Origin: an uncultured Candidatus Saccharibacteria bacterium
GTDB taxonomy: Bacteria > Patescibacteriota > Doudnabacteria > UBA920
Direction of reading: 5' to 3'
Assembly: GCA_964348935.1 (NCBI GenBank)
Contig: CAYGEJ010000002.1
Span: 3,540-67,539, forward strand
Length of the DNA stretch: 64,000 bases
Position numbers and translations under genes: made by a program. Shown here one piece after another: positions 1 through 64,000 of the stretch. Under the pieces are notes generated by a model. The model searched no databases and was not told the DNA's origin. It saw only the letters and a list, made by a program, of their open reading frames with translations. The stretch's first letter is position 1, and every line of letters starts with the position of its first letter.

Positions 1-575
1 TGTTTTCTACCGGCCTCCGCGTGTCCGAGCTTGCTTCATTAAAAAGAGATTCCATAAATTTAGACAGGCGGGAATTTACCGTCAGAGGCAAAGGTAGTAA
101 ACTGCGCTTAGTTTTTCTTTCCGACAAAGCAGCCGAGGCTTTAAAAAAATATTTAAACAAAAGAAGTGATGCTAGCCAGGCTTTGTTTATTGGACACTCA
201 AACATTGGCAAGATTTCCAACAAATTAAATAAAAAACTGACTGAAAAATCATTAAAAGCCTCTCAGAATAAAATTGAAAAAGAAATGTCCAGCCAGTCCC
301 CTTCCAAGGACTCAATAAAGAAACTACCGGGACTTACTCCAAGACAAATCCAAAGAATTATAAAAAAATATTGCCGTATTGCCGGAATAATTAAAAAAGT
401 TTCCCCTCATACATTAAGACACTCGTTTGCAACTGACCTCCTACAAAACGGAGCGGACATTCGCTCAGTTCAGACACTCCTGGGACATGCCAGCATTACC
501 ACCACTCAAATCTATACCCATATTACCAATCAAGGTCTAAGAGATATTCATAAAAAATTCCATAACAAGAAATAA
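1..575 (+). CDS. Tyrosine recombinase XerC/XerD-like. The 5' end is truncated by the window; the in-window Met is at 21.
   Basis: The reading frame is open from base 2 (FSTGLRVSELASLKRD...). The C-terminal catalytic region is HTLRHSFATDLLQNGADIRSVQTLLGHASITTTQIYTHI, giving the R..HxxR..Y signature of phage-integrase/Xer recombinases. Confidence 0.8.
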   Translation, partial: FSTGLRVSELASLKRDSINLDRREFTVRGKGSKLRLVFLSDKAAEALKKYLNKRSDASQALFIGHSNIGKISNKLNKKLTEKSLKASQNKIEKEMSSQSPSKDSIKKLPGLTPRQIQRIIKKYCRIAGIIKKVSPHTLRHSFATDLLQNGADIRSVQTLLGHASITTTQIYTHITNQGLRDIHKKFHNKK

Positions 576-628
576 ACTAAGCGCTTGAAAAAAATATCCA
601 AATATGTTATAATTGTTAAAGTTTTTAT

Positions 629-704
629 GCACTCGTAGCTCAGTGGATAGAGCGCTCCCCTGCGAAGGGAGAGGTCGCAGGTTCGACTCCTGCCGGGTGC
701 ACCA
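629..704 (+). tRNA. tRNA-Arg. The anticodon as read is GCG.
   Basis: Cloverleaf drawn by hand: acceptor gcactcg/cgggtgc, D-arm gctc-agtggata-gagc, anticodon stem ctccc/gggag with loop cTGCGaa, T-arm gcagg-ttcgact-cctgc, and an encoded CCA. Confidence 0.75.
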
Positions 705-932
705 TTCGACTCGTTAAAAGTTGAAAGCAACAAATTTGAAGTTAAATACCCAACAATTAAGAATTTAAGAACTATCGTTATTTTTCTTTTCTGTAGGGCT
801 CCCAAAAATTAGGAGCGCAGTTCAGGGCTTTATCTGAACGAGCACGGATTTTTGGGAAAGAGGAGCAATGACGAGTATAGTGAAAGTTTTACCTCTGGTA
901 AAACTTGAACGACAACGAGTCTATTGCGACGA

Positions 933-1007
933 GGTTCCGTAGCTCAATGGATAGAGCAGTGCTCTTCTAAGGCATTGATGTTGGTTCGATTCCAACCGGG
1001 ACCACCA
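933..1007 (+). tRNA. tRNA-Arg (anticodon TCT)
   Basis: Acceptor ggttccg/cgggacc, D-arm gctc-aatggata-gagc, anticodon loop cTTCTaa, T-arm ttggt-tcgattc-caacc, encoded CCA. Confidence 0.75.
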
Positions 1008-1012
1008 TAAAA

Positions 1013-1046
1013 AATACCCCATTCAAATGAATGGGGTATTTTTTAT
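1013..1046. terminator. Rho-independent terminator, bidirectional, between the tRNA and the convergent membrane-protein gene.
   Basis: Hairpin taccccatt-caaatg-aatggggta followed by a T-run. Confidence 0.6.
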
Positions 1047-1053
1047 TATAAAC

Positions 1054-2028
1054 TTATACGGCTTTGGTAAAATATTTCTTATTTAATTTTACAGCGTAGT
1101 ACCCTACTCCCATAATAGCTAGCCCAGCTATAACCAAAGCCAACGGCCAACCTAGACCTTCGCTGAAATATTCTCCGGTCAATTTGAGTATATAGCCAAT
1201 TAAAGCCAATGAACCAAAAACTAAGAATGATTTACTCTTAACATAAACACTTAAGAAGACAATACCAAAAACTAGAAGCGGGTATATTAACTCCCAAAAT
1301 GCATTTTGGTTAGGCGACCAACCGCCTAAAGCCATTGCCGAGCCCAAAAAAATTAATGAGCCAAAACCGTAAAGTACCCCGGTTAATGACTTTTGAGAGG
1401 TCTCTTTAAAATAATAACCCAGTAGCATATACGTTAAACCTGTCACTAAAAAACGATACTCCCAGATCTTCGATAAATTGTCGGAAGTTAAATTGCTTCC
1501 AACTAACCACTGAATGAAAAAGAAAAAAGTAATGGTGGCAAAAATAATCGAAAATAAGGTAAAAATCACTTTTCGAAACATAAAGAAGGAAGACAGGAAG
1601 ATAGTTAATAAAATCAGAAACACGAGCAAGCCAACGGAAGTAGCAGAAGTGTCTAAACCTATTTTATCAAACAAGACATACAATCCAATTGGACTAATTA
1701 AAGCGGAAATTAGAAAAAAGCCCAAAGCCGAACCTTTGAATTCCTCGTACTTTAAAAGTACTACACCTACTAAATATGCAGCTATCGCAGAGCCTAAAGT
1801 AACAACAATTTTGGTTGCTGAGTTAAAATTTTCCCAGTTTTGAAATACCAAAACACATATTCCTAAAAATACGATAGTTGCACCAATATAATACATAACT
1901 TGGGATAAATTTACATGCCTCCTCTCTTCACCTTCTAGCCCTTGGAATGCTGACAAAACTTCAGTTTGAGAAATTTGACCTGCCTGCACCATCTGATTTA
2001 ATTCACTAAGTAATTGTTGTTTATCCAT
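1054..2028 (-). CDS. Polytopic integral membrane protein, function unknown.
   Basis: 324-aa ORF with a soluble N-terminal segment followed by roughly 8-10 hydrophobic helices. Confidence 0.5.
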   Translation of the reverse strand: MDKQQLLSELNQMVQAGQISQTEVLSAFQGLEGEERRHVNLSQVMYYIGATIVFLGICVLVFQNWENFNSATKIVVTLGSAIAAYLVGVVLLKYEEFKGSALGFFLISALISPIGLYVLFDKIGLDTSATSVGLLVFLILLTIFLSSFFMFRKVIFTLFSIIFATITFFFFIQWLVGSNLTSDNLSKIWEYRFLVTGLTYMLLGYYFKETSQKSLTGVLYGFGSLIFLGSAMALGGWSPNQNAFWELIYPLLVFGIVFLSVYVKSKSFLVFGSLALIGYILKLTGEYFSEGLGWPLALVIAGLAIMGVGYYAVKLNKKYFTKAV

Positions 2029-2054
2029 ATATTTAAGATTAATTGATTACACTT

Positions 2055-2597
2055 TTATTTTACCCAGCCTAAAAATCGAAAATTATAATAACTATCTGTA
2101 CCGGTTAATTTAAGATTTAACTTACGGCTTCGATTATATCCTTTTATAAACCAACTGTTGTAGTCTGTGCCACCGTCAAAAAACAAGCCTCCCCCGCCGT
2201 TACCTCGCTCAATTACATAATTATCAGGAGAAATATTACTTGAATCTAAATTATAATTTTTCGCCTGCTCAAAACTAATCTCTGTTGCAGAATCTAAATT
2301 TATATCGTAAAAATAAAAATGAGGTTTAACATTATCAGGCTTGCCATAAAGAGGCATGGTACTAGAAGGTAGTGGATAGTATGTCACTTTACCATTTACT
2401 ACTTCATATTCTCTTTGCCCATAATCGTAATAGCTAGCCCCGGTCATGTAAACAAAACTGTATTGTGCCTTTTTCCCCATCCCTGGGAAATAAATAAAAG
2501 CCGCTACTAAAATAATCATTAGCACCGGTATGCACAGCGCTAAAATTAAAGGGATATTTTTTTTATTGATCATATATTTAACTTTAATTAATTTCAT
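2055..2597 (-). CDS. Hypothetical membrane-anchored or secreted protein. The real start may be the internal Met at about 2573.
   Basis: N-terminal hydrophobic anchor IPLILALCIPVLMIILVAAFIYF. It is Tyr/Asn/Gly-rich, and no family was recognised. Confidence 0.4.
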   Translation of the reverse strand: MKLIKVKYMINKKNIPLILALCIPVLMIILVAAFIYFPGMGKKAQYSFVYMTGASYYDYGQREYEVVNGKVTYYPLPSSTMPLYGKPDNVKPHFYFYDINLDSATEISFEQAKNYNLDSSNISPDNYVIERGNGGGGLFFDGGTDYNSWFIKGYNRSRKLNLKLTGTDSYYNFRFLGWVK

Positions 2598-2668
2598 CCA
2601 TATTATACCACATTAACGACATAATAAATTACTTACCTAATATAGGCTTTGTATGTTAAAATGATCTT

Positions 2669-3355
2669 ATGATTGAAAGACTACAAAAATTTATTAGTAC
2701 GAGCGGAGTTGCCAGCAGAAGAAAAGCCGAAGAATTTATTAAGTCCGGCCAAGTAACTATAAATGGACGCAAAGCAAAATTGGGCGACAAGGTTAATCCG
2801 GAGACAGATACTGTAAAAGTCTACGGGAAACTTATAAAAGCGTCCGAGGAAAAAATTTATATTGCCCTTAACAAACCTAAAGGCTATGTAGTTAGTAAAA
2901 GCGACCCGAAGGGTCGAAAGACGGTTTTTGATTTGCTCCCTGAAGATTTAAAAGGAAAAGTTTGGAATATTGGCAGACTCGACTATGACACCGAAGGCTT
3001 ACTTCTTATGACCAATGACGGCGAACTCACCCAAGAACTTTCCCATCCAAAATACGAGCACGAAAAAGAATACGAAGTCACCACTCAGGAATCCCCTACC
3101 GACGGCATGCTAGAGCATTTAAGAACCGGCGTAGAAATAGCTACCGGAACTACTTATCCCGCCCAAGTAAAACTTCGCGACGGAAAAGTTAGAATAACTA
3201 TCCATGAAGGAAAAAAACGCCAGGTACGCAGAATGTTTTCTACAGTTGGCTTAACCGTTTCCAACTTAAAAAGAATTCGTATAAATAAATTACTCCTTCC
3301 CAAAGAACTCAACGTTGGAAATTTTAAACTTATAAAAAAAGAAGAAATTCTGTAA
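2669..3355 (+). CDS. rRNA pseudouridine synthase, RsuA/RluB family (S4 domain plus PseudoU_synth_2)
   Basis: S4-like N-terminus SGVASRRKAEEFIKSGQVTINGRKA and catalytic-region motif GRLDYDTEGLLLMTNDGEL. Confidence 0.85.
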   Translation: MIERLQKFISTSGVASRRKAEEFIKSGQVTINGRKAKLGDKVNPETDTVKVYGKLIKASEEKIYIALNKPKGYVVSKSDPKGRKTVFDLLPEDLKGKVWNIGRLDYDTEGLLLMTNDGELTQELSHPKYEHEKEYEVTTQESPTDGMLEHLRTGVEIATGTTYPAQVKLRDGKVRITIHEGKKRQVRRMFSTVGLTVSNLKRIRINKLLLPKELNVGNFKLIKKEEIL

Positions 3356-3365
3356 TTTCTGATTT

Positions 3366-4112
3366 ATGACTTTTAGAAAATATACCTTTATAATTACTAC
3401 CTTGGCGGTGATAGCTACTATCATCGCTTTGTTTTTAATTAAAAAACAATACCCAATTACAATAATAGAAATTCCTAAATATTATCACCCAGTCTCAGAA
3501 ATACCATTTCAAGATTCAAAATTCATTATTCCAGACTCTCTCCTGCTGTCCGCCCCCTTCACTCCCCAAGCCCCGACAGGAAACTGGGATATTCTTCACA
3601 ATGAAAATTGTGAAGAAGCCAGTAGTTTAATGGCAATGGCCTACTACATTACTAACTATAGAAATGTACAAAAATTAGATCCTATTTTTGTTGAATCTGA
3701 ACTTACCAAACTCACTGACTGGGAATTAAAAACTTTTGGTTATAACTTAGACATTACCAGCGAAGAAACCGCGAAAATGATTGAAGCCAACTATGGACTG
3801 AATACAAAAATTTTATACAACTATTCCGAAAATGATATAAAAAAAGAATTAACAGAAAATCGCTTGATATTGTTTCCAGCCAATGGCCAAATGCTAAATA
3901 ATCCAAACTACAAACAACCCGGTCCAATTTACCATATGGTGTTAATTCGGGGTTTTAATGAAACTGAATTTATTACCAATGACCCAGGAACCAGAAAAGG
4001 AATGAATTATAACTATCCTTTTACTGCACTTTACAAATCCAACGGCAACTGGAGTCATAAAAACAACAAAGTAGATTTAACTCAAAAAAATATTATAGTA
4101 GTTTGGAAATAA
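3366..4112 (+). CDS. Putative C39-like (papain-fold) cysteine peptidase domain protein with an N-terminal membrane anchor.
   Basis: N-terminal TM helix; candidate catalytic Cys in NCEEASSLMAMAYY and downstream His in IYHMVLIRGF, reminiscent of the Peptidase_C39_2 arrangement. Confidence 0.4.
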   Translation: MTFRKYTFIITTLAVIATIIALFLIKKQYPITIIEIPKYYHPVSEIPFQDSKFIIPDSLLLSAPFTPQAPTGNWDILHNENCEEASSLMAMAYYITNYRNVQKLDPIFVESELTKLTDWELKTFGYNLDITSEETAKMIEANYGLNTKILYNYSENDIKKELTENRLILFPANGQMLNNPNYKQPGPIYHMVLIRGFNETEFITNDPGTRKGMNYNYPFTALYKSNGNWSHKNNKVDLTQKNIIVVWK

Positions 4113-4116
4113 AAAT

Positions 4117-4161
4117 AATCGCGTAAGTGAAAACTGATAAAGTTCTACTTACGCGATTTTT
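4117..4161. terminator. Bidirectional rho-independent terminator between convergent genes.
   Basis: Hairpin aatcgcgtaagt ... acttacgcgatt followed by TTTTT. Confidence 0.6.
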
Positions 4162-4173
4162 GAACCTTCTTAA

Positions 4174-4974
4174 TTAGCGATAATGCAAATCCTTCGCCAA
4201 ACCCAACAATTGCAGTAGCTGAATAAAACGATGATTCGGGTCATATTCCCACCAAGCATTACCATGCCTCACGCTTCTCTGGTGCGCATGATGGTTATTA
4301 TGCCACCCTTCACCAAATGTCAGCAACGCCACCCACCAGTTATTGCGCGAGTCATCTTTCGTTTCGTGAGTGCGGTAACCCCACAGGTGCGTAGCCGAAT
4401 TCACCAGCCAAGTGGAGTGCCACCCGAGCACTACAGGTACAAACACCGCCCAACAGAATGCACCGAAGCCACCAAAACTCAAGACCAAAATTCCAAACAG
4501 GGCAATTGGTACCCATAGATATTTGTTCAGAAAGACATGGAACCTGTCCTTCATTAAATCTGGTGCCATCTTTTTCAGCAGTTTAGGGTCCCGATACTTA
4601 GGATCCGGATGAAGCATCCAATCCATATGCGCCCACCATCTTCCATCACGTGGAGTGTGAGGATCTAACCCCATTATTTCAGTAAACTTATGGTGCAACC
4701 TATGCCACACCACCCACCATATTGCCCCACCCTGCAGTGCCAAGTAACCGCACACAGTGAGTATGTACTCCACCCACTTAGGAGTCTTGTAACCCCGGTG
4801 AGTTAACAGACGGTGAAAGCCCGCTCCTATACCAGGGCAAAGACTGATGGCAAATACCACACCTGCCAAACTCAGCCCTTGAAAGCTTGGAAAGAAAATA
4901 ATTGCAACCACCATGCCGACATGGAAGATCGCGAAAGCAATCGCATTCTTCTTGGAAAGTTCGTATTTCATCAC
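4174..4974 (-). CDS. Membrane fatty-acid desaturase (delta-9 acyl-CoA/acyl-lipid desaturase family)
   Basis: Three histidine boxes, HRLLTH, HRLHH and HNNHH, with TM helices between them, as in the stearoyl-CoA desaturase/DesC family. Confidence 0.85.
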   Translation of the reverse strand: MMKYELSKKNAIAFAIFHVGMVVAIIFFPSFQGLSLAGVVFAISLCPGIGAGFHRLLTHRGYKTPKWVEYILTVCGYLALQGGAIWWVVWHRLHHKFTEIMGLDPHTPRDGRWWAHMDWMLHPDPKYRDPKLLKKMAPDLMKDRFHVFLNKYLWVPIALFGILVLSFGGFGAFCWAVFVPVVLGWHSTWLVNSATHLWGYRTHETKDDSRNNWWVALLTFGEGWHNNHHAHQRSVRHGNAWWEYDPNHRFIQLLQLLGLAKDLHYR

Positions 4975-5066
4975 ATCCTCCTACACACTATCTCAAATTA
5001 AGTATATGCAGAAAATTAAATTCCGCCAAATGTTTTAAACACATGGCGGAATTATTTTTACATTGA

Positions 5067-6818
5067 TTATTCTTCTCTTTCCCCTATTTGCTGTCTCCAC
5101 ATTGCATAGTACAAACCTTTTTGATCAAGAAGTTCTTGGTGCTTGCCACTTTCTGCCAGTTTGCCTTTTTCTAATACGTAAATTTTATCAGCATGCATAA
5201 TTGTCGAAAGCCTATGGGCAATAAGTACGGTAATCTGCTCAGTATTTTTAGAAAGAGACTTTATAGTGTCGGTAATTTGTAGTTCGGTTAAAGAATCCAA
5301 GCTTGAAGTCGCTTCGTCAAAAACTAGTAAGGTTGGTTTTCTAAGTAATGCCCTGGCAATAGACAAACGTTGTTTTTCCCCACCGGAAACCTTAACTCCA
5401 CCCTCGCCAATTACAGTGTCAAGCCCTAATGTAGCACGTTGCATTAAGCTGTCTGCCGCGGCTTGCTTCAAAGCTTTCCATAATTCTTCATCTGTTGCAT
5501 TTGGATTCACAAACTTTAAGTTATCCTTTATGCTACCAGCGAAAACTTGAGTGTCTTGAGTTACTAAACCAATTTGTTTTCTTAACTCATCCAAACTTAT
5601 ATCTTCTAACGACAAATTATTATACAAAACTTTCCCTTCATTGGGCCTATATAAAGCAACCAGTAGTTTTACCAAAGTGGTCTTACCACTACCGGAAGGC
5701 CCAACAAAAGCAACGGTTTCCCCACTAATAGCTTTAAACGAAACACTTGACAAGGCATTTCTGGAACCGCTCAAATGTTTAAATGTAGCAGAATCAAGAG
5801 CAATTTCTTTTAATTTACCTAAGTTTTTTGGATACTGAGCCTTTAACTCTTTTGGCCTGTCTAAGATGTCTCTAAAATTCTGCAAACTCGCCTGAGCTTC
5901 CCGATAAGAATTTATAACATTCCCCATTTCCTGCAAAGGCTGAAACAAAAAGAATGAATATATATAGAGTGAAAAAAATTGTCCGAGGGTAATAGTCCTC
6001 AAAAAAACTAAATATAGCATTACAAATAACATACTCACTCTTAAAGCGTTGACTAGCGTTCCTTGAATAAAACTCAAACTGCGAATATATTTGATTTTTT
6101 GCAATTCCAACTTTAATATTTCGCCAGTGGTATGATTCAAGCGACCAATTTCCTGGTCTGCCAAACCTAACGATTTAACCAATTCAATATTCCTTAAACT
6201 TTCGGTAGTAGATCCAGCTAAAGAAGCTGTCTGGGCAACTATCTTGGTCTGAATGGTTTTAATTTTCTTGCTTAAAAAAGTACTGGCAAAACCCAAAAGC
6301 GGAACCATGGAAATATAAACCACAGCCACAATCCAATTAGCCTGAAATGCGTAAATAATAACAAAAACAAAACCAATCAGTGTTGTAAACACAACATTCA
6401 CCATGGCAGTAATGAAATTCTGAACATTCAGTCTAACCTGTTGTAAAATACCTAACGTCTCACCGCTTCTTTGGTCTTCAAAAACCTGATACGGTAACTC
6501 CAAAGAGTGAGCTAATCCATCTGTATACATTTTTGCACCTAACCGTTGGGTGACAGTATTGACATAATAATCTTGGAAATTTTTTGCCACTCGGGACACA
6601 AAAGCTACCCCCATAGAAGCAAGGAGTAATAGTCCGGCTCCGTTTATAAATTGACTTTTTGTGTACTGCTCAAACTTAGTAACATAGTCATCGAGAACCA
6701 AACGAAATATATAAGGATCGAGTAAAGAAAATATTTGATTAATAGCAGCGAGCACTAATGCTAACGCTAACAATTTCCAGTAATGTTTTAAGTAACTTAA
6801 TAAAATTCTCATATGCAA
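5067..6818 (-). CDS. ABC exporter with fused permease and ATPase (MsbA/lipid A exporter-like)
   Basis: Six-TM N-terminal domain; Walker A GPSGSGKTT; ABC signature LSGGEKQRLSIARAL; Walker B LLVFDEATSSLD. Confidence 0.9.
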   Translation of the reverse strand: MHMRILLSYLKHYWKLLALALVLAAINQIFSLLDPYIFRLVLDDYVTKFEQYTKSQFINGAGLLLLASMGVAFVSRVAKNFQDYYVNTVTQRLGAKMYTDGLAHSLELPYQVFEDQRSGETLGILQQVRLNVQNFITAMVNVVFTTLIGFVFVIIYAFQANWIVAVVYISMVPLLGFASTFLSKKIKTIQTKIVAQTASLAGSTTESLRNIELVKSLGLADQEIGRLNHTTGEILKLELQKIKYIRSLSFIQGTLVNALRVSMLFVMLYLVFLRTITLGQFFSLYIYSFFLFQPLQEMGNVINSYREAQASLQNFRDILDRPKELKAQYPKNLGKLKEIALDSATFKHLSGSRNALSSVSFKAISGETVAFVGPSGSGKTTLVKLLVALYRPNEGKVLYNNLSLEDISLDELRKQIGLVTQDTQVFAGSIKDNLKFVNPNATDEELWKALKQAAADSLMQRATLGLDTVIGEGGVKVSGGEKQRLSIARALLRKPTLLVFDEATSSLDSLTELQITDTIKSLSKNTEQITVLIAHRLSTIMHADKIYVLEKGKLAESGKHQELLDQKGLYYAMWRQQIGEREE

Positions 6819-6829
6819 TATTTAACTTT

Positions 6830-7747
6830 CTAAAACCATTCTTTACGTCTAAAATAAATTATTATACCAACTACCGAAAGCAAAGTAACTAAGTTAATCC
6901 AAGTTAAGGCATGGGAACTGTCTTGAAAAGGCAAGTTTATATTCATTCCATAATAATCAAAGATAATTGGTGGAAGCTGTGTAATAACTGTAAAAATTGT
7001 GAGTGTTTTTACAATATTATTTGTATTTCTGCCTATTAAAGACTCATTTGCATCTTCAAGTAAGTCAATATATGCCTGCGAAGTTTCAAGTTGGTTGGAT
7101 ATTTTATCTTGTTTGTCGACCAAATCTTCAAAATAAGCATTTTGTTCCGCAGGGATAAACAGAGCGTGCCTATGAGCCAAATCTGCAAAAACTTGCCTTT
7201 GAGGAGCTAAGATTCTTCGAATGTTAATAATATCACGCTTAACCGTCATAATTTCCTTAATCATATCGGTTAACTTTGGCTTTTCATAAATCTCTTCCTC
7301 GAGATCAAAAATTAAATCGTTCTTTTCACTCAAAATTGGAAATACATAGTCCATATGGGAATCCAGTACTTCCCATAACAACATAGGTACACCTTGTTCC
7401 ATAAACTCCTCCTGTAAATTCCTATCTTTCATACACTTTTCGAACACTTCAGTAAGCGGACTTAATGCACCATCATTTATAGTTATTAAATAATCCTTAC
7501 TAAAAAATATACTTAGTTCAGACCGCTTAAAAATATGACGAGCTTTTTCGTATACAGGAAATTGCAAAATAATAAATAAATACTTTGAGTAAACGTCAAT
7601 TTTTGGATAAGTGGTTTTTGACAAGACATCTTCCAAATCTAACGGATGAAATCGGAAATTACTCTCCAAGTAATCAACCATTTCTTGATCCGGTTGAGTT
7701 ATATTAATCCACTTAATATCTTTGAATTTTAACTCCTGTAATTTCAT
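6830..7747 (-). CDS. corA: CorA-family Mg2+/Co2+ transporter
   Basis: YGMNINLPF (GMN) motif immediately before two C-terminal TM helices, with a cytoplasmic N-domain of typical length. Confidence 0.85.
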   Translation of the reverse strand: MKLQELKFKDIKWINITQPDQEMVDYLESNFRFHPLDLEDVLSKTTYPKIDVYSKYLFIILQFPVYEKARHIFKRSELSIFFSKDYLITINDGALSPLTEVFEKCMKDRNLQEEFMEQGVPMLLWEVLDSHMDYVFPILSEKNDLIFDLEEEIYEKPKLTDMIKEIMTVKRDIINIRRILAPQRQVFADLAHRHALFIPAEQNAYFEDLVDKQDKISNQLETSQAYIDLLEDANESLIGRNTNNIVKTLTIFTVITQLPPIIFDYYGMNINLPFQDSSHALTWINLVTLLSVVGIIIYFRRKEWF

Positions 7748-7752
7748 ATTTT

Positions 7753-8130
7753 TTAATAATTATTTGATTTATTTAAAAATAATTTTCCTAAAATAGACAC
7801 AACTGATACTATTAGAGCACCAAAAAATGCCGACCAAAAACCTTCAACATGAAAGCCTTTCACAAAACTTCCTAACCAGAACATTAAGGCATTTATAACT
7901 AAAAAGAATGCCCCAAAAGTAACAAGACTCAAAGGCAAGGTTAACAGTTTTAAGGCCGAACCTATAGTCACATTCAGAATCCCCAATACAATAGCAACCA
8001 AGACAGCAGTCCAAAAACTAGAGACCACTATACCTGGTACAATAGATGAAGCGGCTAATACCCCCAGAGCCATAAATAAAATTTTTATAATTAATTTCAT
8101 AAATTGATTATACCATTTTTTGAATTTCAA
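7753..8130 (-). CDS. DUF360 / phage_holin_4_2 family small membrane protein (YvlD-like)
   Basis: 125 aa with 3-4 TM helices; VPGIVVSSFWTAVLVAIVLGILN...INALMFWL...GFHVEGFWSAF resembles YvlD/PF04020 proteins. Confidence 0.6.
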   Translation of the reverse strand: MKFKKWYNQFMKLIIKILFMALGVLAASSIVPGIVVSSFWTAVLVAIVLGILNVTIGSALKLLTLPLSLVTFGAFFLVINALMFWLGSFVKGFHVEGFWSAFFGALIVSVVSILGKLFLNKSNNY

Positions 8131-8180
8131 CGTAATGCTAATATTTGTTCAAATTATACAAAGCATTATATACTAAACTC

Positions 8181-8939
8181 ATGATTAATATAAGTTTTAT
8201 AATCCCTGCTTTCAATGAAGCACGGGGTATCTCAAATACTATTAATTCAATCCTTACAGAAATTAGCAAGTACCCAACTTTAAGTTTTGAAATTATTGTT
8301 GTAAATAATGCCAGCACCGACGAAACAAAAGATATCGCCTTGGCTATCTCCAAGGTAATAGTTATCGACGAACCTAAAAAGGGACTAGTCTTTGCTAGGT
8401 TTGCCGGTGCATTAAAAGCATCCGGAGAATTACTAGCTCATATCGATGCCGACTGCTTACTGCCTGCAGGTTGGATTCAAATTTGTGTTGAAGAATTTAA
8501 TAAAGATCCAAAGTTAGTTGCCGTAAGTGGCCCACACCACTATTACGACGTTTATAATGACCTAAATTTTTTTGAAAAATTTATTGTCAATTCTTATCAT
8601 TCTATTTCATATGCAGTCTACTTTTTAAATCGGCACATTCTTAAAATCGGGTCAATTTTGCAAGGTGGAAATTTTGTAGTAAAAAAATGGGCATGGGAAC
8701 AAATTGGCTCAGCTTCCAAAGAATTCAGCTTCTACGGAGAAGATACGGATTTATGTCAAAGGTTATTTAAAATAGGAAACGTAAAGTTTGAAAAAAAATT
8801 TATAATTAACGCCTCCGGCAGAAGACTCAAAGAGGAAGGCTTAATAAAAACCGGTGGATTATATATAATAAATTATTTTTCAGTATTATTTTTTAATAAA
8901 CCAGCTACCAAAAAATATACAGATATAAGACCAATATAA
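8181..8939 (+). CDS. Family 2 glycosyltransferase. The longest ORF starts at 8145; the Met at 8181 is preferred.
   Basis: ISFIIPAFNEA...IIVVNNASTDET...HIDADC (DxD-type) GT-A motifs. Confidence 0.8.
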   Translation: MINISFIIPAFNEARGISNTINSILTEISKYPTLSFEIIVVNNASTDETKDIALAISKVIVIDEPKKGLVFARFAGALKASGELLAHIDADCLLPAGWIQICVEEFNKDPKLVAVSGPHHYYDVYNDLNFFEKFIVNSYHSISYAVYFLNRHILKIGSILQGGNFVVKKWAWEQIGSASKEFSFYGEDTDLCQRLFKIGNVKFEKKFIINASGRRLKEEGLIKTGGLYIINYFSVLFFNKPATKKYTDIRPI

Positions 8940-8971
8940 AAACCTTGTCGCAAAAGATAAAGATAAGGTTT

Positions 8972-9274
8972 TTATATTTCAAAAATACTCAAGACACTAG
9001 AATCCATTTGTCCTTTACGAATTAAACTTTCACATACAGGCTTCAATTTTATAAAATCCACCTCTCTCATATTAGCAGGCCTCTCCCCTCTTTCCAACCA
9101 ATAAAGTAATCCGGAAATAGAATTTTGTAAATCTAATCTAAACTCTGTAGACATAATCGGTGAAGACTTGTCTAGAGTTTTATGTTTTTTATAAGTTGTT
9201 ACTAATATATCTTCCTTGTCCAAATATTTTATGGAGTTTAAAAAGGCATCAAAATCATATTGCATATAAAACAT
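8972..9274 (-). CDS. Hypothetical protein
   Basis: 100-aa ORF with normal AT-rich codon usage; no recognisable motif. Confidence 0.3.
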   Translation of the reverse strand: MFYMQYDFDAFLNSIKYLDKEDILVTTYKKHKTLDKSSPIMSTEFRLDLQNSISGLLYWLERGERPANMREVDFIKLKPVCESLIRKGQMDSSVLSIFEI

Positions 9275-9423
9275 TATAGCCTTTTAAATTTAAAATTGAA
9301 ATAGTGGTATTGCACTGTTTACTAAATTAATGTTAGACTTAGTTATAGGCTTATTGTCCACGAAGCCACTAAGTTTTTAATACTGCAAGCCAAGGATAAA
9401 GGCTTGAGACGAAAGGAACACTC

Positions 9424-9528
9424 ATGTCTGACGAACCAACAACAACTCCGGTTGTACCACAAGAACCAACAACCCCAACAGATCCACAACCAACAGATAC
9501 AACTCCAACTGCTCCTGCAGCAATGTAG
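9424..9528 (+). CDS. Thr/Pro-rich micro-ORF (34 aa), not present in the supplied ORF track.
   Basis: RBS AAAGGAA 7 nt upstream of ATG. Peptide MSDEPTTTPVVPQEPTTPTDPQPTDTTPTAPAAM. A perfect palindromic terminator follows 4 nt after the stop. Confidence 0.3.
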   Translation: MSDEPTTTPVVPQEPTTPTDPQPTDTTPTAPAAM

Positions 9529-9532
9529 TTTT

Positions 9533-9566
9533 AAAAACCCTTCTAATTAATTAGAAGGGTTTTTAA
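9533..9566 (+). terminator. Rho-independent terminator
   Basis: Perfect palindrome aaaaacccttctaatt/aattagaagggttttt. Confidence 0.65.
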
Positions 9567-9569
9567 ATA

Positions 9570-9598
9570 TTGACCTCAATGCAGAAAAATGATACTAT
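9570..9598 (+). promoter_or_regulatory. Candidate sigma70-type promoter upstream of tRNA-His
   Basis: TTGACC, a 17-nt spacer, then TACTAT. Confidence 0.35.
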
Positions 9599-9787
9599 AT
9601 CTTCACCTGACATCTGACGTCATTAATAATGATGTTTGACAATCAGCAAGGAAATATGACACAGCATATGACCTTCCGCTCTTCACAAATCCTGCCCAAG
9701 GCAGACAAGCTGTGCGAGAGTTTTTCTTTTGTCCAATGTCTTATTAACAAAATTGGACTATTCGTACTTGGAATTTTTTACTCACTT

Positions 9788-9862
9788 GGTGCCCGTAGCT
9801 CAATGGTAGAGCACCGCTCTGTGGCAGCGGCTACGAGGGTCCGATTCCCTTCGGGCACCCCA
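9788..9862 (+). tRNA. tRNA-His (anticodon GTG) with encoded G-1 and CCA
   Basis: Extra 5' G pairing with discriminator C; acceptor gtgcccg/cgggcac; anticodon loop cTGTGgc; T-arm gaggg-tccgatt-ccctt. Confidence 0.8.
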
Positions 9863-9873
9863 AATAATTTTTT

Positions 9874-10086
9874 ATGAAAATTTGGGATTTTTTTCTTTAC
9901 ATAACCAATAACGAAGAGAAGTCCAGACATGAACATGTGTTTGATGTAATATTTTTTATAGTAAATACACTTGCACTCATTGTAGGGACTTGGCTATTTA
10001 TTCAATATAAAGAACCTCAATGGATTTCAGTACTAGTAATTGAATACACTTGGGCGATGGATAACATGCGCCATAATCGTCTTTAA
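9874..10086 (+). CDS. Small hypothetical membrane protein (70 aa)
   Basis: One central TM helix; lies between tRNA-His and a terminator. Confidence 0.3.
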   Translation: MKIWDFFLYITNNEEKSRHEHVFDVIFFIVNTLALIVGTWLFIQYKEPQWISVLVIEYTWAMDNMRHNRL

Positions 10087-10090
10087 TTAT

Positions 10091-10124
10091 AATAAACCCC
10101 GTTATATTTTAACGGGGTTTATTA
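10091..10124 (+). terminator. Rho-independent terminator
   Basis: aaaccccgtta-tatttt-taacggggttt followed by a T-rich tail. Confidence 0.55.
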
Positions 10125-10153
10125 TATACGTGAAAAAAATAAATTAACCTACT

Positions 10154-10558
10154 ATGGATAATATAAACGGCATAGATATTAATGAAGAAAAGTTAAAGAG
10201 TAAACTAACCCCTGAGCAATATAAAATTTTAAGGCAAAAAGGTACAGAAAAACCTTTTACTAGCCCACTACTTAATGAGCACGGCAAAGGCATGTTTAAT
10301 TGTGTGGTCTGCGGTCAACAATTATTTGTAAGTGATTCTAAATTTGACTCCGGCACTGGATGGCCAAGTTTTGATAAAGCAATTCCTGGAGCAGTTGAAT
10401 TTAAACATGACGACGAATACGGTATGGAAAGAACAGAGGTTGTATGTAGTAAATGTGGTAGCCACTTAGGCCATGTCTTTAACGATGGACCGGCCAACAC
10501 AACTGGCAAAAGATTTTGCATAAATGGTGCGTGTCTACTAATGGAAAAACATGAATAA
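10154..10558 (+). CDS. msrB: Peptide-methionine (R)-S-oxide reductase MsrB
   Basis: CxxC pair CVVCGQQLF; GWPSF; second CxxC plus catalytic region CSKCGSHLGHVFNDGP. Confidence 0.9.
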   Translation: MDNINGIDINEEKLKSKLTPEQYKILRQKGTEKPFTSPLLNEHGKGMFNCVVCGQQLFVSDSKFDSGTGWPSFDKAIPGAVEFKHDDEYGMERTEVVCSKCGSHLGHVFNDGPANTTGKRFCINGACLLMEKHE

Positions 10559-10560
10559 AT

Positions 10561-10588
10561 AAAAACCTCTACGAAAGTAGAGGTTTTT
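10561..10588. terminator. Bidirectional terminator between msrB and the convergent glycosylase gene.
   Basis: aaaaacctctac-gaaa-gtagaggttttt. Confidence 0.6.
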
Positions 10589-11186
10589 ATTTGAGCTCTA
10601 AACTCTCCCAAAGTATTCTTGATACTGTTGTACGATACGGACTCCAATTTTGATATAGTTTTTTTAACTTTTTAGGTTCTAATTTAATATCAACTTTATA
10701 CCATCTCTTTACAGCATTCCTAAGTCCCAAATCCCCTTCGCTAAATATATCTGGACGGTTTATGCAAAACATTAAAAACATTTCTGCCGTCCACCGCCCT
10801 ATCCCCTTTACTTTTACTAATTCTAAAATAATATCGTCATCATTCATTTTAGAAAATTTATTAAAGTGTATATCTCCAACACTGACTAAACTTGCCAAAC
10901 TTTTAATATAGGATATTTTTTGAAATGACAACCCAGCTTTACGAAGCTGTAAATCTTTAATTTTTAATACCTGTTCTGGTTTAGGAAATCTGGTTTTTGG
11001 AAATAATTTTTTAAATCTTTCTATAATTGTAGCGGAAGCCTTTGTTGAAAGTTGTTGGCTAATTATAGACGTGCATAAAGACTCGAAATACCTCTTGTGA
11101 GGTTTTCTATGCTTTAGTTCTATTTTAGAAATTAAATCTGCCAGAATATTATCTTGTTTTTTTAAATACTCTATTGCTTCTTCCAT
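10587..11186 (-). CDS. HhH-GPD superfamily DNA glycosylase (DNA-3-methyladenine glycosylase II / AlkA-like)
   Basis: Helix-hairpin-helix VKGIGRWTAEMFLMF followed by the conserved Asp region SEGDLGLRNA. Confidence 0.8.
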   Translation of the reverse strand: MEEAIEYLKKQDNILADLISKIELKHRKPHKRYFESLCTSIISQQLSTKASATIIERFKKLFPKTRFPKPEQVLKIKDLQLRKAGLSFQKISYIKSLASLVSVGDIHFNKFSKMNDDDIILELVKVKGIGRWTAEMFLMFCINRPDIFSEGDLGLRNAVKRWYKVDIKLEPKKLKKLYQNWSPYRTTVSRILWESLELK

Positions 11187-11755
11187 TTTGATATTAATTT
11201 GCTCTGCTCTTTTTCAGATAATAAATAATTCTCTAAATCTTTAGCTCTTTGTCTAAAAACTTCATACATTAAAATCGCAGCAGTTACCGACAAATTTAAA
11301 CTTTGTACAAACCCCTGCATTGGGATATAAATATGCGAATCTGAATTCTCAATTGCATATTGACTTAAGCCACTATGTTCATTACCAAACACCAAAGCTG
11401 TTTTAGGATTGTTAAATTTAGTTTTAAATATTGACGTGGCTTTATCATCTAAGACAGTCCCAACAATACTATACCCTTCCTTTTTAAGTTTGATAAAACA
11501 ATCCTTAGTAGAATTAAAGACTTCAAAATCTAACCACTTGTTTGCGGAACTGGAAGTCGACTTACCCACTCTTTTTGGATTATACTTTTCCTGCTTGTCA
11601 AAAATGAAGCAAACTCTTTGAATACCAAAAGAATCACAAGTTCTAAGAACTGCCGCTGCATTATGGGGGTCGTGTAAATCCTCTAGAACCACCACACCCT
11701 GCTGCCTTTGCCCGGCAACCTCTTTTATTCTTTTTAGTCTTTGTTCAGATATCAT
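11171..11755 (-). CDS. SpoU/TrmH-family RNA 2'-O-methyltransferase
   Basis: SPOUT motifs VVLEDLHDPHNAAAVLRTCDSFG, LVFGNEHSGLS and IPMQGFVQSLNLSVTAAILMYE. Confidence 0.85.
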   Translation of the reverse strand: MISEQRLKRIKEVAGQRQQGVVVLEDLHDPHNAAAVLRTCDSFGIQRVCFIFDKQEKYNPKRVGKSTSSSANKWLDFEVFNSTKDCFIKLKKEGYSIVGTVLDDKATSIFKTKFNNPKTALVFGNEHSGLSQYAIENSDSHIYIPMQGFVQSLNLSVTAAILMYEVFRQRAKDLENYLLSEKEQSKLISKWKKQ

Positions 11756-11758
11756 AAA

Positions 11759-12352
11759 TTATCTTTTCTTTAATATTACCTTCCAAAGCATAACTGAAAG
11801 CACCATACCTCCAACTGATAATATCCAAAATTTATTAGAAAGTTGACTAAAATATTCCCAATTATTCCCAAAAATAAAACCTATAAACGCAAAAAATACC
11901 ACCTCGGAAACTTCACCCAAAGATTCAAATAAAAAATATTTTCTGAATGACAATCTAGTAAGACCTGCCACCACATTAACAGCTGGAGCAATCGCAGTAA
12001 AAAATCGACTAAAATATATAGAAAGAATTGGATAATCCTCTAAAAGCTTGCGCGCATATGTTAACCTTTCTTGCTTAAAAAATTTTCCCAACCTTAATTT
12101 ATGAACCACGGATATACCGTACCAGCGAGTTAACCAGTAACCGGTATTATCCCCTGCTATATTACCAGCAATCCCAACCAAAACTACAAGATAAAAATTC
12201 ATATACCCTTGGACAGCAAAAGCCGCAGCTGCAGAAATAACACTACCGGAAGGTAGAGGCAATGCAAAAGCTCCTAAAAAAGTTATCACAAAAATTCCTA
12301 AGTACTTATATATTTGGACATAGGAAAGCAAGACTGAAAGCAAATCATTCAT
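11759..12352 (-). CDS. DedA/SNARE-associated family membrane protein
   Basis: GxxxP...GS..S(A) DedA-type N-terminal region FLGAFALPLPSGSVISAAAAFA, multi-TM, about 197 aa. Confidence 0.65.
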   Translation of the reverse strand: MNDLLSVLLSYVQIYKYLGIFVITFLGAFALPLPSGSVISAAAAFAVQGYMNFYLVVLVGIAGNIAGDNTGYWLTRWYGISVVHKLRLGKFFKQERLTYARKLLEDYPILSIYFSRFFTAIAPAVNVVAGLTRLSFRKYFLFESLGEVSEVVFFAFIGFIFGNNWEYFSQLSNKFWILSVGGMVLSVMLWKVILKKR

Positions 12353-12756
12353 GGGTTTTGCGCTCCTCCTGCCTGATTAATAAAATAATTTTTTACGGAT
12401 TCTTGCGTTTTGGTCAATACGGTAATTACTGTCCGTCTTTGTTTTTGTGCCAAAACATTTATCGAAATATTAGGATATCTAGAATCAATAATATTTAACT
12501 GCTCCTGCAAATATGCTGGCGGTAAATTATAAACAACATTAATATACCTGAATGTCATCCAGCTATGTATATCACTAACCTGAAGCCTTTGAACATCTAG
12601 ATGTAGTTTTCTATAACTCATTCGACCTTCTTGTTTTAGCATGGCCAGACTCTGAACAATTTGCCAAAGTGTATAAAGCAAAAAAAGACTCAGGACTCCC
12701 AAAACTGCGAGTTGAATATATTTTTTAAAACTATATTTTTTAAACCAATAATTCAT
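12349..12756 (-). CDS. Hypothetical membrane-anchored protein; ATGA-overlapped with the downstream DedA gene.
   Basis: N-terminal TM helix; no motif recognised. Confidence 0.35.
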   Translation of the reverse strand: MNYWFKKYSFKKYIQLAVLGVLSLFLLYTLWQIVQSLAMLKQEGRMSYRKLHLDVQRLQVSDIHSWMTFRYINVVYNLPPAYLQEQLNIIDSRYPNISINVLAQKQRRTVITVLTKTQESVKNYFINQAGGAQNP

Positions 12757-12762
12757 AATTAA

Positions 12763-13296
12763 CTATTTTAACAAAGTAGCAAACTTCTTTTTAAACTTGT
12801 CTAATTTTGGATTAATTACTATTTGACAATAAGCTTTATCCTTATTTCGTTCAAAATAATTTTGATGATATTTTTCCGCTTCATAAAATTTTTTAAAAGA
12901 TTCAATTTGAGTAACTATCGCTAAACCGAAATCTTTTTGATGTTCATGAATATAATGTTCTGATTGTAACTTTTGCTCGGGGGTTGTATAAAAAATAACC
13001 GACCTGTATTGTTCCCCGACATCACTTCCTTGTCTATTTTTAGTTGTAGGATCGTGAGTAGCAAAGAAAACCTCCAGTAATACTTCTAAAGGAACAATAT
13101 TTTTATCGAATTCTACTCTAGTTACTTCTGCATGTCCAGTTCCACCACTACAAACTTGTTCATAAGTAGGATTTTCTACACCCCCGCCAGAATATCCAGG
13201 TAAGACGGAAACTACCCCTTTTATATTTTGAAATATGGCTTCATTACACCAAAAACACCCCCCACCAAAAATTATAACTTCTAAATCATTCTTCAT
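12763..13296 (-). CDS. msrA: Peptide-methionine (S)-S-oxide reductase MsrA
   Basis: Active-site GGCFWC motif with GYSGG and HDPTT regions. Confidence 0.9.
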   Translation of the reverse strand: MKNDLEVIIFGGGCFWCNEAIFQNIKGVVSVLPGYSGGGVENPTYEQVCSGGTGHAEVTRVEFDKNIVPLEVLLEVFFATHDPTTKNRQGSDVGEQYRSVIFYTTPEQKLQSEHYIHEHQKDFGLAIVTQIESFKKFYEAEKYHQNYFERNKDKAYCQIVINPKLDKFKKKFATLLK

Positions 13297-13299
13297 ATA

Positions 13300-13725
13300 C
13301 TATTCTCCTTTCCATCTATATGTTTCCATATTAATGGTAAAATTTGCATTTACACTAATCCCATCCTGTATTAAAAATTCCTTCTGATATTCTTTCGTTG
13401 CCATCCAATTCCCCTTAATGCTAATTATACCTTTATTATTTAACACCCGCCACCATGGTATAGACTCAATTATTATGTCCTGCAATACTCTCCCTTTCTG
13501 ATGACCTAAGAGAAGCTCAATATCCCTATCCTTTCGAGTTATTTTTTGATTGGCATTGTTCTTAGCGAAATTTATAGGCTCCAAATTTACATTTCGTAAA
13601 ATCATACCGACCTGCCTAGCAGCTCTTGGCGACCCTGCAAACGCAGCCACCTGACCATAACTAACAACTTTCCCTTTTGGAATTCTTTTTATAAACTCTA
13701 TAACTTTAGTTTTAAAATCCTTCAT
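13300..13725 (-). CDS. Alkyltransferase-like protein (ATL; the MGMT DNA-binding domain without the acceptor Cys)
   Basis: GKVVSYGQVAAFAGSPRAARQVG helix-turn-helix region and PWWRV in place of PCHRV, as in YbaZ/Atl1. Confidence 0.65.
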   Translation of the reverse strand: MKDFKTKVIEFIKRIPKGKVVSYGQVAAFAGSPRAARQVGMILRNVNLEPINFAKNNANQKITRKDRDIELLLGHQKGRVLQDIIIESIPWWRVLNNKGIISIKGNWMATKEYQKEFLIQDGISVNANFTINMETYRWKGE

Positions 13726-14291
13726 TAACTTAATACAGTCTCAGATTGCCTTAATTGCTGTCTCAATACTTTATAATTTGGAATTTCTCTTCCAACTAAC
13801 ATCCAAAAGTTATTTGAATGATTAAACTCCTTTAAATGGCATAACTCGTGGACTATCAAATAATCCAAAACCCTTTCTGTCAAATGTACAATCTTAAAAT
13901 TAAAATTTAAATTTCCTTTCCGACTACAGCTTCCCCAACGGGTTTTTTGATTTTTTATAGCAATTTTATTAAATTTAAAATTATAAATTTGGTTCCAGTA
14001 CTGAACTTTTTGCTGTGCTAGTACCAATGCCTGACTCTTAAATTTTAAGTATTCTTGCCTATTAGATTTTATATGCAACCTCCTCTTAAAAGGACGTGCC
14101 TTCTTCAAGCTTTTTAAAATCCAATGCAATTTTTGTTTAATAAAACTCTCCCCCAACCCCCGATTAAAAGCCCACGGCAAAGTCAGCACAACACTAGAAT
14201 CACTATAAACCGCTATTCGCATGCGCTTGGCTTTTTTACTCAGCTTAACCTGGTATGAAATTTTTGCATCGTCCAAACCTTGTAAATTCAT
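13725..14291 (-). CDS. YgjP/DUF45 (WLM-like) zinc metallohydrolase
   Basis: WGSCS motif and HEXXH-type IVHELCHLKEFNHSNNFW. Confidence 0.8.
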   Translation of the reverse strand: MNLQGLDDAKISYQVKLSKKAKRMRIAVYSDSSVVLTLPWAFNRGLGESFIKQKLHWILKSLKKARPFKRRLHIKSNRQEYLKFKSQALVLAQQKVQYWNQIYNFKFNKIAIKNQKTRWGSCSRKGNLNFNFKIVHLTERVLDYLIVHELCHLKEFNHSNNFWMLVGREIPNYKVLRQQLRQSETVLS

Positions 14292-14305
14292 AATATAACT
14301 ATATC

Positions 14306-14338
14306 AAAAAAACTCCTCGCCGAGGAGAGGAGTTTTTA
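14306..14338 (-). terminator. Terminator downstream of gene 14345..14758
   Basis: Palindrome ctcctcgccgaggag flanked by A/T runs (aaaaaactcctcg...gaggagttttt). Confidence 0.45.
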
Positions 14339-14344
14339 ATTTGT

Positions 14345-14758
14345 CTAATTAGACTTATGCTTTTTTAATTGCTTCCACAACACACCAATTAGGAGGAGCA
14401 GTACAGTCCAGACCATCATGACAGTTAAAATAAACATTAATTCATACCACTGCGAGGTATGTGTATAACTGCTTAAACCCATTCGCCCTGATGACATCAT
14501 AAATTTGCATGGCATTTGACTATTTAAAGCCAAGTCATTACCCGCTAGTTGATTCGCTCCACATGGTACAGAATAATAATTAAAATTTCCCGATTCCCCT
14601 TGTATTTGACTATCAACCGCCCTTATGGCAACCAATCCTTGTTGAGCAGTCGCTTCGTCCGCAATATTTAAAGTTGCATGAATTGGAGTAGCTACAAATA
14701 ATCCACCAAAAACTAATAAAGCAAAATAAACTATATTTTTAACACGAAATGTAAACAT
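14345..14758 (-). CDS. Hypothetical secreted protein with a C-terminal TM anchor
   Basis: Signal-peptide-like N-terminus FALLVFGGLFVATPIHA and C-terminal helix LMFILTVMMVWTVLLLLIGVLW. Confidence 0.35.
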   Translation of the reverse strand: MFTFRVKNIVYFALLVFGGLFVATPIHATLNIADEATAQQGLVAIRAVDSQIQGESGNFNYYSVPCGANQLAGNDLALNSQMPCKFMMSSGRMGLSSYTHTSQWYELMFILTVMMVWTVLLLLIGVLWKQLKKHKSN

Positions 14759-14812
14759 AAATTGATTATTTTAATTTTTATCTTTCCTCTATTATATCAC
14801 ATTTATTCCACT

Positions 14813-14841
14813 TTGATGTTAATATAATATAATGCTAAAAT
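14813..14841 (+). promoter_or_regulatory. Candidate promoter. The -10 element ends 6 nt before the ATG, so the transcript may be leaderless.
   Basis: TTGATG, a 17-nt spacer, then TAAAAT. No SD sequence precedes the ATG at 14848. Confidence 0.3.
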
Positions 14842-14847
14842 GCTTCT

Positions 14848-15621
14848 ATGAATTCACCAATTATTTGTTTCGGACAACAACCTTGTGGAATTTTTCCAAA
14901 AAGATTCCTAGTCGCCAAAATTAATACAGCCAGAAATTTGCAACAGCAAATTGGTGGGAAAATAGTGTTTTTTTATCATGACTCAGACGCAGATTATAGA
15001 GAGACTATTACTATTCTCAATGATATCCAAACCGGAGTTGAGGCTAGACTTAACTTTACCCAAGAAAATAAAATTCAAAAAAAATACTCCCCTCTATATT
15101 TAAAACGCATTCCGGAAGGGTGGAAGGCAGAAACACTCAAACAGCTCCCACGATTCGTAAATACAAGGCTGATAAATATCTTTGAGTCTGTTAATACTAC
15201 AACCGCCGCCGACTTTTGCCTTGAAATATATCAAAAAATGGGATTACTTAACGGTATTGAAGTTATTAGATCATCTGATAAAACCTTTCGAGAACAGGCT
15301 CCAGAATTACAAGAGTATTTTGCCGATATAAGTTTCCAAGGGGAAATTGTTCGGGCTCAATTCAGCAATGGTAAATTTCAAGTCCATGAAGGTGGAGGAA
15401 AATATTTAGAAATCCCTACCCCCACTCAATTAGAAAAGTTTCAAAAAAATCCTGGAAAAGATGAACGGTTTGGCTGGATGAACTCTGTCATTCTCAGTAC
15501 CCATTATATTTTTGGTGAAGGAGAAAAAGCTTATTTAAAGACAGAAGATTTTCCAGAAGTTAATTTTATCCTTCGAGAATCCATACCCAATCCCAACCAT
15601 GCTTGGATTGATTTGAATTAA
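14848..15621 (+). CDS. Hypothetical protein
   Basis: 257-aa soluble ORF; no family recognised. Confidence 0.4.
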   Translation: MNSPIICFGQQPCGIFPKRFLVAKINTARNLQQQIGGKIVFFYHDSDADYRETITILNDIQTGVEARLNFTQENKIQKKYSPLYLKRIPEGWKAETLKQLPRFVNTRLINIFESVNTTTAADFCLEIYQKMGLLNGIEVIRSSDKTFREQAPELQEYFADISFQGEIVRAQFSNGKFQVHEGGGKYLEIPTPTQLEKFQKNPGKDERFGWMNSVILSTHYIFGEGEKAYLKTEDFPEVNFILRESIPNPNHAWIDLN

Positions 15622-15788
15622 TTTATAACTACAATTCTATATTGTCATTATAGACTTCGTTCTTTCCTACCTTAACCTCATAACTCTTTATGAGGTTAAT
15701 TTCTTTTCCTTGAATTTTATTTACCGACAACATATACTCCCCTGGTTTGGCTTTAAGGAAGAATTTACCATCATGAGCTGTAATGGAT

Positions 15789-17045
15789 CTAGCCAGTACA
15801 ACGGGCGGAATTAGCTTTGGTGGTTAAGGTAATAGGATCATTAAGACTGCCGGGCAGACTTAAGTCTAAGTTCTCATTGGTAAAGTCTACATGCAAAAAG
15901 TTCTCCGGATCGAGGAAGGTGGTATTGTACAAACTTAAGTCTTCTTCCTGTTCATAACCTCGACTCTCTAGAACCAGACTCCTTACCACCAGGAGGTCAT
16001 TCATAGCTTCGTAGTTTTCGGTATTGGATAAAGAGTAAACCAGTCTCAGTTTAAAGCTGTTTAAATTATTTAGAATAGCAACTGGCAGGTTGTATTCCAG
16101 AATATGTTCTACAGATGTGGTAGCGTTAGGATTACTGGATATAGTTTCTAAACTTTTCCATACGGTAGAAGTAGAAGAATACTCTACCGAGAAAGTTCCG
16201 TCTGTAATCGGAAGTGAAGAAAGATTTAATTTCAAAATTAAGTTTTCTACCGAAGGCCAGTTCAAATGAGATTCAGTATTGTAACTAAAGTTAGAGTACT
16301 CCAGAATTGGAGCTGATATACGGTTGGTGGATTTTTGAATTTCTAAATTAGATGGCTGAGTTCCGGAAGAGGAACTTTCTAAGACTGGAGGAGGAACTTG
16401 AGCAGTTAGGTCTTCCAAGGCTTTGGCAATTTCCGGATTTAATTCTACGGACGGCGTTGAGGTGGAAGCAGATTCCACTTGAGGAGTGGAAGATGCAGAT
16501 GAATCATCCGATGCGGGAAAGGTGGTAATGACATCTACCTCAGGTTGAACCAACTCCGGAGTAGTTTCGGGGAGACTAATTGCTTCAACGGTTGGGGCGG
16601 GTTCTGGTGTCGAAGAATCTTGACTTAGAATTTCAGTCAATTCCACTTCGCCGGCCAAGGCAGACATTTCCTGTTCTGGCGCTTCCAAGATTTTAGGTTC
16701 GGTGGAAGTTGTGATAATAGTTTCTACCACTGCCGGCTCAGGGACAGATTCCAAAATTACCGATGGTGAAGTACTTGGCGTTTGGACAATTGCATTTAAC
16801 AAATTCAAAGCAGTGGGATGTTCAGACGTTCCGGTTAAAATGGAATCTGAATTTAACCATTCAAAACTTTCATAAGTTTCGTCTGTACTAACTACGGAAA
16901 CATGTTTGGGAGCTAGGGATTCAATCACTGCAACTGATTCAGGTGTAAGAGGTCTAAATGCAAAAGCAAACCCAGGGTGCATGAGCACTGACTGAGTCAG
17001 CAAGAAGGCTAATATTTTTTTGTAGAATTTGTTTTGCTTTCTCAC
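15789..17045 (-). CDS. Secreted Ser/Thr/Pro/Glu-rich surface protein (probably C-terminally truncated by a frameshift)
   Basis: Signal peptide, then about 250 aa of low-complexity S/T/P/E-rich linker, then a structured C-terminal part. Confidence 0.5.
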   Translation of the reverse strand: MRKQNKFYKKILAFLLTQSVLMHPGFAFAFRPLTPESVAVIESLAPKHVSVVSTDETYESFEWLNSDSILTGTSEHPTALNLLNAIVQTPSTSPSVILESVPEPAVVETIITTSTEPKILEAPEQEMSALAGEVELTEILSQDSSTPEPAPTVEAISLPETTPELVQPEVDVITTFPASDDSSASSTPQVESASTSTPSVELNPEIAKALEDLTAQVPPPVLESSSSGTQPSNLEIQKSTNRISAPILEYSNFSYNTESHLNWPSVENLILKLNLSSLPITDGTFSVEYSSTSTVWKSLETISSNPNATTSVEHILEYNLPVAILNNLNSFKLRLVYSLSNTENYEAMNDLLVVRSLVLESRGYEQEEDLSLYNTTFLDPENFLHVDFTNENLDLSLPGSLNDPITLTTKANSARCTG

Positions 17046-17349
17046 AATCCCAAAGCTTGATTTAACTTAAAATTAAGCGATTTAAACTACATATTAATTT
17101 TAACATTTTAAAGATAAGCAGTATATAAATTAAACTTAAAAATGCTAAAAAGAACAATCAATAATATTGAAAATAGTACTTAATCAAAATATAATAATCT
17201 TATTATATTATAATATTATATACTTTAATTATATATTTTCGAATGAAATTAAAAGTACAAAACTACGAGTTAATATCTGTGAAACTGTTCATCAAAATAT
17301 ATATAATTTTCAGCGAAATTAATCCCCATATAAATCATAAATTTTGACT

Positions 17350-17378
17350 TGGACAATAAGATATAAATACCGTAAAAT
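17350..17378 (+). promoter_or_regulatory. Candidate promoter for the bshB-like/bshA-like operon
   Basis: TGGACA, a 17-nt spacer, then TAAAAT, inside a 360-bp intergenic region that is more than 80% AT. Confidence 0.3.
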
Positions 17379-17405
17379 GGTTAAGCAGATAATTAACTTT
17401 CTCAA

Positions 17406-18101
17406 ATGAAAATTTTATGTATCGGTGCGCACCCAGACGATGTAGAGTTTGGAGTTGGTGGTTTAATAATCAAGGAAGCTTTTAATGGCTCTAAAATAAA
17501 AATTATTATAGGCTCTCTTGGAGAAGCAGGAAGCAACGGTACTCCTGAAGGTCGAAAAATAGAAGCAATTAATGCCGCAAAAATTTCAGGCGTTTCTGAT
17601 ATTGATTTTTTAGATTTAGGTGGAGATTGTCATATTGAATACAATTCAAAAAATACAATCTTGATTGCAAAAATTATTCGTGAATTTAAACCCGATATTG
17701 TTCTTGCACCAGAAATGCAAATTAACCAACACCCAGACCATTACATAATTTCTAGACTCGCCCACTCTGCATGCAGACTCGCCCGCTACGGTGGACTCAC
17801 AGAACTTACAAATTTACCAACACACAATGTTTCTTCACTGTACTTTTACCCCTCTCGTGCCGAGTGGGGTGAGAAGCCTCAAATTATAATTGATGTTACA
17901 GAACATTACGAAACTTGGATCAAGGCAATGGAAGCCCATACCAGTCAAATGGGTACAAGAAATTATGTAAATTTAGTATCGACTAAATCCGCGGCTTGGG
18001 GAGCAAGTATTGGCGTAGGCCATGCCATGGGTCTTTGGACAAACGATCCTATAAGAGTAAATAATCTTTCGGATTTAAATCTATCTTCCAGAAATTATTA
18101 A
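17406..18101 (+). CDS. PIG-L/LmbE-family N-acetylglucosaminyl deacetylase (BshB-like)
   Basis: N-terminal ILCIGAHPDDVEFGVGG zinc-binding motif and a downstream HPDH motif. Confidence 0.8.
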   Translation: MKILCIGAHPDDVEFGVGGLIIKEAFNGSKIKIIIGSLGEAGSNGTPEGRKIEAINAAKISGVSDIDFLDLGGDCHIEYNSKNTILIAKIIREFKPDIVLAPEMQINQHPDHYIISRLAHSACRLARYGGLTELTNLPTHNVSSLYFYPSRAEWGEKPQIIIDVTEHYETWIKAMEAHTSQMGTRNYVNLVSTKSAAWGASIGVGHAMGLWTNDPIRVNNLSDLNLSSRNY

Positions 18102-18109
18102 TCCAAACT

Positions 18110-19255
18110 ATGATCGCAACACAAAAATTAAAAATAGGAATTGTCTGTTATCCCTCTGTTGGAGGTAGTGGAATAGTCGCAACAAATTTAGGTTTAGAAC
18201 TTGCCAAACTGGGACACGAAATTCACTTTATTAGTTACGAACCACCATTTCGTTTAATAAAAAAAACAGCTGGTGTATTTTTTCATAAAGTAAATATTAA
18301 TGAATACGAATTATTTAAATATCCAGATTACACTTTACCCCTAGCCGTGACGATTGAAGAAGTACAAAAAAAACACGTACTGGATATTCTGCACGTACAC
18401 TATGCAGTTCCTCATGCCACAGCAGCACTGCTTGCCAGACGAATTATGAGAAGCAACAATATTCCCTTACCTCGCCTGGTAACTACACTGCACGGGACAG
18501 ATATAACGTTACTTGCTCGAGATAAAAATTTGTACGAAGTTATCAAATATTCTATTGAACGCTCACACGGCGTTACTGCTGTCTCTCAAAGTCTGAAAGA
18601 TGAAACTATAAGCGTGCTAAAAACTAGCAAACACATAGAAGTCATTCATAATTTTTACACTCCCCCACCTGTAACAAAATCACGAGAAAAAATTCGTAAC
18701 ATCCTTGGAGTTAAAAATTCAGATTTTCTAGCCATTCATCTTTCAAATCTCAGACCGGTTAAAAGAATCCCCGACTTACTTAGAATTACCGGACTTGTAA
18801 AAAAGAATAGAAATTTTAAACTTTTAATCTTAGCTGGGGGCGACTTTACTCCATATAAAGGTTTAGCAAAAAAATTAAATATTAAAAAACAACTTATTAT
18901 TATCGGCAGGGTTAACGATATTGGCAACTATATCAACGCCAGTGATCTTGGTATTTACCCTTCCGAAACAGAAAGCTTTGGAATGGGAATTTTAGAAACC
19001 ATGAGTTACGGCAAACCAATTCTTGCTACCCGTGTGGGCGGAGTACCAGAAGTAGTCGATAATAGAAAAACTGGTTATCTATTTAAAGTAGGCGACACTA
19101 AAGGTTTTGCAAAACAACTTAACTTGATGATGCTTGATTTAGAAGCAACAAATAAAATGGGCGTGGAGGCCAAAAAAATTGCTAGTGAACGCTTCTGCTC
19201 CAGTGTTATTGTTCCAAAATATGTAGAATACTATAAGTCTATAATGAAAGAGTAA
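18110..19255 (+). CDS. GT4 glycosyltransferase of the BshA type (N-acetyl-alpha-D-glucosaminyl L-malate synthase-like)
   Basis: KIGIVCYPSVGGSGIVATNLGLELAKLGHEIHFIS, ILHVHYAVPHA and TTLHGTDIT, plus a C-terminal E...GxxxLE(A/T)M...PxxxTxxGG(V/I)PE(V) GT4 core. The N-terminus is close to what I recall of Bacillus BshA. Confidence 0.75.
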   Translation: MIATQKLKIGIVCYPSVGGSGIVATNLGLELAKLGHEIHFISYEPPFRLIKKTAGVFFHKVNINEYELFKYPDYTLPLAVTIEEVQKKHVLDILHVHYAVPHATAALLARRIMRSNNIPLPRLVTTLHGTDITLLARDKNLYEVIKYSIERSHGVTAVSQSLKDETISVLKTSKHIEVIHNFYTPPPVTKSREKIRNILGVKNSDFLAIHLSNLRPVKRIPDLLRITGLVKKNRNFKLLILAGGDFTPYKGLAKKLNIKKQLIIIGRVNDIGNYINASDLGIYPSETESFGMGILETMSYGKPILATRVGGVPEVVDNRKTGYLFKVGDTKGFAKQLNLMMLDLEATNKMGVEAKKIASERFCSSVIVPKYVEYYKSIMKE

Positions 19256-19284
19256 GATACTAGATAAATATAATTCCAATATTT

Positions 19285-19320
19285 AAAACCCCTAAAATCC
19301 TTATATATCAGGGGTTTTAA
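19285..19320 (+). terminator. Rho-independent terminator after the bshA-like gene
   Basis: aaaacccct...aggggtttt. Confidence 0.55.
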
Positions 19321-19394
19321 ATTACCTTAATTTACTATTTACAAAAACCTTATTTTGTGTTATAATATATAGCTGCCCAAAGGAGAGGGCACGT

Positions 19395-19436
19395 ATGGAA
19401 GACTTAGAAAAGTTTTTCCGAAAGGAGGAAAAATGA
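19395..19436 (+). CDS. 13-codon upstream ORF (MEDLEKFFRKEEK). Its stop overlaps the next start as ATGA.
   Basis: RBS AAAGGAGAGGG before the ATG; its stop TGA overlaps the ATG of the downstream 57-aa ORF; inside a GC-rich island. Confidence 0.3.
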   Translation: MEDLEKFFRKEEK

Positions 19437-19606
19437 AACTTTGGTGGCATCCGCCCCTGGATACCTTTACCGACTTCGTGCATGAAGTGTTGCACGGAGC
19501 ATGCGACGGATATCTTTGGGCAAAAGAAAACCCCAGAAAATTCTGGGGGATTCTAATCGCCGGCGCCATAATTGGCATTGCCGGCGTGAAGTGGAACACG
19601 CCTTAA
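19433..19606 (+). CDS. Small GC-rich gene encoding a 57-aa protein with a C-terminal TM helix
   Basis: RBS AAAGGAGGAA before the ATG. Sequence MKLWWHPPLDTFTDFVHEVLHGACDGYLWAKENPRKFWGILIAGAIIGIAGVKWNTP. Codons are GC-rich, unlike the flanks. A terminator follows. Confidence 0.4.
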   Translation: MKLWWHPPLDTFTDFVHEVLHGACDGYLWAKENPRKFWGILIAGAIIGIAGVKWNTP

Positions 19607-19641
19607 GGAGGGGCGAATATTTGACCACCGCTACAACTCGC

Positions 19642-19681
19642 GCGCCGTGAAGTACCACCTGGTACCACGGCGCTATTTTTT
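19642..19681 (+). terminator. GC-rich rho-independent terminator
   Basis: gcgccgtg ... cacggcgc followed by tatttttt. Confidence 0.55.
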
Positions 19682-19696
19682 ACCCGGCACTTATTT

Positions 19697-20317
19697 TTAT
19701 TTTTTTCTAAACTCTGTAATCTCCCCTACTTTTATTTCTATATTATCTGCACGACGGAGATTTTTTATTTGTACTTTATTTAAAATTTTAAAATGCTTAA
19801 CTTTATCTAACGCACGAGGTATTTCAAAAAGATTTTTATCAGAAGTTTTCCAATCAGAAATATTCAACACATTTAAATCAAATAGCTCGCTATATTCCCT
19901 TAATGTTTTTTTGCCATTGCTTAAAAAATACTCGTGGAAATAGGAAAGAGCTAACTCCCGAATTGTTTTATAAATTGGCTCTCTAAAACGAAGTACGGCG
20001 TGATTCGTTTTACTCACGGCACCATAAAACCCAAATTTTTTATAAATACAAACCACGTGATCAAAATCACCACTGATTGCGCGCAAATCCAATAACCAAG
20101 CTTTATTTTTATGGAATTCCAAAACAGAAGCCGCGAACATAGCGCCTTCCATACAATGGGCAGTTTGATTTTTAATCACCAACCGAGGTGAATAGCATGT
20201 CTCTCCCTGTTTTTCAAAATTAAATTTTAAACTGTTTAAATAATCTTGAACTTTACTCGGTGAATTCAGCTTATTAAATAATTTTATCTCGACTGGGCTA
20301 TATTCGTTGTTCCTCAT
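19697..20317 (-). CDS. Hypothetical protein with a Cys...His arrangement (NAT/transglutaminase/papain-like?). It is the last gene of the zwf operon.
   Basis: TAHCMEGAMFAASVLEF and, about 33 aa later, DFDHVVCIY. Family not resolved. Confidence 0.35.
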   Translation of the reverse strand: MRNNEYSPVEIKLFNKLNSPSKVQDYLNSLKFNFEKQGETCYSPRLVIKNQTAHCMEGAMFAASVLEFHKNKAWLLDLRAISGDFDHVVCIYKKFGFYGAVSKTNHAVLRFREPIYKTIRELALSYFHEYFLSNGKKTLREYSELFDLNVLNISDWKTSDKNLFEIPRALDKVKHFKILNKVQIKNLRRADNIEIKVGEITEFRKK

Positions 20318-21219
20318 TTTTTATTTATAGAATGACCGCCAAACTGCTTACGAAGCAAAGCAACAATTTTATTGGAAAATTTATTTTGATTCTTAGGATC
20401 TTTTGACTCTTTTCGTACGTTGACCGAATCTTCTAAAACTCTAACTTCCACTCCGAGATCCTTGCCAGCTTCCACCGTCCACTCACCCTCTCCAAGCATA
20501 TTAATAATTCCAGAAGTTTCCTCAATATTTTCTTTTTCAAAAATATCTCTTACTAAATCAATTAGCCAACTACGAATCACTGTTCCTTGTTGATAAATCT
20601 TTGTCACCTGTAGTAGATCTAAGTCTAAAGGACTGGCTTTCATAATACCATAACCTTCTCCTATGGCTTCCATCATCCCATATTCAATCCCGTTATGAAC
20701 CATTTTTACAAAATGCCCAGCGCCGTTTTTTCCTACCAACCCATAATTTTCTCCGCTGGATAAGGACTTAAAAATTGGCTCCACTACAGACCACTGCGCA
20801 GACGGACCGCCTACCATCAGAGCAAAACCATTTTTCTCTCCCCAGACCCCACCACTAGTACCACAGTCAAAATAATGTACACCCTGTTCTTTTAACATTT
20901 CCGCTCTTCTTATAGACTCCTTATAAAAACTATTTCCCCCATCTATAACTATATCCCCAGAACGCAAATATTGCCTGAGTTGATTTTGCAAAAAGTCCTC
21001 TAGTGTTTCTTGTAAGAGCATTATCCAAAATACCCTAGGAGATTCATCCATAACTTTAACCACCTCCTCAACCAAAGCAAAAGTTTTGACCCCTGATTTA
21101 GCAACTTCAACTCGTGGCGCTTCTGAACGATTCCAAGCTAAAACATTAAAATTATTTTTATGTAACCTTCTCGCAATCTGCGCACCCATTTTTCCTAAAC
21201 CAAAAACTGCTACTTGCAT
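20314..21219 (-). CDS. 6-phosphogluconate dehydrogenase (decarboxylating), short Gnd/YqeC-like form
   Basis: NAD(P)-binding VAVFGLGKMGAQIARRL and the GGNSFY...DCGTSGGVWG region typical of 6PGDH-like enzymes. Confidence 0.75.
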   Translation of the reverse strand: MQVAVFGLGKMGAQIARRLHKNNFNVLAWNRSEAPRVEVAKSGVKTFALVEEVVKVMDESPRVFWIMLLQETLEDFLQNQLRQYLRSGDIVIDGGNSFYKESIRRAEMLKEQGVHYFDCGTSGGVWGEKNGFALMVGGPSAQWSVVEPIFKSLSSGENYGLVGKNGAGHFVKMVHNGIEYGMMEAIGEGYGIMKASPLDLDLLQVTKIYQQGTVIRSWLIDLVRDIFEKENIEETSGIINMLGEGEWTVEAGKDLGVEVRVLEDSVNVRKESKDPKNQNKFSNKIVALLRKQFGGHSINKK

Positions 21220-21292
21220 AAATAATCCAATTTAATACTTAAACCACATTGTTTAATTAAACCGTATCCAATATTTTACTTTCTTCAAACCT

Positions 21293-22777
21293 CTAACGTG
21301 TCCACCACTCTGTTGCATCCTTTTGTATAAAATCTTCTGCTTCCTTCGGGCCATTGGTTCCAGGCTTATACTTATAGACCGGCATTTTTTTAAATTCCGG
21401 ATTTTCTATTATTGAATCTACAAATTTCCAAGCTGCCTCTATTTCGTCAGACCTAATAAACAATCTTTGGTCGCCCTGTAAAAAGTCCAACAGCAATCTC
21501 TCATACGCACCCGGTAACTCTCCTTTAAAAGTCATTTTATAGTTAAAGTCCAAATCTGCCTGGTGGAGCTTTACACCAAATCCAGGTATTTTGCTGTTTA
21601 TTTGCAGGTGGACACTTTCATTGGGCTGAATTTGAAAAGTTAAAATATTCCCTCCACACCCGTCAAATAAACACCTAACAGGTTCACGAAAATGAATAGA
21701 AATTTGTGTTAATTTTTTAGATAGCTGTTTTCCGGTTTTTAAATAAAATGGTACTCCTGTCCAACGAGGTAAATTTAAATAAGTTTTTAAAGCAAAAAAA
21801 GTTTCAGTATTACTATCAACCCCTGCCTCCTTTTTATATCCTTCGTATTGACCTTTAACTAATCTAGTTAAAAGCTTATCGTTGCTCAGTGGCTCTAAGG
21901 CTTTTAATATTTTTAGTTTTTCATTTCTAATAAATTCTGCGGTTAAATTATATGGTTCCTCCATAGCAATTAACGCGAGCATCTGTAAAATATGATTTTG
22001 TAAAAAATCTTTAATAGCTCCAGTATCGTCATAATAATCTGTCCGATCCTTTACGCCATCTTTTTCCAAAACACTAATTTCCACATGATCAATAAACCTA
22101 TTATTCCATAAAGGCTCAAACAAACTATTAGCGAATCTAACAACCATTAAGTTCTGCACGGTTTCCTTGCCGGCATAATGATCTATTCGATATATCTGTT
22201 CCTCTTCAAAATGCTTAAGTAGTAAATGATTTAAACTTTGGGAAGATTTCAAGTTAAAACCAAAAGGTTTTTCTACTAAAACTCGAACTTTTCTTAAATG
22301 TGCGGAACAAGAGGTAAGTAATCCAGCGGTTTTCAAGATTTCCGTTATAGAAGCAAATTGCTGAGGCTTTGTCGCAAAGTAAAATAGTCTGTTATAACAC
22401 TTGTGCTTAATGCTTTTCGGGGCGTCCTGATCAGCTAAAACCTTATTTAGTGAAATAAAACTTTCCGGATTTTCAAAATCTCCTTGATGATAAATGAGAT
22501 GTTTTAAAAATTTTACCTTAACTTTTGGATTAACTTTTTTTAATACACTGGATTTTTTGAGTACGAAATTAAAATACTGAAGCGCATTAAAAGGTCTTCT
22601 GCCCACACACACCAATTTGAAATCTTTAGGCAATAATCCATGTTCGCACATACGCAAAAGCGCTGGAACTAAATAGTCAGCCGACAAATCGCCTGTGGCG
22701 CCAAAAATAGTGAGTATGGTTGGAGGTAATTTATTAATGTCTTTGGATTGAATATTTGATTTAGAAACCTTATTCAT
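21293..22777 (-). CDS. zwf: Glucose-6-phosphate 1-dehydrogenase
   Basis: IFGATGDLSADYL NADP-binding motif and RIDHYAGKE active-site motif. Confidence 0.9.
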   Translation of the reverse strand: MNKVSKSNIQSKDINKLPPTILTIFGATGDLSADYLVPALLRMCEHGLLPKDFKLVCVGRRPFNALQYFNFVLKKSSVLKKVNPKVKVKFLKHLIYHQGDFENPESFISLNKVLADQDAPKSIKHKCYNRLFYFATKPQQFASITEILKTAGLLTSCSAHLRKVRVLVEKPFGFNLKSSQSLNHLLLKHFEEEQIYRIDHYAGKETVQNLMVVRFANSLFEPLWNNRFIDHVEISVLEKDGVKDRTDYYDDTGAIKDFLQNHILQMLALIAMEEPYNLTAEFIRNEKLKILKALEPLSNDKLLTRLVKGQYEGYKKEAGVDSNTETFFALKTYLNLPRWTGVPFYLKTGKQLSKKLTQISIHFREPVRCLFDGCGGNILTFQIQPNESVHLQINSKIPGFGVKLHQADLDFNYKMTFKGELPGAYERLLLDFLQGDQRLFIRSDEIEAAWKFVDSIIENPEFKKMPVYKYKPGTNGPKEAEDFIQKDATEWWTR

Positions 22778-22840
22778 TGAATAATTAAGTAAAAATAATT
22801 AATCTATTTCAAAACTGTATATTTAAACTGGTAACTCATT

Positions 22841-23848
22841 TTAAAAATTTGAATCTTTCATATATATGTTAAGTAAAGTAACAAATACTGCCATAACAAT
22901 CGGCCCAAGCAAGAAACCAAGAATTCCAAAAAATTGAATACCGCCAAGAACCGCGAATAATACTAAAAGTGGATGTAAATTTGCCTGCTTCCCTACTAAT
23001 CTTGGACCTATGACATTATCTATTAATCCCACAGCTAGTACACCCCAAATTGTTAAACCAATTGCCTGGCTTGTATGCCCAGTAAGGAACAAATAAAGTA
23101 TAGCGGGAATTAATGACAAAGAGGTACCAAAAGTTGGAACCAAAGCTGCTAAAACTGTGAAAGCTCCCCACAAGTACGGTTGTGGCACACCAAAAAATAA
23201 AAAACCAACAGTTGCCACACAACCTTGTATTAAAGCAACTAAAAACGAACCCTTAACTACTCCTGAGATGGAAATTACCAATTCATCTACTAATTTAGTT
23301 TCATGCGCCTGAGAAAGTGGAAATATTCCTGATACAAATTTCTTAATCTTATCACCATCTTTTAAAAAATAATATAAAGTAAAGAACACCAAGAAAATTC
23401 CCAAGAAAAAATTAGCCACATTTGAAACAATCCCAGCAATCCCGGCAACTGTAGAACCTGCCAACTGTGCCAATCTTCCTGAAATATCCGTAAGGAAATT
23501 CTGTCCAATTCCCTGCAAAGCTATAGGCAAATTTCTGACAATAGTCTCTTTCTCAATTGAAAATGACCCATTGGTTAAAAGACTGATAATTTCAGCATAT
23601 AACGCATAACCAATTAACAACAAAGGTACCAAAACTATGACTAAAACCAACACAACCGTCAAAAATGCAGCCAGGCCATCTGACTTCATGCTTTTTTGAA
23701 AATGCAAATACCAAGGGTTAAATAATACAGCTAAAATTCCTGCCAATGCCAAAAGTTGCAGGAACGGCCAAAACAAAAATACCGCTAAAAAAGCGGCTCC
23801 GCCTAAAAGCACAAAAAAACCTATAGTTTGAAGTCTTTCGTTGAACAT
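22841..23848 (-). CDS. AI-2E (UPF0118/PerM) family transporter
   Basis: Eight-TM topology and a C-terminal GLLGL-type motif GFLLGPIVMAV. Confidence 0.7.
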   Translation of the reverse strand: MFNERLQTIGFFVLLGGAAFLAVFLFWPFLQLLALAGILAVLFNPWYLHFQKSMKSDGLAAFLTVVLVLVIVLVPLLLIGYALYAEIISLLTNGSFSIEKETIVRNLPIALQGIGQNFLTDISGRLAQLAGSTVAGIAGIVSNVANFFLGIFLVFFTLYYFLKDGDKIKKFVSGIFPLSQAHETKLVDELVISISGVVKGSFLVALIQGCVATVGFLFFGVPQPYLWGAFTVLAALVPTFGTSLSLIPAILYLFLTGHTSQAIGLTIWGVLAVGLIDNVIGPRLVGKQANLHPLLVLFAVLGGIQFFGILGFLLGPIVMAVFVTLLNIYMKDSNF

Positions 23849-23898
23849 AAAATATTTAATTTTATCTTTTAACTTTCATGAATATTATAGCAGAGATA

Positions 23899-23928
23899 TT
23901 GACAAAATACCAACATTTATGATATATT
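23899..23928 (+). promoter_or_regulatory. Candidate sigma70 promoter for typA
   Basis: TTGACA, a 17-nt spacer, then ATATAT/TATATT. Confidence 0.4.
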
Positions 23929-24054
23929 TGACCTAACTGCCCTAGAGGTTTATGGGCAATTTTTATTTGCATAATCAGATTAAAGATTTAGGATTAATGT
24001 TGTAAGTATTACAGCTATCCACTTTAATCTAAAACCCTTAATCATAAATCTACT

Positions 24055-25920
24055 ATGAAAAGAGACAACATAAGAAATATTGCTATTATTGCCCACGTTG
24101 ACCATGGAAAAACAACCTTGGTAGACGCTATGCTAAAACAGACTCAAACAGTAAAAGACAATGAAGATACCAAAGACCTGATTATGGACAGTATGGATTT
24201 GGAACGCGAACGTGGTATTACCATTCGTGCTAAAAATGCTAGCTTAGTTTACAATGGAACCAAAATTAACATTGTAGACACCCCAGGACACGCTGACTTT
24301 GGTGGTGAAGTTGAACGCACACTTAGAATGGCTGATGGTGTATTATTGCTCGTAGACGCTCAAGAAGGCCCTATGCCTCAAACCAAGTTCGTACTTAAAA
24401 AAGCTTTGGAACTTGGACTTAAGGCCATTGTGGTAATTAATAAAGTAGACAAAGAAGGCTCTGACCCAGAAGGTACTATTAACAAAACTTTTGACTTATT
24501 TGTAAAATTGAATGCAAATGACGTCCAGTTAGATTTCCCAATTATTTACGCCTCTGGTTACAAAGGACTTGCGGATTTAGACTTGGATGCTTTAAAAAAG
24601 AAAATTACTAGCGGTGCCAACCCGGACGTCTCCCCTCTTTTTGATGCAGTTTTAAAAAATATACCGGCACCAGATGTTAAACCAGAAGACCCATTTGCCA
24701 TGCTGGTTCTAGCTTTGGTTTACGACAACTACAAAGGCAAAATGGGTATTGGAAAAATTGTTTCCGGATCTATAAAAAAAGGTACAAATATTGTTCGTAT
24801 TAAACCTGATGGTAGTAAAACAACTGGAAAAATTTCATCTCTACAAATGTATTTAGGTTTAAAACCTGCAGACGTAGAAGAAGCCCAAGCTGGCGACATT
24901 GTGGCTATTGGCGGTTTTGATGACGTTAGTATTGGTGAAACCTTAACTGACCCTGCAAACCCAATTCATTTAGAACCAGTTGAAATTGAACCGCCAACAA
25001 TTAAAATGACTTTTGGTGTAAACACCAGCCCTTTTGCAGGACGCGAAGGTAAGCTTGTAACTTCCAGAAACATTCGTGACCGCTTAGTTAAAGAATTAGA
25101 AATAAACGTTGCTTTAAAAGTTACCACCCTCGAAGGCATCCCCCTCGATGCGGATTCTGGTGGCGGTGGAGAAAGTTTCTTAGTTTCAGGACGCGGTGAA
25201 CTTCACTTAGGCGTACTTATTGAAACAATGCGCCGTGAAGGGTTTGAACTTCAAGTTTCGCAACCTCAGGTTATTTTTCATGAAGAAAATGGCGTAAAAA
25301 TGGAACCTTACGAGAGTGTAACCATAGACGTTCCTAGTGAATACCAAGGTGTGGTTATTGAAAACTTAGGCAGACGCGGTGGTGAAATGCTAACATTAGA
25401 TACTACTCCTTCTGGTGAAATCCATGCAGAATATTTAATTCCAACCCGTGGACTTATTGGTCTTAAAAACGCCCTTTTAACTCAAACTCGCGGCACAGTT
25501 ATTATTAACAACCTTTTTGACAGCTACAAACCAGCGCACGATGTAGATGAGCACGCAAACGATCATGGTTCTCTAATAAGTAGCGAAACCGGTATTTCTA
25601 ACTCTTATGGATTAAACAATGCTCAAGAACGTGGTGTTATGTTTATTGGTCCTGCTGTAGAAGTTTATACTGGTATGGTAGTTGGAAAAAATGCTTTGAA
25701 TGACGACATAGAACTTAACGTCTGTAAGACAAAGAAACTTACCAACATCCGTTCCTCTGGAACCGACGAGGCAATAATTTTAACCCCTCCAAAATTAGTT
25801 GAATTAGACTTTGCCCTTGAATATATTGGTAACGATGAACTTGTAGAAGTAACTCCAAAGAGTATTCGCATTCGCAAAAAAATTCTAGACGCCAACGCTC
25901 GCAAGAGAGCTTCAAGATAA
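24055..25920 (+). CDS. typA: Translational GTPase TypA/BipA
   Basis: G-domain [23 protein letters not shown] and NKVD motifs, with the EF-G-like domain series. Confidence 0.95.
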
Positions 25921-25926
25921 AATAAT

Positions 25927-25959
25927 AAAAATCCCTCTACAGTTGTAGAGGGATTTTTA
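25927..25959. terminator. Bidirectional terminator
   Basis: aaaatccctctac-agtt-gtagagggatttt. Confidence 0.6.
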
Positions 25960-25964
25960 TTATT

Positions 25965-26429
25965 TTATTGAACTATTAATTTACCTTTCATACCCATCTG
26001 TCTGTGTTTACCAACACTACAGTAATACTCATAGGTTCCGGTCTTGTCCGCAATAAATTCTATAGTTTCAGTCGCGCCATCAGAAATCTGCTTGGTTCTA
26101 GCGTTAAACTCATCTATAACCCAATCGTGAAATCCTCCGGTATTTTCAAAAATAATCCTAACTTTATCCCCTTTATTAACTTTTATTTCAGACGGAATAA
26201 ATGCAAAATTATTTCCCTTAACCGTTATTGTCTTTACTCCCACTTCACTGCTGACTGGGGCTGGTGTAGTAGCTGTAGTAGTTGGATTTATATTACCTGT
26301 CTCTTGGATTTGTTTGGTTGTAGAATCCACCCTTTCAGTGAATATATCTGTCTTAGTGGAGTTACAACCTGCAGCTAACAACACAATAAAACTCGACATT
26401 GCAACTTTAGCGAAACTGGATATTTGCAT
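25965..26429 (-). CDS. Cupredoxin (plastocyanin/azurin-like type-1 copper) lipoprotein
   Basis: Lipobox LLAAGC. The copper ligands are H in GGFHDW, then C, H and M in YYCSVGKHRQMGM. Confidence 0.7.
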   Translation of the reverse strand: MQISSFAKVAMSSFIVLLAAGCNSTKTDIFTERVDSTTKQIQETGNINPTTTATTPAPVSSEVGVKTITVKGNNFAFIPSEIKVNKGDKVRIIFENTGGFHDWVIDEFNARTKQISDGATETIEFIADKTGTYEYYCSVGKHRQMGMKGKLIVQ

Positions 26430-26490
26430 ATTTTTCTATAATAAATTATGAATACATTATTATATCATAATTTATTTAGGACTAGAAAAC

Positions 26491-26523
26491 AAAACCCTCT
26501 CTTAAAATTTAAGAGAGGGTTTA
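26491..26523 (-). terminator. Terminator downstream of 26537..27208
   Basis: aaaaccctctctt-aaaattt-aagagagggttt. Confidence 0.5.
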
Positions 26524-26536
26524 ATAAATTAAGTAG

Positions 26537-27208
26537 TTACTTAGTTTTACAGGTTGCCAATCCTGCACTCCTGGTATCTAATGCCGTTTTATTTGCTGCT
26601 TTACGTGCATCAGATGCAGATTTTAATGAAGCCTTACGGATATCTCTTGCTGAATTGGTTGCATTCTTGTAAGTTTCGCGAGCGGTTTTTAAAGATGCCT
26701 GATATATCGTATTAGATGACTTACGAGCTTCAGTTCTAGCTTTTTGAGCAACTTTGATAGAATCCCTATAAGTTTGATGAATTTGCTTTATTGTTTCTGG
26801 ACTGGTGGTTCCTGCAGAAGCCAAAGCACTGGCTCTACTGGATGTAGCGTTCCCCACTGCCACCTTATAAGCTGTATTTGCGGACTCAATTGAAGCTTTC
26901 TGAACTTCTTTTGCTGTTTTAATAGCTAGTCTATAGGCAGTTAATGCGTCTTTGGTAGAAGTTGCATAAACCTGATTTGCTAACTTAACCGCGCTATAAT
27001 AAGTAGTATTATTTGTCTTTACAACAGTTCTATAGGTGTCCCTAACTGCTTGATTAGCAACCAAACAGGCACGGTACTCAGCCGTAGTTGTGGCATTTTT
27101 GGTAGATGAAACCTTACTTTCAGTTTCGGCCAAAACTGAAACAGTTGGCAAAACCAGCCCAGCAGAAACAACGATTGCGGATACGATCTTAAAAATCTTA
27201 TTTTGCAT
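26537..27208 (-). CDS. Secreted Ala/Thr/Lys-rich protein with tandem amphipathic helical repeats
   Basis: Signal peptide followed by repeated A.YR/A.YK..A.K.A units with roughly 11/22-residue periodicity. Confidence 0.5.
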   Translation of the reverse strand: MQNKIFKIVSAIVVSAGLVLPTVSVLAETESKVSSTKNATTTAEYRACLVANQAVRDTYRTVVKTNNTTYYSAVKLANQVYATSTKDALTAYRLAIKTAKEVQKASIESANTAYKVAVGNATSSRASALASAGTTSPETIKQIHQTYRDSIKVAQKARTEARKSSNTIYQASLKTARETYKNATNSARDIRKASLKSASDARKAANKTALDTRSAGLATCKTK

Positions 27209-27327
27209 AATTTGTTTTTATCTCCTTTCCCTTTATGGGAAATTAATTACTTATTTATTATACCATATAATAAATATACTATATGGTCAGTAATAACTTA
27301 ATCGTTATAGCAATACTTTTGTTTCTA

Positions 27328-28308
27328 TTAAAATAACTGACTCAAAATAAGATCCAAGAGCGTTCGCGGAGGCACCTGTGAAGTCTTAAGTTCTTCGTCT
27401 AAAGCATTAAATTTATTTAAAGTTTCTAAAACTTTTTTAGGTTCAAATCTGTCTGCTATTTTTTTTATTACAAACAACCTCCCGCTTTTCCAACCGGTTT
27501 TTTCTAGAATATCAGTCTCGCTGGTTTTTCTAGTAATAAAATCTTGAACAATTGCAACATTTCTAAACTGCTCGCTTAGCAAGGCGTTTAACTGGATAAT
27601 AGCCCCTTTCTCTTCCGCTCCAGATTGCCCCTTTAAAAACTTATTTAATAGCTCCATGGCCTTCTGCTTCTGTTTATCTGCTATAGCATTAGTTAAACTA
27701 AAAACGTCGGTTTCAATATTTTCCGCAACAAGTAACCCAACTTCTAATGCTCCCACTTCTTTTCCGGAAGCGTATGCAACTAGTTTTCTAATCTCAGAAT
27801 CAGCCTGATACAAATTATAAACTTCTTCTACAGCAACGACTCTACCTCCAACTTTTATTTCCTTGGCATTATCCCGACCAAGTCTTACCGCAAGCTCTTC
27901 CACCCCAGCTTTAGACACAATGCCACCCAAAACGGAAAACCTGGTTTGAATCCACTGATTTAGTTCCGGACCGTGCGGAAGACTAAATTCTTTAATTGCA
28001 ATGGATTTATTGGCAAGTAAAGCTTTATTTTCAGCCACACGTTTGTCCAACTTTCCCTCCATGAGAACAATATGATTTTTAGAAGCAACCAAACTCTCAA
28101 GTATTTTTTCATCCCTAAACTTCTGTATTACCCCTTGAAGAACATACATTTTTGGCTTACTAAATAAATCTTGTATCGCCAAATCTTCAGGTTCTGGCGT
28201 ATTATCAGTGTCTATTATTAAATCTAAAATCAAACCACTTTCCAGGCTTGTTATTTTTAAATATTCTCTTTTAGTAAAGTCATCTGGACCTAAAAGTAAA
28301 GACAGCAT
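27328..28308 (-). CDS. Putative DNA polymerase III delta subunit (HolA-like)
   Basis: 326 aa with an N-terminus of the MLSLLLGPDDF type; the length and predicted helical C-terminus fit HolA, but no strong motif is visible. Confidence 0.4.
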   Translation of the reverse strand: MLSLLLGPDDFTKREYLKITSLESGLILDLIIDTDNTPEPEDLAIQDLFSKPKMYVLQGVIQKFRDEKILESLVASKNHIVLMEGKLDKRVAENKALLANKSIAIKEFSLPHGPELNQWIQTRFSVLGGIVSKAGVEELAVRLGRDNAKEIKVGGRVVAVEEVYNLYQADSEIRKLVAYASGKEVGALEVGLLVAENIETDVFSLTNAIADKQKQKAMELLNKFLKGQSGAEEKGAIIQLNALLSEQFRNVAIVQDFITRKTSETDILEKTGWKSGRLFVIKKIADRFEPKKVLETLNKFNALDEELKTSQVPPRTLLDLILSQLF

Positions 28309-28365
28309 TAGGGGTTGAAAAAAGTTTAAATTTAATGTAAACTATCAAAGAATCGTGAAATACAA

Positions 28366-28441
28366 GGGATGGTAGCTCAGTTGGTAGAGCAGTAGCCTCT
28401 TAAGCTATTTGTCGAGGGTTCGATCCCCTCCCATCCCACCA
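28366..28441 (+). tRNA. tRNA-Lys (anticodon CTT)
   Basis: Acceptor gggatgg/ccatccc; anticodon loop cTCTTaa; T-arm gaggg-ttcgatc-ccctc; encoded CCA. Confidence 0.8.
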
Positions 28442-28586
28442 GTCTCTCTTTAAGCTTGCTCTTTTCACACCAGTCTTGCTTATGAGATATAAAATTACTA
28501 TTTACGAAGCCTACGCGCCAAAATGTACGAAGGCGGACAACCAAGCAACTAAGCGCCCTTTTGGCGCTATTTTTTATGGGAAATTT

Positions 28587-28663
28587 TGGTGCACCCGGTA
28601 GGATTTGAACCTACTACCTCTTGGTTCGAAGCCAAGCGCTCTATCCAAATGAGCTACGGGTGC
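28587..28663 (-). tRNA. tRNA-Arg (anticodon TCG)
   Basis: Reverse complement gives acceptor gcacccg/cgggtgc, D-arm gctc-atttggata-gagc, anticodon loop cTTCGaa, T-arm gtagg-ttcaaat-cctac, and CCA. Confidence 0.75.
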
Positions 28664-28766
28664 AAATATAATCAACAAAAGCAGTCCCCAACTTATAAGG
28701 ACTGCTTAATTATACCTAATATTTGACTAAATTGACAACCTTATAAAGATCTTAATTTCCTAAATT

Positions 28767-29054
28767 TTAATTAAAAGGATTAACCACAGCTTCACTACTT
28801 GGCTCAAAGCTTTGAGCTTGTTCCTTTCTAAAAATCACCTTCTCGTAATTAATAAAATCAATCCTAACTCCCTGCTGTTTGGTGACAATCTGTGGTTCTT
28901 TATTGGCATCTAACACAATTTGCACAGATTTATTAGCTTCCAAAATTTCGAAGCCAAGTAAAATAAGAAAAAAAAGCAAGAAAAACCAGCCCAACTTTTT
29001 ACTTAGGTTAGCTAAAATATTTTTTAAGTCTTTCAATTCAATATTTTTTGGCAT
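28767..29054 (-). CDS. Small membrane protein at the 3' end of the pilus operon (PilP-like?)
   Basis: 95 aa with one TM helix WFFLLFFLILLGF, lying 7 nt downstream of pilO. Confidence 0.35.
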   Translation of the reverse strand: MPKNIELKDLKNILANLSKKLGWFFLLFFLILLGFEILEANKSVQIVLDANKEPQIVTKQQGVRIDFINYEKVIFRKEQAQSFEPSSEAVVNPFN

Positions 29055-29061
29055 ACTAATA

Positions 29062-29613
29062 TTATTTTTTTAAATAAAAACTTGCTGAAAGATTTAAATT
29101 TACCTGTCCATCTGCTGCGTTACTAATAGATACCGCTGTAACATTGGTAATAAAACTCAAGTTTTCTAAAACCTCTACAAAATTTACCACTTGAGTAAAG
29201 CTTCCTAATAAACCTATGGAATAAGGCACTGTACCGATTGGGGTCAGAGTTTTGGCCTTTGGCAGGGTATTAATTGTTCCACTTACCCCAGTCAACTGCA
29301 TTTTAACATTTAATTTTTCTGCCCAGCTTTCCAATGTTCGAATCTCATTAACCAAAGATATATCCTTGCTAAAAAAAGTGTCTGGTTGAATTTCTTCCTT
29401 TGAAATTTTCTGTAAATCTGCTTTAGCTTTAATATAACTCTCTCGCTCTGCAATTAATACAGCCAAATCCTTATTCTGCTGTTCCATTGCTTTAATCGAT
29501 TGAGTATTCGTAATATCTAAAATACTAAACAAGTAAAAAAACATAATTAAAGACAGACTCAGCCAAATTGCCAAAACTATCATTATTTTATTTTTTGCTG
29601 AAATTTTTCCCAC
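29062..29613 (-). CDS. pilO: Type IV pilus assembly protein PilO-like
   Basis: Single N-terminal TM helix, a coiled-coil, then a periplasmic domain; sits after pilN. Confidence 0.55.
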   Translation of the reverse strand: MGKISAKNKIMIVLAIWLSLSLIMFFYLFSILDITNTQSIKAMEQQNKDLAVLIAERESYIKAKADLQKISKEEIQPDTFFSKDISLVNEIRTLESWAEKLNVKMQLTGVSGTINTLPKAKTLTPIGTVPYSIGLLGSFTQVVNFVEVLENLSFITNVTAVSISNAADGQVNLNLSASFYLKK

Positions 29614-29724
29614 GTTGTTTTAAAATGTTTAATTTTAAATATAGATTTCTCACTGAGGTATTAATCCTATATATTATTACTCATCCTTGCAAAATTAGAC
29701 TTACATAGTCGCCAACTAATAAAC

Positions 29725-30282
29725 TTATGGCTGTAAAAGCGAATCTCGAATAAAGAAAGTAAAGTGAAAATTTATTTCCGTAGGTTTTGCAACATTTTCC
29801 AATGGATAATCTATATTATAAAAGTTTGTTTCATCTTTCAAAATATTATTATAGAGTTGAATCACCAATTCTCTAGTTGGACTAAGTCCGTTTATGGAAA
29901 TTGTCTTTTTAGTAACATCAATCATAAAAGTTTTTATTTCTATTTCTTCCGGAGGAAGAACCGCGAAAGCTTTTATAACTCTAGACCATTTTGGGGAAGT
30001 TGTAGATAACTTATTAAAATCAGTAATAATGTCGTTTATTGCTTGCACTTGTTTTTTAACATCCGCATTCTCCTGCTTGTTAACTTGATTTTTTAATTGC
30101 GCAATCTGATCACTCAAAGAACTCGCCTTAATTTCTAAATAAAATTTGGTTGCGAATTGTATAATAAACACTAAAGCAAAACTAAACAATGAAAAAATAA
30201 ATATAGATATCAAGCTGTGATATACAGCCTCATATCTCAATTCATTCTGTCTGATTTTTGGTAATAAATTAATCAATTTCAT
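29725..30282 (-). CDS. pilN: Type IV pilus assembly protein PilN-like. The start is taken at the internal Met, MKLINLLP.
   Basis: Conserved PilN N-terminus M.INLLP, then a TM helix, coiled-coil and periplasmic domain. It overlaps pilM by 14 nt. Confidence 0.6.
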   Translation of the reverse strand: MKLINLLPKIRQNELRYEAVYHSLISIFIFSLFSFALVFIIQFATKFYLEIKASSLSDQIAQLKNQVNKQENADVKKQVQAINDIITDFNKLSTTSPKWSRVIKAFAVLPPEEIEIKTFMIDVTKKTISINGLSPTRELVIQLYNNILKDETNFYNIDYPLENVAKPTEINFHFTFFIRDSLLQP

Positions 30283-31360
30283 ATTCAGCTCCTCTAACTG
30301 CCAAACCCAAAACAGTAACAAAACTTAATGTGCTTAAAGCATCCATTGGAGGATTTTGGCCAAAACCTAAATTTTGCCAAGGATTAGCCAATTCTACCAC
30401 ACTCACTCCATAATCTTTTAATTCTGGTATTAAAAATTCCGGTAAATTTTTCAACTTACTACTCCCCCCGGCTAAAATTAGTTTTGTCGCAGGCTGGGTT
30501 GAGTGTTCATTATGAAATTTTAAAATATTCTTAATCTCGGCAGTAATATTTCCCAAGACAGGCAACATTGCGGTTTTAATATTTGGATATTCTGGGGTAT
30601 TATCTATCCCCACTTTCTTTTTAATCTCCTCCGCTTTACTACTTGCTACTCCTAAAGTTTTTGCAATGCTTTCCGTAAAACTATTTCCGGCAATTGGAAT
30701 TGTGGAAGTAAATTGCAAATTTCCCTGTTCTATCATAATTAAGCTAGTTCTGTAAGATTCTGTATCCAATAACAAAACCGTTTCCTTGCTCCCTTGTGGG
30801 ATTAACGCCCGATGACAGCTTTGAGACTCAACCTCTAAAGCAACTGGCTTAACTCCAGATTTATCCAATATCTCAAGATACTTATCAACAAAATCTTTGG
30901 GCGAAGCTATCATTAAAATATTCATTTTATCGTCAGTTTCACTGACTTTTTGCCAGTCTAAATATACTTGATCAATTGGCAAAGGGATAAAACTTTCGGC
31001 TTCGTATGGGACTGCATTCTCAGCTTCGGCATCGCTCATTTTTGGTATTTGAATCACTCTGACAAAAGATTTCGACTCCGGCAAGCTAGCCACAACATAA
31101 TTGGTATCAATTTTTCCAAACTGTGGTTTTTGCAAGGCTTGTTTAAGCAAAAAATCAAAAGTTTTTTGGTCACTAATCGCATCTGCAATAACCATCCCCT
31201 TTGGAATAAGCACTTCGGAATATCCTTTGATCGAATAGTCTCTACCTTTCTTGCTTACCTGCATAATTTTAAAAGAGCCATTACTAACATCTAAGCCAAA
31301 TGCAGATAAATTTTTAGAAAGAAAATTAAATTTCATATATTTAGTAAAACAGCTTTTCAA
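30269..31360 (-). CDS. pilM: Type IV pilus assembly ATPase-fold protein PilM
   Basis: Actin-like fold, 363 aa, with the FGLDVSNGSFKIMQV start typical of PilM; sits upstream of pilN/pilO. Confidence 0.75.
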   Translation of the reverse strand: MKSCFTKYMKFNFLSKNLSAFGLDVSNGSFKIMQVSKKGRDYSIKGYSEVLIPKGMVIADAISDQKTFDFLLKQALQKPQFGKIDTNYVVASLPESKSFVRVIQIPKMSDAEAENAVPYEAESFIPLPIDQVYLDWQKVSETDDKMNILMIASPKDFVDKYLEILDKSGVKPVALEVESQSCHRALIPQGSKETVLLLDTESYRTSLIMIEQGNLQFTSTIPIAGNSFTESIAKTLGVASSKAEEIKKKVGIDNTPEYPNIKTAMLPVLGNITAEIKNILKFHNEHSTQPATKLILAGGSSKLKNLPEFLIPELKDYGVSVVELANPWQNLGFGQNPPMDALSTLSFVTVLGLAVRGAEYEID

Positions 31361-31372
31361 TAAATAAGCAAA

Positions 31373-32581
31373 TTATTGTATGCTTTGGCTAATACTATAA
31401 ATAGGGGCAATTAGCGCCATTGCCAATACTCCTACCACCCCTCCAATTACCAAAAGCAATAATGGTTCAATAATTGAAGAAAGGTTGGTTAGTATTGTAT
31501 CAACCTCTTCTTCGTAATGCTTGGCCAATTGATCCAAAATTTCCTGCACTGTACCACTTTCCTCACCAACTTGAATCATTTGTACCACTATTACCGGGAA
31601 TAAATTTTCATTCTTCCCCAAAGAATCCGTTAACGATTTTCCTACTTTTACATCTAGCGCGGTTTTAGCTATAAGCTCCCTATAAGGAATACTACCCAAG
31701 GACTCACCTGCAACGTCTAAAGCCTGTACAATTGGAATTCCGCTTTTCAATAAAGAGCTGAGGATTCTAGAAAAACGAGCTAAATTTATTTTCTTCACAA
31801 TATCGTTAATAATCATAAAATGAAGCAGGAAAATATCGAACACTTTTTGACCGTCGTGTGTTTTTAAAATTCCCATACCAGCAAAAACAGTAGCAAACAT
31901 TCCGCCAATAACTAAAGTAGCATTCCCGCTCATAAAATCTGAGAAAGCGATTACCATTTGCGTACTCACCGGCAGGGTTCCGGAAAATTGTTTAAAAACA
32001 GAAGTTAACTGTGGTAAAACAAAAATCGCCATAAGCACGCCAATAATCACCATAGCGCCAACGATCACCGAAGGATATATCATTGCACCTTTTACTTTGC
32101 TTCTTAAAGATGCCTCACGTTGAAGTTGGATACTTAAATATTCCAAGCTTTTATCCAAATTTCCGGATACTTCTCCAACTTTTATCATACTAAAAAAAAT
32201 ATTGGAAAAGACATCCGGATACTTTGCCAAAGACTCAGAAAGACTCTTCCCCTGCTGAACATGATTATATATTTCTGTGAGAATGTTTTTAAACTTTTCG
32301 TTCTTACTCTGCTTAACTAAAATTTGCAGTCCTCTCGAAATAGAAATTCCAGCTTTAAGCATTATGCTTAAATTTTCAACAAAATTAATTTTTTCCGCTA
32401 AAGAAATAGAAGAAATATTTCTTAAAATATTTAAAGTGGTTTTTTTATTTTGCTCCTCAATATGAATTGGCAGTAACCCCTGTTCTTTGAGCAGGTGCCC
32501 AGCTACAGATATATTTGGTGCCTGTATTGTCGCTGATTCTTTACCACCATTTTTGGTTATCGCTGTGTAAGAAAATTCCAT
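31373..32581 (-). CDS. pilC: Type IV pilus / T2SS platform protein PilC/GspF
   Basis: Two GspF-type repeats, three TM helices and about 400 aa. Confidence 0.85.
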   Translation of the reverse strand: MEFSYTAITKNGGKESATIQAPNISVAGHLLKEQGLLPIHIEEQNKKTTLNILRNISSISLAEKINFVENLSIMLKAGISISRGLQILVKQSKNEKFKNILTEIYNHVQQGKSLSESLAKYPDVFSNIFFSMIKVGEVSGNLDKSLEYLSIQLQREASLRSKVKGAMIYPSVIVGAMVIIGVLMAIFVLPQLTSVFKQFSGTLPVSTQMVIAFSDFMSGNATLVIGGMFATVFAGMGILKTHDGQKVFDIFLLHFMIINDIVKKINLARFSRILSSLLKSGIPIVQALDVAGESLGSIPYRELIAKTALDVKVGKSLTDSLGKNENLFPVIVVQMIQVGEESGTVQEILDQLAKHYEEEVDTILTNLSSIIEPLLLLVIGGVVGVLAMALIAPIYSISQSIQ

Positions 32582-32590
32582 AGCTTATTA

Positions 32591-34345
32591 TTATTCTTTA
32601 CTGACTCTAATAATTTCATCTATAGTCGTAATCCCTTTTAAAGCTTTGATAAATCCGTCTTCCCACATAAGTACCATACCTTCCTGCTCGCCTTGATCCT
32701 GAATTTCCTGAGCGCTCTTATGCTCCATAATCATCTGGGCAAGGGTTGGAGTGACTTCCAACACTTCATGAAGCCCTAATCGGCCTTTATAGCCTGTGTT
32801 ATTACACTTATCACAACCTTGTCCTTTAAAGAACTTTAATTCCTTTATACTTTTTGTTTTTGGTGCAACCAGTCCCTCTTTAATTAACATTACAAGTAAT
32901 TTATCCAAGTGAAATTGCTTTCCAATGGTCTCAACAGTGGCATCGTCTAAATTTAATTCAACCTGACAATCTTTACAAATTCCGCGAACCAGTCTTTGTG
33001 CTAACACAGCGTTAATAGTTGAAGCAATTAAATAAGGTTCCACTCCAATATCTAATAATCGAGGGAGAGCGCCAGCGGAAGTATTAGTGTGTAGTGTACT
33101 AAATACAATATGCCCGGTCATAGCAGCATGAACTGCCTCCTCAGCGGTTTCCTTATCTCTAATTTCACCAATCATAATAACGTTAGGATCTTGACGAAGC
33201 AACGCTCTCAACCCCACATCAAAAGTTAAACCTATTTTAGGATTTACCTGCATCTGGTTCGCCCCGACAATTCTATATTCTACCGGGTCTTCAATGGTGG
33301 AAATATTTACTGACTTAGTGTTTAACATTGAAAGAACGGTATACAATGTGGTAGATTTTCCACTACCAGTCGGACCAGTGACCAACAACATACCGTGAGG
33401 TTTTTTAATATTTCGCATAATTGTATCCATTGAGGATTTCTCAAAGCCTAAATCTTCCAAACTCATCGCCTTGGCAGATTCATCCAACAAACGAATTACT
33501 ACTTTTTCTCCGTCAAAAATTGGAATTGTAGATACACGCAAGCTGTACTTATAGCCGTCTTTTTCAATTTTAAAACGACCATCTTGAGGTAGTCTGTGTT
33601 CGTCTATTTTTAAATTAGATAACACCTTAATACGGGCAACAATAGCCGCCTGAATAACTTTAGGCAAAGTCATTACATCATGCAATACGCCGTCTATACG
33701 GTACCTAACTACAACAGAATTTTCCTGAGGTTCAATATGAATATCACTAGCTTTTTCAAAAACCGCATATTCTAACAGGGTATCCACAACACGAATAACT
33801 GGTATTTCTTCAGACATCTTCTTCAATCCATCTTCAAACGAACTCTCACCTTCCGCCGTTGAAGTTAAAGGTTTTGAAGCTGGTGTGAATAAATGCTTAA
33901 TTTCCTTTTCTAAAGAAGAATGGTATTTTGATAGACCAAAATCCAAAGAAGATTTGCCAATTAGAAAAGACTTAATTTTTAACCCGGTCTTTTTTTGAAT
34001 AAATTCTCTGGTTTGAATATCATCCGGGTCAGTCATAGCTAAAGACAGCTCGTCTTTACCTTTAGCAAAACTAATTACCTGATGTCTATGAGCAATTGGT
34101 TCAGGAACTAAGTTTAAAACATCTTGGGGAATTACCTGCGAGGTCAAATCAATAACTGGTACATTTAATGACTTTGATTTAACTTCCAATAATTTGTCTT
34201 CAGTTAGTACTTTTTTTTGAATTAAAAAATCTTCCCAAGATGTTGGACTCTTGAGTTGTAAAATATCCTTTTCCAACACTGTTATTTTCTCTTCATTGAG
34301 AATTTTATTTTGCCTTAAGGCAGTATTGAGTTGCTGTTTATCCAT
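32591..34345 (-). CDS. pilB: Type IV pilus assembly ATPase PilB/GspE
   Basis: Walker A GPTGSGKSTTLY, a His box, Walker B, an N-terminal GSPII domain and a C-terminal tetracysteine CKDC...CDKC. Confidence 0.9.
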   Translation of the reverse strand: MDKQQLNTALRQNKILNEEKITVLEKDILQLKSPTSWEDFLIQKKVLTEDKLLEVKSKSLNVPVIDLTSQVIPQDVLNLVPEPIAHRHQVISFAKGKDELSLAMTDPDDIQTREFIQKKTGLKIKSFLIGKSSLDFGLSKYHSSLEKEIKHLFTPASKPLTSTAEGESSFEDGLKKMSEEIPVIRVVDTLLEYAVFEKASDIHIEPQENSVVVRYRIDGVLHDVMTLPKVIQAAIVARIKVLSNLKIDEHRLPQDGRFKIEKDGYKYSLRVSTIPIFDGEKVVIRLLDESAKAMSLEDLGFEKSSMDTIMRNIKKPHGMLLVTGPTGSGKSTTLYTVLSMLNTKSVNISTIEDPVEYRIVGANQMQVNPKIGLTFDVGLRALLRQDPNVIMIGEIRDKETAEEAVHAAMTGHIVFSTLHTNTSAGALPRLLDIGVEPYLIASTINAVLAQRLVRGICKDCQVELNLDDATVETIGKQFHLDKLLVMLIKEGLVAPKTKSIKELKFFKGQGCDKCNNTGYKGRLGLHEVLEVTPTLAQMIMEHKSAQEIQDQGEQEGMVLMWEDGFIKALKGITTIDEIIRVSKE

Positions 34346-34472
34346 TTATTTTAACTTTTTTGTTTCTGTAATTCTTTCTGAACTTAAAATTATTATACCA
34401 TAGAAGATAAAAAATCCCAAATAAAAAATACCGAAAATACTTTTCCGGTATTTTGATATCTTTTATAGAATT

Positions 34473-35789
34473 TTATCTCCCCTTCCAGGTAAAAATATAG
34501 TAAATTGTCTTTAAAATGATTTCTAAATCAAAAAGAAAACTTCTATTCTTAATATAATATAGATCATACTGTAATTTCATACGACTTTCTTCGATTGTCG
34601 AAGCATAAATATTGAGTTGCGCCCAGCCAGTAATTCCAGGCTTTACCAAATGCCTTTCATCGTAAAATGGAATCTTTTCTTTCATTTCGGCAACAATATG
34701 AGGCTGTTCCGGTCTTGGACCGACTAAACTCATAGTTCCAAATAACAGGTTAATAAATTGTGGCCATTCGTCGATACGACTCTTTCTTAAAAACTTCCCT
34801 ACTGACGTAATTCGGGAATCATTAACGCTTGTCCAAGTATTGGTGGCTCCACCACTCATAGTTCTATATTTATAAACTTTAAAAACCTCACCTTTTTTAC
34901 CAACCCGTTCTTGAATAAATAAAACCGATCCAGGGCTGGTGAGTTTTATAAGTAAGGCACAAATCGGAAAACTAACTAAAAAACCAATAAAACCAATAAC
35001 TCCCAAAACCAAATCAATCAGCCTTTTAGTCAAATTATATAGCCGTTTTTCCTGATAATTAATGTTTTCCAAAAACCAAATTTCATTAATTTGGGATAAA
35101 TACACCCGTCTTAATAAATCCTCATAGAAATCTTTGTGATTATAAAATTTTACTCCAATAGTCCGTAGTTCATAAAACTTTTCAAGAATCTCAGGTTTGG
35201 CATGCAAATTATCAGGCAAAATAATTCCGTCCTGACTGCCAAAATTCGTATTACTAAAAGTCTGTTCATTTAAATGACTAATCACTTTGTACCCTGAATA
35301 TGGCCTGGATATAATCTCTTTTTCTAACTCCATAAGTTCATTATCGAACGAAAAAATATATAAACCTTGGGCAAAACGATTAGCAATAAAATACTTTAAA
35401 GTTAAATGCCATACCAATACAAAAATAAAGGCCAAACCTGCTTCAATTAACAAAAATCTTCTCGGAGTTAAAATCAAGTTCTGTTGAAAATAAAAATATA
35501 AAACTGCAACCAAAACATTCACCACCATTGCGGAGAATAAATTAAAAACCAAAGTGGTATAACGTCGAAAGGAATTTATTTCAAATAAACCGTGAATAAA
35601 AAAAACTACTAGCCAAATTAGAAAAATAACCGAAAAAGCCTGATAATGAATTGCACTTTGTTCGATGGAGATTTGTCCAGCGTATCGAATTTGAATAGCC
35701 AACCAAAGCGAAACATAAAAAAGAAGGCAATCCGGAACTAATATTGCCCAAAAGCTGATATTTTTAAAATTATTGCTATTCACTGCCAT
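34473..35789 (-). CDS. Priming polyprenyl-phosphate sugar phosphotransferase (bacterial sugar transferase, WbaP/CpsE-like)
   Basis: N-terminal TM helices and the C-terminal PF02397 core DLVLGVIGFIGFL...SPGSVLFIQERVGKKG..F.VYKYRTM...DEWPQFINLL.G.MSLVGPRP. Confidence 0.85.
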   Translation of the reverse strand: MAVNSNNFKNISFWAILVPDCLLFYVSLWLAIQIRYAGQISIEQSAIHYQAFSVIFLIWLVVFFIHGLFEINSFRRYTTLVFNLFSAMVVNVLVAVLYFYFQQNLILTPRRFLLIEAGLAFIFVLVWHLTLKYFIANRFAQGLYIFSFDNELMELEKEIISRPYSGYKVISHLNEQTFSNTNFGSQDGIILPDNLHAKPEILEKFYELRTIGVKFYNHKDFYEDLLRRVYLSQINEIWFLENINYQEKRLYNLTKRLIDLVLGVIGFIGFLVSFPICALLIKLTSPGSVLFIQERVGKKGEVFKVYKYRTMSGGATNTWTSVNDSRITSVGKFLRKSRIDEWPQFINLLFGTMSLVGPRPEQPHIVAEMKEKIPFYDERHLVKPGITGWAQLNIYASTIEESRMKLQYDLYYIKNRSFLFDLEIILKTIYYIFTWKGR

Positions 35790-35792
35790 AAA

Positions 35793-36530
35793 TTAAAGAA
35801 ACAATCTAAATTTTAATATTAACCAAGCCAGCCAAAACCCAGGGTAAACTGCTTTATTTTTCCTTATAAGCTTAAGTTGCTTTTGTAAAAAGAGCCTAAA
35901 CTTCTCTTTATTATAACTGGAGAGACGGTATTTTACAAAGGGTTCCTGAAAATTATACATCTGACCTATTTTACCCAATTTTAACCATAAATCATAATCT
36001 TCACATAAATCTATTTCATCTTTTATAAACCCCCCGACTTTAATACCGGCTTCCCTGCGAAACATAACAGTAGAAGTAAAAAAATTATTTCTAAGTAGCA
36101 TTGTCTTATGTATCTCAGAATTTGTTTCTGGTCTAAATTTGTTATTTGTCATTTGGGTTTTGGAATTTACGCTTATTCCACCTCCAACTAAAACTACATC
36201 TGGATGACCATCCAAATATTCCACTTGTTTTTTCAACTTATCTACATCAATCCATTCATCATCATCATCTAAAATTGCAATATACTCTCCCATAGATTGA
36301 TTTAATGCTTCCTGTCTACTCAATGTAATTCCTAAAGATGTGTAATGATTAATAATTTTTATATTATCAAATTTTAAATCTTTTAATACTCTGTCAGTAT
36401 TATCATTGGAGCCATCGTTAACAATAACCACCTCAATATCCTTAAAAGATTGGTTAAACACCGAATTTAAAGCTTGCTGTAACAACTCGGATCTATTTTT
36501 AGTTAAAATATTTATAGAAACTTTAGGCAT
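35793..36530 (-). CDS. Family 2 glycosyltransferase
   Basis: VSINILTKNRSELL...VVIVNDGSNDNT...LDDDDEW. Confidence 0.8.
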   Translation of the reverse strand: MPKVSINILTKNRSELLQQALNSVFNQSFKDIEVVIVNDGSNDNTDRVLKDLKFDNIKIINHYTSLGITLSRQEALNQSMGEYIAILDDDDEWIDVDKLKKQVEYLDGHPDVVLVGGGISVNSKTQMTNNKFRPETNSEIHKTMLLRNNFFTSTVMFRREAGIKVGGFIKDEIDLCEDYDLWLKLGKIGQMYNFQEPFVKYRLSSYNKEKFRLFLQKQLKLIRKNKAVYPGFWLAWLILKFRLFL

Positions 36531-36533
36531 ATA

Positions 36534-37733
36534 TTATTTATTTCCCGCTTGAATCGCGTATTTGTTTCCGCTAAATACATTTTTACCCCAAGACCAAAAC
36601 TTCTTTGGCCAATTTTTATCCATGCAGGGCTTTTCAATTAATAAATAAAAAATTGCAGAACATAGCATAATTATTGGGAATAATATCGCAAAATGCCATA
36701 TATATGAAATTGGATATAAATATGAAATATTAAACGCAATGGTCTTATTGCCCACCACAGCTATAATCAAATAATGCAACAAATAAATTGAGTAGCACAT
36801 TCCTCCAATAATAGTTAACCAACGAATAGAAAATATTCTTTTCCAAATATCATTCGTTAAAGCTAGGAGATAAAATCCAAGTATTGTAACTAAAAATATA
36901 TACTCTAAATAAAATTGAGCGGAAAAATCAACATACATAAAGAACAGTAAACACAACAGACCTATTGGTAAACTTAGCCAAGTCCCAAGCTTCGCCTTCC
37001 ATCCGGAAAGATAAATGTCAACCAATAAAAATCCTAATAGAAAATACTGCAGGTAGTTATAAATACTATAAAATCCTGGCTTGTAAAAGTGTTGGAGCAG
37101 AACGACAGCAGAAATAGCAACAACCAATAAAGTTGTTCTAACTTGCTTTGAAAGCTTAAAAACCAATACCAATAAAGGCACTAAAATATAAAACTGAATT
37201 TCTACTTCCAATGACCAGGCAACCGGGTTTATAGATAAGTTGTTTGGGTAAATAATATTATGCATATAAGCCAAGGATGAAGCAAAAGTCGGAAATAAAC
37301 CCGAAAAAGTTTTAGGAAACATACTAATAAAACCGTTGCCTTTTAAAAAAAGCACTGCAAGAAAACATGCAGTCATAACTAAAAAATATGGTGGTTCCAA
37401 TCTGGTAAGTCTTCTTAAGAAGTAATTTTTTAATTTAACAGGACTACCACCCTGAAGTTCTGCTTTTGCAAAAGGCATGGCTAAAATAAAACCACTAATC
37501 ACAAAGAATAAAAAAACACCTTTACGATCGGTATCTAAAAAATATAAAAACCACCAATAATCCACAGCTGGCTTTGTGAAAATGAAAGGGATTTTATTGA
37601 CCACAAAAATATTAATGTGAAATAAAATCACCATCATAATCGCAACAAACCTTAACCCATCAATCTGCGGAATAAAGCTTAAGCTGGTGGTTTGTCGCTG
37701 AAAAATATTATAAATTTTATCCAATTTATTCAT
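36534..37733 (-). CDS. Acyltransferase_3 family membrane O-acyltransferase
   Basis: DGLRFVAIMMVILFHI N-terminal motif and about 10 TM helices. Confidence 0.8.
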   Translation of the reverse strand: MNKLDKIYNIFQRQTTSLSFIPQIDGLRFVAIMMVILFHINIFVVNKIPFIFTKPAVDYWWFLYFLDTDRKGVFLFFVISGFILAMPFAKAELQGGSPVKLKNYFLRRLTRLEPPYFLVMTACFLAVLFLKGNGFISMFPKTFSGLFPTFASSLAYMHNIIYPNNLSINPVAWSLEVEIQFYILVPLLVLVFKLSKQVRTTLLVVAISAVVLLQHFYKPGFYSIYNYLQYFLLGFLLVDIYLSGWKAKLGTWLSLPIGLLCLLFFMYVDFSAQFYLEYIFLVTILGFYLLALTNDIWKRIFSIRWLTIIGGMCYSIYLLHYLIIAVVGNKTIAFNISYLYPISYIWHFAILFPIIMLCSAIFYLLIEKPCMDKNWPKKFWSWGKNVFSGNKYAIQAGNK

Positions 37734-38658
37734 TTTCTAAAGAACTAACAATATTTAAATATTTCTCTGCGCTAATTTTAAAAGTAAAATTATTTTTAAC
37801 ATACTTATCTGGCGAAAAACTTTCCTGGACAAATGTTTCTAAAACATTTTTAAAATCACTTACATTTTTAAATCTCATTCCCAATTCGTTATTTAAATAC
37901 GGACTTGCTGTATTGCCTTCAAACTTATATTGATCTTTTGCCCAAAAACCTCGATCCCATACCAAAGTAGGAACATTTCTAACCCAAGCTTCAAACATCG
38001 CAATCCCCTGGCTTTCACTTTCAGTTAAATAAATCAAATACTTGGAACGACTCAACAAATTAAAATATTCTTGCTGAGAAAATTTTCCATATTTTATAAG
38101 CTGATATGAATATTTTTCCCTGCCCAAGTCATCGGTAATATGTTTAATTAAAGCATCTGGACAAGTTTTTGCATAAACAAGAAAATCTGTATCCTTTAAT
38201 GTCCCTATATTTTCACTCAAAGCTACCCCAGCAGCCCATATTCTAATTTTACTCGCGATTTGAGGAGCAACACTGGTGTAAAAATCTTTAACCCATTGTG
38301 AAGGAACAATAATAATATCAATATCCGGGTGCTGTAACATTTTCCCAAAGTCATTTGGAGTAATGGCAATATTAGGCCCGGCAATTATTTTTTTAATATG
38401 ACCTAATTTCTTTTGTTTTAATGCCCAGGCTAAGGTTTTATGATTACTTAAAATACAAGCGGTATGGATTCTGCTGTGAATCTTACTGTTAATGGAATAA
38501 CTCACATTTAACTCATCAAGTCCGGAAACCAAACTTCGCATAACTGCCAAAGGTCCTCTGGAATTTTTGCCCAGTATTTTTTTAATCCAATATTTAAATT
38601 GAGAACTAACAAAGTAATTTTCAGTGTAAATATTAATTTTTTGCATGCAACCTCCCAA
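37726..38658 (-). CDS. Putative GT-B fold glycosyltransferase
   Basis: C-terminal E.QGIAMFEA...PTLV resembles the GT4 C-terminal motif; the N-terminus is unassigned. Confidence 0.4.
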   Translation of the reverse strand: MGGCMQKINIYTENYFVSSQFKYWIKKILGKNSRGPLAVMRSLVSGLDELNVSYSINSKIHSRIHTACILSNHKTLAWALKQKKLGHIKKIIAGPNIAITPNDFGKMLQHPDIDIIIVPSQWVKDFYTSVAPQIASKIRIWAAGVALSENIGTLKDTDFLVYAKTCPDALIKHITDDLGREKYSYQLIKYGKFSQQEYFNLLSRSKYLIYLTESESQGIAMFEAWVRNVPTLVWDRGFWAKDQYKFEGNTASPYLNNELGMRFKNVSDFKNVLETFVQESFSPDKYVKNNFTFKISAEKYLNIVSSLENE

Positions 38659-39541
38659 TCACAGCGAGCAAATCCTTATGTCTTTCCAAATGCAACGCTA
38701 AATACATACTAACACCATCTACAATCTTATCGGATTTAACTTCTTGAAGCTCTGGGGAACACAAAAAAACTTTATAACCTAAATTTTGCAAGTTACTTTG
38801 AGTGTCAAAAAAACTATTATTCTTAAAATTGTTTGAATTTGCTGTAAGGGCGGACTCATACCAAATAACGGGATAGGATAAAGAAATTATTCTTTGAGAG
38901 CCTTTTAACACTTGGAGTTCAAAACCCTCAACATCAATCTTCATAAAATCCGGCAACTTTAAATTATGCAATTGTGCAAACTCATCAAGTTTATAAACTG
39001 GCACTTTAACCTTATCTAATTTACTATGCCTGTTACCTAAAAAATCTTTACTTAAAGAACTTCCGCTTCCTGCTAAAAAAAATTCTGCCTCACCTGAAAT
39101 ATCCCCCAAAGCAACATTATAAATATCACATAGGGAATTTAGATTATTTAAACTCAGTGTTTCTGATTCAATTAAATTATTTTTTTTTATTGGTTCAAAA
39201 GAATACGTGTGAATTTTACCTTTACCAATATAAGCTGCCATTACTCCAAAATAACCCGTGTTAGCTCCTATATCATAAAATACCAACTCCTCCTGCTTGG
39301 TTTGCAATTGCTTAAGTATATTAAGCACTAGCTGCGTTCCGTCAGGTTCTACCACTCCATTATACAAAATGCCGTGTGCTATATCGGACATATCTAAAAC
39401 ATTTCCAGAATACCAAAAACCCACACTAGATTTTACTGCTGTAAAATTATTAACCGCAACCTGTTCAGGAAAATAAACAATTCTTCGATTAATTAGTCTG
39501 CCTAATTTATTTAATACACTTATAAATAAACTTCTGAGCAT
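38633..39541 (-). CDS. FkbM-family SAM-dependent methyltransferase
   Basis: YDIGANTGYFG (SAM motif I) and MKIDVEGFELQVLKG, typical of Methyltransf_21/FkbM. Confidence 0.8.
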   Translation of the reverse strand: MLRSLFISVLNKLGRLINRRIVYFPEQVAVNNFTAVKSSVGFWYSGNVLDMSDIAHGILYNGVVEPDGTQLVLNILKQLQTKQEELVFYDIGANTGYFGVMAAYIGKGKIHTYSFEPIKKNNLIESETLSLNNLNSLCDIYNVALGDISGEAEFFLAGSGSSLSKDFLGNRHSKLDKVKVPVYKLDEFAQLHNLKLPDFMKIDVEGFELQVLKGSQRIISLSYPVIWYESALTANSNNFKNNSFFDTQSNLQNLGYKVFLCSPELQEVKSDKIVDGVSMYLALHLERHKDLLAVIGRLHAKN

Positions 39542-39548
39542 TTAATTT

Positions 39549-40151
39549 TTATTTGTTAATTGATTCCCATTTTGTCTGAGTAATTTTAATCCTTGGGTCG
39601 GAGACAATTAAATGCCAAATTACCCCTTGAAAACTTTCTGAATGAGGTGTAATTCTCTCGGCTGAAGCTTCTGGTACTAACACACACGCATTAGCCACTT
39701 CAGCTGTATAACCACCTTTCGGACCCACAACCCCCCCAATACTGCAACCAACTTCCTTTCCGTAAGTAAGTGCCTCAACTAAGTTAGCACTAACATTTTT
39801 TTCTTTATTTCCACCGCCGACAGAAAAAACAAATAACATATCATTTTTATTTAACCTGCTCCCTTTTAGCCATTCCACAAAAACTGTCGACCAACCCTCG
39901 TCGTTGGTTCTGGCAGTTAATTCAGAAACATTATCTGTCGGGGCATAAGCCTCAAAACCTGCAATCTTGCGAAAATCATTTACGGCATGCGAAGCATTAC
40001 CCGCACTCCCACCAACACCCAATATAAATAAACGGCCGTGCTGATCTCGAACTTTTGCCAATAATTCTATTAAATTGTCGATAGATTTTCTATCCAGTTG
40101 CTGTAATATATTCACCCCTTCATTCAAATATGTGTCTATAAAATTTTCCAT
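39549..40151 (-). CDS. gmhA: SIS-domain sedoheptulose-7-phosphate isomerase (GmhA-like)
   Basis: RLFILGVGGSAGNASHAVNDF and FVFSVGGGN SIS motifs, with a GmhA-like length of about 200 aa. Confidence 0.75.
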   Translation of the reverse strand: MENFIDTYLNEGVNILQQLDRKSIDNLIELLAKVRDQHGRLFILGVGGSAGNASHAVNDFRKIAGFEAYAPTDNVSELTARTNDEGWSTVFVEWLKGSRLNKNDMLFVFSVGGGNKEKNVSANLVEALTYGKEVGCSIGGVVGPKGGYTAEVANACVLVPEASAERITPHSESFQGVIWHLIVSDPRIKITQTKWESINK

Positions 40152-40156
40152 AAATA

Positions 40157-41185
40157 TTACTTAATTTGTATAATCTTACCACTTCGTGCCGAGCGGTACA
40201 AGGCTTCTAAAATTTTATTTACTTCCAAATTTTCTTTGGCATTTGCCAAAGGTTCTCTTTTTTCTAAAATAGAATTTCTAAACTCTTTCCACTCTTCTCT
40301 CCAAGAAATATCTTTTTCTTCAAAGTCAAAAATTTGTTCTTTAGGAACTTTACCAAACCCCACTTCAGTTCCTAATACTAAAGTTTCTTTACCATAACTT
40401 TTTCCAAGACCGTTAATAACCAAATAACCCAGGCTACCAAAAATTTCAAAACTAAATTTATTTTTCCATTGAGTTAAGCTTGAGTGAAAAGTTGCGACCT
40501 GTCCTTTTTTATTTGTAAGTTCGCAAAAAGCATTATCTTCCAAATTACTCTTTTTCCAATAGTAATTACGAGTTATGCCAAATGCTTTTGTAAAACCACC
40601 AATAAACCAATTAGCCAAATCTATAACGTGAACACCTTGGTCAAACAATTCACCGCCAACCGAGTACTTCTTTTGCATTCGCCATTCAGTATCGTATCCC
40701 GGCCTGGCACCATGGCCATAAACGGCTCGCAAATAAAATACCTTACCTATAGCCCCGGACTTCACCAACTCATACGCTTTAAATAAAGCGGGATGGTGTC
40801 GGTGATTAAAACCAACCTTGAGCACACGTTTATATTTTTTAGTTAATCCAAATATTTTTTTCGCTTCATGACTACTTTTTCCAAGTGGCTTTTCTGCTAA
40901 AACATCCTTACCATTTTTTAATGCTTCCGCAACTATTTTAACATTTACATCTGTTGGCGTAGCCACAATTATTACATCTATTAAAGGATCTTTAATCATC
41001 TCTTGCCATGTAGAAAATATTTTTACATTTGTGTTAGTGGCTATCTTTCTGGCGTTTTCTAAATTAACGTCAAAAACACCCGTAACAATATCCCTACCTA
41101 ACTCTGTTATAGCCAGAGCTCTTTTATTGCCAATATTTCCAGCGCCAATAATCCCGACTCTAAATTGTTTTTTATTATTCTTCAT
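40157..41185 (-). CDS. Gfo/Idh/MocA-family NAD(P)-dependent sugar oxidoreductase
   Basis: Rossmann VGIIGAGNIGNKRA and the EKP motif LAEKPL. Confidence 0.85.
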   Translation of the reverse strand: MKNNKKQFRVGIIGAGNIGNKRALAITELGRDIVTGVFDVNLENARKIATNTNVKIFSTWQEMIKDPLIDVIIVATPTDVNVKIVAEALKNGKDVLAEKPLGKSSHEAKKIFGLTKKYKRVLKVGFNHRHHPALFKAYELVKSGAIGKVFYLRAVYGHGARPGYDTEWRMQKKYSVGGELFDQGVHVIDLANWFIGGFTKAFGITRNYYWKKSNLEDNAFCELTNKKGQVATFHSSLTQWKNKFSFEIFGSLGYLVINGLGKSYGKETLVLGTEVGFGKVPKEQIFDFEEKDISWREEWKEFRNSILEKREPLANAKENLEVNKILEALYRSARSGKIIQIK

Positions 41186-41190
41186 AATAT

Positions 41191-42057
41191 TTACTTTGAG
41201 TGAAAATACTTATTATCAATCCTTCTAAGAGTAAATTCGGAATTTTTATTTAAATTTTCAACCCTCTCTTCATTCCACTCCTGCCAGTTATCCCATTTCG
41301 CTGAAATAACTTTACCGGTTAATTTTCCCGAACATAAACTCAAAACGAGTTCAGCAGCTAACTCGGCTGAGTCTCCTCCGCTCTTCTTTTGTTGTAATGA
41401 TTTTTCATAAAATTCTTTACCTACTTTTTTTACACCGGCTTTTAATACTTTATCTAGGAACAAAGTATTAATTGCTCCTGGAGCTATAGCATTCACTTGA
41501 ATATTTTGATCTTCGAATTCCTTAGCTAAATTTTCTGTAAACCTTACTACCGCTGCTTTAGAAGTCGCATAGCAAGAAAAATTTGGAAAAGGCTGAACAG
41601 CCCCACCACCGGAAAGATTAATTATTTTGCCACTCTTCTTCTTTAACATTAAAGGTAATACTGCGTTGCATGAATAAGCAGTACCAAGTAAGTTAATATT
41701 CATTGCCTCTGCCCATAAAACCATATCGTTTGTTTCAAACCTCCCAATTGGTCCATAAACCCCAGCACAGTTTACCAGCACATCTATTCTTTTATACTTT
41801 TTATAAATTTCACTATAAATTTTTTTTAAAGTATTAAATTTAGAAACATCAGCTTTATAAATTTCGCAATACCCCAATTTCTGAATTTCTTTTTGAGCTT
41901 CTTTAAGTTTATTTATCTGTCTGCCTAAAATAACAACAACTGCCCCAGCTTTACTAAAACTTTTTGCCACCATAAAACCAATTCCACTGGCTCCGCCTGT
42001 AACAATTACAACTTTTTTGGTAAAATTATAAGTCATATTTTCCAATCCCCGTTCCAA
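41191..42057 (-). CDS. Short-chain dehydrogenase/reductase (SDR)
   Basis: TGGASGIG; NCAG; YxxxK (YATSKAA). Confidence 0.85.
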   Translation of the reverse strand: MERGLENMTYNFTKKVVIVTGGASGIGFMVAKSFSKAGAVVVILGRQINKLKEAQKEIQKLGYCEIYKADVSKFNTLKKIYSEIYKKYKRIDVLVNCAGVYGPIGRFETNDMVLWAEAMNINLLGTAYSCNAVLPLMLKKKSGKIINLSGGGAVQPFPNFSCYATSKAAVVRFTENLAKEFEDQNIQVNAIAPGAINTLFLDKVLKAGVKKVGKEFYEKSLQQKKSGGDSAELAAELVLSLCSGKLTGKVISAKWDNWQEWNEERVENLNKNSEFTLRRIDNKYFHSK

Positions 42058-43327
42058 AATAGTTAAAATTTAATGATTCTAAGTCATTTTTAGATAAAAT
42101 ATTTTTGGTATCAAATATATTTAACTGCTTCAAATTTTTACTAATTTTATTATAATCCAAATTTTTAAATTCCGGCCATTCGGTAATTATTACAACAGCA
42201 TCAGCTCCCATACTTGCCTCATAAGGATCGCTAAATAATTTTACAGGCAAAACCAGTTTTGGGTTGTCTAGCGATGGATCGAAACCATTCACCACAGCGC
42301 CCTTTTTGGTTAGCCAATTTGCAATCTCCAAAGCTAAAGATCTGCGTAAAGTGTTGGTTCCTGGTTTGTAGACCAAACCAAACATGACGATTTTCTTTCC
42401 TTTTAAATTCTTAAGCTGTCCAATAATTTTTTTATAAAATACTTCTTTTCGATTTTGGTTAATTTTATAAATAACAGTAATAAGGGGTAAGCTAACTTTA
42501 TTTACTTGTGCCAAGCCTTCCAAAACCCTCAAATCCCGTCCCAAAGTCCCCCCGGCAAAACCTAAGCCCGGTGCCAAAAACGCCTTTTGACCTATTCGAG
42601 TATCGCTTTTCATTCCTTTAACCACATCTACAATATTTGCTCCCAATTTTTCACTTAAGTCAGAAATTTGATTTATAAAGCTTACGGACATTGCCAAAAA
42701 ACTATTCACTCCATGCTTCACAAATTCCGCACTTTCCAAAGACATAAATAAAATTGGATTTTTATAAAAACTATAAAAATCTCGCATTCTTTCTTCTGCA
42801 ACTTTTGAACTTACTCCAATAATTTGCCTGTCGGCATTTAAGTAAGTATCTATAGCCTGGCTGAGTCTTAAATTTTCCGGGTTATAAACTACTTCCAAAC
42901 CTTTAATTTTTTTCTTTAACTTATTAAAAATTTTCCTGGAAGTTCCGGCTGGAATCTGGCTCATAATTATTACCGTGGAATTTGTACTTGCGTACTTACC
43001 TATCGCTCTTACAGCTTTCTCAATTACAAATAAATTCGGCTTGTCGTTGTCTCCTACTGGAGTATCGTAACCAATTACAATAAACTGACTACCCTTGAGT
43101 TTGCTAAAGTCCGAAGTAAAACTCAATTGCTTGAGTTTTAGCATTGTTTGAGTAAGCTCTGTAAGCCCAGCTTCCTGTATGGGCAGAATTCCTTGCTGTA
43201 GTTTCTCAATATCTTTTTTATCAAAATCGAACCCTGTAACATTAAAGCCTGAACTTGCTAAACTGGCTGCGACACTACAACCCAAATGCCACAATCCAAT
43301 TACTGCAACATTTTTTTTATTTTCCAT
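42026..43327 (-). CDS. UDP-sugar 6-dehydrogenase (Ugd/WbpA/WecC family nucleotide-sugar dehydrogenase)
   Basis: VAVIGLWHLGCSVAAS NAD-binding motif, GLGFAGGTLGRD catalytic-Cys region, and about 433 aa. Confidence 0.85.
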   Translation of the reverse strand: MENKKNVAVIGLWHLGCSVAASLASSGFNVTGFDFDKKDIEKLQQGILPIQEAGLTELTQTMLKLKQLSFTSDFSKLKGSQFIVIGYDTPVGDNDKPNLFVIEKAVRAIGKYASTNSTVIIMSQIPAGTSRKIFNKLKKKIKGLEVVYNPENLRLSQAIDTYLNADRQIIGVSSKVAEERMRDFYSFYKNPILFMSLESAEFVKHGVNSFLAMSVSFINQISDLSEKLGANIVDVVKGMKSDTRIGQKAFLAPGLGFAGGTLGRDLRVLEGLAQVNKVSLPLITVIYKINQNRKEVFYKKIIGQLKNLKGKKIVMFGLVYKPGTNTLRRSLALEIANWLTKKGAVVNGFDPSLDNPKLVLPVKLFSDPYEASMGADAVVIITEWPEFKNLDYNKISKNLKQLNIFDTKNILSKNDLESLNFNYFGTGIGKYDL

Positions 43328-44324
43328 TTGTGTGCTGATATAAATTTAACAAAACCTTACTTCCTTCAAAATCATAGTTAAACGGTAATTCGGTTAAGCC
43401 TTTTTCCGAAAGAACCCTTCTAAATTCTTTTCGATTATTGGGAACGAAAAATAAAAATAAACCGCCGCCGCCACTACCCATAATCTTACCTCCTTCAGCT
43501 CCATTTTGCATCGCCAAATCATAAACCTCATCCATCCAGGGATCGGAAATTTTTGCAGACATGGTTTTTTTAGCTTGCCAGTGTTTGTGCATTAACTTAC
43601 CAAAATTACTGCAATCCCCATTTTCAAATTCAGAAAGAATTTGCACTCCTATATTTTTTATTTCTAGCAAAGCCTTTTCTACCTGGCTTTCACTTATAGA
43701 AGCATTTTCACTCTGTTCCTTTAAAATATCTGTGGTGTCATGTTGCTTGTGGGTGTAAAAAAGCACACACTTATACTCGAGCTCTTCTATTAAGTCTGAA
43801 CTTATGTTTGCCTGTCTAGATTTAACCACACCGTCCCTGTCTATATTTAATACAGTAAACCCACCTAAAGAGGCTAAGTACTGGTCCTGTTTACCAATTG
43901 GTTTTTTTAAAGTTTCTAATTCTATTTTGCATGCTAAATCCGCCAACTCTTCCCGGGAAATAACATCTCTATTTAGTTCATACAAGGCTTTAAGTAACCC
44001 TATTAAATACGCAGACGAAGACCCCATTCCGGTTCCAGCAGGAAGGTCTGCAAAAGACGAAATCTCAATTTGGTCATTTATCCCAGCATGCCTTAAAGCT
44101 TCTCTGGCAAGTTCGTGCTTTAATTCCTCTAACTTAACAACAGTTTCAGATGTAGAATATTTTACTCTAATTAATTTATCTACAAGGGGTTTATTTAAGG
44201 CAACGTAAATATACTTATTAATGCTCGCACTAAAAATAAAACCGCCATGTTTTTTGTAAAAATTTGGTAAGTCTGTTCCTCCCCCGCCCAAAGGCATACG
44301 GAATGGTGTTCGTGTAATTATCAT
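43317..44324 (-). CDS. GHMP-family sugar kinase (D-glycero-alpha-D-manno-heptose 7-phosphate kinase HddA-like)
   Basis: MIITRTPFRMPLGGGGTDLPNFYKKHGG N-terminus and GHMP motif PAGTGMGSSSA. Confidence 0.7.
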   Translation of the reverse strand: MIITRTPFRMPLGGGGTDLPNFYKKHGGFIFSASINKYIYVALNKPLVDKLIRVKYSTSETVVKLEELKHELAREALRHAGINDQIEISSFADLPAGTGMGSSSAYLIGLLKALYELNRDVISREELADLACKIELETLKKPIGKQDQYLASLGGFTVLNIDRDGVVKSRQANISSDLIEELEYKCVLFYTHKQHDTTDILKEQSENASISESQVEKALLEIKNIGVQILSEFENGDCSNFGKLMHKHWQAKKTMSAKISDPWMDEVYDLAMQNGAEGGKIMGSGGGGLFLFFVPNNRKEFRRVLSEKGLTELPFNYDFEGSKVLLNLYQHTNGK

Positions 44325-45085
44325 TATTGTTTAAAATACTTATTAGCTTTTTCTAAACTTTCTAAATTATCTATACCAAATAGAGCTTCATGTGGCTCAA
44401 TTACATACCCTTTTAGTTTTTTTAAATTATTTAGCATTTCCGGAAAAACATGCTTGCCAAAATCGTAAAAGGTTTTTGCAGGAATATAGTTTAATACTTC
44501 TGGAGTTAACTTATAAATACCACCATTTACATAATTTATTTCCGGCTTATGCTGGGCTTCGTAAAAACCTACAACATTATTTTGTTCGTCTATTTCCACT
44601 ACACCTCCTGCAATTCCACTGTTTGCACTTTTTGTCCTGTCGAATAACAATAAACTTCCAACCTCGTCTTTTCCTAAAGTTTGTTTTATAAATTTACTAA
44701 AATCTAAATCAAATAAATTATCTCCATACACCACCAGGAACTCTTCATTATTTTTAAAATGATGTTCTACTTTTTTTAAACCGCCTGCGGTTCCTAATAT
44801 TTCCGGTTCATGGGAATATTCGATATTTACACCAAAATCACTACCGTCTCCAAAATAACTAGTAACTGCTTCTGGGAAATAATGTGTATTAATAACTAGC
44901 TCTGTAACTCCCGCATTTTTTAACTGGGTAATTGTTCGTTCTAAAATTTTCTTCCCCGCAACTTCCACCATAACTTTTGGCTGGCTTTCTGTTAACGGAC
45001 GAAGTCTGGTTCCAAGCCCAGCAGCCAATACAAAGGCTTTTCCGCCAAAGGCCGATCCCGCTTCGCGGGACATATTATTTACCAT
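44324..45085 (-). CDS. Sugar-1-phosphate nucleotidyltransferase (heptose-1-P guanylyltransferase HddC-like)
   Basis: AFVLAAGLGTRLRPLTESQPKVMV NTP-transferase motif; about 250 aa. Confidence 0.75.
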   Translation of the reverse strand: MVNNMSREAGSAFGGKAFVLAAGLGTRLRPLTESQPKVMVEVAGKKILERTITQLKNAGVTELVINTHYFPEAVTSYFGDGSDFGVNIEYSHEPEILGTAGGLKKVEHHFKNNEEFLVVYGDNLFDLDFSKFIKQTLGKDEVGSLLLFDRTKSANSGIAGGVVEIDEQNNVVGFYEAQHKPEINYVNGGIYKLTPEVLNYIPAKTFYDFGKHVFPEMLNNLKKLKGYVIEPHEALFGIDNLESLEKANKYFKQ

Positions 45086-45087
45086 AT

Positions 45088-46083
45088 TTATAATTTCTCC
45101 TTAACAACATATTTTTTTATATACTCAATACTTCCACCCATACCCTGCTCCAAACTAACTTTAGGCTTCCAACCTAAAGCACTGGCTTTGGTTATGTCTG
45201 CTAAATTCTCCTGCGCCTCTCCAACTTGGTCTGGCCTAAATTCTGGTTCAATATTACTTCCTAAAATATTTTTTATAGTTTGAAAAATATCCAAAATAGA
45301 AATATTTTTTCCTGTACCGAGGTTATAAATTTCGCCATTAGTACGATCATCGTTCATAGCCAAAATATGAAAATCGTTTAAATCGTCTACATGAATAAAA
45401 TCTCGGCGTTTACTGCCATTACCATAAATAATAGGACTTTCGCCTTTTAACATTTTTATTATAAAAGCGCTAAAAACTGGTGGAATACTACGTCGATAAT
45501 CTTGCCTTGGTCCGTAAACATTAAAATAGCGTAGCGCAGTGGTCTTGAGTCCGTAAAAACGTTCGAATGCCTCGCCAAAATATTTAGTTGCCATTTTACT
45601 CACTGCATAAAAAGTTTCCGGATGTTCGTCTGTTTCCGGTGTTGGTAAAATTTTACTACCCTCATATATTGCAGAAGTTTCAGCATAAATTACTTTACGC
45701 ACCTTTGCCTTAGCAGAGGCTAAAAATACATTTACAGTTCCAGTTACATTTATATCTGCCGTACCCAACGGGTCAGTTTGACAATCTGGAATGCTGTTTT
45801 TTGCAGCAAAATGAAAAACTGTATCTACCCCTTCAAATATCGGATAAATTTCCGGACTTCGAATATCTAACTGATGAAATTTAACCCCTGTTGGGATTTG
45901 CTCTTTGACTCCATAAGCTAAATTATCTATACCTATTACTTCGTACCCTTCCCCAATCAATCGATCTGCCAAATTACTTCCAATAAATCCAGCGACACCT
46001 GTAATTAAAACTTTTTTATTAGCCATATCTTTACAAAATTTTAACAAGTAATTGTACTGAATTTTACCATAAAAATGCCTCAA
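45088..46083 (-). CDS. NAD-dependent nucleotide-sugar epimerase/dehydratase (candidate GDP-heptose 4,6-dehydratase)
   Basis: VLITGVAGFIGSNLADRL, YxxxK in YAVSKMATKY, 331 aa; located within the heptose gene set. Confidence 0.8.
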   Translation of the reverse strand: MRHFYGKIQYNYLLKFCKDMANKKVLITGVAGFIGSNLADRLIGEGYEVIGIDNLAYGVKEQIPTGVKFHQLDIRSPEIYPIFEGVDTVFHFAAKNSIPDCQTDPLGTADINVTGTVNVFLASAKAKVRKVIYAETSAIYEGSKILPTPETDEHPETFYAVSKMATKYFGEAFERFYGLKTTALRYFNVYGPRQDYRRSIPPVFSAFIIKMLKGESPIIYGNGSKRRDFIHVDDLNDFHILAMNDDRTNGEIYNLGTGKNISILDIFQTIKNILGSNIEPEFRPDQVGEAQENLADITKASALGWKPKVSLEQGMGGSIEYIKKYVVKEKL

Positions 46084-46096
46084 TAGGCAATAAAAA

Positions 46097-46636
46097 TTAA
46101 CTTAAATACTTAGGAATTTGCCCTAGAGATTCCACCTGAAAATCAAAGCCGGTAACTTCTATATTATATTTTGTCTTGACTAAAATACTTTTTATTCCAG
46201 CGTTCATGGCGCAGTCTATATCTTTCTGGCTATCACCCACCAAATAACTTTCTTCAAGATTTATCCCATAATCTTTTACTGCATCTAACACTAGTCCAAT
46301 TTTTGGTTTTCTACAATTACAATTATCCTTGTTGTCATGAGGGCAAACATAAATAGCGTTTATAGTTGGGATGTGTATTTTTAAAAAATCATGCATTTGG
46401 TTTAGTTCTTCCCATTCCATTTTGTTTCTTGCAATATCTGGTTGGTTGGTAATAATAATATTTAAAAAACCCAAAACTTTGGTTTTTGCAAGCACCTCTG
46501 CAACACCCTCAAATAAGTTAAAATCCTGATATTTTAATGGCGAGACATTTTGTTGGCCATCTTGCCTAAGAGCAACAACATGGTTTAAAACTCCGTCCCT
46601 GTCCCAAAATATCGCTTTGTTGTTAAGTTGTGTCAT
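46097..46636 (-). CDS. gmhB: D,D-heptose 1,7-bisphosphate phosphatase GmhB (HAD-IIIA)
   Basis: IFWDRDGVLN HAD motif I; Cys cluster CPHDNKDNCNCRKP; GDS motif III. Confidence 0.8.
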   Translation of the reverse strand: MTQLNNKAIFWDRDGVLNHVVALRQDGQQNVSPLKYQDFNLFEGVAEVLAKTKVLGFLNIIITNQPDIARNKMEWEELNQMHDFLKIHIPTINAIYVCPHDNKDNCNCRKPKIGLVLDAVKDYGINLEESYLVGDSQKDIDCAMNAGIKSILVKTKYNIEVTGFDFQVESLGQIPKYLS

Positions 46637-46637
46637 T

Positions 46638-47870
46638 TTAATTCGGATAAAATTTTCTTAAAACTTTATAGAGTGATGGGAGTAAATAAGTAACTTGTTT
46701 ACCCACAAAAAAGGGAAAAGCTAATAAATTATTCCAATATAAAATTAAATAACCTTTAACATTTCCCAAAGTAGAATTGCCATAATATTTCGAGCAAGCT
46801 TCTCTAAAATCTGCTATTATTTTTTTTGATTGATTTTCAATTCCAAAAATTTCTAAAGCTCTAGCTCTTGCTAATTTACCCATATGCCGAATTTCATTTT
46901 TGTGTTCTAGCATCCACTCCATATTTTTAAAGTATTGGTCAACATTATCCACTTCGGCCCATAAGGAATACGAGGCATCTAGAATATCAAAATGGTCATT
47001 ATGAAAGTGGGACTTGTGAGTTAAGATTGGGTCTCCTGCAAGCATGGCTTCGCCAATTGCCATCCCTACGGTTTCTCCGTCTTTGCGAGCATGAGCAAGG
47101 ACGTCTATTTCATTATAAAATTTTCCTAAACCTTCAGTTTCGGTAATTGCATTTCTATACTCAATATTCTTCACTCCTAACTTTTCTGCCAAAGCAAGCC
47201 ACATTGGTGGTGGGTTAACCACAATATATTTAACTTTACTTGTATATTTGTCTTCTAATTTTTTAAATGCTTTTAGCGCAATAGGATCAAAAATATTGTC
47301 GTCCGATCTACCAATTCTACCAAATAACAACTGTTCACCAATAGGTTTTTTTTGTAAATACTTTTCTTCAAAATCTTCTAAAGGATTAAAAAAAAGTTTT
47401 ACACCACTAACTCCCCTAGCCTTTATTCTTTCAGCATTTTCTTTTCCTGAAACATAAACCAGTGGTACATTTCCATTGTTAGCAAAGTGTCCGAATGGTG
47501 ATATTAATACCAAAGGAATACTTGCAGGAATAGTATTTATTGGGAATTGATAATGCGCGTAGACAGTTGTATAAACACATTGAATATTATACTGTTTAAG
47601 AATTCTTAAAATACCTGGCATCATACCAAGTAATTTATGAGGCTCCTTCAATTGTTTTCTTTTAAAATTAAACTCGACTATATTAACACCAGATTTTACC
47701 AAATCCCCTGCTAAAGCAGAGTCACTAACGGGACCACCTGCAAAAAATACATTAAAATCCTTACTCAAAATTTTTGCCATTTGTCTTAATAGCTTTTGAG
47801 TACTGCCGTAAAAATAACCTTGTTCATCAAAAATTAATATATTATTTTTGGTCATTTTTAGAACTTTCAA
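46638..47870 (-). CDS. Putative GT-B (GT4-like) glycosyltransferase
   Basis: C-terminal E..G.AIGEAM..G.P.I GT4 motif. Confidence 0.45.
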   Translation of the reverse strand: MKVLKMTKNNILIFDEQGYFYGSTQKLLRQMAKILSKDFNVFFAGGPVSDSALAGDLVKSGVNIVEFNFKRKQLKEPHKLLGMMPGILRILKQYNIQCVYTTVYAHYQFPINTIPASIPLVLISPFGHFANNGNVPLVYVSGKENAERIKARGVSGVKLFFNPLEDFEEKYLQKKPIGEQLLFGRIGRSDDNIFDPIALKAFKKLEDKYTSKVKYIVVNPPPMWLALAEKLGVKNIEYRNAITETEGLGKFYNEIDVLAHARKDGETVGMAIGEAMLAGDPILTHKSHFHNDHFDILDASYSLWAEVDNVDQYFKNMEWMLEHKNEIRHMGKLARARALEIFGIENQSKKIIADFREACSKYYGNSTLGNVKGYLILYWNNLLAFPFFVGKQVTYLLPSLYKVLRKFYPN

Positions 47871-48705
47871 TAGCTACTAAAATTTCTTTTTTCCCTTTGA
47901 CGTATGCCTCTTCCATTTTTTCTAAAGTGAGTCCGTGCTCTAGTTCGTAAAGTCTGGTTGCTACTAGGAGTCTTGAAAAAGCAAACAGCAACCCATTTAA
48001 GAGCCCAATTACACCCATTCGCCAAGCACCCTTTAAATAAAAAAGTCTAAAGTAGTTTGCCATGCTACCAAAAGTATAAAACAAACTAAATTTTCTGCTA
48101 TGACTTTCAATTTTATATCTAGCTTCTTCATTAGCATACCTTAAATGGCCTTGTACAAACTTATTCATGTCATACAAGCTAAAATGATAAATTGCCACTT
48201 TTTCACTGTAAGACAAGGTTAACTGCTCCTCTGGCTTTCCTAAAAATGTGCCGAAATGGTGGATAAAGTTTCCTTTAAAAGATACAAAATCGTGCATAAA
48301 AAAATTACCGTACTTTGCACGCATCATTTTATGTTTTATATCTCCCCACATATAAGTATAAACTGGAATATTAACCAATTTATATTTTTCCTGAGTAGAT
48401 AACTCCACCATTTTTTGGAGCAGTTCCAAAGTTAACATATTATCTGTCCAGCCCCAATACAGCCATGGGGTTTTTATATACTGTTTTATAAACAAATAAG
48501 TTTCTTCGGTTTCAATAAACGGTTCTTTAGTTTTAGGACGAACTATAAAAGGCACGCCTAATTTTTCAACAATTTCTTTAGTATTATCTGTGCTGTGGTC
48601 ATCAAAAACTATTACCTCACCAAAAGGTAATACATTACGTATAACATATTCTATTCTGTATGCATCGTTATACGAGAATAAAATAAAAGTAATATTTTTA
48701 GTCAC
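47842..48705 (-). CDS. Family 2 glycosyltransferase
   Basis: ITFILFSYNDAYRIEYVI...VIVFDDHSTDNT. Confidence 0.7.
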   Translation of the reverse strand: MTKNITFILFSYNDAYRIEYVIRNVLPFGEVIVFDDHSTDNTKEIVEKLGVPFIVRPKTKEPFIETEETYLFIKQYIKTPWLYWGWTDNMLTLELLQKMVELSTQEKYKLVNIPVYTYMWGDIKHKMMRAKYGNFFMHDFVSFKGNFIHHFGTFLGKPEEQLTLSYSEKVAIYHFSLYDMNKFVQGHLRYANEEARYKIESHSRKFSLFYTFGSMANYFRLFYLKGAWRMGVIGLLNGLLFAFSRLLVATRLYELEHGLTLEKMEEAYVKGKKEILVAIESSKNDQK

Positions 48706-48729
48706 AATATAAAATATTAATAACTAAAC

Positions 48730-50028
48730 TTAGTAACTAGACGGGGTTTGATTTTGGTATTTTTGTGTCTCAGAATAAAGCAAGCCTTTTTGTAACAAAA
48801 ACTCTCTAACTATTTTAGTTAAATAATCTATCATATCGTCGTTAAGACCATGATGAGCTGCAACCAAAAAAGTATTTTTCATAACCATATCTGACCCAGC
48901 AAGCTCACCTGAGACTTTAATTCCGTACTTATTATTTTTATAGGCGGGATGCCTTAAAATATTACCAGCAAACAATACCCTAGTTTGAATATGGTTGGTT
49001 TCTAAAAATCTTAACAATTCTTTTCTAACAATTCCACTTTCGGGACGAATTGTCACAGGAAACGCTAACCAATATACTTCTGCACCGGGAATTTCTTCAG
49101 GGACAATAAAAAACTGTTCGAATTGTTTAAAGAAACGGTAAATTTTTTCAAAATTACTTCTACGAATTTTATTAAATTCAGCAAGTCGATTTAACTGCAC
49201 AAGCCCAAAAGCAGCCTGCATTTCTACAGCTTTCATATTGTAACCAACTTCTAAAAAAGCAAACTTTCCGTCGTAATCTATATTGTCTAGTTTAAAGTTG
49301 TATCGTTCTTCAAAGGCACCTTCGTAATGTTCGTAATGTTCAGGAAGAGCTCTTCCCCAGTCTCTTAGTATTTTGGCTCGTGTAATCATTTCAAAATCAT
49401 CACACATTATCATTCCACCACCACCGCCTGCTGTAATATTATGAGAAGCATAAAAACTTGTAGTTGTTATATCTGCCCAACTACCACTTGGCCTGCCTAA
49501 ATACTTTCCGCCAATACTATCACAACTATCTTCAATTAATTTTAATTTGTATTTATCACAGATAGCCCTCAATCTGGCCATGTCGTTAATGTTTCCCATA
49601 ATTTGCGGAAGCATTATGGCAACAGTTCTAAAAGTAATAGCTGCTTCAATTTTATCTATATCAATATTGTAATTTCCGGGTTTGGAGTCTACTAATACCG
49701 GGATTAAACCTTTTTGTACAATTGGAGCAATAGTTGTACCAAAAGTCATAGCAGGAGTAATTACTTCACTACCTTTAGGAAAATTTAAAAGTTCAAAGGC
49801 TAACAAGTTGGCAGCAGAACCGGAATTAACAAACAAGCCGTATTTTTTTCCAAAAATCTCGGCAACTCTTTTTTCAAATTCAATTGTGTATTTACCGTTC
49901 CCTAACCAATCTTCATTCAAAGCCTTCACCACTGCTTGAATTTCTTCTTGTCCATAAACAGATTTGGTGTAATATATCCAATCTTCGCCTGGTTTAAATT
50001 TCTGTTCTGGGTTTAATAAATAGTTCAT
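48730..50028 (-). CDS. DegT/DnrJ/EryC1/StrS-family PLP-dependent sugar aminotransferase or dehydratase (long RfbH/E1-like form)
   Basis: FVNSGSAANLLA, the PLP-Lys region, and a length of about 432 aa similar to CDP-4-keto-6-deoxyglucose 3-dehydratase-type members. Confidence 0.8.
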   Translation of the reverse strand: MNYLLNPEQKFKPGEDWIYYTKSVYGQEEIQAVVKALNEDWLGNGKYTIEFEKRVAEIFGKKYGLFVNSGSAANLLAFELLNFPKGSEVITPAMTFGTTIAPIVQKGLIPVLVDSKPGNYNIDIDKIEAAITFRTVAIMLPQIMGNINDMARLRAICDKYKLKLIEDSCDSIGGKYLGRPSGSWADITTTSFYASHNITAGGGGGMIMCDDFEMITRAKILRDWGRALPEHYEHYEGAFEERYNFKLDNIDYDGKFAFLEVGYNMKAVEMQAAFGLVQLNRLAEFNKIRRSNFEKIYRFFKQFEQFFIVPEEIPGAEVYWLAFPVTIRPESGIVRKELLRFLETNHIQTRVLFAGNILRHPAYKNNKYGIKVSGELAGSDMVMKNTFLVAAHHGLNDDMIDYLTKIVREFLLQKGLLYSETQKYQNQTPSSY

Positions 50029-50161
50029 ATTTACGCCTAAAATAATGATTTTCTTGAATTAGTATACAATTTTCTACCCTTTTTGTCTATATCTAAAAAC
50101 TCTAGACAAAAGCTCTATTTCTAAGTACAATATTAGGTCATCTCAAAAGGAGGATGATACC

Positions 50162-50776
50162 ATGAGTGACCAAGGAATTGGATTAACCCCCGCTGAGCAA
50201 AACCAGCTCATCTATCTCCTAGGCAGATTGCAGCAACCGTGGCCTCGGGAAGTTTACAATGCCTTCGCAAGCATCATCTGCTTCACCGCAATTGAGGTGG
50301 CGCTGTTGCGGATGCACGAGGGGCGCCTGCAAATCCTGCTTACCGAAAGAACTGGTGACGAATTCTACGCCGGGAAGTTTCATTCCCCCGGAAGCATGCT
50401 TCGGGCCACTGACGTAGTGAAAACTGACGGGCTCGACCCTTCGGCTTGCACCTACGAAAATGCGATTAAAAGGGTGCTGGTGCAAGACTTGGGATTCCCA
50501 GAAATGATGGTTGAAGAGGATTGGACAATGTATTTTAACTCCCTCCCTCTGGCCATCCCTGGCTTCCCCTACAACACTCCCCGGGGACCGGAAAACTGCC
50601 TGCTGATAATTGGCGAACTTGCTGAAGTTCCGGCACAGGGAGCTTATGTCGACATTGAAAAAGTACTCAACAATCCAGTGGACTTTTTTATGATCCCCCA
50701 CAACCTCCTAGTCATCCGGCGGGCGAAATGGGCATTTAACCTACTCTACCAACTTCGGAATATTGAAGGGTGGTAA
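50162..50776 (+). CDS. GC-rich (apparently acquired) gene: Nudix-fold protein with a degenerate Nudix box
   Basis: GC is far higher than the flanks. The Nudix-fold alignment is VALLRMHEGRLQILLTER...AGKFHSPGSML...YENAIKRVLVQDLGF, with RE..EE replaced by KR..QD. It has its own SD (AAAGGAGGA) and a GC-rich terminator. Confidence 0.55.
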   Translation: MSDQGIGLTPAEQNQLIYLLGRLQQPWPREVYNAFASIICFTAIEVALLRMHEGRLQILLTERTGDEFYAGKFHSPGSMLRATDVVKTDGLDPSACTYENAIKRVLVQDLGFPEMMVEEDWTMYFNSLPLAIPGFPYNTPRGPENCLLIIGELAEVPAQGAYVDIEKVLNNPVDFFMIPHNLLVIRRAKWAFNLLYQLRNIEGW

Positions 50777-50787
50777 ACTCAAACAAC

Positions 50788-50826
50788 ACCGCCGCGACTC
50801 AACACGAGACGCGGCGGTAATTTTTT
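50788..50826 (+). terminator. GC-rich rho-independent terminator
   Basis: accgccgcg ... cgcggcggt followed by TTTTTT. Confidence 0.6.
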
Positions 50827-50830
50827 ATAT

Positions 50831-51661
50831 TTAATTATAGAATGTATTATATAATAGTTTGTCTACTTTATTTTTAGCCACTTCACCTTTTGCAATTCTT
50901 GCAATTTTGTTTATCCAATCTTGGATAAAGGTATTTACCAATGGCTTAACTATTACGGTTTTATATTTAAACTTATTTATATTTTCTAAAACTTTTACAA
51001 ACTCCTGTGCTATATCTTCCACATAAGCTAATTGAACTTTAACATTATTTGTAACTTTAAATTCTTTCCAAGTCTTTATATTTTCAATAATTTGAGGAGT
51101 TAACCGAAGTGGTTTAACATAAGTATCCCCTATGCCAAAAGCAGTAGGGTACTTTAATAAAACAACTGGCAATTCTTTGTTAGTTAAGTACGGACTTATA
51201 AAAAGGTCACTAACAGTTTTAGAAAAGTCGTAAGGCTTTGCCCATAAATTTTCTATTTCTTCTTCTGTGATATTAGAGCTTACCGCCCTGCTACTAGATG
51301 CCAGTACCAAGCCTTTTAAATTCTTCTGTCCTTTTACTGCTTCTACTATATTAAAGGTTGAGGCTACATTGCCCATTAAAGCTTCCTGCATATTTTTTGG
51401 TCTAAGCACTCCAGCTAAATGAACAATATAATCAAAATTATTTTTTACTAATATTTTTTTAGTTTCTGTGAGACTATTTAAATTACAAAATAATATTTTA
51501 GTTTTTTTATTTAAACTGGATTTGTAAAAATTATTTTCTCGATTTTCATTTCTAACAATACAGAATAAATCCGCACCTTGGCTTAAAAGTGCCTTCGCTA
51601 CATAACCACCAATAAAACCTGTTGCCCCAGTTAATAATACTTTTCTACCTTTTAGTGACAT
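50831..51661 (-). CDS. NAD(P)-binding epimerase/dehydratase-family protein (short, atypical)
   Basis: VLLTGATGFIGGYVAKAL Rossmann motif; 276 aa. Confidence 0.65.
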   Translation of the reverse strand: MSLKGRKVLLTGATGFIGGYVAKALLSQGADLFCIVRNENRENNFYKSSLNKKTKILFCNLNSLTETKKILVKNNFDYIVHLAGVLRPKNMQEALMGNVASTFNIVEAVKGQKNLKGLVLASSSRAVSSNITEEEIENLWAKPYDFSKTVSDLFISPYLTNKELPVVLLKYPTAFGIGDTYVKPLRLTPQIIENIKTWKEFKVTNNVKVQLAYVEDIAQEFVKVLENINKFKYKTVIVKPLVNTFIQDWINKIARIAKGEVAKNKVDKLLYNTFYN

Positions 51662-51664
51662 TAT

Positions 51665-53218
51665 TTATGAAATTCTTAAAAACTTAAACACAAAAGACTT
51701 CAATATTGTTGAATCTTCCTTATTCATAAAACCAAAAATATAATACAGACCAAAGTACAGTACTATAGATAGCGGACCTATAACAATAAGCGTCCATACC
51801 GAATTCACCAGATCGACTAAGGCAAAGTGAATAACTAATGCGTCTATAATCGCAGTAAAAATTAACTTAGCGTACAAGATTAAGTAGTCGTTTAATCTCC
51901 CAGACAAAACAAATAAATTTTTCTCAATCCAATAAAAAGCATAGCTCATGGGGAGCACAGAAATAAAATAAGCCCAAGCCGCGCCCATAATCCCAAACCT
52001 TGGCACAAAAATAATCAACAAAATAAAATTTACTACCGCCATAAATATTGACTGCTTGATTAAAAATTTTACTTTCCCCAAACCAAGTAGCAATCCCTGC
52101 AGTGGCATGTATAGAGCGATTAAAAAATAAGTCAGTGTTAACACTATTAATACCTTAGCACCACGATCTGCATACTCTTGGCCAAGCCAAAAAAATAATA
52201 TTTTTTCGCCAAATAACATAATGGAGACAGTTACCGCAGCTGAAATTACGTGCAAATTCCTAAACGCTCTAATATAAATATTCTTCAACTTTTCCTTATC
52301 CCCTGCCCCGGAAAATTCACTCGCCATAGGAAAAAGCATTTGTCCGAAAGTGTTAGTAACAACAGACGTCTTCATTGCCACATTCCCAGGCACACTATAA
52401 AACGGTAACTGTGCCGGCCCCAAAAATATTGGAATTAATAATCTATCCAAAAAAATTAAACTACTAGAAGCGAGATTGGCCGCAAAAGCTAAAAAACCAA
52501 ATTTATATGCTTTTACTAATTCGGACTTAACAAATGTAAAATTTAATTTTAATTCAGGCATTATCTTTCTTACAAAATAATGAAAAAATATTAAAGTTAC
52601 CAATGCCAACAAAGCATTTAAAACCATTAATGCTTTTAACCTGTAATGCATTTCTAACAATACAATACTGCCAATACTACTTACAGCTAAACTAGCTAGA
52701 TTTAATTTGGTTAACAAATCAAATCTTTGAAGAGCAGTTAATACTGCACCATAAACTGTACTTAAACTAGTAAACAAAAAAGTAATCCCTGCAAATAAAA
52801 AAACAATAAAAATATGATTTACACTAGTAAAGCCAATATTAAATAACGGTAAAAACCATTTTCCTAAAACAAAAAAAATCATTAAGCCTAATAGCCCGGT
52901 TATTAAGAATAATAGCCTCGCAGAACTTAATAAATCTTTTAAACCTTCAATATTACCACTACCTTTATATTCAGATGCAAACTTGGTTACTGCAGTACTT
53001 AAACCCAAGTCAACATAATTAATAAATGAGCTTATTGCGTTAATTAAAATTAAAATCCCATACTCACTGGCGCCAAGTTTTATTACCATCATCCTGGTCA
53101 ACAAGATAGTAAAAACCATTGGCAATAAAAAGTTGGCAAACAAAAATACTGAATTTCTTAAAGTTTTATATGATAGTGAGCTTTCTTCCATTAATTTATT
53201 CCTTATAATTTTGTTCAA
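51665..53218 (-). CDS. MOP-superfamily polysaccharide flippase (Wzx-like)
   Basis: About 14 TM helices, 517 aa, with the Polysacc_synt-type organisation. Confidence 0.7.
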   Translation of the reverse strand: MNKIIRNKLMEESSLSYKTLRNSVFLFANFLLPMVFTILLTRMMVIKLGASEYGILILINAISSFINYVDLGLSTAVTKFASEYKGSGNIEGLKDLLSSARLLFLITGLLGLMIFFVLGKWFLPLFNIGFTSVNHIFIVFLFAGITFLFTSLSTVYGAVLTALQRFDLLTKLNLASLAVSSIGSIVLLEMHYRLKALMVLNALLALVTLIFFHYFVRKIMPELKLNFTFVKSELVKAYKFGFLAFAANLASSSLIFLDRLLIPIFLGPAQLPFYSVPGNVAMKTSVVTNTFGQMLFPMASEFSGAGDKEKLKNIYIRAFRNLHVISAAVTVSIMLFGEKILFFWLGQEYADRGAKVLIVLTLTYFLIALYMPLQGLLLGLGKVKFLIKQSIFMAVVNFILLIIFVPRFGIMGAAWAYFISVLPMSYAFYWIEKNLFVLSGRLNDYLILYAKLIFTAIIDALVIHFALVDLVNSVWTLIVIGPLSIVLYFGLYYIFGFMNKEDSTILKSFVFKFLRIS

Positions 53219-53954
53219 AATTTTTCAGTTCGTCAGGTGTCCCAATTATCCACCGGGTTAAAACTGATGCAATTTTAATGTGTTTGCCTGCTACAATTAG
53301 TTCGTTATAACACGGACCAACATAAAATTCATTATTATAGGTTTTGTTGCCGGCAAATTGGGTTTCCGCTGCTTGCACGTAGTCCGAGCCTTTTTTAAAA
53401 TAGTACATACCAATCGTCGCCAAATTGGATATTGCCTGTTTTTCTGCCACCTCTACCACATTTCCACCACTATCAACTTTCGCATAACTATAGCTTGGGT
53501 TAGTTGCTTCAAAGCAAGGAATAACCCCATCTGGGTCTTCTTTAACAATTATATCCCAAATATTGCTGGTCATATAAGTATCGCAATTGTAAATAAACAG
53601 CTTACTGTCGTTGTCTATGTACTGCTTGGCAAGCATACACGATTTACTTTGACCATTTAAAACCCCAGTCGCAGGAATAACTATAGTCTGTTCTCCAAAC
53701 AGTGCTTTGAGCTTAACGTCTATTTGATACTTTTCTATATGTTCATGCAAAACCACAAAAATCAATCTGTAATTCTGAATTTTATCTAAAAAATTAAAAG
53801 ACTTCATTGCCCACTCCACCATAGTCTTTCCCAATACCGGTATTAAAGGTTTTGGATCTATAAACCCTGCCTGAACAAACCTAGAACCCATTCCGGCCAT
53901 TGGAATTAAAATATTCACCTGTGCTTGATTTTCTGAATAAAATTTTGAGTCCAC
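53196..53954 (-). CDS. NTP-transferase-fold protein (putative (cyclitol/alcohol/sugar)-phosphate cytidylyl- or nucleotidyltransferase)
   Basis: ILIPMAGMGSRF...KPLIPVLGKTMVEW glycine-rich nucleotide-binding N-terminus, as in IspD/LicC/NTP_transf_3. Confidence 0.5.
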   Translation of the reverse strand: MDSKFYSENQAQVNILIPMAGMGSRFVQAGFIDPKPLIPVLGKTMVEWAMKSFNFLDKIQNYRLIFVVLHEHIEKYQIDVKLKALFGEQTIVIPATGVLNGQSKSCMLAKQYIDNDSKLFIYNCDTYMTSNIWDIIVKEDPDGVIPCFEATNPSYSYAKVDSGGNVVEVAEKQAISNLATIGMYYFKKGSDYVQAAETQFAGNKTYNNEFYVGPCYNELIVAGKHIKIASVLTRWIIGTPDELKNFEQNYKE

Positions 53955-54116
53955 ATGCTTCCTTTTCTCATACCTAAGTATGGCTTAAAAACAAACCCTC
54001 AATTAGGTTAATTATTCAAAGTTATTGTAGCATTTTTTCCACCCAAACAACAATATTTAAAGCTTTAAATTAAATTGACACTGAGCCTTAAAAATAGGTA
54101 TGATACCTAAAATAAT

Positions 54117-55097
54117 ATGCATATGGAAGTCACTAAACTAAAGGGCGGAAGTCTTAGCGGAACCTATTTATACCAGGAAAAAAATGCTTCCTTTATTCGA
54201 AAAAAGGTGTCTTTAAACGAAAATAGAGAATTTGGTTTTTATCGCTGGTTTTCACAATTGAAAAAACTCCAGTCTCTAGGACGAGAGTTCCCAAATCTAT
54301 TTCCAAGGGTAACCAACATTGGTACCGAAGAAAATACAGCATTTTATGATATGGAGTATATTGCCAATGCTCTTACTGGTTTTGAATTCTTAACAAGCAA
54401 TAGACCCCAAACAGAAGTTGATATTTTTTTTCAAAAACTGATCACAGCTATGGAGTCTATTCATAGTATAAAAATTCCTTCTTTTAAAGGTGGATTGGAT
54501 TTATATTTAGACCAAGAAGTTAGACAAGCTATTGAACTTTGCAAATCCGAGCCATTTTTTTCATCATTCTTGGAATATAAAACCATTTTTTTTAACGGCA
54601 AAGAAACCAAGCCACTACTAGCAAATTTAGATAAATTTTATTTACTTGCTAACAAATATTACACAAAACCTGAAGAATGTTTAACCCACGGAAACATTAC
54701 TTTAGAAAATATTCTTTATATTCCCGAATCCCAACGGATAGTATTCATTGATCTTTACCAAGAAAATTATGTAGATACAATATACAATGAATATTCTCAA
54801 ATTTTACAAAGCTCAAATAGCTACTATGAAGTCTACAATTCCAATTCCGCCCAAGCTGAAATTCAAGAAAATAAAGTACAAATTCATGCGGATAGAATTC
54901 CAAATCTAGATTACTTTAATACCCTATTCAATAACTATTTAAACTCCAAACTGTCACCTGAGGAATACAAACTGACAAAACTCTACGAAGTGACTCAGTT
55001 TACCAGACTGCTCCCTTTTAAGAAAGTTGTCGCCAAAGATAAAATGATTTTCTTTTACGCCCTAGCTTCTAATTTACTCGAGACAATTTCAGAATAA
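54117..55097 (+). CDS. APH/choline-kinase-like phosphotransferase
   Basis: Brenner-like catalytic loop LTHGNITLENILY and IVFIDLY (the DFG-equivalent). Confidence 0.5.
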   Translation: MHMEVTKLKGGSLSGTYLYQEKNASFIRKKVSLNENREFGFYRWFSQLKKLQSLGREFPNLFPRVTNIGTEENTAFYDMEYIANALTGFEFLTSNRPQTEVDIFFQKLITAMESIHSIKIPSFKGGLDLYLDQEVRQAIELCKSEPFFSSFLEYKTIFFNGKETKPLLANLDKFYLLANKYYTKPEECLTHGNITLENILYIPESQRIVFIDLYQENYVDTIYNEYSQILQSSNSYYEVYNSNSAQAEIQENKVQIHADRIPNLDYFNTLFNNYLNSKLSPEEYKLTKLYEVTQFTRLLPFKKVVAKDKMIFFYALASNLLETISE

Positions 55098-55104
55098 ACA
55101 TTTT

Positions 55105-56253
55105 ATGGATTTTATCCCAATTATAACCTCTAAACAAAAATGGACTGTGGAAGCCAAACTCCCCACAACTTTTTTTGTGCAGTTCTCTAATAATTTATTT
55201 GAACCTGAAAATAAAGATTTACTAAGCACTGGAAAAACAGGTAAAGGTGCGAGAAGGCTTATGGTAATTGACGAAAATGTTTATCTACATCATGGAAAAA
55301 AAATAGAAAACTATTTTTCACAAAATGGTATTACCCACAGTACCCTCTTGCTAAAATCCGAAGAAATTAAGAAAGACTGGGAAACCACTATTCAAATTTT
55401 ACATGCAATGGAAAACTTTAAATTGGAACGCACTGGCGAACCAGTAATTGCCATAGGTGGTGGAATTCTTTTAGACTTAGCCGGATTTGCCGCAAACTTA
55501 TACAGACGTGGCGTACCATACATTCGAGTACCAACAACCCTACTTGCTTTAGTGGATGCCAGTGTTGGTGTAAAAACAGGGATAAACCATTTTGGCAGAC
55601 GCAACAGACTCGGCTCTTACTATGCCCCGGTAGGAAGTTTTTTGGATTCATCTTTTTTAACAACTCTACCCGAAAAAGATTTAAGTAACGGTTGTGGTGA
55701 AATTTTAAAAATGGCAGTAATTAAAGATGCTAGCTTATTTTCCCTTCTTGAAAATTTTGGCAAAAAACTAATTGAAAATAAATTTCAGCCGAGCATCGAA
55801 AGCACAGAAGTTATTTACCGCTCCATTCAAGGTATGATTGAAGAACTAGAACCCAACCTTTGGGAAACAGATATGCGTAGGTTGGTAAATTTTGGCCATT
55901 CTTTTAGCCCTATGGTGGAAATGAACGCTCTACCAGAACTTTCACATGGTGAGGCTGTTGCTCTAGATGTTTTATTTTCCAGTATTATTTCGGTAGAACG
56001 CGGACTTATGCGTTTGGACGAAGTCTACAGAATTTATGAAACTATGAAATCTTTAGGACTACCCACCTATCATGAATTATTTAAAAACCAACAAATTCTA
56101 GAAGAAAGTCTAGCGGACACAATACGCCACCGTAATGGGGCTCAAGAGTTACCAATCCCGGTTTCCATTGGTCGTGCCATTTTTATAAACGATATAAACG
56201 CACAAGAAATTAAGAACGCAGCTGAAATAATGAGAAATAAGTTTACTATATGA
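55105..56253 (+). CDS. 3-dehydroquinate-synthase-like sugar-phosphate cyclase
   Basis: GGGILLDLAGFAA, RVPTTLLALVDASVGVKTGINHFGRRNRLGSYYAP and the metal-binding SHGEAVALD. Confidence 0.8.
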   Translation: MDFIPIITSKQKWTVEAKLPTTFFVQFSNNLFEPENKDLLSTGKTGKGARRLMVIDENVYLHHGKKIENYFSQNGITHSTLLLKSEEIKKDWETTIQILHAMENFKLERTGEPVIAIGGGILLDLAGFAANLYRRGVPYIRVPTTLLALVDASVGVKTGINHFGRRNRLGSYYAPVGSFLDSSFLTTLPEKDLSNGCGEILKMAVIKDASLFSLLENFGKKLIENKFQPSIESTEVIYRSIQGMIEELEPNLWETDMRRLVNFGHSFSPMVEMNALPELSHGEAVALDVLFSSIISVERGLMRLDEVYRIYETMKSLGLPTYHELFKNQQILEESLADTIRHRNGAQELPIPVSIGRAIFINDINAQEIKNAAEIMRNKFTI

Positions 56254-57335
56254 GCAAAGATTACTTGGCTAAACCGTCCAATCTAGATACGCATTACAAA
56301 GCACTTTCTTTGCGTTACCAAAATGCCCCATTTAGAGTTTGTGGAAAGAGTGGTTTAAAGCTTCCTCCTCTCTCACTTGGCTTATGGCAAAATTTTAGTG
56401 ACGTTGATCCATACTATAATTCCCGGGAAATGATTCTTGGTAGTTTTGATTTAGGTATTACGCATTTTGATTTGGGTAACAACTACGGCAAACCACCTGG
56501 CTCCGCTGAAAAAACCTTAGGAAGAATTCTAAAAGAAGACTTAGGTAGATATAGAGACGAATTAATAATTTCCACTAAAGCCGGTTACGATATGTGGCAA
56601 GGACCATACGGAGAAAATGGTTCTAAAAAGCATATTATGGCAAGTATAGACCAAAGCCTTACTAGACTTGGACTTGATTACGTAGATATTTTTTACTCTC
56701 ATAAATTTGACAAAAACACACCACTTGAAGAAACTATGGAAGCATTGGCTCAGATTATAAAAACAGGTAAAGCACTTTATGTTGGAATTTCCTCATATGG
56801 ACCCGAGGAAACTAAACAGGCTTTTAAAATTTTAAACTCCTTTGGAGTCAGAAATATAATTGCCCATCAAGCCTCTTATTCCCTACTAAACCGCTGGGTG
56901 GAAGAAGGACTTCTAGAAACTTTAGAAGAATTAGGAATTGGCTGCGTGGCCTTTAGCTCTTTAGCCCAAGGGTTATTAAGCAACAAGTATACTAGTGGAA
57001 TTATTCCTGAAGTTTCCAGAATGTCTAACAAAGAAACTTTACTAGAGAAAAAAATATTAAACCCCGAAGTCTTAACCGCCTTAAATGGACTGGCAAAAAT
57101 AGCGAAAAACCGTAACCAAACTCTGTCTCAAATGGCCTTGGCTTGGGTGTTAAGAAACAAGGTTGTAAGCTCAACTGTAATTGGAGCTAGGAGTCTAGAA
57201 CAAATCAAAGAAAATTTGGGCAGTTTAAATAATTTAAGTTTTTCCGAAGCGGAACTAAACCAAATAGACCAATTTGCAAAAAACATTCCCGGAGTAAACC
57301 TCTGGCCACCCAACTGCCAAACATCCGAAGTGTAA
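56250..57335 (+). CDS. Aldo/keto reductase (Tas/YghZ-like)
   Basis: The AKR catalytic tetrad context (D..Y..K..H) within LGITHFDLGNNYG...; 361 aa. Confidence 0.85.
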   Translation: MSKDYLAKPSNLDTHYKALSLRYQNAPFRVCGKSGLKLPPLSLGLWQNFSDVDPYYNSREMILGSFDLGITHFDLGNNYGKPPGSAEKTLGRILKEDLGRYRDELIISTKAGYDMWQGPYGENGSKKHIMASIDQSLTRLGLDYVDIFYSHKFDKNTPLEETMEALAQIIKTGKALYVGISSYGPEETKQAFKILNSFGVRNIIAHQASYSLLNRWVEEGLLETLEELGIGCVAFSSLAQGLLSNKYTSGIIPEVSRMSNKETLLEKKILNPEVLTALNGLAKIAKNRNQTLSQMALAWVLRNKVVSSTVIGARSLEQIKENLGSLNNLSFSEAELNQIDQFAKNIPGVNLWPPNCQTSEV

Positions 57336-57342
57336 ACATTTT

Positions 57343-57380
57343 AAAAAACTTGTCCCAGTATATATTGGGGCAAGTTTTTT
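57343..57380 (+). terminator. Rho-independent terminator
   Basis: aaaaaacttgtccc...ggggcaagtttttt. Confidence 0.55.
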
Positions 57381-57482
57381 AGTATTGACCCAAGCCTAAT
57401 TTTAAGCTAAAATAATCAATCGTGGTCAAAGAACTTTTGCAGTAGATACCACGAAAGCCGTTACAACAAAACGGGAGGAACA

Positions 57483-58385
57483 ATGATCAAGACATCTGAA
57501 GTTAAAAAAATGCTGTCAGCAGTTCTTGCTTCGATGACTGTTTTGCGGGCTTACCAGCTCGGGGAACGGATCCTACCAGCAGAAGGAAGCGACATCAAAC
57601 CACTTGACCAGAGCCTATTAAGCCGGGCAGATCGTGAGAGTGGCGAGGTGGCAATGAAAATTTTGTCCAAACTCCCTCTCAAGTACGACATCAAACCCGA
57701 AGACACCAAAGGCCGAACAACTCCAGGCGCTCAGAATGTGGTGATGTATGACAATGCGGACGGCACTCGCCCGCTAGTCAACGGACTCAAAACCTCCACA
57801 GTCATTTTGGCCGTCTACGACCTCAAGAAAAAAAAGGTCGTATTTGTAATTATTGGCGAACCCATTTCCGGAGACATTTGGTATGGTGGAGACTCTACAC
57901 CACCAATGCGGTGCAATAAGTATAAAAGAGGTGATAAGCCAAAACCCATTCAGGTCAACCAACATCCTCTCGACGGCCAAGCTACGGTGTTCATTGACTA
58001 TGTCAACAAGATTGGCTTTGCCCGCAAAACCAAAGACGGATCGAGGCAGATCTTTAACGGCGAAGAAAGCAAGGAAATCTGGAATACCGTATACGATCTT
58101 GGTGTCAACATCCTTATGCCCGGTTCCAACGGCCAGCACCAAGCAATGGTTGCCAATGGAGGTGAAAAGACAGTCGCCGGCTTAACCCTTGCAATGGGTG
58201 GTCCTTGGGACGCTGCCGGAGTCTTCCTGGTTATTCTTGCAGGTGGCTACGCCCGGGCCTTCAAACGATCTGAGAATGGTTTTAGCGAGCAGGATCCGCT
58301 GGACCCCACGAGCTACGATATTGCCGTCTACGGCAACTGCAAAGAAGCGGTGGACAAATTCTGTTCCGCTTGTCGATTTGCATAA
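57483..58385 (+). CDS. GC-rich (apparently acquired) inositol-monophosphatase/FIG-superfamily phosphatase-like protein
   Basis: DNADGTRPLVNG matches the IMPase DPIDGT motif and GGPWDAAGVFLVILAGG matches WDxAAG. GC content is far above the flanks. Own SD GGGAGGA. Confidence 0.65.
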   Translation: MIKTSEVKKMLSAVLASMTVLRAYQLGERILPAEGSDIKPLDQSLLSRADRESGEVAMKILSKLPLKYDIKPEDTKGRTTPGAQNVVMYDNADGTRPLVNGLKTSTVILAVYDLKKKKVVFVIIGEPISGDIWYGGDSTPPMRCNKYKRGDKPKPIQVNQHPLDGQATVFIDYVNKIGFARKTKDGSRQIFNGEESKEIWNTVYDLGVNILMPGSNGQHQAMVANGGEKTVAGLTLAMGGPWDAAGVFLVILAGGYARAFKRSENGFSEQDPLDPTSYDIAVYGNCKEAVDKFCSACRFA

Positions 58386-58393
58386 CACAACCC

Positions 58394-58448
58394 GAACAGG
58401 TAAATCTGAGCGCTAAAGACGCCAGAGATACCTGTTCTTATTTTTTTT
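58394..58448. terminator. Bidirectional terminator between convergent genes
   Basis: gaacaggta ... tacctgttc followed by tta-TTTTTTTT. Confidence 0.4.
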
Positions 58449-59748
58449 GTTTCTTATTTAAAACAACAGCAATACCCTTTTTTATATCTCGTTCAAAAGC
58501 ATCTAAAGTAAATTTACTAAAACATACTTCAACAGATTTTTTTGCTCTCTCGGAAAGCCATTGCCCTGACTGGGTAGAGACAAACTTTACAGCTTGTTTA
58601 ACATTCTCTAAATTAATTTCTGAAATTACATAGGCACCATCTTCTTCTGGCATATTACAGCCGGTACTGACCACTGGAATTAAACCATACTGTACACAGT
58701 CCAATACCCCACCGGGAATACTTTCAGAAACCGAAGGCTGAATAATAAACCCGCACTTTTCTATAATATCATAAAACTTTTTTGAACGTTGTTTTAAGTA
58801 ACCTATTTCATGAATATTTTTTTGTTCGTCTAACTTTAACGTCTGACGAATGAGTGGATGCACCTCACAGCACAAATACAAATGGTTTTCGGTTCCAATA
58901 AAACTTTCTATTACTAAATCTAAACCTTTTCTTATATTGTCTCGCCCACCACCAAAAAATAAAAAATGTTTTTTTGCTTTTTCAAGTGCTTCGGGACTTA
59001 AATCTTTTTTATACTTAGTGTCTAAACAAATACCTGTTGTGGTATTGAAATCTGGAACAAAAGGCTGCACAAAAGACTTAGACATTAAATCTCCTATTAC
59101 TAACATTCCATCTGCTTTTTTAATACAAGCATCCTCTCTTTCAGCCTCCGCCTGAGTTTTCATAAAATAATTTAAGTCTTTTTCAGGAAGTTCTACTCCA
59201 TGTCGCTGCTTAAAAGCTAAAAGTCTTTCATTAACTCCTTTATCTACCACTCGCCAATAGGCTACAACTGCAAAAAATATATATAAAGTTTCTTTGGTTA
59301 AATACTTTTGCAGACTTTCGTAATTATAAAAACCTGGAGCAAATATTAAATCGTATTTTTCTTTAGTTTGATAATCACAGTTATCGAGTTTAATTGCATC
59401 TACAACATAACCCATTTCATTTAAAGCCTTGGCTAAACTTAAAATTACTCCGTTATTACTAAAATAATATTTTAGGTTTCCAATATAATACTCCTTATAA
59501 AAAGGACCTATCATATAATTTAGTAAAGCTCTTTTTGGATTTTTAATACCTTTTGGTAAATACTTATCATAACCTATTATTACGTTGTAGTTACCATTAA
59601 AAATATAACTCTTGGCCACATAATATAGAGCTGTGATACCACCAATAAGTTTATTTACTAAAATATTAATACTTTCAACAATGGTTAAATCTGCAGATTT
59701 GAATAACCATGCGAGTCTTCCCCACTTTCCTAAAAATTTATCAGCCAT
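58438..59748 (-). CDS. Putative GT-B (GT4-like) glycosyltransferase
   Basis: C-terminal SESIPGGVLDCVQYGLIPVVS resembles the GT4 E..G...E....G.P.V motif. Confidence 0.45.
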   Translation of the reverse strand: MADKFLGKWGRLAWLFKSADLTIVESINILVNKLIGGITALYYVAKSYIFNGNYNVIIGYDKYLPKGIKNPKRALLNYMIGPFYKEYYIGNLKYYFSNNGVILSLAKALNEMGYVVDAIKLDNCDYQTKEKYDLIFAPGFYNYESLQKYLTKETLYIFFAVVAYWRVVDKGVNERLLAFKQRHGVELPEKDLNYFMKTQAEAEREDACIKKADGMLVIGDLMSKSFVQPFVPDFNTTTGICLDTKYKKDLSPEALEKAKKHFLFFGGGRDNIRKGLDLVIESFIGTENHLYLCCEVHPLIRQTLKLDEQKNIHEIGYLKQRSKKFYDIIEKCGFIIQPSVSESIPGGVLDCVQYGLIPVVSTGCNMPEEDGAYVISEINLENVKQAVKFVSTQSGQWLSERAKKSVEVCFSKFTLDAFERDIKKGIAVVLNKKQKK

Positions 59749-59824
59749 AGAATATAATTAATACGTTTTTGATAAGGGCTTTTCGGCTCGTTGCCAACTA
59801 AAGTTGGCAGACTAACCAACATCG

Positions 59825-61036
59825 CTAATAAAAACCGAGCTTGCTACGAATTTTATTAGCGAATGGAATTAAGCCAAACTTATTTAAAATAGGATACAAC
59901 ACCAACAAAATTCTTTTCAACCTAAACTTTAATGTTTGTAAATTTAAGCCTTGATTTTTTAAAGAATAAGGATTATAAACAATTTCTAAATTTCTTTTTC
60001 TTGCCTGCTCTAATTTTTTAACATCTACCGCTTTGTTAATATCAATTTCTTTAATTCTACTTTTCCAAAATAAAGGAATATCTTGAAGACCGATTTTTAA
60101 ATCGGTTCCATTTTCAGGATCTCTAAAACTATATTTTTCAGCTTGTGGATTAATATTTACCCAACCCTCCCTATTTTTCTCGTAACCATAGGCAATACGA
60201 ATATTATTTTCAAAAAAACCCGGAGGTACAAATAACGAAGGGACTTGGTCAAGTCTAATTTCTAATTTTCCACCTAGTGTGTGCTCGTAACTGTCATAAT
60301 GCGCAGCTAACTGATTTTTTGGAATTATTAATACTTCATCAATAACTTTAACTTTACCTGCGACATCTTCCGCCCGTGCAATTCTCTGCTCCCCAAACTC
60401 CACCGAATTAAACCAAATATAAAACAAGTCTTTACTTACCACTACACAAGAATTAAATTCACCTCTGGGTTCTAATGCTATAATTGCGTCTTCGTCTTCA
60501 TGCAGTACTGTTGTCTCTTTGCAAAAATGATCAAATATTATACTCTTGGGATTCGTTACGTTTATATACTCACTAAAATGAGAGTATGCAATAGCTACAT
60601 TTTTATAAGTCTTGTGTAATTCAATTGCCTTTTTTTCAAGTTTTTTAAAATATTCAATCTGTTCTTCATTACTTAAAAGCAAAGGGTGATCATTATTTGG
60701 CGCATAGAATATAAATTCGTCTGCCATCTTGTCCAGTATTTCAATAGACTTTCTGTATTCTGCCTGTGTTGCGCTACGATTTCCAATAATAATAGCTTTT
60801 GGAAAAAGACTTCTAGCATAACTTTCAAATTCTACAGCCTCTTTGCTGTCGTCTAACTGATACTTTATTAATACATTACTCCAAGGAAATATTGCATAAC
60901 TTGCAAGACTATACTTGGAAATATTAAATCTGGTATTAAATGAATAAATTTTATTTTTTGATCTAAAATTATCTTTAACAGGCTTTGGCCTACCAAAAGG
61001 AATATCCGTTATATAACAATCAAAATATAAAATCAT
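59825..61036 (-). CDS. Hypothetical soluble protein of the glycan locus
   Basis: 403 aa with native codon usage; no motif recognised. Confidence 0.35.
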   Translation of the reverse strand: MILYFDCYITDIPFGRPKPVKDNFRSKNKIYSFNTRFNISKYSLASYAIFPWSNVLIKYQLDDSKEAVEFESYARSLFPKAIIIGNRSATQAEYRKSIEILDKMADEFIFYAPNNDHPLLLSNEEQIEYFKKLEKKAIELHKTYKNVAIAYSHFSEYINVTNPKSIIFDHFCKETTVLHEDEDAIIALEPRGEFNSCVVVSKDLFYIWFNSVEFGEQRIARAEDVAGKVKVIDEVLIIPKNQLAAHYDSYEHTLGGKLEIRLDQVPSLFVPPGFFENNIRIAYGYEKNREGWVNINPQAEKYSFRDPENGTDLKIGLQDIPLFWKSRIKEIDINKAVDVKKLEQARKRNLEIVYNPYSLKNQGLNLQTLKFRLKRILLVLYPILNKFGLIPFANKIRSKLGFY

Positions 61037-61038
61037 AT

Positions 61039-61941
61039 CTAAAAATACCTTCTTAATTTATTGAAAACCCTTTGTATTAACCAAAACGGGTATCGCACAA
61101 CTGCATAAATTATATAAATCCGATTTTTATAATATTTTTTATAATTTGGCATTAATTTATTTATGGAATACCAAATACCTTCTGTTAAAACTTCCTCAAT
61201 GCGATATTTCTGAGCTCTGGTGTAATACCAAAAATCCAATTTGTGTAATGCTCCAAAACGCAATTCTATAGCAGTACGCTCAATTGGTTGCCAGGGAGTC
61301 TTGCCAGTAGAAAGACCCAACCCTTCGTCCAAATAATAACCCAATAGACCTTGCGTCTTAAGTCCCACGCTTTCCACTGCTAACCTCGAAGCATAGTCAA
61401 AATCCGAACCACTTTTAAATTGTTCGTCCCAATAACCTATTCTTTCACATAAATTTTTCCTCCACATATAAAAAGGACCTAAATGCATGCTATAAATAAA
61501 CTCTCTTTGTTCATATTCCGGCTCGGTAATTAACCTACCAGTTTGACCCTGCCATTTATTAACAATAATGTAGTCGCCATAGGTAAATCCAACATTTGGA
61601 TTTGTATCCAACGTTTTGAACATTAACTCCAAAGAATTTGGAGTTCGAAGGTCATCTATATTCCATACACAAACATATTCCCCACTCGATATTTTTATTG
61701 CCCGATTTACAGACACAGCAAAAGGCTCACGAGTGACTATAATATGTTTAAACAGACTCGGGTATTGATTTTGATATTTTTTTACAATTTCTAACTCTTG
61801 TGAGGTGGGATTGTTATGCACTAAAACTATTTCAATCCTATCTACAATAGTTTGCTCTGTACAATTTTCCAGAAAGGCTGGAAGATACTTACTACCGTTA
61901 AAACAAGATACAATAGCACTCACTTTTATTTGCTCATTCAT
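61039..61941 (-). CDS. Family 2 glycosyltransferase
   Basis: VSAIVSCFNGSKYL...VLVHNN...IDDL. Confidence 0.7.
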   Translation of the reverse strand: MNEQIKVSAIVSCFNGSKYLPAFLENCTEQTIVDRIEIVLVHNNPTSQELEIVKKYQNQYPSLFKHIIVTREPFAVSVNRAIKISSGEYVCVWNIDDLRTPNSLELMFKTLDTNPNVGFTYGDYIIVNKWQGQTGRLITEPEYEQREFIYSMHLGPFYMWRKNLCERIGYWDEQFKSGSDFDYASRLAVESVGLKTQGLLGYYLDEGLGLSTGKTPWQPIERTAIELRFGALHKLDFWYYTRAQKYRIEEVLTEGIWYSINKLMPNYKKYYKNRIYIIYAVVRYPFWLIQRVFNKLRRYF

Positions 61942-62085
61942 CTACTAATAATAACATAAAATATAACCTTATTTAAACACTAAGTAATTTGAACCCCAAA
62001 CTCATAGAACCCCCTTTATTATTGCGTTAATGTTATAAATTGTTTATACTTCTTAAGTAATTAAAGCATAATTCTACATAAAAAT

Positions 62086-63015
62086 ATGAATATTCTTGTT
62101 ACCGGTGGGTCCGGCTATATTGGATCACTCCTAGTCCCTGAACTTATAAAAAATGGTCATTTCGTCAGAGTACTAGACAGTCTAGTTTTCGGACAAACCA
62201 GTCTTCTGCCATATTTTATAGACAAAAATTTTGAACTTATCAAAGGCGATGTTCGGGATGTGGACACCGTAAAAAAATCCCTAGAAGGAATAAATGTCAT
62301 AATCCACTTAGCGGCTATAGTCGGCGCACCGGCCTGCAAAAAATTCCCCCAGCTTGCTGAAGAAGTAAATTTCGTTGGTACTAAAAATATCAACGATCTC
62401 AGAAGCGAATCGCAAAAAATGTTTTACGCTTCTACTGGTAGTGTCTATGGAAAAGTTGACGGTGTATGTACTGAAGATTTGGAAGCTAAACCACTTTCTA
62501 TTTATGGCACTACCAAACTTAGAGCAGAACAGGAAGTAATGAAAAAAGGTAACTCTATTGCCTACCGTTTTGCCACTGCCTTCGGTCTCTCCTCAAGGCT
62601 CAGGCTCGATTTACTTCCAAACGACTTTGTTTTCAACGCTTTAAAAAATAGACATCTAGTAATGTATGACAAAAATTTTAAAAGAACTTTTGTCCACGTT
62701 AAAGATATAGTCAGGGCTTACCTATTCGGGATAGACAATTTTGAAGCAATGAAAAATGAAGTTTATAATGTCGGTTCGGAAAAAATGAATGAAACCAAAG
62801 AAGGAATAGCCTTGCTTATAAAAAAACAAGTTAATTTTGAATTATACTTTGCTGACAAAGGCATACCAGATCCAGACTTGAGAGACTATGAAGTATCTTA
62901 CAAAAAAATTAGAGAAAAAGGGTTTGAAACCGCCGTTAGTTTTGAAGAAGGTATTGAAGAACTAGTGAAGGGTCTGCAGACTGTAAATATTAATAATCCG
63001 TTTGCGAACATATAA
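62086..63015 (+). CDS. NAD-dependent nucleotide-sugar epimerase/dehydratase
   Basis: ILVTGGSGYIGSLLVPEL; YxxxK in YGTTKLRAE. Confidence 0.85.
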   Translation: MNILVTGGSGYIGSLLVPELIKNGHFVRVLDSLVFGQTSLLPYFIDKNFELIKGDVRDVDTVKKSLEGINVIIHLAAIVGAPACKKFPQLAEEVNFVGTKNINDLRSESQKMFYASTGSVYGKVDGVCTEDLEAKPLSIYGTTKLRAEQEVMKKGNSIAYRFATAFGLSSRLRLDLLPNDFVFNALKNRHLVMYDKNFKRTFVHVKDIVRAYLFGIDNFEAMKNEVYNVGSEKMNETKEGIALLIKKQVNFELYFADKGIPDPDLRDYEVSYKKIREKGFETAVSFEEGIEELVKGLQTVNINNPFANI

Positions 63016-63048
63016 ATATACAAGTTGCGGATGATTTTAAATTCATAA

Positions 63049-63984
63049 ATGGAACAAAATAAACTAAAAATTTTAATTCTTGGGCAAGGATTTATTGGTA
63101 AAAATTTGTACCAAGCTTTACAAAGTAAAGATTATGAATTGCTTACAAAATCCAAGCGAGACGGTTTGGATTTATTAGACTTTAATAGCACCCAAGAATA
63201 CCTAAAACAACTAGCCCCAAATTATATTTTTAATTGTGCGGCGCACACCGGTAGCCTGCATTACGTTACCACTTACTCCGCAGATGTGCTAAACGATAAT
63301 ATTCAAATGTCTTTGAATATTTATAAAGCGGTAAAGGAGTCCTGTCCAAAAGCCGTTATTATCAACCCCCTGTCCAACTGTTCCTATCCAGGTAGTAGCG
63401 ATTTTCAAACAGAATCAGAATGGTGGAACGGACCCGTTCACGACTCGGTATTCTCCTATGGAAATGCCAAACGTTTTTTATACACCCTGTCCAAATGCTA
63501 CGCGAAACAATATTCTATAAATAGTGTTAATTTTTTAGTACCAAATACTTTTGGTCCGGGTGATTCCGTTGATCCAAACAAAACCCATGCTTTAAATGGA
63601 ATGATAATCCGTATGATTAAAGCTCAACAAAATAACGATCCCGAATTTGAAATTTGGGGAACAGGAAGTCCAATCCGTGAATGGGCATATGTGGACGACG
63701 TTATTGGCGTCCTAATCAAAAGTATAGGACTTGAAAATAATTTAATCGAACCCACTAATATTGGTCAAAACAGGGGCTATACAATTAAAGAATCAGCTGA
63801 ATTTATTGCAGAAGCTCTTAATTTTAAAGGAAAGCTCGTCTTTAATACAAAATATCAAGATGGGGCTCCTAAAAAAATATTGGATAACAAAAAGTTTTTA
63901 GAAATATTTCCTAATTTTGAATTCTTTAATCATAAACAAGGAATTAAGGAAACCGTTAACTACTATAAATCTATTTTAACTTAA
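63049..63984 (+). CDS. GDP-L-fucose synthase-like 3,5-epimerase/4-reductase (Fcl/WcaG family)
   Basis: Blocks that align with Fcl: ILILGQGFIGKNL, NCAAHTGS, TNTFGPGD, WGTGSPIREW, DGAPKKILDNKK. Confidence 0.8.
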   Translation: MEQNKLKILILGQGFIGKNLYQALQSKDYELLTKSKRDGLDLLDFNSTQEYLKQLAPNYIFNCAAHTGSLHYVTTYSADVLNDNIQMSLNIYKAVKESCPKAVIINPLSNCSYPGSSDFQTESEWWNGPVHDSVFSYGNAKRFLYTLSKCYAKQYSINSVNFLVPNTFGPGDSVDPNKTHALNGMIIRMIKAQQNNDPEFEIWGTGSPIREWAYVDDVIGVLIKSIGLENNLIEPTNIGQNRGYTIKESAEFIAEALNFKGKLVFNTKYQDGAPKKILDNKKFLEIFPNFEFFNHKQGIKETVNYYKSILT

Positions 63985-64000
63985 TACCCCTTCCCACTTT

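Follow-up and report, generated by a model that had tools for sequence, protein, structure and literature searches.

We consider it on balance probable that the GC-rich gene described here codes for an IMPase-fold phosphatase of a small clade found in glycan loci, where it would feed NDP activation, and that it carries a clade-wide GC trait and forms its own transcription unit. The gene lies within a gene cluster for a cell-surface sugar polymer in a 64-kb window, which is the whole stretch of DNA that was analysed; its features are given in Table 1. A preliminary description had taken it for an acquired foreign gene. Its composition is indeed anomalous, but the same excess in 16 of 16 loci speaks against recent import, and the high GC content is mainly a trait maintained across the clade (amino-acid composition together with synonymous bias, frequently accompanied by a strong Shine-Dalgarno sequence). 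Most likely the gene codes for an ordinary metal-dependent phosphatase, and known biology is not overturned.

Table 1. Features of the phosphatase gene and of the genes discussed with it (positions of the window)
Feature	Position	Strand	Remarks
Sugar-1-phosphate nucleotidylyltransferase	53196..53954	-	GC 0.366 (native); 35-40% identical to transferases adjoining the IMPase-like gene elsewhere
TM-EEVS-AKR operon	54117..57335	+	Three genes; the "cyclitol-like module"
Membrane protein	54117-55097	+	Operon gene 1; homologous to LPG_synthase_TM-domain proteins
EEVS-type sedoheptulose-7-phosphate cyclase	55105-56253	+	Match to ValA (4P53), E 1.7e-95
Aldo-keto reductase (AKR)	56250-57335	+	Operon gene 3
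Terminator-like inverted repeat	57342..57381		20-nt arms, 90% complementary, adjacent; flanked by A-run and T-run
Promoter-like site	57385..57413	+	TTGACC-17 nt-TAAAAT, AT-rich; 10/12 consensus matches
Shine-Dalgarno sequence	57473..57479	+	GGGAGGA, 3 nt before ATG at 57483; anti-SD duplex -10.3 kcal/mol
IMPase-fold phosphatase CDS, divergent	57483..58385	+	300 aa; sequence, profile and predicted structure
Terminator hairpin with T-run	58394..58448		9-bp outer stem GAACAGGTA/TACCTGTTC; in MFE and centroid folds

The gene is intact and has a GC content of 0.497 (0.555, 0.405 and 0.532 at the first, second and third codon positions). GC content was 0.47-0.52 over positions 57400-58399 versus 0.31-0.39 in the flanks, and the neighbouring genes had 0.29-0.38 (0.21-0.34 at third positions). 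The 69 window ORFs had a median GC of 0.346, from which the gene deviated by +4.3 robust standard deviations, and its GC3 was 0.53 versus 0.29 for host genes. The excess over host genes amounted to +0.150, of which about 0.056 came from amino-acid composition and +0.094 from synonymous usage. The amino-acid part is typical of the IMPase-like family. The preliminary description had reported an island of about 50% GC between low-GC flanks and called for GC and codon analysis; on proper computation the deviation stands, at synonymous sites too, and the composition does not match that of the host.

Several trivial causes of this contrast were rejected. The same protein, 100% identical and in the same context, recurred on three contigs, and as two of these belong to separate runs (ERR3094302 and ERR3094292), an assembly chimera was ruled out. 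A low-GC glycan cluster making a normal gene look GC-rich does not agree with the median over the whole 64 kb, and the type IV pilus core genes of the window (GC 0.355-0.366) and the zero offset of the partner transferase (see below) also speak against it. Strand orientation was rejected since the co-oriented TM-EEVS-AKR genes have GC of 0.32-0.38. A structured RNA or riboswitch behind the GC-richness or the 147-nt leader was rejected because the fold showed only the terminator and Rfam gave no match to it, the search at E ≤ 1 returning nothing but a chance snoRNA match elsewhere. An antisense ORF (57774-58142, minus strand) showed no positional conservation in locus L008 and was taken as a by-product of GC-richness. 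Folding of the transcript of island 1, another GC-rich stretch of the window (50162-50776), gave z = -1.6.

The gene was described earlier as a plus-strand gene with its own Shine-Dalgarno sequence and terminator, about 6.6 kb from island 1. A GGAGG-type site and a terminator were found, the latter overlapping the 3' end of a convergent glycosyltransferase-like gene (58438-59748, minus strand), and the distance was 6.7 kb. An anti-SD duplex of -6 or lower occurred in only 8 of the 69 window genes, with a median of about 0. Most genes of the genome have no Shine-Dalgarno sequence; the three GC-rich window genes all have GGAGG, and strong sites were present in 3/3 of these versus 5/66 of the others (hypergeometric p ~0.001). 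Upstream, the inverted repeat closes the TM-EEVS-AKR operon and sets the phosphatase gene apart. The promoter-like site is a consensus match only, of a kind no commoner here than in shuffled sequence. With a terminator and a promoter-like site between operon and gene, the gene is most likely monocistronic, a transcription unit of its own, contrary to the earlier view that it had been recruited into a native-composition operon. No tRNA, mobility genes or flanking repeats beyond the two terminators were found at its borders, no relatives were found among 2.9 million viral contigs, and no PHROG matched; an origin from a mobile element was rejected on these grounds.

The protein has a predicted IMPase fold (AlphaFold, pLDDT 96.1, pTM 0.93), and in the model the five-layer alpha-beta-alpha-beta-alpha sandwich by which the superfamily is recognised appears to be present. 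A Foldseek search of the PDB gave 176 matches at E ≤ 1e-3; the best 50 were all of the IMPase superfamily (IMPase, SuhB, HisN, CysQ and FBPase/IMPase), with TM-scores of 0.68-0.75 for the leading IMPase, SuhB and HisN structures. Alignment of the family profile with E. coli SuhB ran from end to end (E = 1.1e-25). Using the single sequence, phmmer against the PDB had a best E of 0.007, and identity to any solved structure was 19% or less. The score for PF00459 (Inositol_P) was 23.6 bits versus a gathering threshold of 27; the Falkowbacteria homologue scored 87.6 bits, and P0002-P0005 have precomputed PF00459 matches.

Key residues are K39, D42, D50, E73, D90, D93, G94, T95, S215-N216-G217 and W242-D243, among which E73, D90, D93, T95 and D243 align with metal-binding or catalytic positions of IMPases and are all kept. 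E73 corresponds to the upstream metal-binding Glu (E70 of the human enzyme, E67 of SuhB); its counterpart in 4N81 and SuhB is the Glu that opens the GEE/TEE stretch at the second position of that triplet, and it is invariant in 75 family members and nearly so in 93. The first motif (Y-D90-N-A-D93-G94-T95) supplies two metal-binding Asp residues together with the catalytic Thr; D90, D93 and G94 are invariant in the 75 members and T95 in a set of 21 sequences. Replacement of Pro by Asn in this motif is confined to the subclade of the window, the wider clade having DPLDGT. In the second motif (W242-D243-A-A-G) the x is deleted, and D243, aligned to the WD of SuhB, is nearly invariant. The DPxDGT and WDxAAG reported earlier are therefore not found as literal strings (DNADGT and WD-AAG are), but all their functional residues are present. 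Lack of the metal-binding Glu/Asp residues on careful alignment, named in the preliminary description as grounds for refutation, was not observed, since E73, D90, D93 and D243 are all in place. Fold, profile alignment to SuhB and kept metal ligands bear out the proposed membership in the IMPase superfamily, and to judge from model and alignment the protein is apparently an active, very divergent IMPase-fold phosphatase.

A search of 1.84 billion proteins yielded about 274 representatives of the clade at E ≤ 1e-3, one of them in a Ca. Falkowbacteria MAG. The clade is small, uncharacterised and confined to surface-glycan loci of low- and mid-GC uncultured bacteria, with at least one Patescibacterium host. 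A Patescibacterial affiliation is suggested by this Falkowbacteria homologue and by contig names that point to groundwater samples from 0.1-um filters. It is very improbable that the protein has a general housekeeping function within the superfamily (as a SuhB-type IMPase/Nus factor, HisN, the PAP phosphatase CysQ or an FBPase) and no specific role in the glycan. SuhB/IMPase enzymes are its closest matches in sequence and structure, and HisN (TIGR02067) is the best NCBIfam match, but the latter reached 25.8 bits where the cutoff is 275.15, and none of the other equivalog models matched. Similarity does not place the protein in SuhB/IMPase proper (EC 3.1.3.25), given its low identity to solved structures and its separate clade. 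So tiny a clade, restricted to glycan loci, is distributed unlike a housekeeping gene, and locus L010 carries a canonical IMPase paralogue alongside, whose GC is not raised.

The GC excess was found throughout the family. In all 16 loci with adequate flanks the IMPase-like gene was GC-richer than its neighbours (mean +0.10; sign test, p = 3e-5), so the deviation is not specific to this genome; the mean offset was +0.063 for amino acids and +0.038 for synonymous usage. The IMPase-like gene and the nucleotidylyltransferase track host GC with the same slope (0.61), the former shifted by a constant offset and the latter by none (Wilcoxon p = 0.0005, 12/12 loci). Regression over the family, with the window gene included in the fit, predicts a GC of 0.495 for a host of 34.7% GC, practically the value observed. 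Four-fold sites were near saturation even between pairs of closest relatives. In L005, the gene occupies the same place, adjoining an 81%-identical glycosyltransferase, and its four-fold sites (0.41) are near saturation, indicating that it is no recent arrival there. Presence of the offset in every locus, tracking of host GC and near-saturated synonymous sites together identify it as a family trait; with the synteny of L005, they mean that the GC contrast is not readable as recent import. Symmetric gene exchange among relatives was rejected as its cause, the offset being positive in every locus. Enrichment of C-ending codons was strong in the window, L014, L003, L022 and L029 and not in L008, L009 and L025, too uneven to establish translational selection as the cause. 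The IMPase-like protein also evolves faster than its partner transferase, which argues against the simplest account, that of a highly expressed and strongly constrained gene.

Recent transfer from a donor of about 50% GC, with recruitment as the phosphatase step of an EEVS/AKR cyclitol pathway, is possible but fairly unlikely. It would explain the high GC3 and the synonymous excess, which is among the three largest of the family (most loci have about +0.02 to +0.045), and the strong GGAGG site in a largely SD-less genome, a property common to the two other GC-rich genes; moreover, comparison with the close relative L035 demonstrates that the sister island 1 was inserted. Against it stand the equal offset in every family locus whatever the host GC, absent in the partner, the agreement with the family regression, the microsynteny in L005 and the plain borders without viral relatives. 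No donor was found, the closest homologue among 5.8 billion proteins being 56% identical.

The EEVS module bears on the same question. The DHQS-like upstream gene is indeed an EEVS-type cyclase, so that a cyclitol-like module does exist; it was found in the window and in six other loci (L021, L033, L034/P0169, L035, L036 and L037), and where the contig is long enough (5/6 of the other loci) a nucleotidylyltransferase adjoins it. The IMPase-like gene accompanies it only in the window and L021. It was absent from the available flanks of the module in L033, the P0169 contig and L037, and two of the six contigs end too soon to show it; those of L035 and L036 stop with the AKR gene or shortly beyond it. 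The module thus occurs without the IMPase-like gene in at least three loci, which counts against recruitment into the cyclitol pathway and also against the claim that the phosphatase completes the module. In favour of transfer, the more distant L037 has an ABC-type membrane protein in its stead after the AKR gene, and the copies in the window and L021 are only 36% identical versus 58-70% for the EEVS operon. The window copy belongs to a different subclade (DNxDGT) from that of L021. The large synonymous excess, the GGAGG sites and the low identity to L021 fit some horizontal replacement in this lineage, and a later allelic replacement may have occurred there, with the clade-wide trait remaining the main source of the high GC.

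The most conserved partner of the clade is a sugar-1-phosphate nucleotidylyltransferase, not the cyclase. In 14 of 22 loci it was three or fewer genes away, and in the window the distance was four genes (13/16 of the loci with adequate flanks); the divergence of the IMPase-like gene is broadly correlated with that of the adjacent transferase. The transferase of the window (Table 1) is the probable functional partner of the IMPase-like enzyme. Other neighbours include SIS isomerases, GHMP or FGGY kinases, HAD phosphatases, WavE, GDPD and epimerases. An unlikely alternative places the enzyme after the transfer step, as in DIPP or PIP phosphatases: the nucleotidylyltransferase would make a CDP- or NDP-activated alcohol for coupling to a polyol or cyclitol that carries a phosphate, and the IMPase-like enzyme would then take off the remaining terminal phosphate. 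The conserved adjacency to nucleotidylyltransferases is compatible with this role, as is the dephosphorylation of DIPP known for the IMPase family; the partner transferase of L014 weakly matches the IPCT/DIPPS model NF041135, and phosphodiester-linked decorations are suggested by homologues of GDPD-family phosphodiesterases (4 loci) and by HAD phosphatases (5 loci). However, the conserved neighbours include no CDP-alcohol phosphatidyltransferase or DIPPS-like gene, and the transferases score best on models of sugar-1-phosphate transferases (RmlA, GlmU and AglF), all far under the curated cutoffs.

The most likely role, in our view, precedes transfer; in this model we infer the phosphatase activity, the class of substrate, a coupling with the transferase and the reason for the GC offset. 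The enzyme would be a catalytically competent Mg2+-dependent phosphomonoesterase. Acting on a sugar or cyclitol intermediate that carries phosphate, it would strip off one phosphate group, and the neighbouring transferase would then make the NDP-activated donor for the glycan, a step like that of GmhB or AcbJ but carried out by an IMPase fold. Candidate substrates in the window may include products of the adjacent EEVS/AKR module; the conserved module includes no kinase, which counts against a cyclitol-phosphate route. Since L010, L017 and L027 also carry their own GmhB-like HAD phosphatase, the IMPase-like enzyme is not simply a GmhB substitute; a GmhB-like HAD gene (46097-46636) is already present in the heptose module of the window.

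A more far-reaching proposal, which we regard as quite doubtful, is that the gene belongs to a class of GC-rich, SD-bearing, monocistronic genes maintained by selection in ultra-small bacteria and makes, together with the transferase, an NDP-C7-cyclitol or unusual sugar for a Patescibacterial surface glycan. Whatever the host genome, composition would there be kept higher by about 10 GC points, or 13 at third codon positions, for a reason tied to the expression of the gene or to its nucleic acid. If true, this would be the first cell-surface polymer containing a carbasugar.

These results show that GC contrast can mislead: what looks like a textbook foreign island belongs to a family in which high GC is general, and compositional calls of horizontal transfer in low-GC reduced genomes need a control at the family level. 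The uncharacterised clade of about 270 clusters, tied to nucleotidylyltransferases, offers a candidate enzyme pair for new NDP-sugar or NDP-cyclitol chemistry. The module with an EEVS-type sedoheptulose-7-phosphate cyclase is documented here as recurrent in glycan loci of uncultured bacteria, of which no report was found in the searchable literature.

Among known systems, the bacterial IMPase/SuhB enzymes (E. coli 6IB7 and 2QFL; P. aeruginosa 8WDQ) have the same fold (Foldseek TM ~0.7) and share the Glu, the Asp-x-x-Asp-Gly-Thr stretch and the Trp-Asp. The window protein differs from them in being only 14-19% identical and about 30 residues longer. Its subclade has DN[AIL]DGT and P-E-D where SuhB-type enzymes have DPxDGT and G-E-E; the WDxAAG motif is shorter by one residue, and the clade has its own signatures G-S-N-G and T-x-A-x-G-G-P-W-D and is restricted to glycan loci beside nucleotidylyltransferases. 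Dual FBPase/IMPase enzymes act on both sugar bisphosphates and inositol phosphates, and such hydrolysis is the chemistry proposed for the window enzyme. Aquifex aq_1983 (9MMI, 2PCR) and archaeal AF2372 (1LBV) are of this type, and no structure matches the model better than 9MMI (TM 0.74-0.75). Sequence identity to them is about 18%, their genomic context differs, and the profile scores more weakly with the archaeal enzymes than with SuhB (E about 1e-11 versus 1e-25).

GmhB (acting on heptose-1,7-bisphosphate) and AcbJ/VldH (C7-cyclitol) trim a bisphosphate or phosphorylated cyclitol for a nucleotidylyltransferase or pseudoglycosyltransferase, in loci that also hold kinases, isomerases and transferases. 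They are functional analogues of the window enzyme but have the HAD fold, unrelated to IMPase. In di-myo-inositol-phosphate synthesis, an IMPase-family enzyme coupled to IPCT/DIPPS dephosphorylates DIPP. That system likewise joins an IMPase-fold phosphatase, genetically and functionally, to a cyclitol-phosphate nucleotidylyltransferase. The clade of the window differs from it in having neighbours without a conserved DIPPS/CDP-alcohol transferase and hosts that are not hyperthermophiles, and the cyclase of the window is of the EEVS type (phosphate-eliminating) instead of MIPS.

The sliding GC profile of the window was 0.47–0.52 over positions 57400–58399 and 0.31–0.39 on either side. The sole long ORF in this peak encodes a 300-aa protein and has a GC content of 0.497 (GC1, GC2 and GC3 of 0.555, 0.405 and 0.532), exceeding the median for the 69 window ORFs (0.346) by 4.3 robust SD; the 16 native-composition genes around it showed GC of 0.29–0.38 and GC3 of 0.21–0.34. 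The same protein was found in the same context on three contigs, two of them from separate runs, and an assembly chimera was therefore ruled out. With its own promoter-like site, SD and terminator (see table), the gene constitutes a distinct expression unit, closed off from the upstream operon by an inverted repeat. The preliminary description of a GC-rich island with its own SD and terminator was thus confirmed.

In searches with the single sequence, the protein scored 23.6 bits against Pfam Inositol_P (gathering score, 27) and 25.8 bits against the HisN model (cutoff, 275), and the best PDB match had an E value of 0.007 (phmmer). Only four relatives, with 48–56% identity, were retrieved from 5.8 billion proteins by a word-indexed search. 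When a profile of those five sequences was run against 1.84 billion cluster representatives, 274 proteins were obtained at E ≤ 1e-3, including 94 at E ≤ 1e-30. The members, mostly about 290–310 aa, form a small clade outside the mainstream IMPase families, which are very large. AlphaFold prediction from a 93-sequence alignment (pLDDT 96.1, pTM 0.93) gave a model whose top Foldseek matches were all IMPase-superfamily structures, namely Aquifex aq_1983, SuhB, plant and mycobacterial HisN, and human IMPA1/2 (TM 0.68–0.75, 14–19% identity). Aligned with E. coli SuhB, the family profile matched over the full length (E 1.1e-25), and its Glu, DPxDGT stretch and WD were all in register. Membership of the superfamily is therefore supported by fold and alignment; the signature motifs are present as D90-N-A-D-G-T95 and W242-D-A-A-G, not as the literal DPxDGT and WDxAAG first read, with Asn in place of Pro and one residue deleted. 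The canonical forms, DPLDGT and EE.G, prevail in the clade; DN[AIL]DGT and P-E-D are restricted to the subclade of the window protein. E73, D90, D93 and G94 were invariant across 75 members, and K39, D42, D50, T106, N216 and D243 were invariant or nearly so. Loss of the metal-binding Glu/Asp residues was looked for and these were found to be kept; judged from its residues, the protein seems competent for catalysis. The gene adds a new and uncharacterised member to a known superfamily.

One large surface-glycan locus extends to the window end, downstream of type IV pilus genes (PilM, PilC, PilB). Its GDP-heptose-like precursor module encodes an SIS isomerase, a GFO/IDH/MocA oxidoreductase, an SDR, a UDP-glucose/GDP-mannose dehydrogenase, a GHMP kinase, a nucleotidylyltransferase, an epimerase/dehydratase and a GmhB-like HAD phosphatase. 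The operon directly upstream of the IMPase-like gene (TM-EEVS-AKR) encodes a membrane protein whose homologues include proteins with an LPG_synthase_TM domain, a DHQS-like protein and an aldo-keto reductase. By far the best solved relative of the DHQS-like protein is ValA, a 2-epi-5-epi-valiolone synthase (4P53, E 1.7e-95), compared with 1.7e-61 for DDGS 5TPR and about 1e-37 for true DHQS. The protein is accordingly an EEVS-type sedoheptulose-7-phosphate cyclase. Divergent from this operon is a sugar-1-phosphate nucleotidylyltransferase gene. A cyclitol-like module is really present in the window, and the GDP-heptose-like module, like the EEVS enzyme, would draw on sedoheptulose-7-phosphate.

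Positions of features in the window and in homologous loci (L003–L037)
Locus	Feature	Position	Strand	Details
Window	Fatty-acid desaturase family, third GC-rich gene	4174-4974	-	GC 0.483, GC3 0.528, GGAGG SD
Window	PilM-PilC-PilB-Bac_transf-GT2 synteny	30269-36530		shared with L003
Window	Surface-glycan locus	about 34.4 kb to window end		initiating Bac_transf transferase; GT2 and GT1 glycosyltransferases, acyltransferase, methyltransferase; DegT aminotransferase, flippase
Window	GDP-heptose-like precursor module	39549-46636	-	genes named in text
Window	Island 1, GC-rich ORFan	50090-50830 (ORF 50162-50776)	+	GC 0.514, GC3 0.585
Window	TM-EEVS-AKR + nucleotidylyltransferase module	53196-57335
Window	Nucleotidylyltransferase (partner transferase)	53196-53954	-
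Window	TM-EEVS-AKR operon	54117-57335		three proteins
Window	Inverted repeat	57342-57381		20-nt arms, A and T runs; closes upstream operon
Window	Promoter-like site	57385-57413		TTGACC-17-TAAAAT
Window	SD of IMPase-like gene	ahead of ATG		GGGAGGA
Window	IMPase-like gene	57483-58385	+	300 aa
Window	Hairpin + T-run	58394-58448		end of IMPase-like gene
L003	PilM-PilC-PilB-Bac_transf-GT2 synteny	1315-9012
L021	TM-EEVS-AKR + nucleotidylyltransferase module	2066-5441
L033	TM-EEVS-AKR + nucleotidylyltransferase module	9023-12993
L034	TM-EEVS-AKR + nucleotidylyltransferase module	9027-12125		P0169 contig
L035	TM-EEVS-AKR + nucleotidylyltransferase module	8167-12085
L036	TM-EEVS-AKR + nucleotidylyltransferase module	1721-5803
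L037	TM-EEVS-AKR + nucleotidylyltransferase module	3-2878

Exact-protein look-ups, one Ca. Falkowbacteria MAG and 24 metagenome contigs yielded 22 dereplicated loci. The most conserved neighbour of the IMPase-like gene was a sugar-1-phosphate nucleotidylyltransferase gene, of two types, usually directly adjacent, either upstream in divergent orientation or downstream in convergent orientation. Of 16 loci whose flanks were long enough, 13 had it nearby; it lay no more than three genes away in 14 of the loci, and in the window the distance was four genes. It is the general partner of the IMPase-like gene. Other recurrent neighbours encode SDR epimerases, SIS isomerases, GHMP/FGGY kinases, HAD phosphatases, WavE, GDPD and a GatZ/KbaZ-like protein, and homologues of most GDP-heptose-like module genes adjoin the IMPase-like gene in L010, L017 and L027. 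In most loci it stands alone on the strand opposite to its neighbours. Over locus pairs, its divergence was broadly correlated with that of the adjacent transferase (identities of 53%/69%, 66%/72%, 43%/66% and 81%/85%, respectively), with exceptions both ways. Two contigs of nearly equal length but different sample origin, L017 (Ga0155055_126, 86139 bp) and L021 (Ga0075978_101, 86138 bp), both contain an IMPase-like gene, which adjoins a heptose-like module in one and lies near an EEVS module in the other; they may represent one genome with two paralogues, but local GC differs (0.54 vs 0.46). The hosts of the window and L003 are related, sharing the pilus-to-GT2 synteny and a PilB 78% identical. 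L003 sits on a 372-kb MAG contig; its glycan genes past the shared synteny are wholly different from those of the window, and a RuBisCO-large-like gene adjoins its IMPase-like gene.

Homologues of the TM-EEVS-AKR operon were found in six loci, and a nucleotidylyltransferase gene was beside it wherever the contig reached far enough (5/6). This recurrent module, which contains no kinase, belongs to glycan loci of several uncultured bacteria. The IMPase-like gene accompanied it only in the window and L021, where it lies about 5 kb from the module and is 36% identical to the window copy, the operon proteins being 58–70% identical. It was not found within 10 kb of the module in L033 and the P0169 contig, and the phosphatase is thus at most a facultative companion. 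Of the earlier proposal that it completes a cyclitol-like module, the module stands and the phosphatase as a fixed part of it does not; a facultative cyclitol link is plausible. In L037, an ABC-type membrane protein gene comes after that for the AKR. Among the closest relatives, L035 (end 12087), L036 (end 5829) and the P0160 contig end at, inside or just after the AKR gene; the ends of L035 and L036 coincide with the site of the window's IMPase-like gene and may reflect strain-level variability there. In the literature searched, no description of the TM-EEVS-AKR-nucleotidylyltransferase module was found, nor any paper connecting glycan loci of this kind with SH7P cyclases or enzymes of the IMPase family.

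The IMPase-like gene was GC-richer than its neighbours in all 16 loci with usable flanks (sign test, p = 3e-5), by +0.024 to +0.215 (mean, +0.10), and was the single GC outlier in most loci. When the excess was split with each host's own codon table, amino-acid composition contributed +0.063 and synonymous choice +0.038 on average; the window values were +0.056 and +0.094, and a match to host composition was not found. The partner transferase, as control, had zero offset (−0.002 GC, +0.003 GC3) and was less GC-rich than the IMPase-like gene in every one of 12 loci (Wilcoxon p = 0.0005). Regression on host GC gave a slope of 0.61 for both genes, with intercepts about 0.11 apart; the value predicted for a host of 34.7% GC is 0.495, which the window gene (0.497) matches, the window itself being included in the fit. 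GC was not elevated in a canonical IMPase paralogue in L010. Four-fold-degenerate sites were near saturation even in the closest pairs (identity 0.29–0.64), and between the window and L005 their identity was 0.41, with a convergent glycosyltransferase 81% identical and microsynteny kept. Between the window and L003, GC differed by 0.16–0.18 in core genes and by 0.10 in the IMPase-like genes. The uniform excess, offset-free partner, L010 paralogue, four-fold saturation and L003 comparison together indicate that the clade as a whole maintains this offset and that it is not the residual trace of one recent transfer. Since the offset is positive everywhere, symmetric exchange between relatives was ruled out as its cause. 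The gene had been described as foreign and acquired: its composition is indeed anomalous, the offset in 16/16 loci speaks against a recent one-off import, and calling it a "foreign island" is justified only in part.

As a cause of this clade-wide offset, expression-linked selection fits in part: it agrees with the promoter-like site, SD and terminator that the gene has to itself and with a bias towards C-ending codons in several loci, but not with the faster evolution of the protein relative to its partner. Recurrent replacement from a hidden GC-rich reservoir is possible. Some horizontal history in the window genome is still favoured by four observations: the window gene ranks in the family's top three for synonymous excess and is in another subclade than the L021 copy, and the SD strengths and island 1, described next, point the same way. 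Most window genes have no recognisable SD (median anti-SD duplex energy of about 0 kcal/mol for 69 ORFs; −6 kcal/mol or stronger in only 8), and the GC-rich genes, namely island 1, the IMPase-like gene and the desaturase gene, account for three of the four strongest SDs. However, SDs unusually strong for their loci were also found in family members L008, L010, L022 and L027, so a strong SD is in part shared by the family. For island 1, no homologue was found among 5.8 billion proteins, nor any match in Pfam, NCBIfam, PHROG or PDB, and its single-sequence AlphaFold model was uninformative (pLDDT 37.5). The close relative L035 (DegT 84% identical), although otherwise syntenic, lacks it and has only about 150 bp of intergenic DNA at this position; island 1, with its own promoter-like site, AAGGAGGA SD and GC-rich terminator, is therefore an insertion of a self-contained expression cassette. 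Third positions are G- and T-rich in the desaturase gene and C-rich in both plus-strand islands, which suggests that its history differs from theirs.

The main value of these results lies in the family-wide compositional offset and the recurrence of the EEVS module in glycan loci. The IMPase-like protein is proposed to act as a metal-dependent phosphomonoesterase that takes a single phosphate off a phosphorylated intermediate, either a sugar or a cyclitol, in a route leading to NDP activation. The main alternative for its function is a step after transfer, of the kind carried out by DIPP or PIP phosphatases; the clade's distribution and scores make housekeeping as a SuhB, HisN or CysQ unlikely. 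In the proposed route, GmhB of the heptose pathway and AcbJ of C7-cyclitol pathways would be the functional analogues, whereas the window protein has an IMPase fold instead.
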